Notes under the pieces: model-generated
Database searches by the model: none
What the model was told of the DNA's origin: nothing
What the model saw: the letters and a program-made list of their open reading frames with translations, nothing else
Origin: Desulfomonilia bacterium
GTDB lineage: Bacteria > Desulfobacterota > Desulfomonilia > UBA1062
Assembly (NCBI GenBank): GCA_963664325.2
Contig: CAXXDQ010000008.1
Span: forward strand, 160,001 to 224,000
Direction: 5' to 3'
DNA: 64,000 bases
Program-made: the position numbers and the translations under genes
In this document: positions 1-64,000 of the stretch, one piece after another
How positions within the stretch are numbered: position 1 is the first letter of the stretch
How the letters are laid out: every line of letters starts with the position of its first letter

Positions 1-602
1 AAAGGTTCACCATATTCGATGAAACCTTTTTCTCTGGCTTTCAAAAGTGTGAGTATTTTGCCGGGGCCCTTGATGGAGGCTTCTTCCTCTTTCGCTGCAT
101 CGCTGATTTTTAAGGGAGAACGGGTATAAACGAATCTGAGCGGTATCAGGAAAATAGGTCTTTCCGTTTCAGGCTGAAGCCTTAGCAGTTCGATGACTGG
201 ATCAAGGCCGCCTCTTATCGCCGTCCTGTCAAGAAAGAAAAGCGAGGCCGAATTATCGATTTGCAGATATTCCTTCATATAGCCGCTTTTTATCGGATTG
301 GCCGAGGTGATCCTGTTTTTAATCAAGCCGGCGAGTTTCCATGCAGGCTGAAGGAAAGGGAAGCTCTTTCCAAAAACCATCTTCGGAACCGGAAGGCCTT
401 CAGCCCTGTTTTTCTGAATAAGCAGAAGCGAATCGATAACGCTCGTTCTGGCGAGAACGAATACGAGGTGGCCTTTTTTCCCGAGTTCTGAGACTGCTTC
501 GGTATACTCTTCAGGCAGAGTAACCGGAGAAAACAATCTCTTTATAAAGGGTTTCAGAAGAGGGCCGTATTTGCCCTCCATGAGGAAAGATGTTTTTCCC
601 AT
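1..602 (-). CDS. plsB: Glycerol-3-phosphate acyltransferase PlsB-like, N-terminal part (runs off window edge)
   Basis: Not in the ORF track. Hand translation from ATG 602 is open to base 1: MGKTSFLMEGKYGPLLKPFIKRLFSPV...LVFVLARTSVIDSLLL...GLPVP...IFLIPLRFVYTRSP...FIEYGEP, which resembles the PlsB N-terminal region. Confidence 0.65.
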   Translation of the reverse strand, partial: MGKTSFLMEGKYGPLLKPFIKRLFSPVTLPEEYTEAVSELGKKGHLVFVLARTSVIDSLLLIQKNRAEGLPVPKMVFGKSFPFLQPAWKLAGLIKNRITSANPIKSGYMKEYLQIDNSASLFFLDRTAIRGGLDPVIELLRLQPETERPIFLIPLRFVYTRSPLKISDAAKEEEASIKGPGKILTLLKAREKGFIEYGEP

Positions 603-651
603 AAAGTATGATTACAGGATAACCAGTGGAGATTTCAAGAAAGAAAACCTT

Positions 652-2497
652 TTATGAAGCCAAAACCTTTTTTTTTGCAACGGTCATGGTATGACGTTTC
701 TGGGCCGCAAGTTCGCTTTTTCTGAGCCTGATTGATTTTGGGGTCACCTCCACCATCTCATCGTCCCTTATGAACTGCAAGGCCTTCTCCAATGTCAGGG
801 GTGTGACCGGCGAGAGCATAATATTGTCATCCCTTCCTGCCGCGCGCATATTGGTGAGTTTCTTCATTTTGGTGGGGTTCACGTCGATATCGTTCTCGCG
901 GTTGTGCTCGCCAATTATCATACCTTCGTAGACCGGTACGCCAGGGGTAATAAAAAGCTGGCCCCTCGGTTCGAGGTTGAAAAGTGCATAGGCGACAGCT
1001 TCTCCCCGCCTGTCAGATACGATGGACCCTGTGAACCTGTAGGGGAAATCTCCCCTGTGCTCTTCATATGCAAGCAGGTAGGAATTCATTATACCGGTGC
1101 CCTTGGTATCGGTCAGGAATTCATCCCTGAAACCGATAAGACCACGCGACGGGACGCTGAATTCTACCCGGACCCTTCCGCTCCCGTGATTGACCAGATT
1201 TATCATCCGGCCCTTTCTCTGGGATATCTTTTGCGTGACAACGCCCAGGAAGTTTTCCTCACAGTCGACAAAGAGGTGTTCAATCGGTTCAAAAACCTTG
1301 CCGTTCTTATGCTCAAGTATGACTTCCGGTCTGCCTACACACATTTCGAAACCTTCACGCCGCATGGTTTCTATAAGTATTGCAAGCTGGAATTCCCCCC
1401 TTCCTTTTATTATGAAGGCGTCTTTTTCGGGGGCGACCTCCATTTTGATTGCAACGTTCCTGAGGGTTTCCTTGTTAAGCCTTTCGTGAATGCGTGTTGA
1501 CTGGACATGGGTTCCTTCCTGGCCCGCCATAGGCGAGTTGTTGGGCATAATTCGCATGAAAACCGTGGGAGCATCCACTGATATGCGTTTCAGGGCCTTC
1601 GGACTATTGACGGTGCAGATGGTGTCGCCTATCTTTACGTTCTCGATTCCTGATATGACGACAATATCACCGGGCTCGGCGCTCTCGATCTCCCTTAGGG
1701 CTATACCCTGGTAACCCTGAAGCTTGGTTACACGCAGCATTACGTGATCCCCCGCCTCGTTTATGCATACCAGCGAATCCTGCGAGCTGACCCTGCCGTT
1801 GAATATACGGCCGACGGCAAGCCTTCCGAGGTAGTCCGAGTAGTCCAGATCGGCAACGAGCATCTGAAAAGGCTCTGCCGGGCTGTATGATGGGCCCGGC
1901 AGGTCATTAATGATTGTCTCGAAGAGCGGCTTCAGGTCAGACGCTTCTTCCTGAAGCGTTTTTTTTTGCTATCCCTTCCCGTCCAACTGCATAAAGAACA
2001 GGAAATTCGAGCAGTTCTTCATCGGCGCCAAGGTCTATGAACAGATCATATATTTCGTTCAGAACTTCAGCAGGCCTTGCATCCTTGCGGTCTATCTTGT
2101 TTATAACGATTACCATAGAAAGACCTGCTTCCATAGCCTTTTTAAGGACAAAACGTGTCTGGGGCAGGGGGCCTTCGGCTGCATCGACCAGGAGGATCGC
2201 GCCGTCAGCCATGGAAAGTGCGCGTTCGACCTCGCCGCCGAAATCCGCATGACCCGGGGTGTCTATGATATTTATTTTTACGTTGTTCCATGATACCGAA
2301 CAGTTTTTTGCGGCTATGGTTATACCACGCTCACGTTCGAGGTCCAGCCTGTCCATAACCCTTATTTCAACATCCTGCCCTGAACGGAATACCCCGCTCT
2401 GCTTGAACATGGCATCAACAAGGGTTGTTTTCCCATGGTCTACATGGGCGATAATGGCTATGTTCCTGATTCCCTCATTCATGATGTGCTGGCGCAT
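652..2497 (-). CDS. typA: Translational GTPase TypA/BipA (one frameshift at poly-T ~1959-1967)
   Basis: [42 protein letters not shown] in ORF 1937-2497; [18 protein letters not shown] and [22 protein letters not shown] in ORF 652-1863. Confidence 0.95.
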
Positions 2498-2543
2498 AAT
2501 CTTGTCCTTCTGTCATTATTATTAGAGGTCTGTTCCCTAACAG

Positions 2544-2580
2544 AAAAACCGGGTGAAATGCAAGCGCTCTCCCGGTTTTT
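2544..2580. terminator. Inverted repeat, probable intrinsic terminator
   Basis: AAAAACCGGG-17 nt-CCCGGTTTTT downstream of the Ig-domain lipoprotein gene. Confidence 0.5.
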
Positions 2581-2606
2581 GTCGTGATCCGGGAAAAGGG
2601 TTGCCT

Positions 2607-3273
2607 TTATTGAGTTTTAACCGCCTTGAATTCCGCAACTCTGTTTAATTCCGTATAGTTTCCGGCGGTATCTGAAAAACCGTATAGAACAAAGCGGCAT
2701 GCCTGTCCTGCATTGACATGATTAAGCCTGATGTAAACATTTTTTGCGGTCATCCGAGAAAACAGGGGAGGAATGTTCAGTGCTCAGGTTGAATGATACC
2801 TCTCCGATGCCCTCATTGAACTTTAAAACGACTTCAGGAGAGCCTTCATAAACGCTCTGGCCGTTGTCGGGAGAAACAGATTCAAGAGCTGGAGGAACCG
2901 ACTCGATAGTGAAACTCCATGAATAATCGCTTTTCATTTTACTGCCGCCGTCGGGGTTGACAACGCCCGCCTTGATTGTTGCCGTATATGTTTTCCCGGC
3001 AATAAAAAAGGAATTTTTATCCGGGGCAAAGACTGCTACATCGTCGTTTGATATCGGGTTTTTCCTGACCGTTACGAGTCCGGGTACAGGGATCCTGTTA
3101 TTTTCCACACTGAACTGCAGGGTCGCCGGATCAATTGATGTACTGAAATCAGCGGATATTTCCGAGTGCCCCTTGACATCCATGGCTCCATCGTCCGGTG
3201 ATGTGCTCGTTATGTCCGGTTTGCAGGCCGCAATTATCATTACAGCAGTAAAAAGAATCAATATCTTCCGCAT
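2607..3273 (-). CDS. Lipoprotein with two Big_5 (SbsA-type Ig-like) domains (frameshift at ~2740-2746)
   Basis: Lipobox IAAC; TSPDDGAMDV..ISADFS, YTATIKAGV, DYSWSFT. Removing one base gives ...DDRKNVYIRL...FSDTAGN...KTQ*. Confidence 0.7.
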
Positions 3274-3376
3274 CAAGTCATCCTCATATTAGATTTCAAG
3301 GTTAAAATAATATATATTACAACTCGGTAAATCCATCAACGGCGATTTTTCAATTACGGCATAACACGGAGGGCGG

Positions 3377-4268
3377 ATGAACAGAAGGGAATTTCTTAAA
3401 ACAGCAGTAATGACAGGAGCAGCAACTATCTTTCCACCGGTCCTGACAAATCTGACCGCAGCTTTATATCCTGACATAGCGGCAGCAACAGGAAATGACC
3501 CGGCAAAGATAACGCTTGCAGCAGTAAATGCACTCGGCGGGATGAAACGATTTATATCCAGGGGGGATATTGTCGTCGTCAAACCGAACATCGGGTGGGA
3601 CAGGGCACCTGAATTCGCGAGCCAACACAAACCCAGTCGTTGTGGGCGCAGTGGTGAGGATGTGTTTTGATGCAGGTGCTAACAGGGTAAAGGTTTTTGA
3701 CAACCCCTGCGATAACGCCAAAAGCTGCTATGCTGCAAGTGGAATAGCCGCTGAAGCCCGGAAGTACGGGGCCGAAGTCATTTACATGGAGGACAGAAAA
3801 TTCATCGAGGTGGATATAAATGGGAGTGTCCTTAAGAAATGGCCGATATACAAGGATGCGCTGGATGCCGGCAAGATAATAAATGTCCCTGTGGCAAAGG
3901 ATCACGGGATATCGAAACTTACACTCTCCATGAAAAATATGATGGGTGTCATGGGTGGACGAAGGGGGAAGCTCCACAGGAAACTGGCTGAAAACCTTGT
4001 CGACATGGCCAGATTCATGAGGCCTGCGCTTACAATCATCGATGCAGTGCGGATACTGACTGCAAACGGACCTACCGGCGGCAACCTGAAGGATGTCAAG
4101 AAAATAGATACTGTAATAGCCGGTACCGACATGGTTGCAATGGACTCCTATGGCGCGACACTTTTCGGCATGAGAGGAAGCGACCTAGACTATGTAAGGC
4201 TTGCCGGTTCCGCCGGAATAGGCAGAATGGATATTGAGAACCTGAAAATTCAGAAGATAAAAGCATAA
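3377..4268 (+). CDS. DUF362 family protein with Tat-like leader (frameshift ~3620)
   Basis: MNRREFLK leader; LGGMKRFI..GD.VVVKPNIGWDR.PE..ANTNP; INVPVAKDH..LTLSMKNMMG; TIIDAVRIL..GP.GG. Confidence 0.85.
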
Positions 4269-4270
4269 TA

Positions 4271-5807
4271 ATGTTGAAACAAGGGAAGGGGTTCTTTACA
4301 TCAAGGCTGTTAAGAATGATCTCGCAGACGGTCTTCCTCATTATCTTCCTGTTCCTTTTCGTTCGGACGGAGAACAGGGGAAGCGAAACCCTGGGCTACC
4401 CCGTCAAGCTGTTTCTTGATTTTGACCCGCTGATACTGATAACGACGCTGTTTTCGTCGCATGCCGTACCTGCCGCGCTTTTCATATCTCTTGTAACGAT
4501 TGTATTCACAATGCTTTTCGGGCGTGTCTTTTGCGGATGGGTTTGTCCGCTCGGTACATTGAACAATGCAGTTTTATCATTCAGCAGGTCCCCATAAGGC
4601 CGAACCAGGGAACATGTACAGGCTGAAATATTATATACTCTTTTTTATTCTGACGGCTGCCGTCTTCGGGATGCAGACTGCTGGCATTCTTGATCCGTTG
4701 ACATTGCTTCTAAGGACGCTTTCAGTAAATATCTACCCGCTCCTTAATTCCGCATTCATGACAATGCTGGGGCTTGTTGAGCATTATGCGCCGGAAGGAT
4801 TGTCCGATGTTGCCGGCAGGATTTATACTGTTCTAAGGGGCACGGTCCCTGCCTTTTAATGACGTACATTACGGACAGTCTGCATTTATAGGTGGAATAT
4901 TTCTTGCCATACTTCTCCTGAATATAGTCGAAAAGCGGTTCTGGTGCAGGTACCTTTGCCCGCTCGGGGCACTGCTCGGACTGCTATCAAGGTTTGCTCC
5001 TTTCGGCATCAGGGTTTCCGGTCAATGCATGTCGTGCGGTGCGTGTTCAAATTCATGCCAGGGCGGCGCTGTCAGGGATAATGGAAGTGCGCGGATGAAG
5101 ACCGAGTGCCTGGTGTGCCTTGACTGTGACGACCCTTGTCCCAAGGCTGCAGTTACTTACAGTGGAACATTGAAGTCCTCTCCGCTTGATGTCAAACGGA
5201 GGGGGGTCCTGGTATCGCTTGCAGCAGGCGTTTTCAGTGTGCCGTTTTTGAGGCGAAGACCTGCTGTCAATAATCCCTTTCTTATAAGGCCGCCCGGGAG
5301 TCTTAAGGAATACGAATTCCTGAAACGCTGCATAAAATGCGGCGCCTGCATGAAAGTCTGTCCGACGGGAGGGCTTCAGCCGGCATTGATGGATTCAGGG
5401 ATTGAAGGCATTTGGACACCCAAGCTTGTCCCTGTGATCGGTTCATGCGAATACTGCACGCTTTGCGGCCAGGTCTGTCCTACCGGGGCAATCCTTGAAT
5501 TGAAAAAACTCTCCCTGATGAAAGTAAAGATCGGCCGGGCCGAAATTGACCGATCACGATGCCTGCCTGGGCCGATGCGACTCAGTGCAGCGTCTGCGAG
5601 GAAATGTGCATCGTGCCCGAAAAAGCGATATGGTTGGAAAAAGCGATTGAACGGAATAGGGACGGAACCGAAGTAAAACTCCTGCGTCCTCACGTTGATT
5701 CTGAAAAGTGCATCGGGTGCGGCAAATGCGAAAAAAACTGCCCTCTTGACGACAGGCCTGCTATTTATGTGACGAGGGCCGGAGAAAGCAGGGAAGGTGA
5801 CATATAA
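4271..5807 (+). CDS. Membrane polyferredoxin, NapH/MauN-like fused to NapG/MauM-like (frameshifts ~4592, ~4856, ~5567)
   Basis: GRVFCGWVCPLG, RFWCRYLCPLG, several CxxCxxCxxxCP motifs and IRPPG..E.EFL..CIKCGAC..VCP across four frame-joined ORF pieces. Confidence 0.8.
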
Positions 5808-5854
5808 GAGGTTTCAGAGATACAGTCTTTGAGTCCATGAAGGGTTTGCCAATC

Positions 5855-6205
5855 CTATGACAATGGACCCAGATGAATCTTGAACCGGCCAGCATAGTCC
5901 TTTCCGAATTCGCACAACGCCCCCAGGACAGGTATCAGCCGTTTACCGTAGGCGCTCATGGAGTATTCCACCTTGGGCGGCACTTCCGGATATATTTTAC
6001 GTTCGATAAGCCCTGCTCTTTCCAGGTCCCGGAGCTGCTGCACGAGCATCTTTTCCGTGCATTTTGGGATTGACCTCTTAAGCTCGCTGAAACGTCTGGT
6101 CATACCCATAAGATTCCAGAGGATGAGGGCTTTCCACTTGCCTCCGATCATGTCAAGAGCAAGCTCGACAGGGCAGTCATATGTTTTGCTGTTTTTTATT
6201 CCCAT
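5855..6205 (-). CDS. HxlR family winged-helix transcriptional regulator
   Basis: CPVELALDMIGGKWK, RFSELKR, MLVQQLRDLE..GLIER.IYPEVPPKVEYS. Confidence 0.92.
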   Translation of the reverse strand: MGIKNSKTYDCPVELALDMIGGKWKALILWNLMGMTRRFSELKRSIPKCTEKMLVQQLRDLERAGLIERKIYPEVPPKVEYSMSAYGKRLIPVLGALCEFGKDYAGRFKIHLGPLS

Positions 6206-6260
6206 GGCCGTTCTTCTTATAGCTATCAATAAAGTTAGTACTAAACAAATAAGTAGGTAC

Positions 6261-6289
6261 TTGTCAATATAAATTGTAATACCTATAAT
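6261..6289 (+). promoter_or_regulatory. Sigma-70 promoter for the flavoredoxin/Isf genes
   Basis: TTGTCA-17 nt-TATAAT, followed by SD GGAGG before ATG 6319. Confidence 0.7.
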
Positions 6290-6318
6290 GGAAGGATTAA
6301 TGCTATAGGAGGTATCTG

Positions 6319-6888
6319 ATGAAAAAGGTTAAGGTCGCAAACGGTACAATAGGGTATCCGATGCCGATGGTTGTTGTCGGAGCCGAGGTCAATGGCAGGC
6401 CAAATTTTATGGCTGTCGCATGGGTGAGCAGGGTGAACTTCAATCCGCCACTTGTGGCCGTGGCACTTGGCAAAAGTCACTACACAAACAGAGGCGTTCA
6501 CCAGAACAGGGAGTTCGGCATTTCCGTACCTTCACAAGATATGCTGACAATGGTCGATTACATTGGCCTGATATCAGGTGAGAAAAACGACAAGAGCGAA
6601 GTATTTGATATATTCCGTGGTGAACTTGAGCATGCGCCAATGGTTATGGACTGTCCCTTCACTATGGAATGCCGTCTTGCAAACGTGTTTGATCTGCCTA
6701 CAAATGAGCTTTTCATAGGTGAAATAATTGGTGCTTACTGTGATGAGAAAATGCTTGATAACGGAAAGCCAGTCAGGGAAAGAATGCATCCGTATATGCT
6801 CACTATGCCGGATAACAGTTATTGGTCATTTGGTGAACATATCGGACAGGCATGGAAGGATGGGGGAAAACATATGGCTCCACGTTAG
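6319..6888 (+). CDS. Flavin reductase-like protein (flavoredoxin family)
   Basis: YPMP.VVVG..GRPNFMAVAW, SHYTN.G, MVDYIGLISG, CPFTMEC, LFIGEI. Confidence 0.9.
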   Translation: MKKVKVANGTIGYPMPMVVVGAEVNGRPNFMAVAWVSRVNFNPPLVAVALGKSHYTNRGVHQNREFGISVPSQDMLTMVDYIGLISGEKNDKSEVFDIFRGELEHAPMVMDCPFTMECRLANVFDLPTNELFIGEIIGAYCDEKMLDNGKPVRERMHPYMLTMPDNSYWSFGEHIGQAWKDGGKHMAPR

Positions 6889-6964
6889 AGAAGATTTCTG
6901 AGAGATATAAGCAATTGCCGCCAGTACCCGGCATGCATAAAAGCAAATTACAGGAGGAATAGTA

Positions 6965-7537
6965 ATGAAGGTTGTAGGTTTTATCGGAAGTCCCAGGAAA
7001 TCGGGAAATACTGCCGCACTCGTTGAAGAAGTTCTCAGGGGAGCGCGGGATAACGGGGCCGAAACTGCTGCATATAACATCAATCAGCTGAAAATCAGGG
7101 GTTGCCAGGCCTGCTACAAATGCCAGACACCTGACGGAAAATGCGTTCAGAAAGACGATATGGCAAAGCTTTACGATGAGATTGACAGCGCCGATGCAAT
7201 AGTAATAGGTACTCCAATCTATATGGCCCAGGTTACAAGCCAGACGAAAACCTTGATAGACCGGTTCTTCGCATATTTGTATACGGATAAAGGGATACCC
7301 GGAAACTTCAAAACCAAGCTGAACAAAAAGAAAACCGTGACCGTATTCTCCCAGGGCCAGCCGGACCCCTCAGTATTTGCTGATTGCTTCAATCTGACTG
7401 AGGGCATCCTGAACTTTATCGGTTTTGACATCAAGAAGCGCATCACTGCCACCGGCGCAAGAAATCAGACAGACGCAAGAGAAAATGCCGGGCTTATGAA
7501 AAGTGCATATGCCGCAGGGGTTGAACTCACGAAGTAG
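6965..7537 (+). CDS. Flavodoxin-like iron-sulfur flavoprotein (Isf/FMN reductase family)
   Basis: GSPRKSGNT, CQACYKC..C..KDDM, GTPIY, K.LIDR. Confidence 0.9.
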   Translation: MKVVGFIGSPRKSGNTAALVEEVLRGARDNGAETAAYNINQLKIRGCQACYKCQTPDGKCVQKDDMAKLYDEIDSADAIVIGTPIYMAQVTSQTKTLIDRFFAYLYTDKGIPGNFKTKLNKKKTVTVFSQGQPDPSVFADCFNLTEGILNFIGFDIKKRITATGARNQTDARENAGLMKSAYAAGVELTK

Positions 7538-7693
7538 CGGACTGGATCAGGGTTTGCTTTATAAGGAATCATCTGAAACCTGATAATGCAGGCCCTGATC
7601 CTGCAGATGAACATGAACACAAAAGTTGACAGTGATGTTATCTATGCTATGAATTGATATAACGGTTCCATTCAATAAGGGGGTAAGCAAGCC

Positions 7694-10294
7694 ATGGCCT
7701 ACAAATTTAAAAAACGCCATGTTCTTTATGCGCTTCTGCTTTTCGCAATTGGGTATTACATGGTTTCCAGGGTTGACTTCGAAAAACACAATATGGACCC
7801 TGAACCGGTACGGGTGTCTAAAAATCCTGAGAACCAGGCATATCCGGTTTATTCATACGATGTACCTCTCGATAAAACAAGCCCGTGGCCCAAGTTCAGG
7901 TGCAACTCAACCCAGACTGGGCGGTCGGATGTTCTACCTGTTGAGGCTGACTTGAAACCCTGGGCATTTCATACCGGCAAGGGGATCTTCAGCTCTCCTG
8001 TTATCGATAGTGATGGAACAGTCTATATCGGTTCGGCTGATCATTACCTATATGCTATCGATAAAACGGGAATCCTCAAATGGAAATTCCTGACAGGCGA
8101 GATCATAGATTCATCGGCCCTGCTGGATGACAAGGGAAGGGTATACATAGGCTCCGGCGACGCACATGTTTATGCCCTCGACCGCAATGACGGCAGACTT
8201 TTGTGGAAGTTCAAGGCACATACGCCGCAGGAGGTTACCGAGAAGTTCGGTGTAAAAACCTACAACCTTAACTGGTTTGAAGGGAACATAGCCATGCTTG
8301 CCGACGGCTCCATTCTGGCCCCGAACGACAACTATCTAATCTACCGCATCAACAGGGATACCGGCGGAATCATAACTCAGTATATAATCAATGAAATGGG
8401 CTGGTCTCTGCCTGCGGCGAATACTAAAACCGGGAGAATAATCACAGGCTCAAATTTCCTGGCATTGAAAAACGTCTTTTGCTTCGACACAAAAACAGGC
8501 AAAAAGCTCTGGACCAATGGCGGTCTCGGCACCAATGCCGCTTCCGTTCTGCTTACCAGCAATGACCCCAGCGGGGCGGCCCTTGTAGGCGGTTTTGACG
8601 GGATACTGAGGGCGTTTTCACAGAATAGCGGGAAACAGATATGGAAATTCAATACCCGGGACCATATCTATTCAAGCCCGTCACAACTCAAAGACGGAAC
8701 CATAATCCAGGCCTGCACGGACGGCTCGGTCTATGCGGTCAGTCCCCGGGACGGCACGCTTAAATGGGCATTCGATTCGCTTGAGCCCATACGCTCATCA
8801 CCGGCGATAGACGGAAGCGGTAAAATATATTTCGGCTCGGGCGACGGCCGCCTGCACTGTTTGAATCCCGACGGCACGCTCAGGTGGGCATACCAGCTTG
8901 TGACTGATGACAGGAACGATATAAACGGATCCCCCGGACTGGGAAGTCACGGCATCTATATAGCTGGAGAAAGCGGTGGTATATTCTTTATTCCTTATGA
9001 TTACCCTTTGACAGAGGCAGGGCGAAAAGATCCGCGAACAATTATCAGGCAGGGTGAGGACCTTCCGGAAAACGGGGTTTTCCTTCTGTATACTACAGCA
9101 TTCGGCAGCCTGAAATTAAAGGCTCCCGAAGAAATTAGGGCAAATGAGCCCATGGCATTTACTCTCTTTGTCAGGAAAAACGGCGATACCGTCAAGTCGG
9201 TTATCGATAAAAAATCTTTAAAGGTTTCAATTTCCGGCGGGGAAAAAGGCAAGGTCGACACGTCTGCAAACTCACAGTTTATAACCATAATCCCCCAGGA
9301 GATGTGGACCGGCCCAGAAGGCGGAATTTTGAAAGTCAATATCAAAGGCGATTACAGAATCGACCCCGTACGTTTCGGACTCAAATTTTTCGGAGGGAAG
9401 AAAGGCGGCACTTTTGATGAAACATTCACCTTTAAAGTACTCGCAAGGTCGGACGGTGCAAGCCCTTACAGGGTTCCTGTTAAAACAGGAGACCCCTCGT
9501 CAACTATTGAACTGAGCAGGATGGCACCGGCAACCCCGTCGATGCTGCCTTCATACAACCAGATCGGCTATGATTCGCTGCATTATATACTAGGGGCGGT
9601 GGAGGGCGACGGAAACAATGCGGTACTGTGGGGTATCGGCGGCAAACTTACAGGTGAGGACAAGACCGTCATCAATCCGGAGCTTCAAGTGCGTTTCCCC
9701 CTTATGATGAATTACGACAAAGGACTGCTTACCCTTTATAATTATGACGGGATGCTGCTAGACATGAACGGCTCATGGGCCATGCCGCTTGCCCTGTTCA
9801 GGGTGGCGACGATTGTGGACACCGTAAGCGGTGCAGGGGTTTCTCCTGCGGAACTGAACGCCATCGCCGAATGCGACAAGATAAAGTTTTATGGAAAATT
9901 CATGAAGCTTATGGGCATGTCCGATTTCTCGACCGGGCTTATGAATATCTATGGCGGCATGAACTACGGCCTCTTTGGAACGGGTATCACAACAGGCGTT
10001 TCCGGAGCCGGCGATGTCAATTTCATCACCGGCAAAAAATCTGTAACAGCGGTTGTAAAGGGGGGTGCACTAAAAAAGACGGAACATGTTTTCGGCATCC
10101 TGCTGGTCAGTGAAGAAACACACAGGCCCGTACCCGCAAAATATATTTATGATACAAAAGTGGAAGCAGGCTCGGACGGGACGGTCACGGGCGTAACCCT
10201 GTCGCTTGACGGTATCAAATTCAAGGGGAAGACCCGCGCATATTACATGGTTGACACCTATCCTGCAGCAAGAGGGATTGCGGAGATCAGATAG
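7694..10294 (+). CDS. Membrane-anchored PQQ-like (BamB-type) beta-propeller protein with uncharacterised C-terminal half
   Basis: N-terminal hydrophobic segment; repeated SSP.I..DG.VYIGS.D..LYA.D..G.LKW.F blades. Confidence 0.8.
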   Translation: MAYKFKKRHVLYALLLFAIGYYMVSRVDFEKHNMDPEPVRVSKNPENQAYPVYSYDVPLDKTSPWPKFRCNSTQTGRSDVLPVEADLKPWAFHTGKGIFSSPVIDSDGTVYIGSADHYLYAIDKTGILKWKFLTGEIIDSSALLDDKGRVYIGSGDAHVYALDRNDGRLLWKFKAHTPQEVTEKFGVKTYNLNWFEGNIAMLADGSILAPNDNYLIYRINRDTGGIITQYIINEMGWSLPAANTKTGRIITGSNFLALKNVFCFDTKTGKKLWTNGGLGTNAASVLLTSNDPSGAALVGGFDGILRAFSQNSGKQIWKFNTRDHIYSSPSQLKDGTIIQACTDGSVYAVSPRDGTLKWAFDSLEPIRSSPAIDGSGKIYFGSGDGRLHCLNPDGTLRWAYQLVTDDRNDINGSPGLGSHGIYIAGESGGIFFIPYDYPLTEAGRKDPRTIIRQGEDLPENGVFLLYTTAFGSLKLKAPEEIRANEPMAFTLFVRKNGDTVKSVIDKKSLKVSISGGEKGKVDTSANSQFITIIPQEMWTGPEGGILKVNIKGDYRIDPVRFGLKFFGGKKGGTFDETFTFKVLARSDGASPYRVPVKTGDPSSTIELSRMAPATPSMLPSYNQIGYDSLHYILGAVEGDGNNAVLWGIGGKLTGEDKTVINPELQVRFPLMMNYDKGLLTLYNYDGMLLDMNGSWAMPLALFRVATIVDTVSGAGVSPAELNAIAECDKIKFYGKFMKLMGMSDFSTGLMNIYGGMNYGLFGTGITTGVSGAGDVNFITGKKSVTAVVKGGALKKTEHVFGILLVSEETHRPVPAKYIYDTKVEAGSDGTVTGVTLSLDGIKFKGKTRAYYMVDTYPAARGIAEIR

Positions 10295-10301
10295 CACCGG
10301 T

Positions 10302-10787
10302 TCAATCTATGGCGACATTGACTGGTTCGGTGTTCAATGCCGATGCCAGGTCGTGAGGAGACATTTCAGCCAGAAGTCCCCTCAGCCCTGCATTGATGAA
10401 TATTTTGGACAGTTCGAGGATTGAGGCCTCGATGTAGACTTTCAGGCGCTTTCTGGTGCCGAAAGGGGATGTCCCGCCGACCCTGTATCCGGTATGGCGT
10501 TCGGCGGTTTTCGGGTCGCAGGGCTGAACTGACTTGGCGCCGATTAACCTGGCCATATTCTTTGTTGAGACGTGCCTGTCACCGTGCATGAGTATTATAA
10601 AAGGTTCTTTTCTGTCGTCTTCCATGACAAGGGTCTTTATTACCGTATGCTCATCGACATCAAGCTCCCGTGCGGAAACCTCTGTGCCGCCGTGCTCCTC
10701 GTATTTATACTGATGAAGACTGAAGGCTATTCCCTTCTCTTTCATAACCCTTATGGCCGAAGTTGTTGACAAATGACCCTTTGCCAT
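10302..10787 (-). CDS. ybaK: Cys-tRNA(Pro) deacylase
   Basis: VIKTLV, AERHTGYRVGGTSPFG, INAG.RG. Confidence 0.92.
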   Translation of the reverse strand: MAKGHLSTTSAIRVMKEKGIAFSLHQYKYEEHGGTEVSARELDVDEHTVIKTLVMEDDRKEPFIILMHGDRHVSTKNMARLIGAKSVQPCDPKTAERHTGYRVGGTSPFGTRKRLKVYIEASILELSKIFINAGLRGLLAEMSPHDLASALNTEPVNVAID

Positions 10788-10994
10788 TTCAAGCCCGATC
10801 CTTTCTGAATTAGTGATTTAAGAAAATATACACCGGCTTTAAAATGTCTACAGATTTATCGGACAAACCCGGCAGGAAATCAAAAGAGATTACATATGAG
10901 GAAGTGAAGAAGATACTCCATTCAGCTTTACAAAGTGCTTAATGAAAATAAAGAATAGAAAAGGAACAAAAAACAGCACCGTTCTTCCAATTGC

Positions 10995-11006
10995 CACAAA
11001 ATTGTG
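10995..11006. promoter_or_regulatory. Candidate activator binding site (autoregulatory)
   Basis: CACAAAATTGTG, an ACA-N4-TGT palindrome about 15 nt before the activator ATG; the same motif occurs upstream of the sigma-54 promoters. Confidence 0.5.
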
Positions 11007-11020
11007 CTACTTGATATTAC

Positions 11021-12553
11021 ATGAGTGATCAGTTGACTTATTCTTACGAAGATTTATCAATGCTGAACAGTATTGCAAAAATACTCTCAAAGCCCCTGCC
11101 TTTGAAAGAGCTTCTTGAGATGATACTTGGTGAACTCAGCCGGAAGGCGGCTATGGAACGCGGCATGATCTCCATACTTGACCGTGAAACCGGGGTGGCA
11201 ATGCTTGACGTTGCATACGGGATAGACGTATCCGGGCTGGATGTAAAGTTCAACCCGGGAGAGGGCGTTACGGGTCAGGTGGCGCATACCTGCAAGGCAA
11301 TAGCTATACCAAACCTTGGGACCGAGCAGCTCTTCCTCGACCGTACCGGGGCAAGAAGGGATCTGAACCGTACCGAACTGGCATTTTTATGCGTGCCGAT
11401 AATTTATGACGGGAAAGCAGTGGGTGTCCTTTCGGCGGACAAGGTCGCAAAGCAGATTTACACCCTTGATTATGAGTTGCAGCTGCTGTCCGAAGTTGCG
11501 GCGCTCATTGCAAAGTCCGTTCATTTGAGACGCCTGGAGGATGAAAACGTACGGCTCAAGGATATGCTCAACCGTGTAAAACACCCGTATCCTGAGCTTA
11601 AGGGAAATTCAAAAATCATACGCGAGGTGTTTACGCTCATCTCTCAGGTGGCTGATTCAAACGCCACTGTACTGATTCACGGGGAGACAGGCACGGGCAA
11701 GGAACTTGTCGCGAGAGCGATACATTACGGGAGCCCCAGAAAGGAGATGCCCTTTATCGAAGTAAACTGTGCCGCGATACCCGATACGCTGATTGAGAGC
11801 GAACTTTTCGGACATGAGAAAGGCTCGTTCACCGGTGCCCACATAAAAAGGCGTGGAAAATTTGAAGAAGCCCATTCAGGAACAATATTCCTGGATGAGG
11901 TGGGGGATCTTTCCCTGATGGCGCAGGTAAAGCTTTTAAGGGTTCTGCAGGAAAAACAGATACAGCCTGTAGGCGCATCCCGTCCCCAGAAAATCAATGT
12001 AAGGATTATAGCGGCGACAAACCGCAAGATCGAGGATGAGATTGAGGCAGGGGCATTCAGGACAGACCTGTACTACAGGCTGAATGTGTTCCCGATATAC
12101 ATGCCTCCGTTAAGGGAACGCGGCAGCGACATAATCCTGCTGGCGGATTATTTTATTGAAAAATACTCGAGTGAACTTGGAAAGAACCTCAAACGCATAT
12201 CAACTCCGGCAATAGACCTGCTGCTTGCATATCACTGGCCCGGAAATGTCCGTGAGCTTGAAAACTGCATTGAGAGGGCGGTGCTTCTCGCAAAGGGCGA
12301 CACAATAGAGAGCATCCACTTGCCTCCGTCGCTCCAAATGAAGACTTCATCCGAGCAGGGCAAGAGAAAACAGGGCACCCTCACGTCCCTGGTGGAAGTA
12401 TACGAGCGTTCCATTATTACCGATGCGCTGAAAGACGCGCGGGGCAATCAAAGCAGGGCGGCAAAACTGCTCGGTTCTACAAAAAGAATCATTCAATATA
12501 AAACCCAGAAATATGCGATCGATACCGAAAGATTCAAATCGAAGAAGAGCTGA
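11021..12553 (+). CDS. NifA-like sigma-54 enhancer-binding protein (GAF-AAA+-HTH)
   Basis: GAF (GEGVTGQV, FLDRTG, AFLCVPI), GETGTGKE, ESELFGHEKGSFTGA, FLDEVG, WPGNVREL, HTH GNQSRAAKLLG. No receiver domain. Confidence 0.92.
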   Translation: MSDQLTYSYEDLSMLNSIAKILSKPLPLKELLEMILGELSRKAAMERGMISILDRETGVAMLDVAYGIDVSGLDVKFNPGEGVTGQVAHTCKAIAIPNLGTEQLFLDRTGARRDLNRTELAFLCVPIIYDGKAVGVLSADKVAKQIYTLDYELQLLSEVAALIAKSVHLRRLEDENVRLKDMLNRVKHPYPELKGNSKIIREVFTLISQVADSNATVLIHGETGTGKELVARAIHYGSPRKEMPFIEVNCAAIPDTLIESELFGHEKGSFTGAHIKRRGKFEEAHSGTIFLDEVGDLSLMAQVKLLRVLQEKQIQPVGASRPQKINVRIIAATNRKIEDEIEAGAFRTDLYYRLNVFPIYMPPLRERGSDIILLADYFIEKYSSELGKNLKRISTPAIDLLLAYHWPGNVRELENCIERAVLLAKGDTIESIHLPPSLQMKTSSEQGKRKQGTLTSLVEVYERSIITDALKDARGNQSRAAKLLGSTKRIIQYKTQKYAIDTERFKSKKS

Positions 12554-12628
12554 CTTGCCGTAAAAGGCCTTCGAATTGATTGTCGTTTCAATTGTTTCCG
12601 GCGCAAATTTGAGCCGATAGAGTCCACC

Positions 12629-12644
12629 GGAACAAATGTGTACC
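12629..12644. promoter_or_regulatory. Candidate upstream activator sequence for glnA
   Basis: GGAACAAATGTGTACC (ACA-N4-TGT core), about 110 bp upstream of the -24 element. Confidence 0.5.
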
Positions 12645-12745
12645 CTAAACAGCCGGCCGCATATCCCGAACAAATCAATCCAATCGAAGCTAACTAACCG
12701 TGATTAAAGAATTTGCGGTAGGTCCTGCCAGTTTATTTAAAGAGA

Positions 12746-12761
12746 TGGCATGGTTTTGGCT
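12746..12761 (+). promoter_or_regulatory. Sigma-54 promoter of glnA
   Basis: TGGCATGGTTTTGGCT with correct GG-N10-GC spacing. Confidence 0.7.
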
Positions 12762-12843
12762 TTTATTATTTTTATGACTGGATGGAAGGTGTCTGGAAAA
12801 GTATTTTATGAAACATGTGGGATCTAAAAGGGGGAATAAGACC

Positions 12844-14175
12844 ATGCTGGCTTGCAGGACAAAAGAAGATATTTTTGCGGCAGTCACCGAATATGATGTC
12901 AGTTTTATTCAGTTCTGGTTTACGGACATACTGGGGAGGCTTAAAAGCTTTAACATTACTCCGTCCGAACTTGACGAGGGTATTGACGAGGGTATGGGTT
13001 TTGACGGTTCTTCGATTGAGGGATTTGCACGCATACACGAGAGCGACATGATCGCAAAGCCTGTTCTTTCGACATTCCAGCTTGTACCCTGGCGGCCCGG
13101 AGACAGGCCTGTTGCAAGGATGTTCTGCGACATACTTAATCCAGATGGTACGCCTTATGACGGCTGCCCGCGCCATGCATTGAAAAGGGTGCTCAAAAAA
13201 GTAGCCGACATGGGCTATACTGCCTATCTGGGTCCTGAACTTGAGTATTTCTATTTCAAGGATGAGACGGCCCCGGCGATTATCGACAGGGGCGGATATT
13301 TTGACGGCCTTCCGATTGACAAGGGTCCCAATATAAGGCGTGATACCATATTTTCTCTGCAAAAAATGGGAATACAGGTTGAATACAGCCATCATGAGGT
13401 GGCGCCATCTCAACATGAAATTGACCTGAAATATAATGAAGCTTTGGCAATGGCTGATACTGTCATGACATACAGGACAACGGTCAAGGAGGTTGCAAGA
13501 CACCATGGAATTTACGCGACATTCATGCCGAAGCCGATATTCGGTGAAAACGGTTCGGGAATGCATGTTCATCAGTCACTGTTCAAGGGCGGAAAGAACG
13601 ATTTTTTTGACGAGAAGGACAAGTATCATCTCTCGGCGGTGGGAAAACAATATATAGCTGGCATTCTCACCCATGCTCCGGAAATCACTGCAATCTGCAA
13701 CCAGTGGATAAATTCATACAAGAGGCTTGTTCCCGGCTATGAGGCGCCTGTTTATGTGTCATGGGCACGCAGGAACCGATCGGCGATGGTGAGAGTGCCC
13801 ATGTATAAACCCGGCAAATCGAGTGCCACGCGCATGGAGTACCGTTCACCGGACCCTGCCTGCAATCCGTACCTTGCATTTGCTGTGATGATTGCAGCCG
13901 GATTGAAAGGTATCGAGGGCAAATACAAACTTCCCGATCCTGTCGAAGAAGACATATTTGAAATGAACGAGGAAGAACGGAAAAAGGCGGGAATAACGTC
14001 ACTGCCTGGAAGTCTTCATGAAGCTCTCCAGAATGTATCGAAAAGCACCCTGGTTCGCGAGACGCTGGGCGACCATATATTCTTCAAATTCATTGAAAAC
14101 AAGAAAAAAGAATGGGATGCATTCAGGATACATGTCAGCAAGTTCGAGATAGACAACTATTTACCGGTGCTCTAA
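12844..14175 (+). CDS. glnA: Glutamine synthetase type I (GSI-alpha-like)
   Basis: FDGSSIEGF, GPELEYF, HHEVAPSQHEI, FMPKP..GENGSGMH, SYKRLVPGYEAP, RNRSA, EYRSPDP..NPYL. Confidence 0.96.
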   Translation: MLACRTKEDIFAAVTEYDVSFIQFWFTDILGRLKSFNITPSELDEGIDEGMGFDGSSIEGFARIHESDMIAKPVLSTFQLVPWRPGDRPVARMFCDILNPDGTPYDGCPRHALKRVLKKVADMGYTAYLGPELEYFYFKDETAPAIIDRGGYFDGLPIDKGPNIRRDTIFSLQKMGIQVEYSHHEVAPSQHEIDLKYNEALAMADTVMTYRTTVKEVARHHGIYATFMPKPIFGENGSGMHVHQSLFKGGKNDFFDEKDKYHLSAVGKQYIAGILTHAPEITAICNQWINSYKRLVPGYEAPVYVSWARRNRSAMVRVPMYKPGKSSATRMEYRSPDPACNPYLAFAVMIAAGLKGIEGKYKLPDPVEEDIFEMNEEERKKAGITSLPGSLHEALQNVSKSTLVRETLGDHIFFKFIENKKKEWDAFRIHVSKFEIDNYLPVL

Positions 14176-14206
14176 CGCCCTTTCACCTCCATGTAGGGTG
14201 TTGAGT

Positions 14207-14241
14207 ATTGGATGGGGGGACAAACCCCCCGTCCAATTTTT
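14207..14241 (+). terminator. Intrinsic terminator after glnA
   Basis: ATTGGATGGGGGG-ACAAA-CCCCCCGTCCAAT followed by TTTT. Confidence 0.8.
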
Positions 14242-14390
14242 GATGTCCGTTTAAGCTTCATCCGGTTTTGTTAAAAAGACGATGATACAAAAATGAGCCA
14301 ACCCCAGCCGATAAATCAATATTGTACAATTACATAAGCCGTATGATTGGATTAGGCCAATAAAAACAATACATTAATTAATAACGGCTT

Positions 14391-14406
14391 TGGCATTCCC
14401 TTTGCT
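14391..14406 (+). promoter_or_regulatory. Sigma-54 promoter of the GSIII gene
   Basis: TGGCATTCCCTTTGCT; candidate enhancers ACAAAAATGA (14287) and TCAATATTGT (14316). Confidence 0.85.
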
Positions 14407-14479
14407 TAGAATGAGTATAATCTGAGCATTCTGGCACGGGTTCGTTTTTAAAGAACAACAAATATAGCTGGAGGGAAAA

Positions 14480-16648
14480 ATGAAGGTTATTAATCCGATA
14501 ACTGCATCTGAAAGAAACCATTACAATGAAAATGGGAAAAAGACGCAGGTTTCAAAGTATTTCGGGGAAGACATTTTCAGCACCAAGGTAATGATGGAGA
14601 AGCTCTCCAAGGATGTTTACAAACGCATGATCGAGATCATGCATGAAGGAAGAAAGATGGACCTGGATACTGCGAACTCAGTCGCCCATGCCATTAAGGA
14701 ATGGGCAATTGACAAAGGTGCGACGCACTATTGCCACTGGTTCCAGCCGATGACGGGGACCACCGCGGAAAAGCACGATTCATTCATTGAATTCACGGAC
14801 TCGGGAAATATCATTGAAAGGTTTTCCGGAAAACAGCTGATCCAGGGCGAACCAGATGCCTCAAGTTTCCCAAGCGGGGGATTGAGGTCCACATTTGAAG
14901 CAAGAGGCTATACTGCTTGGGATCCGACCAGCCCTGCCTTCATTATCAAGAACGGGCTGGGTACTACGCTGTGCATACCCACAATATTCATATCCTATAC
15001 AGGGGAGGCCCTTGACAAAAAGACCCCGCTCCTGCGTTCCATAGATGCCATCAACAAGAGCGCGATCAGCCTGATGCGCCTTCTGGGCAATACGGAATCG
15101 AAGAAGGTTTTCGCCACACTCGGACCCGAACAGGAATATTTCCTCATAGATCAGGACTATTATTTTAAGAGACAGGATCTGGTTCTCAGCGGCCGGAGCC
15201 TCATTGGTGCGGCACCCCCCAAAGGCCAGCAACTTGAGGATCAGTATTTCGGAAGCATAAAGGAAAGAATTTTATCTTTCATGCACGATGTCGAAGAACA
15301 GCTCTATAAACTGGGCATTCCCGCAAAAACCAGACACAACGAAGTCGCACCAAGCCAGTTCGAGCTGGCCCCTATCTTCGAAGAGGCAAACCTTGCCGCA
15401 GACCACAATCAGATTGTGATGGAAACAATGAAAAGGATTGCGCTGAAGCATAAACTCAGCCTGCTGCTCCATGAAAAACCTTTTGCAGGAATCAACGGTT
15501 CGGGAAAGCATGTGAACTGGTCGCTTTCTGATGACCTCGGCAATAACCTGCTCAATCCGGGGAAGACTCCTCACGACAATATACAGTTTCTGGTATTTCT
15601 GATGGCCACCATTAAAGCCGTCAATACGCATGCGGATCTGCTCAGGGCATCCGTTGCATCCGCCGGCAACGACCACAGGCTCGGTGCAAACGAAGCGCCA
15701 CCTGCAATTATTTCGATATTCCTGGGAGAACAGCTTACCCAGATACTTGACAATATCGAGAAGGGTAAAATTACGAAGGCTACAGACGAGGCGATCATAG
15801 ACCTTGGCATATCAAAGCTGCCTGATCTGAGCAAGGACAGCACCGACAGGAACAGGACATCTCCGTTTGCCTTTACCGGTAATAAATTCGAATTCAGGGC
15901 CGTAGGTTCTTCCCAGTCCATTTCGTTCCCCGCAACAGTGCTTAATACGATCGTTGCCGAGAGCATTGATCTGCTTGCCAAAAAGATCAAAGCCAAGGGC
16001 GGAAAACTTAATCAAGCCGCACTGGATGTTATCAAGGAAGAGGTAAAAGCCAATAAAGCCATATTCTACATGGGTGATAATTATACAAGGGAATGGGAAA
16101 CCGAAGCCGCGAAAAGAAGACTGCCGAACAAGAAAACAAGCTGTGAATCCCTTAAAGACCTTAAAACCGATAAGGCGATCAGGCTCTTTGAAAAATACAA
16201 TGTGCTTTCGGCTCTTGAACTGAAATCGCGCTACCATGTCCGGCTTGAAAGATACATCAAGGAGGTGGATATCGAGGCCGTGACACTGAGAAATATGGTG
16301 CAGAACCAGATCCTGCCGGCTGCAGTGGATTACCAGAATAAACTCGCTCTGTCCGTAAAATCCGTGATCGATGTCATAGGCGAAAACAAGGATATCAAAG
16401 CGCAAAAGGAGCTCCTCAAGCTCGTAAGCGGACTTATCGGCCAGATACAGATTCTGGTAAACGAGCTGAAGGTCAAAATCGACAAGGCGAATTCGATAGC
16501 GTCCGAAGAGAAGAAGGCGGACTTCATCTGCGATGAAGTCAAAAAGACGATGAATGACGTCAGGGACAAGGTCGACATTCTGGAAAACTATGTTGATAAT
16601 GAACTCTGGCCTATTCCAAAATACTGGGAGATGCTCTTTATCAGCTAG
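14480..16648 (+). CDS. glnN: Glutamine synthetase type III
   Basis: ATHYCHWFQPMTG.TAEKHDSF, QGEPDASSFPSGG.R.TFEARGYTAWD, HNEVAP.QFE, GNDHRLGANEAPP, DRNRTSPFAFTGNKFEFR; 722 aa. Confidence 0.96.
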   Translation: MKVINPITASERNHYNENGKKTQVSKYFGEDIFSTKVMMEKLSKDVYKRMIEIMHEGRKMDLDTANSVAHAIKEWAIDKGATHYCHWFQPMTGTTAEKHDSFIEFTDSGNIIERFSGKQLIQGEPDASSFPSGGLRSTFEARGYTAWDPTSPAFIIKNGLGTTLCIPTIFISYTGEALDKKTPLLRSIDAINKSAISLMRLLGNTESKKVFATLGPEQEYFLIDQDYYFKRQDLVLSGRSLIGAAPPKGQQLEDQYFGSIKERILSFMHDVEEQLYKLGIPAKTRHNEVAPSQFELAPIFEEANLAADHNQIVMETMKRIALKHKLSLLLHEKPFAGINGSGKHVNWSLSDDLGNNLLNPGKTPHDNIQFLVFLMATIKAVNTHADLLRASVASAGNDHRLGANEAPPAIISIFLGEQLTQILDNIEKGKITKATDEAIIDLGISKLPDLSKDSTDRNRTSPFAFTGNKFEFRAVGSSQSISFPATVLNTIVAESIDLLAKKIKAKGGKLNQAALDVIKEEVKANKAIFYMGDNYTREWETEAAKRRLPNKKTSCESLKDLKTDKAIRLFEKYNVLSALELKSRYHVRLERYIKEVDIEAVTLRNMVQNQILPAAVDYQNKLALSVKSVIDVIGENKDIKAQKELLKLVSGLIGQIQILVNELKVKIDKANSIASEEKKADFICDEVKKTMNDVRDKVDILENYVDNELWPIPKYWEMLFIS

Positions 16649-16703
16649 AGGTCATCGTTAGCTGCAAATAAAATTGGATTGATCAACCACTTCCCTCTGC
16701 CTG

Positions 16704-16736
16704 AAGGCGGCGATGAAAATCGCCGCCTTTTATTTT
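16704..16736 (+). terminator. Intrinsic terminator after the GSIII gene
   Basis: AAGGCGGCGAT-GAAA-ATCGCCGCCTT followed by TTATTTT. Confidence 0.8.
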
Positions 16737-16864
16737 ACCGGGAATGCCATGGACGATAATCGGATACACAAACCGTTGAAGATTGGCCTGATTCTGGAAC
16801 AGGAAGGAGATGGCTGGATGAGACGTATGGAGTTCAGCCCGGCAATATTAACTAAAGAAATGTC

Positions 16865-19336
16865 CTATATCAGTACTGTCCTGATGGCTTTTATAAGGTT
16901 TGCCTGCCTGTCCCTGTCTTCAATTTTTTCGCCGGTTTCATCCACAACATAAAAAATATTTGCCGATCTGTCGGAATCGGTGGTTATGAATGCGCGGTGT
17001 ATGGACAGCTTATGAAGGCTTATTGCTTGAGATATCAGGTAGAGCAGTTCATTGGCTCGTGTCGCCCTGATCTCTATTATGGAGAAAAAATCCGAAGACT
17101 GATTGTCGATATTAACCAGAGGCTCAGTCTTTAACTTCGGCTTTTTGGCAAGGTTCAACAGCGCCGGTATTTGGGACAGGGCCGTAGAGGTATCGGTTTC
17201 TCCGGAAGACAGGCTGTTGAAAATCTCTGTAAACCTGTCCCAGTCGTCATAGCCATTCCATGACGGAGCAATTTCGAATGTGTCCACGGCTATGCCATTG
17301 TGCCAGGTGAAGACTTTTGCAGTCAGTACTTCGAGGTGCATGCAGGCCATTATGCAGGACAGCTCTGCAAAAAGCCCGGGCTTGTCTTTTGTAACAACCG
17401 TCAGCCTGAAATGTCCGCCTGCGGGGGACACATCTATTATTATGGGTTTTCCTTTCAGGACGTCTTCACACAGCTTCAGGTGCCTTATAATATCCGGGCT
17501 GTCATGATGCAGGAGATAGTGCTGGGGAAGCGCCCATAACCTACCGGAATATTCCTGAGGTATTGCTCTTAGCAACTCATCCCATCCTGAATCCAGCCTG
17601 CGGATTATCTCATTGCTTTTCAGCTCCCCTTTTTCAAGGAAGTACAAGGCCTTGACAAACAGTTCATTGAAGAGTGTGCCCTTCCAGTCGTTCCATGCGA
17701 CAGGGCCGGTTGCAATGGAATCTGCAATGCTGAGCAGGTAGAGCATGCACAGATTTTGAACCGAACCGGCTGCGCGGGCGAATTCGAAAACGGTCTTTTC
17801 TTCGGATATGTCGCGCCTGGTTGCCGTATGCGGCAGGAGCAGGTGGTTCCGGACAAGAAACGATACGGTCCCGGCATACTCGGGTTTGAATCCCAGCCTC
17901 AATGCAATGTCGTAAGCCAGCGCGGCCCCGGTGGCTTCGTGGCGGCCGCCGCTCCCCTTGCCTATATCGTGGAGCAGGGCCGCAAGCATGAGCATGTCCG
18001 TGTCGTGGAGCTTTGAAAACGCAAGCTTCTCCTGGTGTTCAAGGCGTTTGAGTTCGGTCAATGTCATGATGCTGTGCATGTCCACTGTATTGACATGATA
18101 AACGTCAAACTGGATTTTCGAGCGTATCCTGGCGAACTCGGGAATGAAAAGTTCGAGGACGCCGGTTTCAAGCATGGGTGTCAGGCCTGACTGCGGATAA
18201 TCGGAGTTTATTATCTGAAGGAAGATGCTTCTTATCTGCTGGTAGGACCTGCTCTTGACGGCGAAGTCAAGGTTGCTTCTGATTATGGTTCTTGCCGACG
18301 GATGGAGTTCCAGGCCTGTCCTTGCGCAGGCCAGAAAGGCCCCCATCAGCATGGAAGGCCTGAAAGAGGCGGCCTGGTTTGCAGAAAAAGAGACCATGCC
18401 TGATTTGACAACCAGGTAGGGACTCAGCTGCTTGTCAGACGTCTTCTTGATGAGCGAGAGCATGTCCATTATCGAGAATGTAATGTTTCTGCGCAGTATC
18501 TTGATTGTCGAGGCGCTCTGGTGGAATTTTTTCATGAACGCTTCTACAGGGGTTTCTATCTCGGAGAAAGGAAGTCCCATGATCCCGGAAAGCCTTTCCT
18601 GGTATTCGAAGCCGAGATGGTCCTGTTTCCTTCCCGAGTTCTCATGAAGTGCATAGCGGATCTTCAGCAAGAAATCCGCCGCGTCCTGCAAGTCCGAAAG
18701 ATCCTTTGATGAGATGATCTTATTTTCAACAAGTTTTTCCAGGCTGTTCTCGCCGAGCACGGATCCTGTCATCCAGAGGATGGTATGGAAGTCGCGGAGC
18801 CCTCCCTGTCCGTCCTTTATATCGGGTTCAAGGATGTATGAGTCATCCCCGAACCCCTCGTGCCTTTTCCTGTCATGGATAACCAGGTCGGCAATAAAGG
18901 AGGTTTTCCATTTTTTACCTGAGGTCCTTTTTTCAATTGATGCGGCAAACTCTTTGAAGAGGTCCTGATCACCGTCAATGAATCTTATGTTTAAAAGAGA
19001 GGTCTTTAGAAAAAAGTCCTTCTCCATGTCAGCAAGGGCCTCTTTTGCTGTGCGGACGCTGTAGCTTGTATTAAAGCCCTGATCCCAGAGCGGGTATATC
19101 AAGGCGCTCACCAGCCTGTCGGCATCTGACTTGAGACCCCGTTTTCCGGCAAGCAGAAGGATGTCCACGTCCGAATACGGGCACATATCCTGTCTGCCGT
19201 ATCCGCCGACGGCGATGACGGACCATCCCCTTGTTGTATCTGCAGGAATATTCCTGAACAGCCCGCTGATTTTGTCGTCAACCTTTTTTGAAAGGGCTGA
19301 ACTCTGAGAGAAACCATTGTATCCGCCATATTCCAT
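16865..19336 (-). CDS. glnD: [Protein-PII] uridylyltransferase/uridylyl-removing enzyme
   Basis: AVGGYGR..MCPYSDVD, EPDIKDG.GGLRD, HD domain (YHVNTVD.H, LLHDIGKG), C-terminal ACT domains (DKPGLF). Confidence 0.95.
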   Translation of the reverse strand: MEYGGYNGFSQSSALSKKVDDKISGLFRNIPADTTRGWSVIAVGGYGRQDMCPYSDVDILLLAGKRGLKSDADRLVSALIYPLWDQGFNTSYSVRTAKEALADMEKDFFLKTSLLNIRFIDGDQDLFKEFAASIEKRTSGKKWKTSFIADLVIHDRKRHEGFGDDSYILEPDIKDGQGGLRDFHTILWMTGSVLGENSLEKLVENKIISSKDLSDLQDAADFLLKIRYALHENSGRKQDHLGFEYQERLSGIMGLPFSEIETPVEAFMKKFHQSASTIKILRRNITFSIMDMLSLIKKTSDKQLSPYLVVKSGMVSFSANQAASFRPSMLMGAFLACARTGLELHPSARTIIRSNLDFAVKSRSYQQIRSIFLQIINSDYPQSGLTPMLETGVLELFIPEFARIRSKIQFDVYHVNTVDMHSIMTLTELKRLEHQEKLAFSKLHDTDMLMLAALLHDIGKGSGGRHEATGAALAYDIALRLGFKPEYAGTVSFLVRNHLLLPHTATRRDISEEKTVFEFARAAGSVQNLCMLYLLSIADSIATGPVAWNDWKGTLFNELFVKALYFLEKGELKSNEIIRRLDSGWDELLRAIPQEYSGRLWALPQHYLLHHDSPDIIRHLKLCEDVLKGKPIIIDVSPAGGHFRLTVVTKDKPGLFAELSCIMACMHLEVLTAKVFTWHNGIAVDTFEIAPSWNGYDDWDRFTEIFNSLSSGETDTSTALSQIPALLNLAKKPKLKTEPLVNIDNQSSDFFSIIEIRATRANELLYLISQAISLHKLSIHRAFITTDSDRSANIFYVVDETGEKIEDRDRQANLIKAIRTVLI

Positions 19337-19348
19337 CAATTATAACAT

Positions 19349-19364
19349 GGCAAGGATCATGCCA
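19349..19364 (-). promoter_or_regulatory. Sigma-54 promoter of glnD
   Basis: Minus strand TGGCATGATCCTTGCC; candidate enhancer ACAATAATGT at 19431-19440. Confidence 0.8.
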
Positions 19365-19664
19365 TTAATCGGTGTTTTACAATTTCCTGATGTAATAATC
19401 TGAAAATAATATTTGATAAAGGGCATCTATACAATAATGTGCATCAGACCCTGCATGATGAAAGACCGGTCAATTCACCGGGAAGCCTTGATGAGATGCC
19501 GGATTTCAGAATATTCCTGAAAGACTGCAAGCAAGCCGTGATCGCCGCTCAAGATTGTCCGGACTTATTTATCTATTCCAGCCTGAGCGCATATTCTTTC
19601 TGAGGAGTTTTTTATTGACCGCCTGGAGGGTGTTGATGCAATCTTGATTCTCATGGAAGACGAT

Positions 19665-20090
19665 ATGAAAGTTACCGGGATCTGGCGTCATAACGCAAGG
19701 ACAAGAATGGATATTCCGTTGTTCACGGCCGGGGTAAGCGCCGGATTTCCATCGCCTGCCGATGATTTTATCGAGACTTCCCTGGATTTGAATGATTTTT
19801 TGATAAGTCATCCGTCAGCGACGTATTTCGTTAGGGTCGAGGGAACCTCAATGATCGGTTCGGGGATTCATCCCGGCGACATCCTGATTGTCGACAGGGC
19901 GGTTGAGCCGTATGACTCGAGCATCGTTGTAGCCGCATTGAACGGGGAATTCCTTGTTAAGAGATTCAGGAAAGACTCAAGCGGATGCCGCCTCATGCCT
20001 GAAAACCCTTCCTATGAACCGATTGAAATGAGAGAGGGGATGCAACTCGAAGTCTGGGGAGTGGTAACATACGTAATCCACAAGGTATGA
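19665..20090 (+). CDS. umuD: UmuD-like S24 autopeptidase (Pol V subunit)
   Basis: VSAGFPSPA.D, ATYFVRVEG.SM, GDILIVD, VKR, VWGVV. Confidence 0.92.
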   Translation: MKVTGIWRHNARTRMDIPLFTAGVSAGFPSPADDFIETSLDLNDFLISHPSATYFVRVEGTSMIGSGIHPGDILIVDRAVEPYDSSIVVAALNGEFLVKRFRKDSSGCRLMPENPSYEPIEMREGMQLEVWGVVTYVIHKV

Positions 20091-21353
20091 AAAAACTTTT
20101 CGCACTTGCCGACTGCAACAATTTCTATGTCTCCTGCGAGCGCGTATTCGACCCGAAGCTCAGAGGCGTCCCCGGTCGTGGTGCTCAGCAATAACGATGG
20201 GTGTGTGGTGGCCCGCTCCGAAGAGGCCAAGGCTATTGGAATCAAAATGGGCGAGCCTTATTTCAAGTGCCGTCTGCTGGCCGAACGGCATGAAATAAAG
20301 GCCTTGTCTTCGAATTACAGCCTTTACGCCGATATGTCGCACAGGGTTATGAGCATCCTTGAGGAGATGAATCCCGGCATTGAGGTTTATTCCATCGACG
20401 AGGCGTTTCTTGATTTTACCGGTGTGGATGAGCCTTTGAAGCATGCGTCGGCCATAAGGCGGAAGGTGCTGAAATGGTCCGGCATACCTGTCTCGATAGG
20501 CATCGGTGCGACAAAGACATTGGCTAAGGCCGCGGCTAAAAAGGCTAAAAAAGGAACGGGAGTCTTCGACATTACCGGATGCGAAGACGATGTGCTGTCC
20601 GGAATGGATGCAGGTGATGTATGGGGAATAGGCTACAGCCACAGCCTCGTGCTCAGAAAATACCATATCAGGACCGCACTGGAGCTGAAGAATGCCGATG
20701 AAGACTGGATAAGGAAGCGGCTTTCCATTGTGGGACTGAGGACCGTCTATGAATTAAGGGGCATCGCCTGCATTGCACCCGGAGAAGAGCCGGTGACTAG
20801 AAGGACCATCACGTCCTCCCGTCTGTTCGGGACAAGGCTGTACGGGATAGATGAAATCCGTGAGGCCCTTTCTTCGTATGTGTGCCGGGCTGCAGAGAAA
20901 TTGCGGGCGCTCGACATGGCGGCTTCAGGCTTGAATGTGTACCTGCTTGAAAACGAGTTCACTGACAACAGGTTCCCGTCAAGGGGCGCTTCATGCGAGT
21001 TCGTGGAGCCCACATCTTACACCCCGGAATTGATAACATACGCCAGCTCCCTGCTGGATAAGATTTACCGTTCAGGCCCGGCCTACCGCAAAACCGGTGT
21101 GACGCTGACCGGGCTGGTTCCGCGGGGCAGGGTGCAGATGAGCCTTTTCGGCTCGGCGGACGAAACCAGGCGGACAAGGATCATGCAGGTCCTAGACAGG
21201 GTCAATGCGGAGTGGGGCGCCGACACCCTGAAACCGGCGTCTTCGGGAACGGAAAAGGAATGGTGCATGAAACAGGAAAAGCGCTCAAAACGCTTTACGA
21301 CGTCATGGGGCGAGCTCCCGGTTGCAAAGGCCGGAGATAAGAGTGAGTGCTGA
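20087..21353 (+). CDS. umuC: Y-family DNA polymerase V catalytic subunit (frameshift ~20170)
   Basis: ATG 20087 gives MKKLFALADCNNFYVSCERVFDP; then VVVLSNNDGCVVARS, SSNYSLY, YSIDEAF and the C-terminal W.MKQE.RS.RFTT.W.ELP. Confidence 0.92.
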
Positions 21354-21776
21354 AATAACCGGTTTCGGCCTGGCCTGAAGGCGCTCTCTTCTCAAGTCCG
21401 GCATCCAGGGAAGCTGATCCATGAACTGTATCATTTTCAGGGCTCTGTACGTGATGCAGGCACTTATCAGAAGGACTGAACGGGACATTATCCGGCTTTC
21501 CTGCGGATGCCGTGAACCCTGACGCGTTTCCTGTTGACATAAGTCCTTGATGCTCTACAAAAGAAACAGCATTGACTTGATCAAAGGCAATAAAAACAAT
21601 GAATGTTCCTGCTATTGTGCCCGATGACAGACAAAGAAAGCATCATTGGATACGGCCTTCGGCCGGGAACGGCCGGGTCTTTCACAACCCGTTATTTAAA
21701 AGCAGGGCGTGCAAAATGCAGCTTTTCCGAAATTTGAAGAGCAGGGTATAATGAATATGGAAGAAGAGATGATGCC

Positions 21777-22637
21777 ATGGCGCTTATAAGCTTAAAAGAA
21801 ATTCTGGATGCGGCGAATAAGGGCGGCTATGCAGTACCTGCTTTCGACGCCCTGGATCATGCCTCGGCAGAGGCTATTATCACGGCGGCAGAGGAATTGA
21901 ACCGTCCGGTAATCCTGATGGTCCCTGAAGCAGGGCTTCTCCTCGTTGATGCGGATATATTCATGCGCTTCCTCGTGGAGAGGGTGAAAACCGCAAAGGT
22001 CCCCATTGCTCTCGAGCTTGACCACGGCAAAAGCTTCATAGTCATCATGAAAGCGATCCAGTGCGGGTTTACCTCGGTCATGATCGACGGATCAGACCTT
22101 CCCAATGAAGAAAATATCGCGCTCACCGGAAAGATCGTCGAGGTCGCTCATGCAGCAGGTGTAAGCGTGGAAGCGGAGATAGGCCATGTCGCCGGAGGGG
22201 AGGGCAGCTTTGAAGGCAGCGTTGTGGACGAAAGCATGTACACAAGTCCTGAGGACGCAAAGGCCTTTGCCGAAGCAACAGGCGTTGATGCCCTGGCAGT
22301 CGCCTTCGGTACAGTTCACGGGGTTTATAAAGGCACGCCCAGACTGGATATAGACCGTCTGAAAGCGATAAAAGAAAGGCTCACAATCCCGCTGGTCATG
22401 CATGGCGGCTCCGGAGTGTCCGAGGAAGATTTCGTCAGCGCCATTAAAAACGGGATAAGCAAGATCAATCTCTTTACCGAGATTTCCATGGCGGCGGTTG
22501 CAAAGAGTGTAGCGCATGCGCAGGCCAGAGAAAACAAGCTCCATTTTGCAGAGCTTATATATGTGGCCAGGATGGAAGTATCAAATATCGCAAAAAAATA
22601 TATCCGGCTCTTCAGTCTCGAAAAAGTTGCAAAATAA
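21777..22637 (+). CDS. Class II ketose-bisphosphate aldolase (Fba/GatY family)
   Basis: LDHG, GFTSVMIDGS, VEAEIG, ALAVAFGTVHG.Y, PLVMHGGSG, KIN. Confidence 0.92.
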   Translation: MALISLKEILDAANKGGYAVPAFDALDHASAEAIITAAEELNRPVILMVPEAGLLLVDADIFMRFLVERVKTAKVPIALELDHGKSFIVIMKAIQCGFTSVMIDGSDLPNEENIALTGKIVEVAHAAGVSVEAEIGHVAGGEGSFEGSVVDESMYTSPEDAKAFAEATGVDALAVAFGTVHGVYKGTPRLDIDRLKAIKERLTIPLVMHGGSGVSEEDFVSAIKNGISKINLFTEISMAAVAKSVAHAQARENKLHFAELIYVARMEVSNIAKKYIRLFSLEKVAK

Positions 22638-22657
22638 AATATTAAACCGAGGTTATC

Positions 22658-24163
22658 ATGAAAGAATATGTTGTTGTCATTGACCGCGGAAGCACCAATG
22701 TCAAGGCAGTAGCGTTCGACACGAAGGGAAACGAAGTCTTCACATCAGCCTGCGCAAGCCAGAAGCCTGTTTCCGTAAAGCCGGGCTGGTGGGAGCAGGA
22801 TATGCAGATAATCTGGGAAAACACGGCAAGCGCCATCAAGGGCATTTTCAAGGGCGGCATCCTTCCCGAAGAAATAATCGGCATTTTCGCAGTGGGGCAG
22901 GGCAACGGCATGATGCCTATAGATAAAAACGGAAACCCGTCCCGCATGGGCATACTGTCTTTGGACAGCCGCGCAAAGGGTATTCACGACGGATGGATGA
23001 CGGACGGCCGCTATTCACAGGCCATAGAAAAGCTTGTATTCCCGTTTGTTGTAGGCTCCCCCCTTTCGCTACTTGCCTGGTTCAAAGAGAATGCGCCTCA
23101 AGATTTCAGCGCAATCGATAAGGTCCTCTTTTCAAAAGACTGGATACGCTACAAGCTTAGCGGCACCATCTGCACGGACCCCAGCGATGCAAGCGGCGCA
23201 GGCTTGATTGACCCGAGAAAAAATGCATATGCATGGGACGTTTTCGAACTGCTGGGCCTCTCTGACATAAAGGATAAGCTTCCTGAAATCCGGCCCTCTC
23301 ATGAAGTGGTCGGCCGGGTCACAAAAGAAGCGGCCGTGGCTACAGGCTTGAAAGAAGGCACGCCTGTCATGTGCGGTGCGCATGATATTGCCGCATATCC
23401 GTTCGGGATCGGCTCGATGGACTCGAAAGAGCTTGTAACGGTTGTCGGCACATGGGGTTTCAGTCTTGTTCCGGTTTCGAGCCTGGACGGCATGTTCATG
23501 GCCTATTACCATACTGTCCCCGGCTGTTTCCTCACGGGCATCGGCGACGGCAATTCGGGTGGCTGCCTGGACATCATCATCAACAACCTGTGCGAATACG
23601 AAAAAGAGCAGGCCATCAGAAATGGAGTTTCCGTTTACGAATATATCGAGGATATGATCGAGAACACGAAAAAGACCGGCATACTGTTTCATCCTTTCGT
23701 ATTCGGCAATATCTTCTTCGGTTCAGCCAGCGGCTGCTTTTACGGCATCAGAAACTGGCATACAAAGGCCGATATGATGCGTGCCGTGTATGAAGGCATA
23801 GTAATGGGGTATCATTCGAATATGAAACTGATCCCGAACAGCGCGAATTTCGAATCCATGTGGCTTATAGGCGGCGGCGCAAAAAGCAAAATATTCGGAC
23901 AGATTTTTGCTGATGTCACAGGCCTTCCTGTCAAAGTGCCGAAACCTTACGAGATCACTGCCAGGGGCGGTGCGATGAACGCGCTCGTTGGGCTGGGCGT
24001 TTATAAAAACCATAAGGATGCCTGCATCCCGCCAGAGATCAAAACAGTATATCACCCGAATCCCGAGATGCAGGCCTACTATCAGAAAAAGTCAGCCGCC
24101 TATCAGCAGATATTCGATAACAACATGCAGATATGGGATACGCTGAGCGGGTTGAACGGCTGA
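22658..24163 (+). CDS. FGGY family carbohydrate kinase (L-xylulose kinase-like)
   Basis: ID.GST.VKA, GWWEQD, GQGNG, DSRA, KDWIRYKL, TDPSDASG, GAHD, GTW, GGGAKS. Confidence 0.9.
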   Translation: MKEYVVVIDRGSTNVKAVAFDTKGNEVFTSACASQKPVSVKPGWWEQDMQIIWENTASAIKGIFKGGILPEEIIGIFAVGQGNGMMPIDKNGNPSRMGILSLDSRAKGIHDGWMTDGRYSQAIEKLVFPFVVGSPLSLLAWFKENAPQDFSAIDKVLFSKDWIRYKLSGTICTDPSDASGAGLIDPRKNAYAWDVFELLGLSDIKDKLPEIRPSHEVVGRVTKEAAVATGLKEGTPVMCGAHDIAAYPFGIGSMDSKELVTVVGTWGFSLVPVSSLDGMFMAYYHTVPGCFLTGIGDGNSGGCLDIIINNLCEYEKEQAIRNGVSVYEYIEDMIENTKKTGILFHPFVFGNIFFGSASGCFYGIRNWHTKADMMRAVYEGIVMGYHSNMKLIPNSANFESMWLIGGGAKSKIFGQIFADVTGLPVKVPKPYEITARGGAMNALVGLGVYKNHKDACIPPEIKTVYHPNPEMQAYYQKKSAAYQQIFDNNMQIWDTLSGLNG

Positions 24164-24330
24164 GAAACATCACTATAATAAACTGGATGATATGTTCTGA
24201 TTTTATAGCGTGTTTTATCTTTTCAATTTTTTTCAAGTAAAGTAGTATTTCATAAAACTTGAAAAAATAACGTCAGGGTATATTGACTATTGGTTGGGAA
24301 AAATGAACTTCTTCAATAATTGGAATTAGG

Positions 24331-26112
24331 ATGCCAACACTTGATTGGATTGGTAAAAAGGCAGTTGTAAATCATCATAAGGAAGTTCCGTTTCACTTGC
24401 TAAAGTGCGACCCTGATTTGTCTGTGGGTGACCCGGAAAGTGGGAACCTTCTTGTCCAGGGTGACAACCTTCTCGCCTTGAAAGCCCTGCTTCCCTATTA
24501 TGCCAGGCAGGTGAAATGCATCTATATTGATCCGCCATACAATACTGGCAATGAAAAATGGGTATATAACGATAACGTAAATAGCCCAGAAATTCGGAAA
24601 TGGCTTGGAGAAGTTATTGGTAAGGAAGGTGATACATTAGACCGGCATGATCGGTGGCTTTGCATGATGTATCCGCGCTTGGTTTTGCTGAAAAAATTTT
24701 TACGTGAAGATGGGGCGATATTTATCTCAATTGACGATAATGAAATTGCTTCACTTCGATTCTTGATGAATGAGATATTTGGTTCAAACAATTTCGTTAG
24801 TTCAATTGCATGGCAAAAAATATATACCGTGAAAAATAGTGCACGACATTTTTCGGAAATGCATGACTATTTAATTGTTTATGCTTTGAATAAGAATTTT
24901 TGGGAAAGGAACCTTTTACCTCGAAAATCTGAAACGGAAGAAGATTATTCAAATCCAGACGAAGACCCACGAGGAGACTGGACCAGCAATGCTCTTCAAT
25001 CAAGGAACTTTTATAGTAAGGGGATTTACTCCATCAATTGTCCGGGTGGAAATGTTATAGAAGGACCACCAAAGGGAACATATTGGCGCTTGGAGGAGAG
25101 GAAACTCTGGGAATTGCATAAAGATAACCGCGTTTGGTGGGGAAAGTCTGGCAACAACAGCCCACGAATAAAAAAATTTTTATTAGAAGCAAAAGATGGA
25201 GTAGTACCTTCTACATGGTGGGAACATAAGTTTGCAGGAACAAATTCAGGAGCTAAAACTGAACTCCGCTCAATTCTAGGAGACTTCAAGGAAGACCTTT
25301 TTAATACACCTAAACCCTGGCAGTTAATTCAGAGAATAATTCAAATAGCTACAGATAAAAATTCAATTGTCTTAGACTCTTTTGCCGGTTCTGGGTCAAC
25401 TGCTCATGCAGTTCTGCATCAAAACACCAGAGATAAAGGGAACAGAAAATTCATCCTTGTTGAAATGGACCAAATCGTTTCACAAAGCATTACTGCCTCA
25501 AGAATTAAGAAAATCATAACCGGCTACAATTTTGTAGGCAAAAAACGAGAAGAACTATACAAAGTGAAACTTTCATTAGGAAATCTAAATAAATTATCAA
25601 AATATCTTGAAGAAATAGAGGCCATTGAAAAAGAAAACAAAAATAATTTTACGCGCACAATAAAAGAACTGAATGAATGTGAACTTTCTATTTATGGGGA
25701 GATTGATATCGAAGGGCAAATGCCTGGCTTAGGTGGGGGTGTAAATTTTTGCACTATTGGAGAAACCCTCTTTGACAATACCGGACAAATTTCTAAATCA
25801 GTTTCATTCGGCGATCTTGCCCGGTTTGTTTTCTTCATGGAAACCGGCTCGCCGTTACTATATGAAGTGACAGGTAAATCCCCGTTAATCGGCATCTATA
25901 ATGGCACTGCAATTTATTTACTCTATAATGGCGTTTTAGGCGATAAAACGCCACAGGGGGGCAATGCTCTAACCCGTGCCGTATTTGAAAACTTACCCCC
26001 TAATGCCGGACCTAAAGTAGTATATGGTACAAGTTGCCGGGTTAGCCTTGCCCGATTGAAACAGGAAAATATTATTTTCCGACAGATTCCCTATGAATTG
26101 AGGGTTGATTGA
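24331..26112 (+). CDS. mod: Type III restriction-modification methyltransferase (Mod)
   Basis: QGDNL.ALK.L, CIYIDPPYNTG, IFISIDDNE, TPKP..LI.RII, VLDSFAGSGSTAHAV; overlaps the res start. Confidence 0.9.
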   Translation: MPTLDWIGKKAVVNHHKEVPFHLLKCDPDLSVGDPESGNLLVQGDNLLALKALLPYYARQVKCIYIDPPYNTGNEKWVYNDNVNSPEIRKWLGEVIGKEGDTLDRHDRWLCMMYPRLVLLKKFLREDGAIFISIDDNEIASLRFLMNEIFGSNNFVSSIAWQKIYTVKNSARHFSEMHDYLIVYALNKNFWERNLLPRKSETEEDYSNPDEDPRGDWTSNALQSRNFYSKGIYSINCPGGNVIEGPPKGTYWRLEERKLWELHKDNRVWWGKSGNNSPRIKKFLLEAKDGVVPSTWWEHKFAGTNSGAKTELRSILGDFKEDLFNTPKPWQLIQRIIQIATDKNSIVLDSFAGSGSTAHAVLHQNTRDKGNRKFILVEMDQIVSQSITASRIKKIITGYNFVGKKREELYKVKLSLGNLNKLSKYLEEIEAIEKENKNNFTRTIKELNECELSIYGEIDIEGQMPGLGGGVNFCTIGETLFDNTGQISKSVSFGDLARFVFFMETGSPLLYEVTGKSPLIGIYNGTAIYLLYNGVLGDKTPQGGNALTRAVFENLPPNAGPKVVYGTSCRVSLARLKQENIIFRQIPYELRVD

Positions 26113-28745
26113 TGTTTGCACTCAAAGACTATCAGGAATGGGCCTTGGATGCATTGCGGGAATACTTTCAAGAGTGTTCACGCACTGGTGATGCTAATGT
26201 CTCTTTTTATTTGGTTACGGAAAAGACACTGGGAATAAACGTCCCTTATAATAATGTTAGAGAACTGCCTGGGTTGCCCTACGTCTGTTTGCGGATACCC
26301 ACCGGAGGCGGCAAAACAATTGTTGCCTGTCACAGTATCGAGGTTGCGGCGAGGGAACTTGCACAGACTGAAAGCCCAGTTGTTTTGTGGCTTGTACCTT
26401 CCAATGCCATTCTTGAACAGACCATTGCCGCCTTGCGCAACCGAAACCATTCATACCGGCAGGCCGTTGAAACAACAGTTGGCGCGGTAAATGTACTTGA
26501 TGTGGAAGCGGCCTTGTATGTGAAGCGGGCGCAGCTTGAGGGAGAGGTAACCATTATTGTCACCACCATGCAGGCTTTCCGGGTGGAAGATACGGTAGGA
26601 CGGAGAGTATACAGGGATTCCGGTGACTTGATGGATCATTTTACCGGCATCCCGCCAGATGTATCAGACACTCTTGAAAAGGGTGAAGGCGGCAATATCA
26701 TTCATTCCCTTGCCAATGTTTTGAGATTGAGAAGGCCGGTTGTCATTGTTGATGAGGCGCACAACTCCCGGACAACTCTTTCTTTTGAAACTCTAGCCCG
26801 GTTCAATCCATCATGCATCATCGAGTTTACCGCCACGCCTGCCAGAGAAGAACATGCAAGCAACATTTTATACAGTGCATCCGCCGCTGATCTGAAATCC
26901 GCCCAAATGATAAAAATGCCAATCCACCTTTATACAAGGCCGGAATGGAAAGAACTGCTTTCCGATGCCATCAGCTGCCGGAACATACTTGAAGGAAAAG
27001 CGAACCTGGAACGGCAGCAAACAGGTGAATATATACGCCCCATAATGCTTATTCAGGCGCAGGCGCAACGGCAGGGGCAGGAAACCTTGTCCGTGGACGT
27101 TGTTAAACAATGCCTGATAACAGACCACAGAATCCCGGAAGAACAGATTGCCATTGCCACTGGCGCAACCAAGGAACTTGAAGGAATCGACATTCTGAAA
27201 GCCGATGTGCCGATACGTTATGTCATTACCATTCAAGCATTGCGTGAAGGGTGGGACTGCCCCTTTGCCTATGTGCTTTGCAGCGTTGCGGAATCACGTT
27301 CGGCAACGGCCATTGAACAGATATTGGGCCGGGTAATGCGGTTGCCAAGGGCGGCATGGAAGAACAAAGAAGAACTTAACAAGGCTTATGCTTTTGCCAC
27401 GTCTGCGAACTTTTCAGAGGTTGCCAACACCTTGACCGATGCCCTTGTGCAAAGCGGCTTTGAAAGGCAGGAAGCAAAAGACCTGATTATACCCGGCAAA
27501 ATAGAACAGACCGAACTCCCCTTAGACAAAAGTATGCCTTTTATGGGTGTGATAACTGTCACCATGCCTGAAAGGCCGGAGATTGAAAGGCTTTCTGAAG
27601 AAACCCGCAAGAAAGTCACCTTTGATGAAAAGGATAACAAGCTTTCATTCTACGGTGAAATGACCGATGCGGAGCGTGAAGAGATAAAGACTATCTGCAA
27701 CACAAACGAAGGCAAGGCCGGGGTTGACCGTGCGTTTTCTATTTCAATGGGCAAGAACCCTGAAGAGGAAAAGCGCACCCCTTCCGAAAAGAACATATCT
27801 TTTACGGTGCCGATGTTGTCGATAAAACAGGGGAGCCTTTTTGAACAGTTTGAAGAAACCCATTTCCTTGACCACCCCTGGGAACTGGCAAAATGTGACG
27901 CGCTTATTTCAGAGGAAGAATATTCGGCAAAACGGCCTGATGCCCAAAGCGGAGAAATAGACATTAATGAAAACGGCAAGGTAGCTTCAAGATTTGTATC
28001 CAAGCTGCAAAGCCAAATGACCCTTTTTACCAATAATGCAAGCTGGAGCGTTGCCAGCCTTGTTAATTGGCTTGACCGCAATATCCAGCATATCGACATC
28101 TCCCCAGAGGATACCGGCATATTTCTTACTCGGCTCGTCCAGACACTTATCGAACAGCGGGGCATGTCCATTGACCAGCTTGTCCTTGATAAGTACCGCT
28201 TGAAAAGGGCTGTTGAAAAGAAAATCGAACAGCATCGGCAAGATGCTAGAAACAAGACATATCAATTATTGTTGTTCGGGGAAAAGGCGGAAGTGATTGT
28301 TTCCCCGGATATATGTTTTTCATTTGCCGCTGATCCGAGAAAGTATGTCTATTCTAAAGCCTATCGGGGAAGGTATGAGTTTAAGAAACATTATTACCCT
28401 GAAATAGGCGACCTGGAAGAAAAGGGCGAAGAGTTTGAATGCGCCCAATTCATCGACCAAACGGAGGAAGTTGAATTTTGGGTGAGAAACCCAGTCAGGC
28501 GTCCCGGATATTCCTTCTGGCTGCAAACATCGACTGATAAGTTTTATCCTGATTTTGTCTGTAAGTTGAAAGACGGGCGGACTTTGGTTGTTGAGTACAA
28601 GGGCGGCCACCTATGGAACGACGAATCAAAAGAGAAGAAAATTCTTGGTGAATTGTGGGCTGAAAGAAGCAGTGGGTCTTGTCTCTTTGTTATGCCGACG
28701 GATAATAATTATGCTGATATTCGGTTAGCAATTAGCCATGAATGA
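26112..28745 (+). CDS. res: Type III restriction enzyme Res subunit (SF2 helicase plus PD-(D/E)xK nuclease)
   Basis: PTGGGKT, VDEAH, TAT, EGWDCP, QILGRVMR, C-terminal FYPDF...VEYKG; TGATG coupling with mod. Confidence 0.9.
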   Translation: MFALKDYQEWALDALREYFQECSRTGDANVSFYLVTEKTLGINVPYNNVRELPGLPYVCLRIPTGGGKTIVACHSIEVAARELAQTESPVVLWLVPSNAILEQTIAALRNRNHSYRQAVETTVGAVNVLDVEAALYVKRAQLEGEVTIIVTTMQAFRVEDTVGRRVYRDSGDLMDHFTGIPPDVSDTLEKGEGGNIIHSLANVLRLRRPVVIVDEAHNSRTTLSFETLARFNPSCIIEFTATPAREEHASNILYSASAADLKSAQMIKMPIHLYTRPEWKELLSDAISCRNILEGKANLERQQTGEYIRPIMLIQAQAQRQGQETLSVDVVKQCLITDHRIPEEQIAIATGATKELEGIDILKADVPIRYVITIQALREGWDCPFAYVLCSVAESRSATAIEQILGRVMRLPRAAWKNKEELNKAYAFATSANFSEVANTLTDALVQSGFERQEAKDLIIPGKIEQTELPLDKSMPFMGVITVTMPERPEIERLSEETRKKVTFDEKDNKLSFYGEMTDAEREEIKTICNTNEGKAGVDRAFSISMGKNPEEEKRTPSEKNISFTVPMLSIKQGSLFEQFEETHFLDHPWELAKCDALISEEEYSAKRPDAQSGEIDINENGKVASRFVSKLQSQMTLFTNNASWSVASLVNWLDRNIQHIDISPEDTGIFLTRLVQTLIEQRGMSIDQLVLDKYRLKRAVEKKIEQHRQDARNKTYQLLLFGEKAEVIVSPDICFSFAADPRKYVYSKAYRGRYEFKKHYYPEIGDLEEKGEEFECAQFIDQTEEVEFWVRNPVRRPGYSFWLQTSTDKFYPDFVCKLKDGRTLVVEYKGGHLWNDESKEKKILGELWAERSSGSCLFVMPTDNNYADIRLAISHE

Positions 28746-29006
28746 TATTTTTGACAGAAAAACAAACAAATCGTTGTAAATAAAAAAAGAATAAGGGGAC
28801 AACTCCCAAAAATTGACAATATAATGTAAATTTTTGTGGAAAAAGACTGCGGGACGCTCATAAATTAATAACTAATTTTGTAATAAGTTATCAACATTCC
28901 TGATTGTGTGCGCGGCGTCAAATTTCTCTCTGGAAGAAAGGAGATAAATATTTACCCTTATGACGTTTTAGTGCTATAGCTACATAACGTTTAAGGGGGT
29001 GATATT

Positions 29007-29240
29007 ATGGGAACAGCGGCAATGCGCGCGACAGTGTATTTGGATCCGGATTTGCACAAAGCATTACGATTGAAAGCTGTAGAGACCACGCAGTCAATCT
29101 CGAAACTTGTGAATGATGCCATCAAAGAATCCCTTGCCGAGGACGCCGATGATATTGCAGCTTTTGAGGAAAGAGCCAAAGAGCCGTTGATCAGCTATGA
29201 TGCGATGATCAAGAGGCTGAAAAAAGATGGCCGAATATAA
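29007..29240 (+). CDS. Ribbon-helix-helix (CopG-like) antitoxin
   Basis: RATVYLD..LHKALRLKA...SIS.LVN.A, acidic tail; overlaps the downstream toxin. Confidence 0.85.
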   Translation: MGTAAMRATVYLDPDLHKALRLKAVETTQSISKLVNDAIKESLAEDADDIAAFEERAKEPLISYDAMIKRLKKDGRI

Positions 29241-29484
29241 AATCTATTTTAAAGAATCTGTTGAAAAGGATCTACGTATAATACCAAAGAAAGGCCTGCG
29301 GAAGATCATCCTTCGAATTCAGGCTCTCGCAAGTGACCCGAGGCCACCGGGCCACGAAAAACTCACAGGACAGGAGAGATATCGTATCCGCCAGGGTCAT
29401 TACAGAATATTATATTCCATTCAAGATAAAGAATTGGCTGTTTGGGTAGTAAAGATAGGACATCGAAAAGATATTTGCCGGTGA
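29227..29484 (+). CDS. RelE/ParE family toxin
   Basis: DPRPPG.EKL.G..RYRIRQG.YRILY.I.D..L.VWVVKIGHR. Confidence 0.9.
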   Translation: MAEYKIYFKESVEKDLRIIPKKGLRKIILRIQALASDPRPPGHEKLTGQERYRIRQGHYRILYSIQDKELAVWVVKIGHRKDICR

Positions 29485-29691
29485 ATCGAACGGGTTCAAT
29501 CCAGCCGGTCATAAGGCTCCGGCTGATTTTTTCTTTATCATCTGCAAAAGTTATATTTAATTAAAATATCCGATGTAAAAGTGCATATCCCGGCATGATA
29601 TCCGGACTTTCTGCCGGTGACAGAAGGGACTGTTGTCAGGCCTTATTGAAGTCTTACAACTTAATTTACCAAATCAAGTTGAAGCTGATAA

Positions 29692-29747
29692 AAACAATGG
29701 CTCCCGATGGTTTTGCTTTAAAGCATGCGCCCGGGGAGCCATTGTTT
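29692..29747 (-). terminator. Long hairpin after the acyl-CoA ligase gene
   Basis: AAACAATGGCTCCC...GGGAGCCATTGTTT with an inner TGCTTTAAAGCA palindrome. Confidence 0.55.
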
Positions 29748-29768
29748 GCAATGAGCAGGAAAAGAGCT

Positions 29769-31465
29769 TTAAATCTTCTGCTCGATTATCATCTTCCTGA
29801 GTTCGCGTTTCAGGACCTTTCCGACTCCGCTTACGGGAAGCTGGTCCATGAATATTATCTTTTTCGGGACTTTGTATGCGGCCACATGTTCCTTCAGGTG
29901 GCTCAATATCTTATCGCGCTCGGCATCACTCTTTTCAATGCCGCTTTCAGGACTATGGCGCATGCAACCCTTTCCGAACCGGCCCTTTCAGGGTCCGGGA
30001 CGCCGAATGATGCCGCCATCTCGATATCCGGATGCTCGGTCAGAATGTCATCCAGCTCCCTTGTGAACACCTTGAACCCTGAAACGATTACCATGTCCTT
30101 AAGCCTGTCCACGATGTAGAAATACCCGTCCTCGTCCATCTTCGCTATGTCGCCAGTGAACATCCAGCCGTCCCTCAGGGCGTGCGCCGTCTCTTCAGGC
30201 TTGTTGTAGTATCCGAGCGTGAATACCTGCGGGCCGTTTATGGCGATCTCTCCGGGTTCCCCCACAGGCGCTTCCTTTCCGGTTTCCGGGTCGATCAGCC
30301 TGAATATGGTATCAGGCATCGGCATGCCGATTGAGCCGGGCTTCTTCTTGCCGTAGCGCGGAAGGCAGCATGTGACCGGCGAGGTTTCCGTCATGCCGTA
30401 AAGCTCGACCAGCTTCCCCGGTCCGATTATGGATTCAAATTCCTTTATGTTCTCTGGAGGGAAGGGCTGTGCGGCCGACATGCACCACTTTATGCCCGAG
30501 AAGTCAAGCGCCCTGAATGCTGGCTGTTTCATCAGCTCAAGGTAGATGGTTGTTACATTGACCAGAGCGGTCGGCTTGTACTTTTTAAGGGATTCAACAA
30601 GAAAATGAGTGTCCCTGGGGTTCGGAACCGCTATCTGGGTCATTCCTTTGATCATCGATACCGTTCCTAGTATCAGGCCTGCTATATGGAAAAGAGGGAA
30701 GGCGCAAAGGAAGGTATCGCCGGTCACGATGTCCATCCAGGTGGATATCTGGCTCACGTTGCACATGATGTTCTTCTGGGTGAGCAGGGCTCCTTTTGCA
30801 GGGCCGGTCGTACCGCCCGTGTACATCATGAACATGGGCTTATCCATGCCCTTTTTTTCATCCACGGCATCTGACGGCATGGCCTTCAGTGCGTCGATGA
30901 AGCGTTCAACCTTGACCCCTGCTGCGGGTTTAACTTCCGCCATTGGTATTTTTTTGAGGAGCTTGCCCAGAAAGGCCTTTACCGGCGGGAGGAAGTCGGC
31001 AATGGATGAGACCAGAACGGTCTTTAGCCCGGTCTTGTCCGCAATCTCCCGGATTTTTTCATAAAGTACGTCAACGGTTAAAACTATCTGTGTCCCCGAA
31101 TCTTCTATCTGATGGGTGAGCTCGCTGGCCGTGAGCAGCGGAGAGAGTCCTGTTGAGACGCAGCCCGCTTTCTGGACTGCAATAACCGCAATATAGTGCG
31201 CCGGGATGTTCGGCAGGTGCAGGCCCACAACCATGCCCGGTTTGAGCCCGTTCTTTTTCAGGTAATTAGCGAGCTTGTTTGACAGGTTGTCGAGGTCGCT
31301 GAACGTAAGCGCTCTGCCGAGATAAATAAGGGCGGTCTTGTCCGGGAACTTATGAACCGTTTCCCTGAATAGTTCGCAAAACGTCCTGTTGTCATACGAA
31401 ATGTTCGGCGGTACGTGAGAATCATAATTTTTTACCCATGGCTTTCCCATATAGACATCATTCAT
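29769..31465 (-). CDS. Long-chain fatty acid-CoA ligase (FadD-like; frameshift ~29945)
   Basis: YTGGTTGPAKG, PLFH, YGMTETSP, WMFTGD, DRLKDM..VSG; C-terminal AAYKVPK..LP.S.VGKVLKR in the adjacent frame. Confidence 0.9.
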
Positions 31466-31633
31466 TATCAACCCCTAAAAAAAATTATTTTAAAATTAAT
31501 AATCTAAAGTTTTATTACCGAATGAGGTTCAAAAAAAGAGATGCGGTCAGACAGGTTGGGTGTTTAAGATTTCTAGGTTTATTATATATTAATTTGTTGA
31601 TTTTACAAATTAAAAATATTGAAGAGGATAAGG

Positions 31634-31663
31634 AAAAGGCGGGGATTTTTTAATCCCCGCCTT
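31634..31663 (-). terminator. Intrinsic terminator of the glutamate synthase operon
   Basis: AAGGCGGGGATT-4 nt-AATCCCCGCCTT with a U-tract on the minus strand. Confidence 0.8.
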
Positions 31664-31678
31664 GCAGGTCAGGTTCTT

Positions 31679-34306
31679 CTATTCTTCCAGGCCGTCGTCT
31701 ACGACAGAGGCAGTAACTTTCTTCGGCTGGATTTTTCTGTAGACATCTTTTGCAGGCTTTTTCTTGCCATCAACGGTCAAGAGCCTTTCGATGCTGATAT
31801 CGAACAGGCTTTCGTTTTCCTTGAGATAAGCTTCGATAAGCTTCCAGTCGGCATCGGTGATCTTCGCGAATTCGCCGCCGTTGAGCTGCTCATCGACGAG
31901 TTTCTTGTGGGGGTCCCTCACATAGATCGCGCCGCCGGATGCGAGCGAAAAGATGTTGGAACCGGGATACGGCGAATCGTATTCCCTGATTGAGCCGTTG
32001 TCATCGTCAAAGCCGATGCCGTTCAGGATCACGAACCCGCCGCCGTTCAGCGGATCGCCTGCCATGAAAGATTCGGCCAGGTAGTCGAGGGCTGTTCCGT
32101 TGATCACGACCCTGGGCTTGCCGACGGCGTTGATAAGTGGACGGCCCGCCGCATTGCCCATGATGTAGGCGGCTCCGCCCTTTGCGCCGTACATGAATGT
32201 CTGGCCGACATCACCATAGACCACAAGCTTGCCTTCTTTCATTATCTGGCAGAGCTGGTCCTGGGCGTTGCCATGCACATGGATTTCCATCCCGTCGATG
32301 CCGGAAGCCAGATAGTCGCCCGATGAGCCGTAGACGTCTATCCGGACATCTTTTGTAGCCGGGCCGAGTCCGCAGCCTGTGAACCTCTGTCCCCGGTATT
32401 TATATACGATGAAGCGCTTCCAGCCGAGTTTGTTGGCCCTGGCGATCATGACGGCATCGCAGTTATCGCCTTCGGGTTCAAATTGTTCGGCATTGATTAC
32501 CAGCGTTTTTTCCATTTTACCCGGTGCCCTGAGCTTCTCTCGGGTGGAGAAATCAACCAGGGTGAATGCCGAGGCGGGTTTTTCATTGATCTTTCGCGTT
32601 GATGAAAAAATTTCATCCAGGTTTATTTTGATCACATGCTGCACCGAGCTTCTTTTAATGGCCCCGGTGTTGTAGCGGATATCATTCAAAAGAGTCAGGG
32701 CCGAGATTGCCGTCTGCTTGAACCCGTCATCCGTTAACGCCATGCCTTTGATGGTCTCCACGGCATACATCAGGCTGTTGGCATCGAATCCAGGAATGCC
32801 GTCCCTTATGTACTCGAATATCTTCCGTGCGGCGATTGCACCGTCCTTTTCGGCAGACAGGGCTTTCAGCTGTTTTTCAATTTTCCTGCATTCGCCTGTT
32901 TCTTCAATCTTCAAAGAGATGTCGCAAGCCGTTTTGTCCTTAGGGATGATGATTTCCTTGCCGAACTTGTCGGTGCAGACTAACCTTTTATTTTCCGACC
33001 CGTCGTCCGCGTCCTTGAGGCTGAATATAAACGAACCGCCGTCCGTATAGCTGCCGCCCCTCGCGTTCCAGTACTTGTCCGCAATCGGCTTGAAGCGGGG
33101 GTCTTCCCTTTCAAGGGAAATCAGTGTCGCATCGATGGCCTGTTTTTCCGAACAGATGAGGCCGATCTGCACCTCTCCATCCTGCAGCGCGAAAACCTGC
33201 GGACGGAGCATGGCAGTATCGGTAATGCCGATGAGCTGGAACTGCCTGTTCCTCACGTCATTCCTGGCGATGATAAAGAACCACGGACCGTCGGGCGATG
33301 CATTGACGTGATGCGTCTGTATGGCCTTGTAGAGTTCCTGTTTATCCGGGGGCAGCATGTCGAAATCCATCTCGGAAGTTGGGGCCATGGCCTCGATCAG
33401 GTATTCGAGAGGGTACTTGTACACGCGGCTCCACAGGTCGAGGAGCAGCGCCGCTTCCTCGGTGTCCGTCAGGAACAGCGGAAAATAGTTTCTCTGCTTG
33501 AGGTATTCATAAACCGACTGGTAGTTTGCGAAGTCCCCGTTATGCACCAGGGCTTCGTTAAGCGCGCTGAACGGATGGCAGCCGCCAGGATGCCATACGC
33601 GGCCCCGTGTCGGGTAGCGCTGGTGGGCAAGCCAGGCATGGGCTTTGAAGTCATCCAGTTTGTAATACCTGACGACGCTCTCGGCATAGCCGACTATTTT
33701 CAGGATCATCATGTTCCTGCCGTGGGACATTACAAATGCCTTTTTCTCGCCGAGAGAGGCGTAGTACCTGGTGTTTATCCTGAAGCTGTTCTGATAGACG
33801 AATTCGTCTTCGGCATCGCGCCTGTCGAGAGATTTAAAGCCGTTGTCCTTGATGTATTTGTCCAGCACGTCATCTTTGACGCGGACGAAATAGCGCATTA
33901 TATCAGGCGGCCTCACTTCCAGGCCTATGCTTTTATGGTCCTTGAGCGTGTCAAGCTTTTGAGCCTTGTCTATTTTGAAAAACGGCTTGATGAAGTCGTT
34001 TTCAATCTCCTGGGCGACGCTGCTGTCCAGCAGGGCGATATGCAGCATGTAGTCGTCATCCAGGACCTGCCTGGATACGCCCAGGGCCTTGGGTACAAAG
34101 CCTACGGCGCCTATGCCGCCGCCTTTTCCGTTGCCCCTGTTGTGCATCTGCACGGACGGTTCGAAGATGTTTTTCCCGGTGACGGGAATGGAGCTGATGA
34201 ATCCCGTGACACCGCATCCGCCTTCTTCTTCGGTATTCGGGGCGAGTTTCGGAACTTCCCTGCAAATCCCTGTTCGCGACTGTAATATTTTTTCTGCGTT
34301 ATCCAT
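31679..34306 (-). CDS. Split glutamate synthase subunit: glutamine amidotransferase plus GXGXG domains (GltB1+GltB3 fusion)
   Basis: EEEGGCGV (Ntn Cys), MHNRGNG.GGG, HQRYPT, HPF, HNGD, TDTE, DGP; GXGXG repeats (GDYLASG, GQTFMYGAKGG, GNAAGR). Start set at the ATG after SD GGAG. Confidence 0.88.
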   Translation of the reverse strand: MDNAEKILQSRTGICREVPKLAPNTEEEGGCGVTGFISSIPVTGKNIFEPSVQMHNRGNGKGGGIGAVGFVPKALGVSRQVLDDDYMLHIALLDSSVAQEIENDFIKPFFKIDKAQKLDTLKDHKSIGLEVRPPDIMRYFVRVKDDVLDKYIKDNGFKSLDRRDAEDEFVYQNSFRINTRYYASLGEKKAFVMSHGRNMMILKIVGYAESVVRYYKLDDFKAHAWLAHQRYPTRGRVWHPGGCHPFSALNEALVHNGDFANYQSVYEYLKQRNYFPLFLTDTEEAALLLDLWSRVYKYPLEYLIEAMAPTSEMDFDMLPPDKQELYKAIQTHHVNASPDGPWFFIIARNDVRNRQFQLIGITDTAMLRPQVFALQDGEVQIGLICSEKQAIDATLISLEREDPRFKPIADKYWNARGGSYTDGGSFIFSLKDADDGSENKRLVCTDKFGKEIIIPKDKTACDISLKIEETGECRKIEKQLKALSAEKDGAIAARKIFEYIRDGIPGFDANSLMYAVETIKGMALTDDGFKQTAISALTLLNDIRYNTGAIKRSSVQHVIKINLDEIFSSTRKINEKPASAFTLVDFSTREKLRAPGKMEKTLVINAEQFEPEGDNCDAVMIARANKLGWKRFIVYKYRGQRFTGCGLGPATKDVRIDVYGSSGDYLASGIDGMEIHVHGNAQDQLCQIMKEGKLVVYGDVGQTFMYGAKGGAAYIMGNAAGRPLINAVGKPRVVINGTALDYLAESFMAGDPLNGGGFVILNGIGFDDDNGSIREYDSPYPGSNIFSLASGGAIYVRDPHKKLVDEQLNGGEFAKITDADWKLIEAYLKENESLFDISIERLLTVDGKKKPAKDVYRKIQPKKVTASVVDDGLEE

Positions 34307-34323
34307 TATATGCATACTCCACT

Positions 34324-35805
34324 TTATTTGCTGTAGTCCAGATGCTCGAGCAGGTCGGTGCGGCCGACCAGTTCGCCGACGCTCTTCATGCCGAATCCCC
34401 TGAGGATGTCGACGAGCTGTTCGTTCCAGGCGTTGTACATGTTGGTAAGGCGCTGTGTCGCCCATTCCTCGTCGAAGAGATCTGCCAGTTCGGAATCCGT
34501 AGAGGCTATGCCACGGGCGCAGCCGCGTCCCGATTCGCAGTTGCCGCAGCGCACGCATTCGAGGGAAACCAGTTCCGCCGTGCCGATGACAGCGCCGTCA
34601 GCCCCAAGGCAGATGGCCTTGGCCAGGTCGTGGGCCGTCCTTATGCCGCCCGAGGCGATCAGCGTCATTGCATCCCTGGCGCCTTCATCCTTCAGGAAAT
34701 TATGGACCTTTGTAATGGCGTACTCGATGGGCATGGCTATATTCTTTTTTGCAATGTCCGGGGCCGCGCCGGTGCCGCCGTACCCGCCGTCGATGTGAAT
34801 GATGTGGGCTCCGGCATAGTATGAGCCGACCGCAACCATGTCCACATCGTTAGGCGTCGAAACCTTGACCGAAACAAGGGCATTCGGGTTCATCTCCTTG
34901 ATCCAGTCGATGTGCTTCTTGTGGTCTTCGATTGAATATACGGAATGGAAGGGGAAAGGCGAGAACAGTGATGTGCCCTGGACGGCCTCACGCATTCTGG
35001 CCACGCTGGCCGTATTCTTTTCTCCGAGCAGATGTCCGCCGAGGCCGGGCTTCGCACCCTGTGCATATTTGAACTCGATAATCTTTACGCGTTGGATCGT
35101 CTCCTCTCGCACGCCGAACAACCCGGTCGCAACCTGGGTGATCACATGGTCGTCATAAGGGTGAAGTATTTCCGGATAGCCTCCTTCGCCTGTACAGGTA
35201 AAGGTGTTCCAGATGGTTGCGTTTCTCGCCTTCGATACCATTGTGGGGAGGCTTACGGAGCCGAACGACATCCCGCCTCCGTAAACGGGAGTTGAGATGA
35301 CTATATCGGCCCTGCCGTCGTTTCTGCGGTTCAGCTTTATGGCCGTTGATATCTCATGCCTGTCAACATCAGGGGGGTCGGAGGGGAATTTGAGGCGCAA
35401 CTTGTCAAAGCCGCCTCCCGAATTTCCCACATTGTATTCAAGGTCATTGCGGTCGGGGGGATAGCCGGTTTCGGCCATAATCCATGTCGCGGTGATTATA
35501 TCCGCTGTCCAGCGGTAGTCTCCGAGTGTTTCATACATGGGATTCAGTGAGAGGCTCAAAGCCTTGCGCGGACATTTTGCTATGCAGCAGAATTTCCTTT
35601 CCTGGCATTCGAAGCCGATACACCTGTAGTCAATCGGGGGCTTTACCTTGTTGTGGCCTTCGATCCTTTCATGGACGCCGAAAGGACAGGTATTGGCGCA
35701 TGTACCGCAGTTGATGCAGGCGTCGGACCTAGTGACCTTATACTTGGGGACATGGTGTTTGAACCTTGAAGGAGTTTCCTTGATTCTGACAGTCGATGGT
35801 TTCAT
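34324..35805 (-). CDS. Split glutamate synthase FMN/3Fe-4S subunit with N-terminal ferredoxin (GltB2)
   Basis: CINCGTC...CP; GMSFGS, TGEGG, QVATGLFGV, EFKYAQGAKPGLGGHL, SPFPFH, SVK, DG..GGTGAA, SGGIR, CVRCGNCESGRGC..GIA. Confidence 0.92.
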   Translation of the reverse strand: MKPSTVRIKETPSRFKHHVPKYKVTRSDACINCGTCANTCPFGVHERIEGHNKVKPPIDYRCIGFECQERKFCCIAKCPRKALSLSLNPMYETLGDYRWTADIITATWIMAETGYPPDRNDLEYNVGNSGGGFDKLRLKFPSDPPDVDRHEISTAIKLNRRNDGRADIVISTPVYGGGMSFGSVSLPTMVSKARNATIWNTFTCTGEGGYPEILHPYDDHVITQVATGLFGVREETIQRVKIIEFKYAQGAKPGLGGHLLGEKNTASVARMREAVQGTSLFSPFPFHSVYSIEDHKKHIDWIKEMNPNALVSVKVSTPNDVDMVAVGSYYAGAHIIHIDGGYGGTGAAPDIAKKNIAMPIEYAITKVHNFLKDEGARDAMTLIASGGIRTAHDLAKAICLGADGAVIGTAELVSLECVRCGNCESGRGCARGIASTDSELADLFDEEWATQRLTNMYNAWNEQLVDILRGFGMKSVGELVGRTDLLEHLDYSK

Positions 35806-37211
35806 AAGTTCACCGCTTCTTTTTTCTTGAACAGTTTCCCGAAGGTTTCATTGTCGATATCTTCGAAGAATATGGCCCTGCCGGTCTCGCCTCTGAGACG
35901 GCGGGCCTCCCTGATACCCATGGCGCCCATCATCTCGAGAATCTGCGAATGCCAGGCGCCCATAAGATTGACGATTCTCTGTTTTATAACCCTGGCAGAG
36001 ACCTTGTGCAGTCCGGCCGGAAGAACGAGAGGCTTTTCTGAATCCTCATACAGCCTTGCGCCCAGGGCGATGAAGAGGGGAATGTTTATCGCCGTCAGGT
36101 CAGTGCCGCAGATCATGGCCTTTGGCACATGTTCCGCCATGCCTATTCCGCCTGAGGCCATAATGCTTATCTCATCGCGGATTTTCTCTTCCACCAGCCT
36201 TAAGTGAACTGCGCGTATGATATCCTTTATCAGCCGGGGTTTCGAACCCGGTGCGGGATGAACCTCCCTGCCGCGATAGTCCGCAACAATATGGATAATT
36301 TCGGCACCGATATGCGCAAGGCCGGATACGACCGCTTCAACATTATCGGATGCCGGTACGCGGATAATTGTAAGGGCATTGCAGATTTTCCTGATCTTGT
36401 CTTTGACTGATGTAAAACCGGAAAGCATTTTTTCGGTATAGTCTATTTCAACGATCCTCGCTTTTTTCAGGATGGCCTTGTTCGCTTCGATTTGGCCGGC
36501 GGATACAAGCGGGATGATGTTATCGGCATATTTATCGAATTCATCCGTGATATCTTCTGCCGGCATGATGATGCAGGTTCCTATTTCCGAAGCTGCCTTG
36601 ACTATTGAAAGCTTTACGTGGGGATGAAGGTTTTCCGGCAATATGTCAAACACGATCGGGATCGGCAGCGCCAGGGTATCATGAATTTTTGAAAGCAGCC
36701 TTCCTTTGCCGTCAAAGCTGAGATGGTTGAGCTTCCTGCCCAGTTCAACTGCTGTGCTGATATATTCGCGCCCGTGTATGCCGTCCCTTGTGGGCCGTAC
36801 GATCTCGGACATGTCCGTCCACATGCTGTCGAAGCCCTCTCCGGTGAACGGCCCGCGGTAACCTGCACCGGTGACCGGGACCTTGCCATCCTCGGCCTGC
36901 TTCCAGAGGGTTATGAACATATCCGGCTTCCAGAAAGCACCCCCGGTTTTATGATAATCATCCTGTATGGATTTTACCAGTGCGCCGCGCGGGCACTCCT
37001 GGATGCATCTGAAACAGTTTCTGCATACGGAGGTGTGCGGGTCCGCCATTTGACGGGGGTCGTCTTTGCGGCGCTTGTGCGCTTCGTAGATGCACACCTT
37101 GGTGCACTTTCCGCAGTTGATGCAGTTCTCGCCGCGGGTTATGTTGAACTTGAACATATACTCAAGCTCAAGAGGGGTTGCTTTGGTATGAATGTGATAC
37201 TTTTTTGGCAT
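35802..37211 (-). CDS. Degenerate GltB2 paralog with a 2x[4Fe-4S] ferredoxin domain
   Basis: CINCGKC...C and CRNCFRCIQECP; GFDSMWTDMSEIVRPTRDG; RDEI...ASGGI..AEH..KA. The TGEGG, QGAKPG and 3Fe-4S Cys motifs are absent. Confidence 0.8.
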   Translation of the reverse strand: MPKKYHIHTKATPLELEYMFKFNITRGENCINCGKCTKVCIYEAHKRRKDDPRQMADPHTSVCRNCFRCIQECPRGALVKSIQDDYHKTGGAFWKPDMFITLWKQAEDGKVPVTGAGYRGPFTGEGFDSMWTDMSEIVRPTRDGIHGREYISTAVELGRKLNHLSFDGKGRLLSKIHDTLALPIPIVFDILPENLHPHVKLSIVKAASEIGTCIIMPAEDITDEFDKYADNIIPLVSAGQIEANKAILKKARIVEIDYTEKMLSGFTSVKDKIRKICNALTIIRVPASDNVEAVVSGLAHIGAEIIHIVADYRGREVHPAPGSKPRLIKDIIRAVHLRLVEEKIRDEISIMASGGIGMAEHVPKAMICGTDLTAINIPLFIALGARLYEDSEKPLVLPAGLHKVSARVIKQRIVNLMGAWHSQILEMMGAMGIREARRLRGETGRAIFFEDIDNETFGKLFKKKEAVNL

Positions 37212-37375
37212 GATCGTTATCCTTTAATAATAGTGGTGAGTGGCGAAGGATGAGTTAAAAACCGATATGGGACAGGATTGTTATAGAAATCCATCAATAA
37301 GGCATCATATTTTTTCGCGTTTTCTATTTTCATTTAACCCGCCGTATTTGCCTCACTGCCCGATACCAGTCTGAA

Positions 37376-39223
37376 TCAACTGTTCCTTTCCACCATATCC
37401 CAGTAATCCGTGCTTTCGTCGACTTTTTTAAGGAACCCGGCTATCTGTTCTTCGGGCCTGCCGAATTTAAATTCAATGCGCTTTTCAAGCGCTTCCCATA
37501 GTGCCATCAACTCGAGATTGGTCTGGCAGATATCTTCACATGCCTTGCATTTCATGCACATGAATGCCTTGGCGGCCTCTTCCGGAGTAACTTCTTTCCC
37601 GTCAGAGAGCTTCATGGCCAGTGCAATTTTACCTTTTGCAGTGAGGGCTTCGTCCCTGGTGACCAGGTATGCCGGGCATACGGCGATGCAGTTTCCGCAC
37701 TTTGCGCAGGCATGAGTGCTGAGCTCGAGATCAAGTTTGTCAACTTTCATGTTTCTGCCAAAAATCATTATGATGGCCTTGCCGATAATCGGCGAGAAAA
37801 TGGACAGAAGGCTCATGGATATGTTGAAGAACACAGGGTGGAAGAGGCCGGAGGTGATTAAATTTGAATCGATGCTGAAGAATTTGCCCGGATTCAGGAT
37901 ATTCTCGGGGTCGACCCTGTGCTTATATTCCCTCAGGTCGGACTGTTCCTGCCTGCTGAAGAGATAATTGATGAAAGAGGCATTCCAGAGTCCCAGTCCG
38001 TAAGGACGGGCTCCCAGACTTACGGCGGCCTTAGTCAGCAGTGAAACAAGAGGCATGCTGATGAAATATTTCTTGCTTCTTGAATCGCACAGGAATGTGG
38101 ACATGATCAGGGCGGAATGCTTGTCGATGATGTATGAGTCGATGCAGACCTCAACCCCGAAATCGTTGCCGAGCTTTTTCGCTTTCATGGTGAATGCCGC
38201 TGCAGACTTTATCGGCATGATGATTTCGCTGGCGAGTATGGTGGGTCCGAGGCGTTTTGTCTTCATTCCGAACAGGCGTTCATTCCACAGGTAGTTGGCC
38301 ACATAGCTGGGAGCCTCTTCGATACTGGCATTTAATGCCATGAATTTGGAAAAGACCTCGTCGTCCTCGGCGCTTCCGAATTCTATCAGGACGCCCGCCG
38401 TCTTCCTGAAAATGACTGCGTGCACCATCTCATTTATATCGCCAAGGTGGTTTTCATCAACGAAGCGAATAACGTTGGGATTCAAATTCTGAGACTCCAT
38501 GGTGTTTATGAATTCCCTGATAAACGTGAAAGCGTCCTTATCGCCTTTGAAATAGAGAAGGTGGGGATATGTCGCCTGGGGGACGTCACGCAGTTTGATT
38601 GTTGCCTCTGCAATGATGCCGAATTCTCCCTCCGTGGATATGAAATACTTGAAATCTTTGTCGGCAGGGGTCAGCTTTAAAATTTCTCCTTTGCCGGTAA
38701 TTACGGTCATGGACACTATTTGCTTTGATATATGGCCGTACCTGAAGCTGTTGATGCCGTACCCTCCCGTTGATATCCATCCTGCAACCGTAGAGAATTT
38801 GCTCGAAGGGTATGACATCAGACAAAGGCCTTCCTTTTTTGCGGCGATATCGATATCGCTCCATCTGGCGCCGGCTTCGACGGTTACAGTCTTGTCTTTC
38901 GTGTTGAGTTCCAGGATTTTTCTGAAGGGGGAAAGGTCAACAACTATACCTGCTTTTGTCGGGATAACGCCGCCGAATCCCCAGGATGCAGCACCTCTGG
39001 CTATTACAGGAATTTTTTTGTCATTTGCGAATCTGAGGACCTTCTGGATCTCTTCCTGAGTTTTGGGCTGTACGACAAAAGTGGGCATTGTCTTGAAAAA
39101 TGATTTTATCATGATAGGGGGTACATCGCCGATATCATGACTGTACATCTCCAATTCTTCAGCTTTGTCTAATACCCTGATATCGCTTTCAATCCGTCTG
39201 AATTCTTCTGCCAATGTCTTCAT
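37376..39223 (-). CDS. FAD-binding oxidoreductase (GlcD/VAO fold) with C-terminal 2x[4Fe-4S]
   Basis: ARGAASWGFGG, YPSS..STVAGW...GG.G, EGEFGII, K..VDP.NILNPGK, CAKCGNC...CP, CMKCKAC...C. Confidence 0.85.
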   Translation of the reverse strand: MKTLAEEFRRIESDIRVLDKAEELEMYSHDIGDVPPIMIKSFFKTMPTFVVQPKTQEEIQKVLRFANDKKIPVIARGAASWGFGGVIPTKAGIVVDLSPFRKILELNTKDKTVTVEAGARWSDIDIAAKKEGLCLMSYPSSKFSTVAGWISTGGYGINSFRYGHISKQIVSMTVITGKGEILKLTPADKDFKYFISTEGEFGIIAEATIKLRDVPQATYPHLLYFKGDKDAFTFIREFINTMESQNLNPNVIRFVDENHLGDINEMVHAVIFRKTAGVLIEFGSAEDDEVFSKFMALNASIEEAPSYVANYLWNERLFGMKTKRLGPTILASEIIMPIKSAAAFTMKAKKLGNDFGVEVCIDSYIIDKHSALIMSTFLCDSRSKKYFISMPLVSLLTKAAVSLGARPYGLGLWNASFINYLFSRQEQSDLREYKHRVDPENILNPGKFFSIDSNLITSGLFHPVFFNISMSLLSIFSPIIGKAIIMIFGRNMKVDKLDLELSTHACAKCGNCIAVCPAYLVTRDEALTAKGKIALAMKLSDGKEVTPEEAAKAFMCMKCKACEDICQTNLELMALWEALEKRIEFKFGRPEEQIAGFLKKVDESTDYWDMVERNS

Positions 39224-39314
39224 AATTTTCAGTTCTCTTTCAATCGCTTTGGTTTCATGGCTATAATACCATTTGTTTTAATATTCTATATAAGCAAAAC
39301 ATTCAATTTTATTG

Positions 39315-39330
39315 AGCAAGATATATGCCA
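39315..39330 (-). promoter_or_regulatory. Sigma-54 promoter of the glutamate synthase operon
   Basis: Minus strand TGGCATATATCTTGCT. Confidence 0.85.
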
Positions 39331-39461
39331 GAGAAGATTACTAATATATAACGGCATCCTGTTATATGTATGCCTTTGGATCAGGGCTGCAATATGAAGT
39401 CAAGCCCGTATTCAATGCAGGTTTAAGATCTGAAATACATAAATGAACCATCATAATTAAT

Positions 39462-39495
39462 GAAACAATATTGTGGTAAAGTACAATAATGTTTC
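39462..39495. promoter_or_regulatory. Tandem candidate enhancer sites
   Basis: GAAACAATATTGTGG and GTACAATAATGTTTC (ACA-N4-TGT at 39465 and 39483). Confidence 0.6.
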
Positions 39496-39679
39496 ATAGC
39501 TTTCCGCTTGTATGACAGTTAAGAATAATCAGAAGAACAGCTGCCATATAATTATATAATAAACCGCTTCAGGCATTCAGCAAACATTTTAATCTTGCCG
39601 CCTGCCGCCAAACACATCTGATGGGCTTTATGGTATATTTATTGTATTATAATTATCAATTAATGCAAGAGGTGGACAG

Positions 39680-42271
39680 ATGGGACTGTCGGCAAGGGTT
39701 ACTACCGGTATTGAGGGGCTCGATAATATAATCGACGGCCTCAGGATGGGAGACAATGTCGTCTGGCAGATTGAAGACATAAACAATTACAAAAAACTTG
39801 CGGAAGCTTTTGTAAAAAGTGCCATAAATGAAAAAAGACATGTCGTTTACATGAGATTCGGCCATCACGATCCTTTGTTTACATCAGGCGACGGGTTGAA
39901 AATCTATACGCTGAATCCGGACATAGGTTTTGAAGGGTTCTCATCAGAAGTACATAAAATAATAACAAAAGAGGGCCGGGACGTCTTTTACGTTTTCGAC
40001 AGCCTCTCCGATCTGCTGTCTTCTTGGGCGACTGATCTGATGATTGGCAATTTCTTTTTTATAACATGCCCCTATCTCTTTGATCTGAATACTGTCGCCT
40101 ATTTTGCACTTCTGCAAAACCGCCATTCGCACCACACGATTGCCAGAATAAGAGAGACCACGCAGCTCCTCATGGATGTGCACAGCACCGGAAAGGATTT
40201 GTATGTGCACCCCTTGAAGGTATGGAAAAGGTATTCGCCGACCATGTTCCTGCCTCATATGAAGGACGGGGATGCATTTGTTCCGATTACAAGAAGCCTT
40301 GACGCCTCCCGCCTGCTGTCACAGATATCCCGGAGATGGGATGAATCCACAAGAAGACAGCTCGATTACTGGGACAGGCTTTTCCTTCAGGCGGAAGAGA
40401 TGCAGACAAGGGATGTCAGCCCCGATGAAAAGAAAGAGATGATAGACCAGTTGTGCAGGATCATGCTGGTAAGGGAACCCCAAATGCTTGGCCTCGCCAG
40501 GGATCATTTCACGCTCGAGGACCTGCTGCAGATTAAAACCAGATTGATCGGAACTGGATATATCGGCGGCAAAACAGTGGGGATGCTGCTTGCAAGAAAG
40601 ATCCTCACGACAGATACCAGGATCGGGTTTGAACAGTATTTTGAACCACATGACTCCTTTTTTATAGGCTCGGATGTCTTTTATACCTATATTGTTCAGA
40701 ACGGCTGGTGGAAGCTGAGGATGAAGCAGAAGACAAAGGAGGGCTATCTAAAGGTCGCAAGAGAACTGAAGAATAAAATGGCTAAGGGCGTTTTCCCGGA
40801 CGAAGTCAAGGAGCAATTCTTACAGGTAATCGAATATTTCGGGCAGTCTCCCATAATAATCAGGTCTTCTTCCCTGCTCGAGGATTCCTTCGGCCATGCA
40901 TTTGCAGGGAAGTACGAAAGCTTTTTCTGCGCAAATCAGGGTACGCCCGAGGAGAGGTATGTCCAGTTCGAAGAAACGGTCAGAAAGGTTTACGCATCAA
41001 CGATGAATGAGGATGCGCTTATTTACAGGAGACAGCGCGGCCTGGAGGATCATGACGAGCAGATGGCGTTACTTGTGCAGCGTGTTTCCGGGGCTCACAG
41101 GAAAGATTACTTCTTCCCGGACCTTGCCGGCGTGGGTATGTCCTATAATACATTTGTCTGGAACAAGGGGATGAATCCCGCTGCCGGCATGCTGAGGCTG
41201 GTCCTCGGGCTCGGTACGCGCGCAGTAAACCGCATCGAAAATGACTATCCGAGAATGGTGGCCCTTGATGAACCCTTGCTGAGACCTCATGCGGGGATGA
41301 AGGATTTGAGAACCTACTCGCAGAGGAATGTCGATCTGATCAATATAAGGGAAAATGCATTTCAGACGGTAACGCTCATAAAGATGTTTGAGGAAAAGGT
41401 TGACATCCCGTTTGAAAAAATTGCCGCTCCTGATTATGAGATGACGGAAATACTGAGGAAGACAAGAGGAGAGGATATTGAGTCCTGGCTCCTGACTTTT
41501 GATAACCTGTTCACTGATACATCTTTTGTCAAGGTAATGCACGGCCTGTTGAAGAACCTTGAGAAGGCATACAGCTATCCTCTGGAGATCGAGTTTACGG
41601 TAAATTTCAATGAAGTGGGCGATTTCAGGATCAACCTGCTCCAGTGCAGGCCGCTGCAGGTCATAGGCATTGAAAAAAATATAAAGTTTCCAGAGAGGAT
41701 AAGTTCAGAAAAAGTAATTTTCAGTATGAACGGAAACTTTATGGGCGGCAGTATCGTTCAGCCGGTAAACAGGGTGATTTTCATACAGCCTGAGGCCTAC
41801 AGCGCCCTTCATCAGCATGAAAAATACGAGGTGGCGAGGATTATAGGCGATCTGAACAGAACGATAGAAAACAGGGATGACATGCCCACAATGCTTCTGG
41901 GTCCGGGCAGATGGGGCACAACAACACCGGCCCTCGGTATCCCGGTCCATTTCTCCGAGATAAACAACATGGCTGTTCTTGGTGAGATTGCCCATCTTGA
42001 CGGCAATCTCATGCCCGAACTTTCTTACGGAACGCATTTTTTTCAGGACCTTGTTGAGAACAGGATATTCTATGTGGCGATCTTCCCCTGGGAGGAAGAT
42101 GTTATTTTCAACAGCAAGAGGCTTTTAAAGGGCAGGAGCATCTTGAGCAGGATTCTGCCGGATGCGAAAAAATATAAAGATGTAATAAAGGTCTTTGAGA
42201 CAGCTGGTTCCGGACTTAATGTGGTCTCGGATGTGGTAACACAAAGGATCATGTGTTTCTTCAGAAGCTGA
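39680..42271 (+). CDS. PEP synthase/PPDK N-terminal (ATP-grasp) domain protein with a KaiC/RecA-like N-terminus
   Basis: N-terminal TTGIEGLD.IIDGL..GDNVVW; GYIGGK..G, IIRSSSLLED....FAGKY, MA.LVQ, GLG, EIEF, LLQCRP; C-terminal GPGRWG and GTHFFQ. Confidence 0.8.
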   Translation: MGLSARVTTGIEGLDNIIDGLRMGDNVVWQIEDINNYKKLAEAFVKSAINEKRHVVYMRFGHHDPLFTSGDGLKIYTLNPDIGFEGFSSEVHKIITKEGRDVFYVFDSLSDLLSSWATDLMIGNFFFITCPYLFDLNTVAYFALLQNRHSHHTIARIRETTQLLMDVHSTGKDLYVHPLKVWKRYSPTMFLPHMKDGDAFVPITRSLDASRLLSQISRRWDESTRRQLDYWDRLFLQAEEMQTRDVSPDEKKEMIDQLCRIMLVREPQMLGLARDHFTLEDLLQIKTRLIGTGYIGGKTVGMLLARKILTTDTRIGFEQYFEPHDSFFIGSDVFYTYIVQNGWWKLRMKQKTKEGYLKVARELKNKMAKGVFPDEVKEQFLQVIEYFGQSPIIIRSSSLLEDSFGHAFAGKYESFFCANQGTPEERYVQFEETVRKVYASTMNEDALIYRRQRGLEDHDEQMALLVQRVSGAHRKDYFFPDLAGVGMSYNTFVWNKGMNPAAGMLRLVLGLGTRAVNRIENDYPRMVALDEPLLRPHAGMKDLRTYSQRNVDLINIRENAFQTVTLIKMFEEKVDIPFEKIAAPDYEMTEILRKTRGEDIESWLLTFDNLFTDTSFVKVMHGLLKNLEKAYSYPLEIEFTVNFNEVGDFRINLLQCRPLQVIGIEKNIKFPERISSEKVIFSMNGNFMGGSIVQPVNRVIFIQPEAYSALHQHEKYEVARIIGDLNRTIENRDDMPTMLLGPGRWGTTTPALGIPVHFSEINNMAVLGEIAHLDGNLMPELSYGTHFFQDLVENRIFYVAIFPWEEDVIFNSKRLLKGRSILSRILPDAKKYKDVIKVFETAGSGLNVVSDVVTQRIMCFFRS

Positions 42272-42482
42272 GTTGTCCTCAGGTTGAATATTTACGCATT
42301 TAATGAGCGTGCACCGGATCCATGTTGTCCATGTTGACAGGGGCAAGCCCCTTTTTCTTAGTAGGGATGTTCCAAGTTTGTATAACTGATATATTGACAG
42401 TGAATTCTTAATAATTATTATTAATAAATTACGGCATATTATGACAATATAACATAATACAAACCAATCTTCGGGGGCAATT

Positions 42483-43304
42483 ATGAAAAAATTAGCGTGT
42501 CTGGCGGTTATCGGTATCTTATTCTGCATCACATGTGCCTCTATTGCATGGTCTCTCACTCTGACTGGTAAAATCTTGGATGTCGAATCAGGGAATGCAA
42601 TACCCAACGCAACGGTTGATCTGTGGGATTATTCCTTACAGCCGAAACAATCGTTTACGAGCACTGCGGACGGATCATACCTGTTCAGCGGGCTCATATA
42701 CGGAGGGCATTATCATCTGATCGGTTCCTGCACGGGTTATATCGATACGAGTTCTAGTACATTGAACCCTTATGACAACATAAACGATCTCATCCTTGAT
42801 CTTGTGCAAACGGCGCGGTTGTCTGACCTGTTGCCGAGCATTGATACAGCAGCAGGATATGTTTTCGGCCATATCAATGCAGTGAACGCCATGGATACGG
42901 GCGTTGAAGGTGTTACCATAACCGTTACGGACACCGAAGGCCAATCCATCACAGATGCGATGGTCGTCTATCTCGATGAAAACCATATCCCATCGGGAAA
43001 AAACTATACTTCCTCAAGCGGCTTCTTTGTCATTTACATACCCGCCGATGAACTTGGCACCCATACCAATTTGCCGGTAGGGTACCCGACCACATTCAAG
43101 GATATTAACATCGCAGGCCAGCGCGATGGCTGGGTCATAGCGTCGGGACCATGGACGCGGGTATTCCGCTTCAGCAGCACGGAACGGAATATTGTGACTA
43201 TGTACGACACAACGGGGGAAGCTCTAAGTAGTGGTGACTCAAGTTCCAGTGATGAAAGCGGAAGTGGTGGAGGAGGCGGCTGTTTTATATCCACGGCTCT
43301 TTAA
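42483..43304 (+). CDS. Secreted carboxypeptidase-regulatory-like domain protein with C-terminal GGGGGCFI motif
   Basis: Signal peptide; G.I.D.ESG.AI.NATV.L...T.ADGSY.F; ends SGGGGGCFISTAL. Confidence 0.75.
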   Translation: MKKLACLAVIGILFCITCASIAWSLTLTGKILDVESGNAIPNATVDLWDYSLQPKQSFTSTADGSYLFSGLIYGGHYHLIGSCTGYIDTSSSTLNPYDNINDLILDLVQTARLSDLLPSIDTAAGYVFGHINAVNAMDTGVEGVTITVTDTEGQSITDAMVVYLDENHIPSGKNYTSSSGFFVIYIPADELGTHTNLPVGYPTTFKDINIAGQRDGWVIASGPWTRVFRFSSTERNIVTMYDTTGEALSSGDSSSSDESGSGGGGGCFISTAL

Positions 43305-43348
43305 GTATAGTCTCACGCGGCTGACAAGAAGATAATTCCGTTTTTTGC

Positions 43349-43377
43349 GAAGGCATGGGAAAATATTCCATGCCTTC
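43349..43377. terminator. Hairpin between convergent genes
   Basis: GAAGGCATGG-9 nt-CCATGCCTTC. Confidence 0.55.
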
Positions 43378-43445
43378 TGCCTGTCCTGGTTAACACTGAC
43401 TCATGAAGAATCAGGTCAGAGATCTCTGTGTTATGGTTTTATAAA

Positions 43446-44438
43446 TCAAAAAACACCGGCAGCCTTTTTCAATTCAACCAGCAGGTTGTCCTCAACATCT
43501 ATCATGCCGGATTCAAGACGCTGCCTGGCAAGGGCGCTTTCCTTTTCACCGGGAAGGAATATCTCGTCAATACCTGGAAGCCTTTTTGATGACTTCACCT
43601 TCAGTATGATTTCTGAAACGTTTTTCTTGAACCGGTCCTCTCCGTTCAGGAGTTCAGGGTCCACGGCCAGGAGGAGATGGCCCCAGTTGCCTTTGCTGTT
43701 TCCTATACCGCAGAATGCCGCCCCTGTAAGCGGGCCAGCAAGTATCTCTGTAATAAGCGCAAGTCCCGAGCCCTTGTAGCTCCGGTCAAAGGAGCGGATT
43801 GCCCCTGCAATTGCCTTTTTGGGGTCCGTTGTCGGTTCGCCATCGGCATCGTAGGCGATATCGTCTGGAATGCTCCTGCCTGCGGTTACCGCTTCGACAA
43901 GCCCGAAAAATGAGGTCGCGGCAGTTGACATGTCCAGGACAATGGGGTCAGGTTCGGCGGGAATCGCGACTGCTATCGGATTTGTGCCGAACACAGGCTC
44001 ATACGAGCCGTAAGCCGCCACCCTTTCTGGTGACCTGCTGAATACAAAACCGACAAATCCCTTAAGTGCAAGGCGGGATGCATAATAGCCGATAGCCCCG
44101 GAAGATGTGCTTGTGTTGAATGTGCCTGCAATGGCCAATCCGGATTTCCCGGCTTTTTCCATTACACAGCCGAGGGCTTTTTCCATCACGATCATTGCAT
44201 GGTTCTGATTGCCGTTGATCTGCGCCGAAACGGGGGACTCCTTTTCGATTGTTATCCCACCGGCATTCATATTTTTCGGTATCCCCTTGTCGATGAGCTT
44301 GACCACACCCTGATTGTTGTCTCTCATCTGTGCGTACAGCAGGACATCCCTGATGATCTTAACCTCGTCATCATTGTAGCCGTACTTTCTGATGGCAGCT
44401 TCTGTAATATTCACAAGTTCTGCAATCGATATTTTCAT
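43446..44438 (-). CDS. Ldh_2 family (type 2 malate/L-lactate/imine) NAD(P)H oxidoreductase
   Basis: FGTNPIA.AIP, LDMST, D.DG.PTTDP, YKGSGL, LPGE. Confidence 0.88.
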   Translation of the reverse strand: MKISIAELVNITEAAIRKYGYNDDEVKIIRDVLLYAQMRDNNQGVVKLIDKGIPKNMNAGGITIEKESPVSAQINGNQNHAMIVMEKALGCVMEKAGKSGLAIAGTFNTSTSSGAIGYYASRLALKGFVGFVFSRSPERVAAYGSYEPVFGTNPIAVAIPAEPDPIVLDMSTAATSFFGLVEAVTAGRSIPDDIAYDADGEPTTDPKKAIAGAIRSFDRSYKGSGLALITEILAGPLTGAAFCGIGNSKGNWGHLLLAVDPELLNGEDRFKKNVSEIILKVKSSKRLPGIDEIFLPGEKESALARQRLESGMIDVEDNLLVELKKAAGVF

Positions 44439-44480
44439 GATTCATTCCCCCGTATATAATCTTGCTTCAATCCTGGCATT

Positions 44481-46148
44481 TCATTTGTAGCTGTCTTTAT
44501 GCACATCCTTGACAGCACGTCCGGAAGGGTCGATCATCTTGGCAAAGGCTTCATCCCACTTGATAGCCGTCGGCGTGGAGCAGGCGACCGAGGGTCCTTC
44601 GGGAACGCAGCGGGCCGAGCTGTCCAGCGGGAAGAATTCCTGAAAAATGGCGCGGTAATAATAAGCCTCTTTCGTAACCGGAGTATTTATCGGAAAGCGG
44701 TAACGGGCGTTTTCCATCTGGGTGTCGCTGACCGCATTCGCCGCAACCTCGCGCAAAGTGTCTATCCATCTGTAGCCGACCCCGTCGGAAAACTGCTCCT
44801 TCTGCCTCCAGGCTACTTCAGGGGGCAGATAATCCTCAAACGCCTTCCTGAGGATATGCTTTTCAATCCTGCCGTCTTTGCACATCTTGTCCTCCGGGTT
44901 GAGCCGCATAGCCACATCCATGAATTCCTTGTCCAGGAACGGAACGCGCCCTTCAACTCCCCAGGCGGCCAGGGATTTGTTGGCTCTCAGGCAGTCGTAT
45001 TTGCTAAGCATGGACAGCTTTCTTACCGTCTCCTCGTGAAATTCTTTAGAATCCGGGGCCTTGTGGAAATAAAGGTATCCGCCGAAAATTTCATCGGCGC
45101 CTTCTCCCGACAGAACCATCTTGACGCCCATTGACTTGATCTTTCTGGACATAAGATACATTGGCGTTGAAGCCCTTATAGTCGTCACATCATAGGTTTC
45201 TATGTGATAGATTACATCACGTATTGCATCCAGGCCTTCCTGAACGGTAAAGGTGAAATTGTGGTGGATTGAACCTATATGCTCAGCCACTTTCTGTGCT
45301 GCCGCAAGGTCTGGAGAGCCTTCCAGTCCTATGGCAAATGAATGCAACTGCGGCCACCAAGCATCCTTGAGACCCCCGGTTTCAACCCTTTTTGCGGAAT
45401 ATTTTTTCGCGACAGCCGAAACTATCGAACTGTCGAGGCCTCCTGAAAGCAGGACTCCGTAAGGGACATCTGACATCAACTGGCGCTCTACCGCTTCCTC
45501 CAGGGCCCTGTGAAGGTCTTTGATGCTGGTCTTGTTGTTCTTCACATTGCCGTATTCCATCCAGTCCCTTTTGTACCATTCAACCGGAGCTCCATCCCTG
45601 CTGAAAAGGTAATGGCCCGGAGGAAACTCCTCAACCGTGTTGCAAACGCCCATAAGGGCCTTCATTTCAGAGGAGACGAAGAAATTGCCATGATCGTCGC
45701 GGCCGGTGTAAAGAGGGATTATTCCTATATGGTCGCGGCCGATCATATATAAGTCATTTTCGCTGTCATAAAGGACAAACGCGAAGATGCCGTTCAAATC
45801 CTCCAGGAAATCGAAACCCTTCTGTCTGTAAAGCGCCAGGATGATCTCGCAGTCGGATTCTGTCAGGAAATTGTATGGTTCCTTAAGCGTCTTTTTAAGG
45901 TCCTTGTGGTTGTAGATCTCACCATTTACAGCTAGGGCAAGCTTCCCATCGTCTGAATAAAGCGGCTGGGCGCCTTTGTTTACATCGACGATTGAAAGCC
46001 TTTCATGAGCGAGTATTGCTTTTTCGCTCACATATATGCCGCTCCAGTCAGGGCCGCGGTGGCGCATTTTTCGGCTCATCTCAAGGGCCTTCACCCTGAG
46101 CTCCTTTGCATCCGTCTTGATGTCTAAAATTCCCAGTATCGAGCACAT
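44481..46148 (-). CDS. asnB: Asparagine synthetase B (glutamine-hydrolysing)
   Basis: MCSI, RHRGPDWSG, HERLSIVD, NGEIYNH, LLSGGLDSS, ETYDVTTIRAS, SGEGADE, RQKEQFSDGVG, DPSGR. Confidence 0.97.
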   Translation of the reverse strand: MCSILGILDIKTDAKELRVKALEMSRKMRHRGPDWSGIYVSEKAILAHERLSIVDVNKGAQPLYSDDGKLALAVNGEIYNHKDLKKTLKEPYNFLTESDCEIILALYRQKGFDFLEDLNGIFAFVLYDSENDLYMIGRDHIGIIPLYTGRDDHGNFFVSSEMKALMGVCNTVEEFPPGHYLFSRDGAPVEWYKRDWMEYGNVKNNKTSIKDLHRALEEAVERQLMSDVPYGVLLSGGLDSSIVSAVAKKYSAKRVETGGLKDAWWPQLHSFAIGLEGSPDLAAAQKVAEHIGSIHHNFTFTVQEGLDAIRDVIYHIETYDVTTIRASTPMYLMSRKIKSMGVKMVLSGEGADEIFGGYLYFHKAPDSKEFHEETVRKLSMLSKYDCLRANKSLAAWGVEGRVPFLDKEFMDVAMRLNPEDKMCKDGRIEKHILRKAFEDYLPPEVAWRQKEQFSDGVGYRWIDTLREVAANAVSDTQMENARYRFPINTPVTKEAYYYRAIFQEFFPLDSSARCVPEGPSVACSTPTAIKWDEAFAKMIDPSGRAVKDVHKDSYK

Positions 46149-46248
46149 TTGGTTACTCCTTCAGTTTGTGTTGAGCTGACAAGCCGTCAAGCGTAATCAT
46201 GATATTTTTTCGGCTTCATGGCTTGTCTCCGCTCATAAGCCCTCTCTT

Positions 46249-46641
<393 letters not shown>

Positions 46642-46791
46642 TTACCGGCACATGTGACAGAGTATGTCTGCGGGCTTTTTCTTCGCCCCAGGCTATATAA
46701 ACAAAACGAAATGCTCGGGATACTATTTCCTCCATTCCATTACTGCATCTCCCTGAATACCAAATAGAATTATTTTTTATTTGCATATCAT

Positions 46792-48021
46792 TTAACTGCT
46801 GTAAGCGGTTTCACTGTGTTCGCTCAAATCCATGCCCATTACCTCGGATTCTGGTGTGAGCCTCAGGCCAATGAATTTATCGATTATCTTCAGAAGCAGC
46901 CAGCTTGCTATGAACACGAATGCCCCTACTGCTGCAACCGCCAGTGCCTGAACACCGAGAAGCGAAAGGTTGCCGTTTATGAGGCCGTCTGCACCGGCAG
47001 GATTTATGGCTTTTGATGCGAAGATTCCCACACATATGCTGCCGATAACCCCGCCGAACCCGTGTATGCCGACTACATCGAGACTGTCGTCATACCCGAG
47101 CCTGGATTTTACGGACACCGCTGCATAGCATGCACCGCCAGCCAGAAGGCCGATTATCACAGCCGAATTCGGACCTACAAAACCTGATGCCGGAGTGATG
47201 GTAGCAAGGCCTGCCACAGCACCTGAGGCTGCGCCGAGCGTTGTCGGTTTGCCTCGGTGAAGCCATTCAACAGCAACCCACATTGCCATTCCGGCCATCC
47301 CTCCCAGGTGTGTAGCAATATAGGCATTTCCAGCTACAGCATTGGCCGCCAGGGCGCTGCCGCCGTTGAAACCGAACCAGCCGAACCAGAGCAGGCCTGT
47401 ACCGATAAGGGTCATGGGCAGATTATGGGGAATGAACTTTTCATGGCCGTAACCCTTCCTTACACCTGTAACGACTGCAGCTGCAAGGGCGGCTGCACCG
47501 CAGGATAGATGGACTACAAGCCCGCCGGCGAAATCCAGCACACCCATATTTTTCAGCCACCCTCCTGCACCCCATACCCAATGGCATACCGGATTATACA
47601 CTAAAACAGCCCAGAGAATGCTGAAAAGAAGGAATGGACCGAACCTTATTCTTTCAGCAAATGTACCGGTTATGAGTGCAGGGGTAATTACCGCGAACAT
47701 GCACTGGAAGATCATAAATACATTGTGTGGAATCGTGGCTGCATAATCAGGATTTGGTGCCGATGATACACCGCGGAGGCCGATCCATGAGAAGTTTCCG
47801 ATAAAACCAGCGATATCAGGTCCGAATGAAAGGGAATATCCCAGATAAACCCATTCCAATGTTATCAGTGAAATCATTATAAAGCTCTGCATGATTGTGC
47901 CAAGGACGTTCTTGCCTCTCACCATGCCAGCGTAGAATATTGCAAGACCCGGCACCATGAGCATAACCAGGGCGGATGACAAGAGGACAAAAGCCGTGTC
48001 GGCTGACTGAATATGTTCCAT
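46792..48021 (-). CDS. amtB: Ammonium transporter
   Basis: DTAFVL.S.ALV..M.PGLA.FY.G, FQ.MFA.IT, DFAGG.VVH, WFGWFGFNGGS, DDSLDV.G.HG; start at the ATG after SD GGAGG. Confidence 0.96.
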   Translation of the reverse strand: MEHIQSADTAFVLLSSALVMLMVPGLAIFYAGMVRGKNVLGTIMQSFIMISLITLEWVYLGYSLSFGPDIAGFIGNFSWIGLRGVSSAPNPDYAATIPHNVFMIFQCMFAVITPALITGTFAERIRFGPFLLFSILWAVLVYNPVCHWVWGAGGWLKNMGVLDFAGGLVVHLSCGAAALAAAVVTGVRKGYGHEKFIPHNLPMTLIGTGLLWFGWFGFNGGSALAANAVAGNAYIATHLGGMAGMAMWVAVEWLHRGKPTTLGAASGAVAGLATITPASGFVGPNSAVIIGLLAGGACYAAVSVKSRLGYDDSLDVVGIHGFGGVIGSICVGIFASKAINPAGADGLINGNLSLLGVQALAVAAVGAFVFIASWLLLKIIDKFIGLRLTPESEVMGMDLSEHSETAYSS

Positions 48022-48054
48022 GTAAAAACACCTCCGGAGGGTTTTATATGGTAA

Positions 48055-48070
48055 AGCAACTGGAATGCCA
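48055..48070 (-). promoter_or_regulatory. Sigma-54 promoter of amtB-glnK(-asnB)
   Basis: Minus strand TGGCATTCCAGTTGCT. Confidence 0.85.
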
Positions 48071-48133
48071 GATATGCATGATTCATAACCACAGGTTAAT
48101 AAAACATTTTTTTGGCAAAAAACTTTAAGGAAT

Positions 48134-48217
48134 GGCACATATTTGTATATTTTCAAGATGCTGAAACAATAATGTGAATTAAATAATAAAAGATTGATTA
48201 AATTTGCAAAATATTGT
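48134..48217. promoter_or_regulatory. Shared candidate enhancer sites between divergent sigma-54 promoters
   Basis: ACATATTTGT (48137), ACAATAATGT (48166), imperfect AAAATATTGT (48208). Confidence 0.55.
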
Positions 48218-48287
48218 TTGACTGAAATACGTTTAAATACCCATTAATTTCATCGGCATATTTTTGCAACCTTTTATTATATGCCAT

Positions 48288-48303
48288 TGGCACAGGGATT
48301 GCT
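48288..48303 (+). promoter_or_regulatory. Sigma-54 promoter of the archaeal-type asparagine synthetase gene
   Basis: TGGCACAGGGATTGCT, near consensus. Confidence 0.87.
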
Positions 48304-48385
48304 TTTCTATTGTATGAAATCAGGTTGAGATAACTGAACTTAAAAAGCAGACCGCAATTGCGGCTGAAAAAAACAGGAGGATTTT

Positions 48386-49610
48386 ATGACTTTTATCGGC
48401 GAAGATCTGTTCCATTTCCAGGCGTCACTTATTCAGCAGGGCTCTTCTTTTGAAGAGTTCATAAGAGAAAACTACATCAACAAGTGGGTCGGCGATGCGT
48501 TATATGCCGCTATGAATGTGCGCACCACTATGGTGACCGCTGTTCATAATTTCCTGGAAAATGAAGGCCTCCTGAATCTTGAAAGGGTTCAGATGAGCCC
48601 GATTACAGACCCTCTTGCCCATGATGTTGAGCATGTGCCCGTAATCCATTACAAGGGTATGCCATACGTGACAACGCATTCGATGATTTACCATAAGTTC
48701 ATGGCATGTTTTAACCCCAGGTTCAAAGGAATATTTGTTGATTCTCCGAATGTCAGGCTTGAAATAGAAAGTCCGCAGAGAAAACAGCGCGGAAAATATC
48801 TGATAGATTTTTCACAGGTAGACATTGAAGTCAAACGTGGACAGGGCCATCGACTTCGAAACATACAAAAATGAGCCTGAAAAAGTTAAGGTATTACTCC
48901 GTGAGGATCTGGAAAAAGCGTATGATTTTTTTGAAAGGATGCTTATTCATGCTGTCAAGGCGGTAATTGAAAAGAATGAAGATGATCTGAAGGCATTGGA
49001 TGTTACAATTGATGTACCGACCCAACCGTTTCCAAAACTCAGGAACGACGAGATTATGAAGAAGTACGGCAAGGCAGGAGCAGAGACAGGTGCAGGAGAG
49101 GATGCCGGTTCACAGTTCTTCTGGATAATAGGCCTTATGCGCGAAAACTATGACCTTATTTACCCGTACATTCACAAGGACGGCAGCAAAACCCCGATTT
49201 CATCATTCAGCTCTGATATGATTTACAATTACGATATCTGCGTAAGGGCGAAAAGCCGGTCTACAGGGAAATATATGCCTGCCCTTGAGATTCTCTCCGG
49301 TGCGGTCCGCGAATGGCTTTACGAGCCTATTGTTGAGAGACTCATTGACAACAAGGTAATAGTGGAAAGGCCGGTGTTCAAGGACGGCAATATAACCAAT
49401 ATAGATATACTTGACGGGTACGGGCCTTTCCTTGCAACCGTCAACATGAAGGACGCTTCCGGCAAGCCCTATTTCCCTGATACCTTCGGTGGCGGATTGG
49501 GGGTTGAGCGTCTCCTCTATGGACTCCTCAGGGGCAGCAAGATCGAGAAGATCGACGACGTTACGTTCTTTGGCAAAAACCCGGATTCCTTCCCGATATT
49601 CCTTTTCTAG
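48386..49610 (+). CDS. Archaeal-type ammonia-dependent asparagine synthetase (AsnRS2/AS-AR-like aaRS paralog; frameshift ~48840)
   Basis: SPITDPL.HDV, THSMIYHK, IF..SPNVRLE, DFSQVDIE, NYD, EILSGA.RE, GGGLGVERL; no anticodon-binding OB domain. Confidence 0.78.
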
Positions 49611-49616
49611 CATAAA

Positions 49617-49654
49617 AGGCAGGAGGAGGCAGATGCCTCTTCCTGTGCCTGTTT
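49617..49654 (+). terminator. Probable terminator
   Basis: Imperfect stem AGGCAGGAGGAGGCA-GA-TGCCTCTTCCTGTGCCT followed by GTTT. Confidence 0.5.
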
Positions 49655-49914
49655 AATAGCCCTTGCCGGTAAATAATGGCATCGGTAATATATATTCCTT
49701 GGGATTTCCATGATGGTTATATCAATAACGATATAGAATTCCCTCTCGAATAAGCGCCGGCTGTCACAGTTTATGCAATATTGTGTTGGGAATTATCTGC
49801 ATTGAAACCCCTTCGACATGCTGGTTTTCCGGTATTATAATTTCTGCAGCTTGTGAGTGATTTTCTGCTGTGGTAAAAAAGCATTGTAACAGCATGATTT
49901 GATGGTGAGGTTTA

Positions 49915-51034
49915 ATGAAAGGCGGTTTCGGATTATATCTTATAGTTGTTTTCATCGCCGTTTTATCCGGTTGTGCCGGAAGTAAAGGTAATGATGGCGA
50001 TATACATTCTCCGTCAGACGCAGAAACGGACAAAGCACGACTAGCGGAAGTTACGGTGAACATTCCGGAATTTCCTTTCCATGAGAATGAGACGGTTGCG
50101 GTAGATAAGGATATTATAGAAAACGCTGGCACAGCAGTTTACCCATGAGGAAGGGGAGGGTAAAACGGATGCGGAATTCTTTCTCGGCTATCTTCCTTTA
50201 AAAACAGCCGACTTGCTCTGTTCCGGCAATATTAAACATTATGAAACCAGCAGGCTGCTCGGAAACCTTTATATCTCGGGATATTTCGGCGGAATCTGGC
50301 TGAGGGACGCCATGGGCGGGAATGCCGTGAACTCGCGATCATTTTTGAACGATATAATGCCGGGCGATTTGAAGGCCGCAGCCGTTTCGGGTGATAATTC
50401 CATGGTATTCAGCATACTTGTGACAATGGCCGGCTCGAAAGTTAAAAGATCGGATTCAAACGATTTAATTGCCCTTGCCGCATGCCGTCTTTCCATGCCT
50501 TCATTCCTGCTCATATACGGATACAACTGGGGTTACTTCGATTACATCCTCAAGAATCCGCCTGAAGGCGCCGGCGGCATCGAACAGCCATGCAACTGCA
50601 GCAGGATGCTTGACTGCAGTGTTCCCGGGCTTGCTATCGAAACCCTTGATAAATACAAAAGTTCACGTGATATTCTGGAGCATCCTGAAAATGCCAAAGG
50701 CCTTTCGGTGCTGAGATGGTATGAGATGAAGGCGCTGAGCGGTATATGGGCAGAAGGGGCTGTCAGCACAGGATCCGGTGTATGGAAAAATATAATGAAC
50801 GAGAATATGGATAAAGAAACATACCTGCTGCTGCTCGACCTTTCAGCCCGGTTCATGCTTGTCGCCGAGATGAGCATCTTGCCTGCAATGAAGGGTTATG
50901 CAGAAAGCGATACCGATGCGTGCCGGTGCGGACTTCTGCAGCAGGCGGCAATGATTGTATGGGCCGGCAGCTATTTCATGGGCCTGAGTTCTGATTCACC
51001 TGCCGGGATATTTCCCTCAATAAACAGATCGTGA
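49915..51034 (+). CDS. Hypothetical lipoprotein (frameshift ~50121)
   Basis: Lipobox LSGC; removing one A in GAAAAC joins ORFs 49915 and 50213; the stop overlaps the mtgA start. Confidence 0.6.
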
Positions 51035-51948
51035 GAAAGATTATTAAGACGGCGGCGTATTTGATTCTGGCGGCAATAGTGCTGCTTGCTGCCGATATCG
51101 CCGTCTGCTTTGTCTATCCCGACGTGTCCGTCTTAAAAAAGGAAAATCCTAAAAAGACCTCATTCATGAAATACCGGGAAAAGCAGTGGGCGGAGAAAGG
51201 CCTTGACAAGAGTGTAACTCAGAAGTGGGCGAGCTTTAACAGGATATCCCCGTATATGGTAAAGGCGGTTATCATAGCTGAGGATGATAAATTCTGGCGC
51301 CATGAAGGCTTTGATTTTGTCGCGATGCAGAAGGCCATTGAAAAGGATATTAAAAAGAAAAAGTTCAAGGTCGGCGGCTCGACAATCAGCCAGCAGCTTG
51401 CAAAAAACCTTTATTTAACTCCTGATAAGAATCCAGTCCGCAAAATAAAGGAAGCCATCTACACATGGCGGCTTGAGAGGAATCTTTCGAAGAAGAGGAT
51501 AATGGAACTCTATCTGAATGTCGCAGAATGGGGTGATGCACTCTTCGGGATAGAGGCGGCGGCCAGAAGATATTACGGGAAATCTGCCATATCCCTTGAG
51601 CCGGCAGAAGCTGCCAGGCTTGCGACCGTGCTTACCAACCCCATAAGGTTCAATCCTGTAGGGAATTCAAAATATGTAAGGAGCCGATCGGCATTAATTT
51701 ACGGGATCATGGTACGCCGGGGTATTGTGATTGAAGAATATGTTGAGGTGATGAATGAACCTCAGGAAGAGTCTGAAAAAGAGATAGGTCAGGAACCCGA
51801 ACCTGATGGTTCTCCTGCCGATACATCAGGCCCTGATGTTCCTGACACGGTTGACAAGGAAATACCACCGGTCCCGGAAATGGAATCGCCCGCTGTTCAT
51901 GAAGATGGAGTCGGAAATGATAAGGAATTAAATAAAGGGCCATCTTGA
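51031..51948 (+). CDS. mtgA: Monofunctional peptidoglycan transglycosylase
   Basis: AEDDKF..H.GFD, GGSTISQQLAKNL, RKIKE, K.RIMELYLN.AEWG, FGIEAAA..YY. Confidence 0.92.
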   Translation: MRKIIKTAAYLILAAIVLLAADIAVCFVYPDVSVLKKENPKKTSFMKYREKQWAEKGLDKSVTQKWASFNRISPYMVKAVIIAEDDKFWRHEGFDFVAMQKAIEKDIKKKKFKVGGSTISQQLAKNLYLTPDKNPVRKIKEAIYTWRLERNLSKKRIMELYLNVAEWGDALFGIEAAARRYYGKSAISLEPAEAARLATVLTNPIRFNPVGNSKYVRSRSALIYGIMVRRGIVIEEYVEVMNEPQEESEKEIGQEPEPDGSPADTSGPDVPDTVDKEIPPVPEMESPAVHEDGVGNDKELNKGPS

Positions 51949-51992
51949 CTATTGAATTCGGGATAATAATTTTCCATTATACACAGGAGGTT

Positions 51993-54344
51993 ATGAAAAA
52001 ATTCAGGACATTATTTCTCATACTGTTTGTACTGATTTTATCCTTGCAGCTGGCATCCTGTATAAATAGTAATGATAAAACACCCGCTGCACTTCAGGGT
52101 GCGATAAACCTCAACAACCATGACTTTGCCGGCCAGAACCTTGCAGCTTTTATGGCCGGCGGTTTTGTTATTATATGTGTTTATAACCTGATTCTGTTCA
52201 TGATACGCCGGAAAGACGGGACATTTCTTTATTTTTCTCTGCTGAGCATTACCGGTGCTGTCTGGATATTAATTTCACGGCAATACTTTATTCCTTTGCT
52301 GTTTCCCTCTCTGACCGGGGAAATAATTACAAAAATCGAATATATCAATCTTGTTATTGCCCTGATCGTATACGGCAAATTCATACAATCGCAGTTCAAG
52401 GATGAATTCAACAGGTATCCCGTAATAATAATGGAGGTCTTCGGCGCAGGTCTTGCCGTTGCTATACTTTTTACCCGGAGCTATCAATATATCAATGCCG
52501 TTAAGGTATACGGTCTGGCTGCGCTGATCTTTTTTGCCTATATGCTTTCGATAATGGCCGGAGCGCTTAAAAAGAAGAGAAGTGATTCTGTACCCATTCT
52601 TATATTAAGTGTCATCCTTCTTATTACCATCTTGAACGACATTGCAAAAAGAAACGGGATAATAATAATCAATGAGTACGTGTCTCCATACGGGCTTTTC
52701 ATGTTCATACTTATTGAGGCCCTTATTATTTCAAAACGTTTTATACGTTACCTGAGGGAAGAGGAAGGTCTTACCAGGGGTATTCAATCTTTGACGGCCG
52801 GACTTGAAGAAACAGAAAACCACCTGGATACGGTTTTTAATTCAATGTCATCCATGCTTGTCTCATCTGACAGCGAGGGAAGAATAGTCAGATCGAACCT
52901 TGCCGCACAAAACCGCTTCTCAATCCTGCCCGGCAATAAGATTCCTCAGATCATATGGGATTTAAAACCTTTTTCCAAAAAGCTTAAGACCGATATAAGG
53001 GAAGCCTTTCAGTCTCATACCTCGTTTGAAGCCAGGGGGGAGCACCTTAAGGAAAATGAAGGCGGGTATTACAATATATTTATAAACCCTTTCATAAATG
53101 AAAAGGCAGGCGGAGCGCTTCTGAGAATTGATGACATTACCGAACTTGAAAAGAAGGGTGAACAGCTGAAACACGCCGAACGGATGGAAGCGATTGGCAC
53201 ACTGGCCGGGGGTCTTACCCATGATTTTAACAATATACTCACCGGGATAACAGGTACAAGCTCACTCGTAGGTCATTACAAATTGAAGGACAAGAAATAC
53301 AAGTCCAAAACCCTTGAGAGGCTCGTTCTTATCGAACAGGCGGTCGGAAAGGCCGTTGTCCTGGTTAACCGGATTATGGCCCTGGCAAAAAGACAGGATT
53401 TCAACTGTACCGGCGTTGATCTTAACCAGGTAATAAATAATGTGACAAAGCTCTGCAGGAATACCTTTGATAAAGGCATCAATATTATTACAGAGACTTA
53501 CCCTGAAGAGGCCTATATTTATGCCGACCCGACACAAATCGAACAGGTGATGATCAATCTTTGTGTAAATGCCCATCATGCCATGACTATCATGAGGAAG
53601 AACGGCGAAAAATGGGGAGGTGTTCTGAAGATAGTGACAGTCAGAGTCGAGCCCGATTCCGATATTCTCGCCCCATATCCCATGCTTTCAGGGAGTCAAT
53701 GCTGGGCTGTGGATGTCATTGATACCGGGGTTGGAATCGATGATGATGCGATGAAAAGGATATTTGAACCTTTCTTCACGACAAAGGAAACAGGAACGGG
53801 CCTTGGTCTGGTTATGGTCTCAAACATAATACAGCAGCATGGCGGGGTCATTGAAGTGAAGTCCGGAAAAGAAACCGGGACGGTTTTCAGGATAATTCTC
53901 CCCCTCTATCATCCGCAGCATGTTGAACAGACCCCGGATTCGGTTCAGGAACAGATACCAAAAGGAGAAGGCCTGATACTGCTGGCCGAAGATGATGACA
54001 TCTTGAAGAAGAGCACGAGGGATATCCTTGGCTTATGGGGATATGAAGTGGCTGTTGCCGATGACGGGGTGGAAGCGCTTAAATTTTTCAGAAAGCGGTA
54101 TAAAAATATCAGAGGCGTGATCATGAACCTTTCATTGCCCCGCATATCAGGCAACGAGCTCTATATCGAAATGAAAGAGATAGATGCAGGAGTGAAGGTG
54201 ATTGCTGTATCAGGCATAAGGCCCGAACCGGGAATGATCGATAAATTAAGAGAAGACGGCAACGGCTTTATTGAACTGCCTTATTCCATGATGGAGCTGC
54301 TCAAAAAGTGCATCGAGGTTTTTCCAACAAGGGGCGGTGCATGA
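51993..54344 (+). CDS. Hybrid sensor histidine kinase (7TM-DISM-like, PAS, HisKA, HATPase, pseudo-receiver)
   Basis: Multiple TM segments; GTLAGGLTHDFNNIL, NLCVNA, DTGVGI, FEPFFTTK..GTGLGL; receiver with IMNLSLP. Confidence 0.9.
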   Translation: MKKFRTLFLILFVLILSLQLASCINSNDKTPAALQGAINLNNHDFAGQNLAAFMAGGFVIICVYNLILFMIRRKDGTFLYFSLLSITGAVWILISRQYFIPLLFPSLTGEIITKIEYINLVIALIVYGKFIQSQFKDEFNRYPVIIMEVFGAGLAVAILFTRSYQYINAVKVYGLAALIFFAYMLSIMAGALKKKRSDSVPILILSVILLITILNDIAKRNGIIIINEYVSPYGLFMFILIEALIISKRFIRYLREEEGLTRGIQSLTAGLEETENHLDTVFNSMSSMLVSSDSEGRIVRSNLAAQNRFSILPGNKIPQIIWDLKPFSKKLKTDIREAFQSHTSFEARGEHLKENEGGYYNIFINPFINEKAGGALLRIDDITELEKKGEQLKHAERMEAIGTLAGGLTHDFNNILTGITGTSSLVGHYKLKDKKYKSKTLERLVLIEQAVGKAVVLVNRIMALAKRQDFNCTGVDLNQVINNVTKLCRNTFDKGINIITETYPEEAYIYADPTQIEQVMINLCVNAHHAMTIMRKNGEKWGGVLKIVTVRVEPDSDILAPYPMLSGSQCWAVDVIDTGVGIDDDAMKRIFEPFFTTKETGTGLGLVMVSNIIQQHGGVIEVKSGKETGTVFRIILPLYHPQHVEQTPDSVQEQIPKGEGLILLAEDDDILKKSTRDILGLWGYEVAVADDGVEALKFFRKRYKNIRGVIMNLSLPRISGNELYIEMKEIDAGVKVIAVSGIRPEPGMIDKLREDGNGFIELPYSMMELLKKCIEVFPTRGGA

Positions 54345-56716
54345 AGAAGTCAGGAATGAGGCTGCATATACTTTTTCTTGTGTTCATAATTTTTCTCCAG
54401 TTTTCGGCATACGGCAGCCTTGATGGCCGCGAAAAGCCAAAGGCTTTGAACGGAACGGATAAGGCAACAGAATCGGTAAACATTGACAGCCAGGAAATCA
54501 CAGAAAGAAGCCAGGAAATAAAAACTAGTCTCGAGATGATGCTCATTGGATGCTTTCTGGTTATGGGTATCTATAATCTCATATTGTTCTTTTTCTTCAG
54601 GAAAGAGGCGCCGTATGCGAATTTAGGGGCTCTCTGCATTCTTGCATGTGTATGGACGGCAGCAGCTTCCAGGATGTATATCATGCCCTTTTTATCAGGT
54701 TCTGATTCTGAATTGCTGAAAAAAGTTGAATTTATCGCGTATGCCCTTTGTATACCATTATATGTAACTTATGTAAGGAGTCTGTTCGCTGAAGATTTTA
54801 AAATGGCAGTCATCAAGGTAATATGGGCGGCCGGGATCATATCGTGTGCGCTGTTGCTTTTTACCCCGTATCTTGAAAACATTCGCATACTGAAATTTTA
54901 TGACCTGCTGAGCTTTGCCATATGTATTTATACTTTCATCATGCTTGTCGGCACTTCAATGAAAAAACGCAACGGATCATATGTAATGCTTGCAGGAACG
55001 GTTGTCGTCAGTTTCGGGGTATTCGGCGACATACTTTCCAGGCAGGGTGTTATTTCGACCGGAGGCATGGGTTCATATGGACTCATGATATTTCTTTTGT
55101 TGCAGATATACATTATTTCTTCCAGATTTATAAACTCATACAGAAAAGAAGTTACATCAAGACATTCCCTGATGCGAAAATCCTTTGAACTGGAAAAATC
55201 CAAAAACCTTCTGAAATGCATTTTAGATTCCCTGTCGTCACCGCTTATAAGCGTTGATGATAACATTATCATCAGTGAAATAAACGTACTTGCGCGCAAA
55301 TGCCTGCCGGAGGAGAAAGTTGAAATCGCAGGCAAAAGACTCTGGGAAATAATTCCTGTGAGGGAAGAATACAAAGGGACTCTTGAAGAGGTCATAAAAA
55401 CCTCAAATCCGGCAAATATAAGCAGCAAGCGGGTTATAAAAGACGACAAAAGGCTTTTTAATATCAGCATCAGTCCTCGTTGTTGATTCAAGCTGTACGG
55501 GCGCCGTAATACTCGCGGATGACGTGACCGAGATAAACAGGAAAGAGGAGCAGATCAAGCAGTCACAGAAAATGGAAACCATAGGTATAATTGCAGGTGG
55601 CCTGGTACATGATTTCAATAATGCACTGGGCGGCATTCTCAGCACAGCAACACTGATGAAACATTGCATTACCGAAGGCATAGAAAGCGGCAGGGTCTCG
55701 GAAAGAATTTCAATGATTGAAACGGCTGCGAAAAATGCCGCCGGGCTTGTCGGGAGGTTTCTTAACCTGACAAAAAAACATGATGTCGTTTATGTACCGG
55801 TCGATCTTAACAACACAGTTCAGCATGTAGCCAAGATATGCAGGGATACTTTCGATAAAACCATTGAGATTCATACGGGATATCTTCTGGAGGAGGCCTT
55901 CATCCTGGCTGATGAATTACAGATCGAACATCTGCTCCTTAACCTTTGTATTAACGCATCCCAGGCAATGACAATGATGAGGGAAGGGAGGAAAATCCCG
56001 GAGGGGTGCTTGATATATCAATGGGAAGCATCGATGCCGCCGATGATCTTTTCAGAAGGCATAAAGAGATCAAACCCCAGGACTTCTGGACTGTCAGCGT
56101 ATCCGACACCGGAGTTGGAATGGACAGTGACACGCTTTCAAAGATATTCGAGCCTTTTTTCTCAACAAAGGGGACAGGTACCGGGCTCGGGCTGATGATG
56201 GCAGAGAGCATTGTAAAACAGCATGAGGGTTTCATTGATGTCAGGTCAATAAAAGGCAAGGGCTCCTTGTTCATGGTATGCTTCAAAAAATACACAGGCG
56301 CCGTTTCCGAACCCGTCCTTGCAAAGACTTCGGTAAAGCACAAGGCAGAGGGAGAAGGAATAATCCTGCTTGCAGAGGATGATGAGATTATCCGCGAGAT
56401 GGCCAAAGAGCATCTTGAAGAAAACGGTTATAAGGTTATTGAGGCGAAAAACGGTGAAGAGGCCCTGAGTATATTCAGGCAAAAATATTCCGAGATAAGC
56501 GGCGTTTTCATGGACACCGCCATGCCGGTCATGTCAGGAAGAGATGCCTTTCTAGCCATGAAAGAAATCGATCCCGAAGTAAAGGTACTTTTAACTTCAG
56601 GCTTCGCGCATGACCCGGCGGTAAAGGACGCCATATCCCAGGGTGTCAACGCATTTCTCAACAAACCTTATTCAATGCCGGCATTGCTGGCTAAGATAAG
56701 AGAGGTTTTCGACTGA
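54341..56716 (+). CDS. Second hybrid sensor histidine kinase, paralog (frameshifts ~55477 and ~55990)
   Basis: 7TM region, AGGLVHDFNN, NLCINA, DTGVGM, GTGLGL, intact receiver (AEDD, FMD..MP, KP) across three ORF pieces. Confidence 0.85.
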
Positions 56717-56831
56717 CCGAATCCTACAGCTGCAGCATGCTGCACCGAAAATCCTAGCAAGGATATCCAAAACATCCATATCTGTTAACGCACAATATTC
56801 CGGGACCGGTCCCTCCTGAAAAAAATCACAG

Positions 56832-56860
56832 GGAACTTTTTTCTCTCCTGCGGTGTCTCA
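56832..56860 (+). promoter_or_regulatory. ECF sigma-type promoter
   Basis: GGAACT-17 nt-GTCTCA, 24 nt before the VIT-vWA start; SD GGAGG. Confidence 0.6.
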
Positions 56861-56884
56861 GTACGAAAAATAATTTTCCGGAGG

Positions 56885-59224
56885 ATGAAAATGGAATTTC
56901 TCAGATTTTTTACAGCAATACTGGTTATGGTTTCGGGACTTTTTTTTTCTGGGAAGGCGGATGCTCAACAGGAAGATGGCGGGGATAGGACGCTCTCGCC
57001 ATATTTTTTTGTTAAAAGCGATGATTCAGGACTTGACCAGATGCCCCTCAAATCGACATCGGCCGATGTAAGCATCTCGGGTGTGATTGCAGATGTAAAG
57101 GTTACGCAGGTTTATAAAAATGCAGGTAAAAAGCCTCTCGAGGCCATATATGTATTTCCTGCGTCAACAAGGGCCGCAGTTTACGGGATGAAGATGATCA
57201 TCGGGAAACGCATTATCGAGGCAAAGATCAAAAAGCGCGATGATGCGAGGCAGGAATATGAGCAGGCGAGAAACCAGGGCAGGAGCGCGTCTCTTCTTGA
57301 ACAGCAGCGTCCCAATGTGTTCCAGATGAATGTAGCAAACATCATGCCCGGTGACGAAATCAGGGTTGAGCTTAAATATACCGAGCTTATCATTCCTTCA
57401 GACAAGGTCTACGAGTTTGTCTACCCTGCTGTAGTCGGACCCAGGTATTCCAACCAGGCTGAAGGCAGTGCGCCCCTTTCAGAAAAATGGTCTCAGAATC
57501 CCTATCTGAAACAGGGAAACTTACCGTCATACGCGTTTGGAATGAATGTGAAGCTACTGGCAGGCCTTCCGATAAGCCAGATAACATGCCCGACACACAA
57601 AGTGAAGATCTCGTTCAGTTCAAAGACGAATGCGCTGATAAATCTTGATAAGTCGGAAACATACGGCGGAAATAAGGACTACATACTCCGCTACCGCCTT
57701 GACGGAGATATTATAAAATCAGGGCTGATGCTTTCGGAGGGCAGTAACGAAAACTTTTTCCTGCTCATGATGCAGCCGCCTAAGAGGGTAACCAATGCCG
57801 ACATCCCGGGCCGGGAATATATTTTTATCGTCGATGTATCGGGCTCGATGCATGGTTTTCCGCTTGATATATCTAAAGAACTCATGAGAAATCTCATCGG
57901 CAATTTAAGGCCTACAGACAAGTTCAATGTCATGCTGTTTTCAGGCGGCTCAACCGTAATGGCAGATGAATCTCTAAGTGCTACGCCTCAAAATATTGCC
58001 CGGGCAATCAACATGATCGACAGCCAGCAGGGCGGCGGCGGCACCGAACTCCTTCCTGCTCTTAAACGTGCGCTGTCATTGAATAAGGCAAAGGGTGTTT
58101 CGCGCACGGTGGTCATTGCCACGGACGGCTATGTAACGGTTGAGGAGGAGGCGTTCGAGCTTATCCGCAACAATCTGGATGATGCGAACATGTTCGCCTT
58201 CGGGATAGGCTCGAGCGTCAACCGCCACCTTATTGAAGGCATTGCGCATGTTGGCATGGGCGAGCCTTTCATAGTCGAAAAACCCGGGGATGCCGCAGCC
58301 AAGGCCGGGAGCCTGAGAAAGATGATAGTCTCTCCTGTACTTACGCAGATAAAAGTTAAATATGACGGTTTTGATGTCTATGATGTTGAGCCGCCCAGCA
58401 TACCCGATGTGCTTTCAGAAAGGCCGGTTATAATATTCGGTAAATGGCGCGGCCGGCCCTGGGGGTCAGTCACCCTGAGCGGTGTTACGGGAAACGGGAG
58501 ATATGCGGATACGATAGATGTGTCACTAACAGTGCCCGACAAAACCGAGGCCTTGAAATATCTCTGGGCCAGGCAGCGCATAACGCTCCTCTCGGACTAC
58601 AACAAGCTGCGCTCTGACGATAAACGGATCAGGGAAGTTACCGACCTGGGGCTTACATACAATCTGCTGACCGCTTACACATCATTCGTGGCCGTCGATA
58701 CCGAAATCAGAAATAGAAACGGCAAAACTTCAGCCGTAAAGCAGCCTCTCCCACTGCCTGAGGGTGTCTCCGATTATGCCGTGGGAGGATGTTTCCCAAA
58801 GGGCCTTAATGCAGTGTCGGCAGAAGCATTGAAATTGCAGGCGGCACCGTCAGTGTTTTACAGGGGCGGCAAGGACAAGCAACAGGATTCGTCAATGAAA
58901 GAAGAGAAAGGTGGATCCGCCTGCAGCCTTAATGCTCAAGTGATAAGGGTATCAGGGAAGCTTTCCGGTCTCGCTGTTGCAAACACGGCCAATGCCCGTA
59001 TAAAGGGACTTGAAACATGCATAACAGGCAATGGTTATGCGGGGAAAATTACTGTTAAGCTGAAGATCAATGCGGACGGAACCGTCAGGGATGTGGACCT
59101 GAAATCGTCAAAGGCTCTGAGTGAAGCTGTCAGGAACTGCCTGATTCAGGGAATAAAGCAGTGGATATTCCTCAAGTCTTCAGGCCGGACTGAAGCTGAA
59201 TTTATAATCGGAAAATCGAAATAG
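56885..59224 (+). CDS. Secreted VIT + vWA (inter-alpha-trypsin inhibitor-like) protein with C-terminal TonB-C/AgmX-like domain
   Basis: Signal peptide; V.VTQ.Y.N...EA.YVFP, ASLLEQ.RPNVF; MIDAS DVSGSM, GGTE, TDG, GIGSSVN; TSFVAVD; C-terminal I.ADG.V. Confidence 0.88.
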   Translation: MKMEFLRFFTAILVMVSGLFFSGKADAQQEDGGDRTLSPYFFVKSDDSGLDQMPLKSTSADVSISGVIADVKVTQVYKNAGKKPLEAIYVFPASTRAAVYGMKMIIGKRIIEAKIKKRDDARQEYEQARNQGRSASLLEQQRPNVFQMNVANIMPGDEIRVELKYTELIIPSDKVYEFVYPAVVGPRYSNQAEGSAPLSEKWSQNPYLKQGNLPSYAFGMNVKLLAGLPISQITCPTHKVKISFSSKTNALINLDKSETYGGNKDYILRYRLDGDIIKSGLMLSEGSNENFFLLMMQPPKRVTNADIPGREYIFIVDVSGSMHGFPLDISKELMRNLIGNLRPTDKFNVMLFSGGSTVMADESLSATPQNIARAINMIDSQQGGGGTELLPALKRALSLNKAKGVSRTVVIATDGYVTVEEEAFELIRNNLDDANMFAFGIGSSVNRHLIEGIAHVGMGEPFIVEKPGDAAAKAGSLRKMIVSPVLTQIKVKYDGFDVYDVEPPSIPDVLSERPVIIFGKWRGRPWGSVTLSGVTGNGRYADTIDVSLTVPDKTEALKYLWARQRITLLSDYNKLRSDDKRIREVTDLGLTYNLLTAYTSFVAVDTEIRNRNGKTSAVKQPLPLPEGVSDYAVGGCFPKGLNAVSAEALKLQAAPSVFYRGGKDKQQDSSMKEEKGGSACSLNAQVIRVSGKLSGLAVANTANARIKGLETCITGNGYAGKITVKLKINADGTVRDVDLKSSKALSEAVRNCLIQGIKQWIFLKSSGRTEAEFIIGKSK

Positions 59225-59436
59225 GATACAGGGATAAGGCAGGATTTTCCCCTTGGGCCGGAATGAGAAAAAAAGAAAGAAATGAATCAAAAATTGAATT
59301 GTCATCACCATCATTCCGGACCCCATAAAGAAACGGAAAATCCTGCCATCATTCTGGCTCCTGACTCCTGTCTCCATTACTCTCATATTTTAAATTTCTC
59401 CTTGACTTTATGCCCAAAGTCTATTGTCCATAGGGT

Positions 59437-60093
59437 GTGGGTATATTCGTTAGAAAACCGGAAAAGGATCATAACCGGCCCGGAACAGGGTTGCCGCTCA
59501 ATGTTGAAGATGAAGATGCAATATTCATCATCCGCTGCCTTGCAGGCAATGCAGAGGCCTTCGGTGTTATCGTCAAAAGGCATCAGGACAGGATGCTTAA
59601 CATGGCCTACAGGATAACGTCCGATTACCAGGAAGCCCTCGATGTTGTTCAGGACTCATTTCTGACGGCATACAAAAACCTGGCAAAGTTCAAGGGCGAG
59701 TCGCTTTTTTCCACATGGCTTGCCAGTATTGTCATTAACCATTCCAGAAACAGGGTGAGAAAAACGGGACGGCTTAAAAGGCATGAATGCACTTCCATCG
59801 ATGCACCGGTGTTGAACGACAGGGGGGCGATAGCACTTGAACCGGCAGACAGGGGGCCGACTCCTCTGGACAGTCTCATAAAGGGCGATCTCGATGAGAA
59901 AGTCCAGGAATGCATAAGCGCCCTTGACGGGGACCAGAGGGTGGTACTCGTATTAAGGGAGGTTGAAGAATACTCCTACGATGAAATAGGCGGCATGCTC
60001 GGCCTGCCGGATGGCACTGTCAGGTCAAGGCTTTTCAGGGCAAGAGCGCTTTTGAAAGAGTGCCTTAAAAAGTTTATGGGTGAAATCATATGA
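59437..60093 (+). CDS. ECF RNA polymerase sigma factor (start uncertain)
   Basis: AF..IV.RH, A.DVVQDSF..AY..L..F.G...FSTWL..I..N, SYDEI..MLG.P.GTVRSRLFRAR. Confidence 0.92.
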   Translation: MGIFVRKPEKDHNRPGTGLPLNVEDEDAIFIIRCLAGNAEAFGVIVKRHQDRMLNMAYRITSDYQEALDVVQDSFLTAYKNLAKFKGESLFSTWLASIVINHSRNRVRKTGRLKRHECTSIDAPVLNDRGAIALEPADRGPTPLDSLIKGDLDEKVQECISALDGDQRVVLVLREVEEYSYDEIGGMLGLPDGTVRSRLFRARALLKECLKKFMGEII

Positions 60094-61148
60094 ACTGCGA
60101 AAACATAAAAGAGCTTCTGAATGCATATATTGATAATCTCCTCAGTGAGAAAGAGAGAGAAATAGTTCAGGCCCATATTGCATCGTGTCCCTCGTGCAGA
60201 AAGGAGCTCGGCGAGCTCACCCAAGCCGTTAATCTGGTCCGTCGACTTGACAGGGTTGTGCCGCCTCCATGGTTTTCGGAGCAGGTAATGAAAAATATAA
60301 GAAAAGAGAAAAAGGAGAAGGGCGTTATCAACCGCCTTTTCTATCCGCTGCATATAAAATTGCCTGTACAGGCATTTGCAACCATTATCATAGCAGTGTT
60401 TGCCGTCTATATCTACAGGGCGACAAGTCCTGAAATGAAACCTTTGATTCAATCCCAGCCGGTTCTCAAAGAATCCAGAGAAGTCATGGTACAGGGTTCT
60501 GGTGATAGGCAAGTCAGGCCGATGCCCCTGGAGGCCGGTAAAATCAGCAATAAACCTGAAAGATTAACCTCGGAGAAGGCGCTTGTTCAAAAGAATGAAT
60601 TGCCGCAGGTCAAGCAGGCGGAAAAGCCTGCTGCAGCACCTGTGCCCGGATCAAAGGACACTCTTGCAGTAGAGAAAAAACAGGTCGCCCCTTCTGTAAA
60701 GATAAAGGAAAAAAATGAGATCATGCATGATCAGGAAACATTAAGTCTTGAAGCAATGGGGAAGACAAAAGGGGAAACCGCTGGAGAGCCTGATGAATCA
60801 CTGGCCCGGGAAGAAATGAAAGAGGCCGGAGCACCTGAGATGCAGGTGAAGGCGGCTCCTTCGCCCGTAATGATAGATGTGTCTGTCACTGTTGCAGACG
60901 GTGACAAGGCGATCAAAGACATATCTTTCATGCTCGGTGCCATGAAAGCGCGTGTAATAGGTAAGTATTCTACAGGAACCGATACGGCTATCCTTGCAGA
61001 AACGAGAGGGGCTGACGCAAAGAAGGTCTTCGAGAAGCTCAGGCAATCTGGTGAGGTAAGCATAATAACGAGGAATCCTGATGTATCGGGAGAAAAAGTT
61101 GTAATGAGAATCAAGGTTGTCGGCAGGCAGCCGCAGGTCAATCCCTAA
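60090..61148 (+). CDS. Zinc-binding (ZAS) transmembrane anti-sigma factor
   Basis: MNC...LL.AYID, HIASCPSC (HxxxCxxC), one TM segment; ATGA overlap with the sigma gene. Confidence 0.88.
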   Translation: MNCENIKELLNAYIDNLLSEKEREIVQAHIASCPSCRKELGELTQAVNLVRRLDRVVPPPWFSEQVMKNIRKEKKEKGVINRLFYPLHIKLPVQAFATIIIAVFAVYIYRATSPEMKPLIQSQPVLKESREVMVQGSGDRQVRPMPLEAGKISNKPERLTSEKALVQKNELPQVKQAEKPAAAPVPGSKDTLAVEKKQVAPSVKIKEKNEIMHDQETLSLEAMGKTKGETAGEPDESLAREEMKEAGAPEMQVKAAPSPVMIDVSVTVADGDKAIKDISFMLGAMKARVIGKYSTGTDTAILAETRGADAKKVFEKLRQSGEVSIITRNPDVSGEKVVMRIKVVGRQPQVNP

Positions 61149-61160
61149 CAGGAAACAAAG

Positions 61161-61800
61161 ATGTTTATCCTGGCAGGCGTCTTTGCAACATCCTTTGTCA
61201 TTGCACTTTCCGGCGCACTTATGCCCGGACCGCTCTTTGCCGTTACCGTTACGTCAAGTGCAAAAAGGGGTGTTATGGCCGGGCCCGTACTCATCCTCGG
61301 GCATGCAATCCTTGAGTTCGTCATGATGCTGGCCCTCCTTTACGGCCTTGCACCGCTGCTGAAAAAAGATGCTGTCTTTGCCGGCATAGCACTCTCGGGT
61401 GCAGCCGTACTCCTGTGGATGGGCTACGGTATGATAAGATCCGCTGCCGGGCCTCAGCGTCAACTGGGATGAGCTGCGCACCGGTGAGCAGGGGAGTCTT
61501 GTTCTGCAAGGCATTGTGATGAGCATGTCCAATCCGTACTGGGCGATATGGTGGGCCACGATCGGGCTCGGGTATATCCTTTACTGCAGAACGCTCGGGC
61601 TCCCCGGGATAGCTGTTTTCTTTGCAGGTCATATAATGGGCGACCTCGTATGGTACTCGCTCGTGGCATTCATCGTTGCGAAAGGCAGGCATCTGCTTAC
61701 TGCAGGCGTGTACCGGCGTCTGATAGGAGCCTGTGCCGCTTTTATTGTTTGTTTTGCATTCTATTTTTTATATTCCGGGATAAAGAGGCTGGTGGGATAG
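61161..61800 (+). CDS. LysE family transporter (frameshift ~61450)
   Basis: ALSGALMPGP, GH..LE, SNPYW.IWW, GH...D..WY. Confidence 0.85.
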
Positions 61801-61927
61801 GATATAAAACTGCATTTTGAAGTATGGTTCATGACAAATTTAACGGGCCGTTTAAAATATATTATCAGGATTTTATCTGGTTTTGTTTGTTTGAAGCCTT
61901 ATTATTATAAAAAAGGAGGAGACATTT

Positions 61928-62395
61928 ATGGAAGACAAGAGACTGAAAGATTATTTGGATATAGCCATTCAAAGGGAAATAGAGGCATTTGAATTCTATT
62001 CTGAACTCGCTAAAAAAGTTGTTGATCTCCAGGCCAGAGATGCACTGGCACTTCTGGCCGGCGAGGAGAAAAAGCACAGGGCCTTTCTGGAAGATTACCT
62101 TAACGGCAGGGTTGCTGCCGGAAGCCTGAGGATGAGCCACGCTGTGGATTACAGGATTGCAGAATATATGGAAAAACCTTCGACAGGTTCTGAAATTAAA
62201 AGCAGCGATGCATATCTGCTGGCAGCGCACAGGGAAAAGGCGTCACATGACTTTTACAAGGCCTTGGCCGACATTCATCCGGACGGACCCGTGAAAGACA
62301 TGCTTCTCCTGATGGCCTCGGAAGAGATGAAGCACAAAGAAAAGGTGGAATACCTCTATTCCAACACTGCTTTTCCGCAAACCGACGGCGGATGA
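61928..62395 (+). CDS. Rubrerythrin/ferritin-like diiron protein
   Basis: AI.RE..A.EFY, EE.KH, A..RE..S.DFY, EE.KH. Confidence 0.88.
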   Translation: MEDKRLKDYLDIAIQREIEAFEFYSELAKKVVDLQARDALALLAGEEKKHRAFLEDYLNGRVAAGSLRMSHAVDYRIAEYMEKPSTGSEIKSSDAYLLAAHREKASHDFYKALADIHPDGPVKDMLLLMASEEMKHKEKVEYLYSNTAFPQTDGG

Positions 62396-62926
62396 TCTCA
62401 GTTTGTTCCATTTGGAAAGCTCATACGAAAGATAAAAGAAGTACATGTGAATGGCGACAAGTGAACTCCGGAAAAGTTGCGTTTTTATAGAATGTACCTG
62501 TATCGATTTTCTTCGGGTATGGGTAAAGTGAAAAGTATGTGATTTAAGATTATTTCAAAGTAAATGAATCCATGGTATATGAGGTTTATAAATAAGCCTG
62601 TTATCTAAAATACTGGTATCCCGGGAGACATATAAATTCTCAGAGTATGTCCGGTCTGACCTTCAGCCTGCCCGATATTATTTGGATATAATAAAAGATA
62701 TTATAATCAACATATTGTGACTCTTTCCTCCGTTTTTTATAAGACAGGCATTTAACAATCTGTTATACTTTGATAAGCTGTAATCCCAAATATGGATGCT
62801 TGGCCGTTACTGGGAAAATGGCTTAAAATACCAACGTCTTGCAAAGGAGTATGATTACGGCTTCTTTAGCTGTATTTGAAAGTATATGAAGTGTACTCCG
62901 GTGTGGATTGGGTCAGGGAGATTGCA

Positions 62927-64000
62927 ATGCCAAAGTGTGTGGCGCTAGTTTCGCTCTTCAACTATGACAATTACGGCCTCAGGTTGTTGATGGCCAAGCT
63001 CGAGAGTAAAGACATACCGGTTACCTTCATTGCCTTCAAACGTCTGACTCAAAAGAGCACCAAAACACTGAAGAACGATCTTACCGAGGCATATGACTGC
63101 CAGAGTGAAGTCCAGGAGAATGAGTTTGAACTTCTTATGTCCGAACTGATGCAGCTCAAACCGGCATTGATCGGAATCAGCCTTCAATCCGCACATGTAC
63201 ATCTGGCCAAACGCATCACCGCTATGATCAAAGAAAAACTGGCAGTACCTGTAATATGGGGCGGGGCGCATCCCACTATCGATCCAGAGGGTTGCCTTGA
63301 GCATGCGGATATGGTGTGCCTGGGTGAAGGAATAGAGGCGCTCCCCGAACTTGCCGGGCGGATACTGAAAAATGAACCCTATAATGACACTGCCAATATC
63401 TGGCTTCGGAACGGAGAGGGGATCATCCGTAATCCGATGCGCGATCCGCTTGAAAATCTCGATGACATGCCATTGCCCGCATATGGTCAAAAAAACAAGA
63501 TATACATCGATGAAGGCAGGCTGCAGCAGGGAAACAGCATCGATTACATCGGATTCGGCCTGCTGGAGGATCCTTACCGCACCATTCACCAGACCATGAC
63601 CGCACTGGGGTGTCCCATGCAATGTTCTTTCTGCATCCACGGACTCAGGCTGGAAAAATACAGGCGCCGAAGCGTTGATAACGTTATCCGGGAGCTTAAA
63701 GAGGTCAAGCAGAATAATCCCTATCTGAAAATGATCTTTTTCTGGGACAATGTCTTCCATGTAGATAAAAAGTGGTGTCTGGAGTTTGCTGAGCGTTACA
63801 AAGCAGAGATTGACTTGCCGTTCTATGCCTATACGCATCCTCTTGCGGCCGACAGGGAGGTTTTTACCTCATTACGCAAAGCCGGATGGGTTTTTACCGT
63901 CATGGGTTTTCAGAGCGGGTGTGAGCAAACCCGCCGGGATGTCTACAACCGCCGCGAAACAAATGCCCAGATAATATCCTCCGCCCGAGAGCTTAACAGG
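62927..64000 (+). CDS. B12-binding radical SAM protein (partial, runs off window)
   Basis: Not in the ORF track. Hand translation: LIGIS, VIWGGAHPT, GEG, NLDDMPLP, GCPMQCSFC, RRSVDNVIRE, G.QSG. Confidence 0.9.
   Translation, partial: MPKCVALVSLFNYDNYGLRLLMAKLESKDIPVTFIAFKRLTQKSTKTLKNDLTEAYDCQSEVQENEFELLMSELMQLKPALIGISLQSAHVHLAKRITAMIKEKLAVPVIWGGAHPTIDPEGCLEHADMVCLGEGIEALPELAGRILKNEPYNDTANIWLRNGEGIIRNPMRDPLENLDDMPLPAYGQKNKIYIDEGRLQQGNSIDYIGFGLLEDPYRTIHQTMTALGCPMQCSFCIHGLRLEKYRRRSVDNVIRELKEVKQNNPYLKMIFFWDNVFHVDKKWCLEFAERYKAEIDLPFYAYTHPLAADREVFTSLRKAGWVFTVMGFQSGCEQTRRDVYNRRETNAQIISSARELNR

Follow-up and report, generated by a model that had tools for sequence, protein, structure and literature searches.

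A four-gene operon from a Desulfomonilia bacterium predicted to encode a split glutamate synthase with an FAD/Fe-S protein in place of GltD

The window analysed here was a stretch of 64,000 nucleotides of contig CAXXDQ010000008.1 from a Desulfomonilia bacterium. On its minus strand, four genes, here called G1 to G4, lie in this order between a sigma-54 promoter (39330–39315) and an intrinsic terminator (31663–31636). ORF coordinates and Pfam matches agreed with the preliminary description as to the four reading frames, their positions and their order, and a pattern match and a hairpin scan agreed with it as to the bracketing by one promoter and one terminator. As it had also stated, the frames of G2 and G3 share 4 nt (35802–35805) and G3 and G4 are separated by 17 nt, the latter provided that the ATG at 34306 is the G4 start. 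The G1–G2 gap, absent from that description, is 164 nt and longer than the other junctions; in other relatives this spacer is about 45 nt. The spacer RNA displayed no unusual structure (z −0.67). A 38-codon ORF within the spacer (37217–37333, minus strand) is probably not a gene, its likeness being weak and confined to the closest relative (L025; 41% over 34 aa, E 2.3), where the frame stops earlier.

The promoter element (39315–39330, minus strand) reads TGGCAT-N5-TTGCT, an exact match to the −24/−12 consensus TGGCAYN5TTGCW, and lies about 90–110 nt from the G1 start codon. Exact matches to this pattern occurred four times in the window against 0.22 expected, and an equivalent element was located 60–166 nt 5′ of G1, not of G2, in 16 of 35 G1-bearing loci. 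About 130–180 nt further upstream lies an imperfect inverted repeat (39460–39497, minus strand) with 15-nt arms carrying 0 and 1 mismatch and an 8-nt spacer, a candidate site for an enhancer-binding protein. Two further sigma-54 sites of the window also have similar half-sites upstream; the overall count (6 against 2.86 expected) is by itself not significant. The terminator (31636–31663, minus strand), the sole strong one within 31400–39700, starts 15 nt past the G4 stop codon and consists of a 12-pair stem with seven G-C pairs followed by a T run. The window also contains genes for a GAF-domain sigma-54 activator and a type III glutamine synthetase, together with glnA, glnD, asnB and amt, and glnA flanks 14 of 37 G1-bearing loci. 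In Desulfovibrio vulgaris, DVU1823–DVU1821 are presumably genes of the G2–G4 type. A sigma-54 nitrogen regulator is reported to have these genes in its regulon (PMC4641369).

G4 (31679–34306, minus strand, 875 aa) consists of a 30-residue pro-sequence and a class-II (Ntn) glutaminase domain beginning at Cys31, joined through a linker region of some 180 aa to a GXGXG beta-helix (Pfam GXGXG, 2.7e-15). The fusion of GltB1 and GltB3 previously ascribed to this gene stood as regards a glutaminase joined to GXGXG; the glutaminase half is a divergent class-II domain, with a match to GATase_6 (7.8e-6) and to the GlmS glutaminase domain 1xff (2e-4), and no clear match to Pfam GATase_2. The Cys motif with an in-frame upstream extension was present in all 66 relatives, and relatives from the window's clade have a start codon 30 codons ahead of the catalytic Cys, which supports the ATG at 34306. 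In 56 of 59 loci, the glutaminase and GXGXG halves abut within 13 nt. G3 (34324–35805, minus strand, 493 aa) combines an N-terminal 2x[4Fe-4S] ferredoxin domain with an FMN/synthase barrel containing a four-Cys cluster motif. It proved to be the intact GltB2 with a ferredoxin domain that had been described (PF01645, 3.6e-86), aligning to residues 904–1170 of Azospirillum GltS alpha (5.6e-51) and retaining the QGAKPG catalytic loop and the cluster Cys of GltS, which are invariant in 27 sequences.

G2 (35802–37211, minus strand, 469 aa) has a 2x[4Fe-4S] ferredoxin domain and a TIM barrel without catalytic loops. It is collinear with G3 (26% identity, E 1e-32), and it matched PF01645 over the C-terminal half of that model only (E 3.8e-6). 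Its AF2 model (pLDDT 83.4, below 50 in an invariant block at about residues 114–146) retrieved FMN-type TIM barrels in Foldseek. The eight Cys of its ferredoxin domain are invariant among 59 sequences, and the barrel Cys motif was lost in the window's clade only. The earlier label "degenerate" is apt for the catalytic loops and not for the protein overall, which is about 70% identical across phyla; a decaying gene was rejected, since G2 is ancient and strongly conserved. We propose that G2 is an Fe-S relay and structural subunit, and it may take the role of the bacterial GltB "central domain". The G2 profile matched the central-domain profile with 82.5% probability (E 9.7e-6, 175 columns), only slightly better than the G3 profile (76%, E 2.3e-5, 121 columns). 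PMC8097209 describes the central domain as a truncated barrel, possibly arisen by duplication of the FMN barrel.

G1 (37376–39223, minus strand, 615 aa) is a GlcD-like FAD protein of the VAO/PCMH type with a C-terminal 2x[4Fe-4S] domain. Pfam matches were FAD_binding_4 (3e-36), FAD-oxidase_C (4.9e-10) and the Fer4_8 dicluster (6.1e-9); apart from this domain of its own, no CCG domain or other acceptor was found by Pfam. The closest PDB sequence was LctD of Ldh-EtfAB (7qh2_C, 1.3e-23), and Foldseek with the AF2 model (pLDDT 86.6) gave D-lactate dehydrogenase 8jde, from mouse, as best match (TM 0.83 to target). This two-domain FAD fold is common to the D-2-hydroxyacid dehydrogenases, including GlcD (TM 0.81–0.85 to target), as is the Arg of the W..R motif (Arg316 in G1), which we take to be the binder of the substrate carboxylate. 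By contrast, the His, His and Glu-His of LctD align with Tyr363, Ala370 and Pro407-Tyr408, and the C-terminal 2x[4Fe-4S] domain sets G1 apart from these enzymes. The FAD domain is conserved, the cap has invariant polar residues, and eight cysteines are invariant in 49 sequences. Because G1 lacks the His/His/Glu-His set of its nearest solved relatives, its FAD site may oxidise no known substrate of the family.

Within the genome, G2 and G3 were the sole PF01645 matches and G4 the sole GXGXG match, and the operon is the only GOGAT present; a search for the central domain PF04898 gave no match. The genome has three genes of the glutamine synthetase type and also a glutamate dehydrogenase, so GOGAT is not the sole route to glutamate. 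The operon indeed has no GltD, and 79 of 80 related loci likewise have none within ±8 kb, the single exception carrying a separate canonical gltBD. Elsewhere in the genome, four Fer4_20/GltD-like modules exceeded the Pfam cut-off: a stand-alone 538-aa protein, a 467-aa protein beside an NfnA-like gene, and two modules fused to NuoF-like or HdrA-like proteins.

A gene-neighbourhood survey revealed G3 after G2 in 69 of 70 loci and G4 next in 56 of 57, a near-universal G2-G3-G4 core. Conservation of all four genes, raised as a check in the preliminary description, applied to this core and only in part to G1, which lies directly upstream of G2 in 37 of the 73 loci with room to see it. G1 has this position in all 28 loci of the window's clade and in nine archaeal-type loci (gaps of 2–5 nt), and the adjacency extends over Thermodesulfobacteriota, Bacillota, Chloroflexota, Verrucomicrobiota and several archaeal lineages. 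The other 36 loci lack G1, 27 of them having an MvhD-like gene upstream instead; thus the core works without G1, which is optional. The G1-bearing bacterial clade, spanning four phyla, is one branch in the G2 tree and again in the G3 tree (support 100 each), which argues for one origin of the four-gene unit.

Searching 301 genomes of the phylum returned 20 G1 matches at E ≤ 1e-60, four of which belong to a different family of roughly 1,040 aa. The 16 matches at E ≤ 1e-100 are all GOGAT-linked, unlike the D-2-hydroxyacid dehydrogenases: seven adjoin G2 and nine are fused. In these nine genomes, one continuous frame of about 2,530 aa encodes G1-G2-G3-G4 in operon order; ORFs of 2,534 and 2,531 aa contain G1 (15–625), G2 (652–1102), G3 (1158–1620) and G4 (1668–2500). 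Four-part fused proteins make up at least 129 clusters at 90% identity. In the fused form, G1 and G2 contribute two CxxCxxCxxxC motifs each and there are no others; retention of the G2 ferredoxin domain without that of G3 is consistent with G2 as a relay. G2 also occurs in ORFs of 975–1,086 aa, with room for G2 and G3, in 11 of 91 G2-carrying genomes, and in locus L037 one frame spans both matches. Given the G2-G3-G4 core, the G1-G2 adjacency and the four-part fusions, it is very probable that G1 belongs to the enzyme and substitutes for GltD, to which it is not homologous.

Bacterial NADPH-GOGAT, GltB plus GltD (e.g. Azospirillum brasilense, PDB 1ea0, 2vdc, 6s6s), shares its four catalytic elements with the proposed enzyme: an Ntn glutaminase, an FMN barrel with adjacent Fe-S cluster, a GXGXG beta-helix, and electron entry through a flavin and two [4Fe-4S] clusters. 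Here, by contrast, the alpha chain is split and reordered, the full-length non-catalytic barrel paralogue G2 replaces the central domain, and entry is through the VAO/PCMH-type G1 rather than the adrenodoxin-reductase-like GltD. The extra ferredoxin domains lead to about seven predicted Fe-S clusters, against three in GltB/GltD. Archaeal-type split glutamate synthase comprises three separate ORFs, GltB1, GltB2 and GltB3. Domains as separate genes and an FMN subunit with an N-terminal ferredoxin domain are shared with this type and with Clostridium thermocellum Clo1313_2032-2036, whereas in our operon GltB1 and GltB3 are one gene, a second, non-catalytic GltB2 paralogue is present, and a dedicated FAD/Fe-S gene leads. 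For Archaea, the available part of PMC8097209 mentions only ORFs for individual GOGAT domains. F420-dependent GOGATs with FrhB-type modules beside GOGAT subunits have been proposed for methanogens and ANME (PMC9012536, as far as its accessible text goes), the same idea of a split core with an alternative flavin/Fe-S entry replacing GltD. Unlike those systems, G1–G4 gave no FrhB-like Pfam match, and the G1-type module occurs in bacteria too. To our knowledge, these bacteria are not known as F420 users. No description of our four-gene arrangement was found in the literature.

Domain content, conservation, gene order and fusions, as read from sequence, led us to assign a probability of roughly 0.7 to the four genes encoding one multi-subunit glutamate synthase, with G1 in the place of GltD, under a nitrogen-controlled sigma-54 promoter. 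This comparative evidence supports the hetero-oligomeric GOGAT with FAD to Fe-S to FMN input suggested before. G4, after removal of its pro-sequence, would hydrolyse glutamine at Cys31, and the FMN site of G3 would reductively join the ammonia to 2-oxoglutarate. G1, the proposed electron-entry subunit, would have its FAD reduced by a two-electron donor, and single electrons would pass from its 2x[4Fe-4S] domain through the ferredoxin-domain clusters of G2, an ancient non-catalytic G3 paralogue serving as relay and scaffold, to the G3 clusters and FMN. The four subunits would assemble physically, and the complex is predicted to have GOGAT activity.

Electrons might instead enter at the ferredoxin domains of G2 and G3, from reduced ferredoxin or a GltD-like protein encoded elsewhere, with G1 an accessory, for instance in regulation or cluster repair. 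The 36 loci lacking G1 and the four GltD-like modules in the genome favour this arrangement, as does the C. thermocellum split GOGAT, assumed to use ferredoxin although the available part of PMC9888227 states its activity as unmeasured. We consider it unlikely, since the best GltD-like gene adjoins the NfnA-like gene in an Nfn arrangement, two other modules belong to fusions with NuoF-like or HdrA-like proteins, a GltD-like gene is missing within 8 kb in 79 of 80 related loci, and the conserved FAD domain and invariant cap residues of G1 are hard to square with a mere accessory. That G1 is an independent FAD-dependent 2-hydroxyacid dehydrogenase, co-regulated only and not wired to GOGAT, seems quite improbable; conversion of D-2-hydroxyglutarate back to 2-oxoglutarate would be one possible task for it. 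The D-lactate dehydrogenase/LctD fold, the retained Arg316, the 164-nt spacer ahead of G2 and the half of G2-G4 loci without G1 fit such a role, but covalent fusion to G2-G3-G4 (9 of 301 genomes, at least 129 clusters), GOGAT linkage of 16 of 16 close homologues, replacement of the family's catalytic positions, and a 2x[4Fe-4S] domain with no CCG domain or other acceptor argue against it.

We regard as very unlikely a GOGAT-like amidotransferase/reductase with other chemistry, for instance one resembling N-methylglutamate synthase or acting on another 2-oxoacid. N-methylglutamate synthase likewise has GltB1-, GltB2- and GltB3-like subunits, the glutaminase domain of G4 has diverged (GATase_6 at no better than 7.8e-6), and none of G1–G4 reached the cut-off of an NCBIfam equivalog model. 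Against this, where solved GltS has its 2-oxoglutarate/FMN loop, the aligned residues are retained in G3; the genome has three glutamine-synthetase-type genes and no GOGAT-type genes other than these; and instead of methylamine genes, the neighbours are glnA, glnN, amt, PII and a sigma-54 activator.

In the glutamate synthase with G1 in GltD's place, G1 has the D-lactate dehydrogenase fold without that family's metal and catalytic residues. As donor to G1, NAD(P)H is a tentative candidate, an organic acid or other small metabolite is rather doubtful, and our guess for the remaining probability is something else, F420H2 or a protein donor. The electron source of split glutamate synthases has never been established, and it is here that the proposed input through G1 would matter.

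The minus strand of the window carries four long open reading frames in tandem: G1 (39223–37376, 615 aa), an FAD protein with two [4Fe-4S] clusters; G2 (37211–35802, 469 aa), a non-catalytic paralogue of the FMN subunit carrying a ferredoxin domain; G3 (35805–34324, 493 aa), the intact ferredoxin-FMN subunit; and G4 (34306–31679, 875 aa), a glutaminase fused to a GXGXG domain. A gap of 164 nt separates G1 from G2, G2 and G3 share 4 nt, and 17 nt lie between G3 and G4. A perfect sigma-54 element, TGGCAT-N5-TTGCT (39330–39315, minus), lies upstream of G1, and the sole strong terminator in the region is located at 31663–31636 (minus). Since the reading frames, their domains, the sigma-54 element and the terminator were all recovered where the preliminary description had placed them, the four-gene arrangement is real. 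Sigma-70-like sites were not above chance (15, with 9.3 ± 3.5 expected), and the sole Rfam match over positions 31000–40000 was a chance miRNA (E 0.27). Most of the G1–G2 spacer is filled by a 38-codon frame (37217–37333, minus), which we rejected as a gene for want of conservation: a partly similar stretch occurs in the closest relative alone (L025) and stops earlier there, so that the frame is probably not coding. No RNA structure was found in the spacer.

The catalytic parts of a glutamate synthase (GOGAT) look intact in G3 and G4, as judged from their sequences. G3 contains a ferredoxin domain of the same type as that of G2, followed by a full PF01645 domain (3.6e-86, profile positions 61–368 of 369), and it matches residues 904–1170 of the Azospirillum GltS alpha subunit (1ea0/2vdc; 5.6e-51) with the QGAKPG loop kept. 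Its Cys417, Cys423 and Cys429 align with three Azospirillum cluster cysteines and a fourth, Cys420, is additional; these are the residues that we take to be the Fe-S ligands, and the loop and all four cysteines are invariant in 27 homologues. In G4, the class-II amidotransferase family GATase_6 was matched weakly (7.8e-6) and PF01493, the GXGXG domain, at residues 641–809 (2.7e-15); the best solved match of G4 is the glutaminase domain of GlmS (2e-4). The protein bears the hallmarks of an Ntn glutaminase: the catalytic Cys31 motif was found in 66 of 66 relatives, and in each of them an in-frame extension precedes it, 30 codons long in the clade of G1-bearing relatives to which the window belongs and 11–12 in the archaeal clade. 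The presence of this extension before the Cys in every relative implies that removal of a pro-sequence would be required, and E. coli GltB and PurF are likewise processed to a free N-terminal Cys. The locus thus appears to match the GltB-type core in its Ntn glutaminase, FMN barrel with loop, cluster cysteines and GXGXG beta-helix; it differs in the central domain, PF04898, which in that core lies between the glutaminase and FMN domains and for which no match above cut-off was obtained in the four proteins or across the genome. No NCBIfam model reached its cut-off for any of G1, G2, G3 and G4.

The operon had been described as lacking GltD, the usual NADPH-binding partner of GltB, and this was borne out: Pfam found no GltD subunit (Fer4_20 plus pyridine-nucleotide-disulfide oxidoreductase) among the four proteins, and among the best 80 of 562 related loci a GltD-like gene occurred within 8 kb in one only, where it belonged to a separate canonical gltBD. 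In the 4.3-Mb genome, PF01645 was detected in G2 and G3 only and GXGXG in G4 only. GltD-type Fer4_20 matches occurred at six places, four of them above cut-off and none near the operon; the best was a 467-aa protein directly downstream of a 281-aa NfnA-like protein (an Nfn arrangement), two were parts of NuoF-like (1,015-aa) and HdrA-like (1,481-aa) proteins, and one was a stand-alone 538-aa protein.

The strongest evidence that all four proteins would form one enzyme comes from natural fusions. A search for G1 in 301 genomes of the window's phylum (E ≤ 1e-60) returned 20 matches in 19 genomes. Seven of the 20, the window's own included, were of the split form, each within about 170 nt of G2, and nine were full-length G1-like segments (31–36% identity) inside open frames of 1,924–2,548 aa. 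The other four, including a second gene of the window's genome, belong to another family, whose members have about 1,040 aa and carry CCG domains; that second gene (G000:C4:129192-132353, L096:2193-5354) encodes a 1,054-aa protein, 29% identical to G1, with FAD_binding_4, an Fe-S dicluster domain and two CCG domains, and is unlinked to GOGAT genes. Two of the long frames, L089:1277-8881 (2,534 aa, genome G124) and L091:1106-8701 (2,531 aa, genome G011), are single ORFs in which Pfam finds, in order, FAD_binding_4, FAD-oxidase_C, a Fer4 dicluster, a second Fer4 dicluster, Glu_synthase and GXGXG, and BLASTP places the window's proteins on them in the order of the operon (G1 at 15–625, G2 at 652–1102, G3 at 1158–1620, G4 at 1668–2500). 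At least 129 clusters of such fused proteins, grouped at 90% identity, were counted in the database, and 104 of these exceed 2,480 aa in length; where a source gives a name, it is 'glutamate synthase-related protein' or 'FAD-binding protein'. In six of six fused proteins examined, the glutaminase Cys follows a Pro/Ser-rich linker; because this Cys is internal, the fused protein would have to cleave itself before it. Only four CxxCxxCxxxC motifs occur in the fused form; G1 supplies two and the G2 ferredoxin domain the other two, the ferredoxin domain of G3 being missing. The fusions also point to the G2 ferredoxin domain as the probable link between G1 and G3. Shorter fusions were also seen: G2 was found in 91 of the 301 genomes, and in 11 of these 91 it lies in ORFs of 975–1,086 aa, a size matching G2 and G3 together (G045, G059, G083, G096, G117, G129, G211, G221, G241, G269 and G297), while in the Latescibacterota locus L037:1809-5015 one frame spans both the G2 and the G3 matches.

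To survey gene neighborhoods, we searched GTDB species genomes with a G2 profile, kept the best 80 of the 562 loci obtained, and located the other genes by tblastn with the window's proteins, counting for each gene only the loci with room to see it. Within these 80 loci, G3 directly followed G2 in 69 of 70 and both halves of G4 came next in 56 of 57, so the G2-G3-G4 part of the predicted four-gene conservation held almost throughout, and in 37 of 73 G1 was the gene just before G2. The two G4 halves lie no more than 13 nt apart in 56 of 59 loci. Archaeal three-gene split GOGATs have GltB1, GltB2 and GltB3 as separate genes and no further subunits; here, by contrast, the GltB1- and GltB3-like parts share one ORF, as in those 56 relatives, and G1 and G2 are extra. 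G1 was present in 28 of 28 loci of the window's clade (G2 identity to the window's copy 60% or higher), comprising Smithellaceae, Syntrophus, Syntrophomonas, Chloroflexota and Opitutaceae, and in 9 of 45 loci outside it, from ANME-1, Methanocellales, Bathyarchaeia and others, with only 2–5 nt separating G1 from G2. An MvhD/FlpD-like gene occurred upstream on the same strand in 27 of the 36 loci without G1 (L039–L088), and MetV-like genes (23/36) and MetF-like methylene-THF reductase genes (25/36) lay between it and G2, as in L081:5916-7983; the MvhD-like gene may provide the GOGAT core with another electron link, of the Hdr type, or may only belong to a neighboring MetFV-MvhD unit. The bacterial G1-bearing loci form one short-branched group with support of 100 in both the G2 and G3 trees despite coming from four phyla, so the four-gene unit has spread horizontally as a block. 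The sampling included three further genomes from the window's own family, and neither G1 nor G2 was detected in these, while genomes of other families hold copies 62–73% identical; this distribution fits acquisition of the operon by horizontal transfer.

Taken together, the sequence evidence makes a nitrogen-regulated glutamate synthase of four subunits the most likely product of the operon; in this enzyme, the VAO-type FAD/Fe-S protein G1 would replace GltD and G2 would relay electrons. The survey and the fusions thereby lend support to the earlier proposal of a multi-subunit GOGAT with a non-canonical FAD to Fe-S to FMN input. GltD has a flavin and two [4Fe-4S] clusters, according to PMC8097209, and the electron-entry role proposed for G1 mirrors that of GltD in bacterial GOGAT. 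The reaction takes two electrons, and beside the FAD domain the fused form contains no further nucleotide-binding domain, so the FAD of G1 is the likely entry point for a hydride donor. For the window's form, the predicted cofactors are 1 FAD, 1 FMN and about 7 clusters. A complex prediction for G2 (residues 13–441) with G1 (residues 45–615), both with alignments, scored 0.30 where the mark is 0.32, a result that speaks neither for nor against their pairing.

Pfam assigned FAD_binding_4 (3e-36), FAD-oxidase_C (4.9e-10) and a C-terminal 4Fe-4S dicluster domain to G1, whose best solved relatives by sequence are LctD, the FAD-dependent D-2-hydroxyacid dehydrogenase chain 7qh2_C (1.3e-23), alkyl-DHAP synthase and D-lactate dehydrogenases. 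Its AF2 model (pLDDT 86.6) matched mouse D-lactate dehydrogenase (8jde) in Foldseek with E 8e-24 and TM 0.83. G1 thus shares the two-domain FAD_binding_4 and FAD-oxidase_C fold of the GlcD/LctD dehydrogenases, but lacks their His/His/Glu metal site and adjacent catalytic His, the residues of LctD that we take to be the metal and catalytic site of this family. In phmmer alignments, the two His of the LctD H-x6-H motif fall on Tyr363 and Ala370 of G1, and the Glu-His of its EHG motif on Pro407-Tyr408. Because the metal and catalytic positions are replaced, we rejected G1 as a standard D-lactate, glycolate or D-2-hydroxyglutarate dehydrogenase. Trp313, Arg316, Glu333, Asp380, Arg382, Pro407, Tyr408, Trp413, Lys434, Asp438, Asn444 and all eight Cys are invariant in 37 split and 12 fused G1 sequences; the pocket therefore appears conserved yet remodeled, and the donor is not readable from sequence. 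A hydrophobic stretch at about residues 455–490 was considered as a membrane anchor and rejected, as the family consensus is not hydrophobic and the stretch is modeled as a helix with pLDDT 77–87.

G2 had been called degenerate, and this holds in so far as it lacks the substrate/FMN loop and the GG-GTGA stretch, and with them the FMN-barrel-with-loop feature of the core; it is not a decaying gene, however, being conserved in thousands of database matches (7,676 proteins, about 70% identical and of equal length among the matches listed). Beside its ferredoxin-type dicluster domain, Pfam recognizes only the C-terminal half of PF01645 (3.8e-6), and G2 and G3 are collinear paralogues with 26% identity (E 1e-32). 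All eight Cys of the ferredoxin domain are invariant in 59 sequences, and the four-Cys motif of the barrel is kept in most G2 sequences and lost in the window's clade alone. In a tree of 40 G2 and 40 G3 sequences, each paralogue forms its own branch with support of 100 and similar internal clades, so the duplication is older than the spread of the genes through Bacteria and Archaea. The AF2 model of G2 has a pLDDT of 83.4, while its most conserved block, at about residues 114–146, falls below 50, as would be expected if the block folds only against a partner.

PMC8097209 describes the FMN and central domains as lining the ammonia tunnel in GltS, and the central domain as a truncated barrel that may come from duplication of the FMN barrel. 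Foldseek with the G2 model returned generic FMN-type TIM barrels, in output without residue ranges. A profile built from ten central domains of genomes of the window's phylum gave a remote match to the G2 profile (82.5% probability, E 9.7e-6, 175 columns) and a similar one to the G3 profile (76%, E 2.3e-5, 121 columns); given the small margin of G2 over G3, we regard it as possible, at somewhat less than even odds, that G2 fills the place of the central domain. A bolder proposal is a fourth class of GOGAT, using not NAD(P)H, ferredoxin or F420H2 but a small metabolite oxidized at the metal-free site of G1, with G2 as a free-standing relative of the duplicated barrel behind the central domain of bacterial and plant GltS. 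One possibility for such a donor is a 2-hydroxy acid, for example D-2-hydroxyglutarate, which would yield 2-oxoglutarate, the enzyme's own substrate. We consider this extended proposal unlikely. An F420-dependent GOGAT is marked by an FrhB-type F420-binding module, and no FrhB-type family was found in the four proteins (Pfam, E ≤ 0.01) or in the annotated flanking gene clusters. N-methylglutamate synthase (MgsABC) is genomically associated with methylamine-utilization genes; none of these were among the annotated flanks, which hold glnA, glnN, amt, PII and sigma-54 activator genes. Annotation of the flanks of G1-bearing loci showed no obvious donor system. For the split GOGAT of C. thermocellum, PMC9888227 states that the electron donor had not been measured.

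The glutamate synthase reading also agrees in its regulatory part with the surroundings of the operon. GS-GOGAT is the main route of ammonium assimilation, and the window is a nitrogen-assimilation neighborhood, with a GAF/sigma-54 activator (11021–12553), glnA (12808–14175), a type III glutamine synthetase (14480–16648), glnD (16865–19339), asnB (44481–46148) and amt (46792–48156); the genome has one glutamate dehydrogenase and three glutamine-synthetase-type genes, two of them inside the window. Flanks of the 37 G1-bearing loci contain mostly nitrogen genes, namely glnA (14/37), a GAF/sigma-54 activator (8), type III glutamine synthetase (7) and amt (5), as well as PII and glnN genes. In 16 of 35 loci, a -24/-12 element precedes G1 by 60–166 nt; it is absent, as expected, in Chloroflexota and Archaea. 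The window holds four exact sigma-54 sites where 0.22 were expected; besides the one upstream of G1, these precede the type III glutamine synthetase (14391–14406, plus), lie before or within the start region of amt (48055–48070, minus), and precede a 162-aa ORF (48288–48303, plus). Half-sites like the inverted repeat upstream of G1 occur at 14311–14325 and 48161–48222. These extra sites and half-sites hint at one shared nitrogen regulon, controlled perhaps by the activator at 11021–12553. Divergent from the operon is a gene for an 863-aa protein with PPDK_N (PEP-utilizing, ATP-binding) as its sole domain (39680–42271, plus), homologues of which adjoin the four-gene cluster in 7 of the 37 G1-bearing loci, the window included. 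At 24331–28745 (plus), an adenine-methyltransferase-like ORF of 593 aa and, after it, an 878-aa ORF with weak restriction-endonuclease matches are probably a restriction-modification pair inserted between metabolic genes; G+C falls to 0.41 at 28000–28999.

In the literature searched, with most subscription journals and supplements outside our reach, we found neither a GlcD-like FAD/Fe-S subunit nor a second, non-catalytic GltB2 paralogue described for any GOGAT. The family of this putative GOGAT is widespread and is known from sequence. The locus and its relatives define a testable enzyme, with a conserved G2-G3-G4 core and an entry module that would be interchangeable (G1 in some lineages, an MvhD-like gene in others), and the natural single-chain G1-G2-G3-G4 fusions are convenient for expression, donor screening and cryo-EM. 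If true, replacement of GltD by a VAO-type flavoprotein would be a clear non-homologous replacement in a textbook enzyme, and G2 could help to explain how the central domain of GltS arose. The G1 proteins named in our searches carry generic labels such as 'FAD-binding protein', and G2 is labeled 'ferredoxin' or 'glutamate synthase-related protein'; genome-based models of syntrophs, Dehalococcoidia and ANME archaea may consequently assign a wrong redox cost to nitrogen assimilation.
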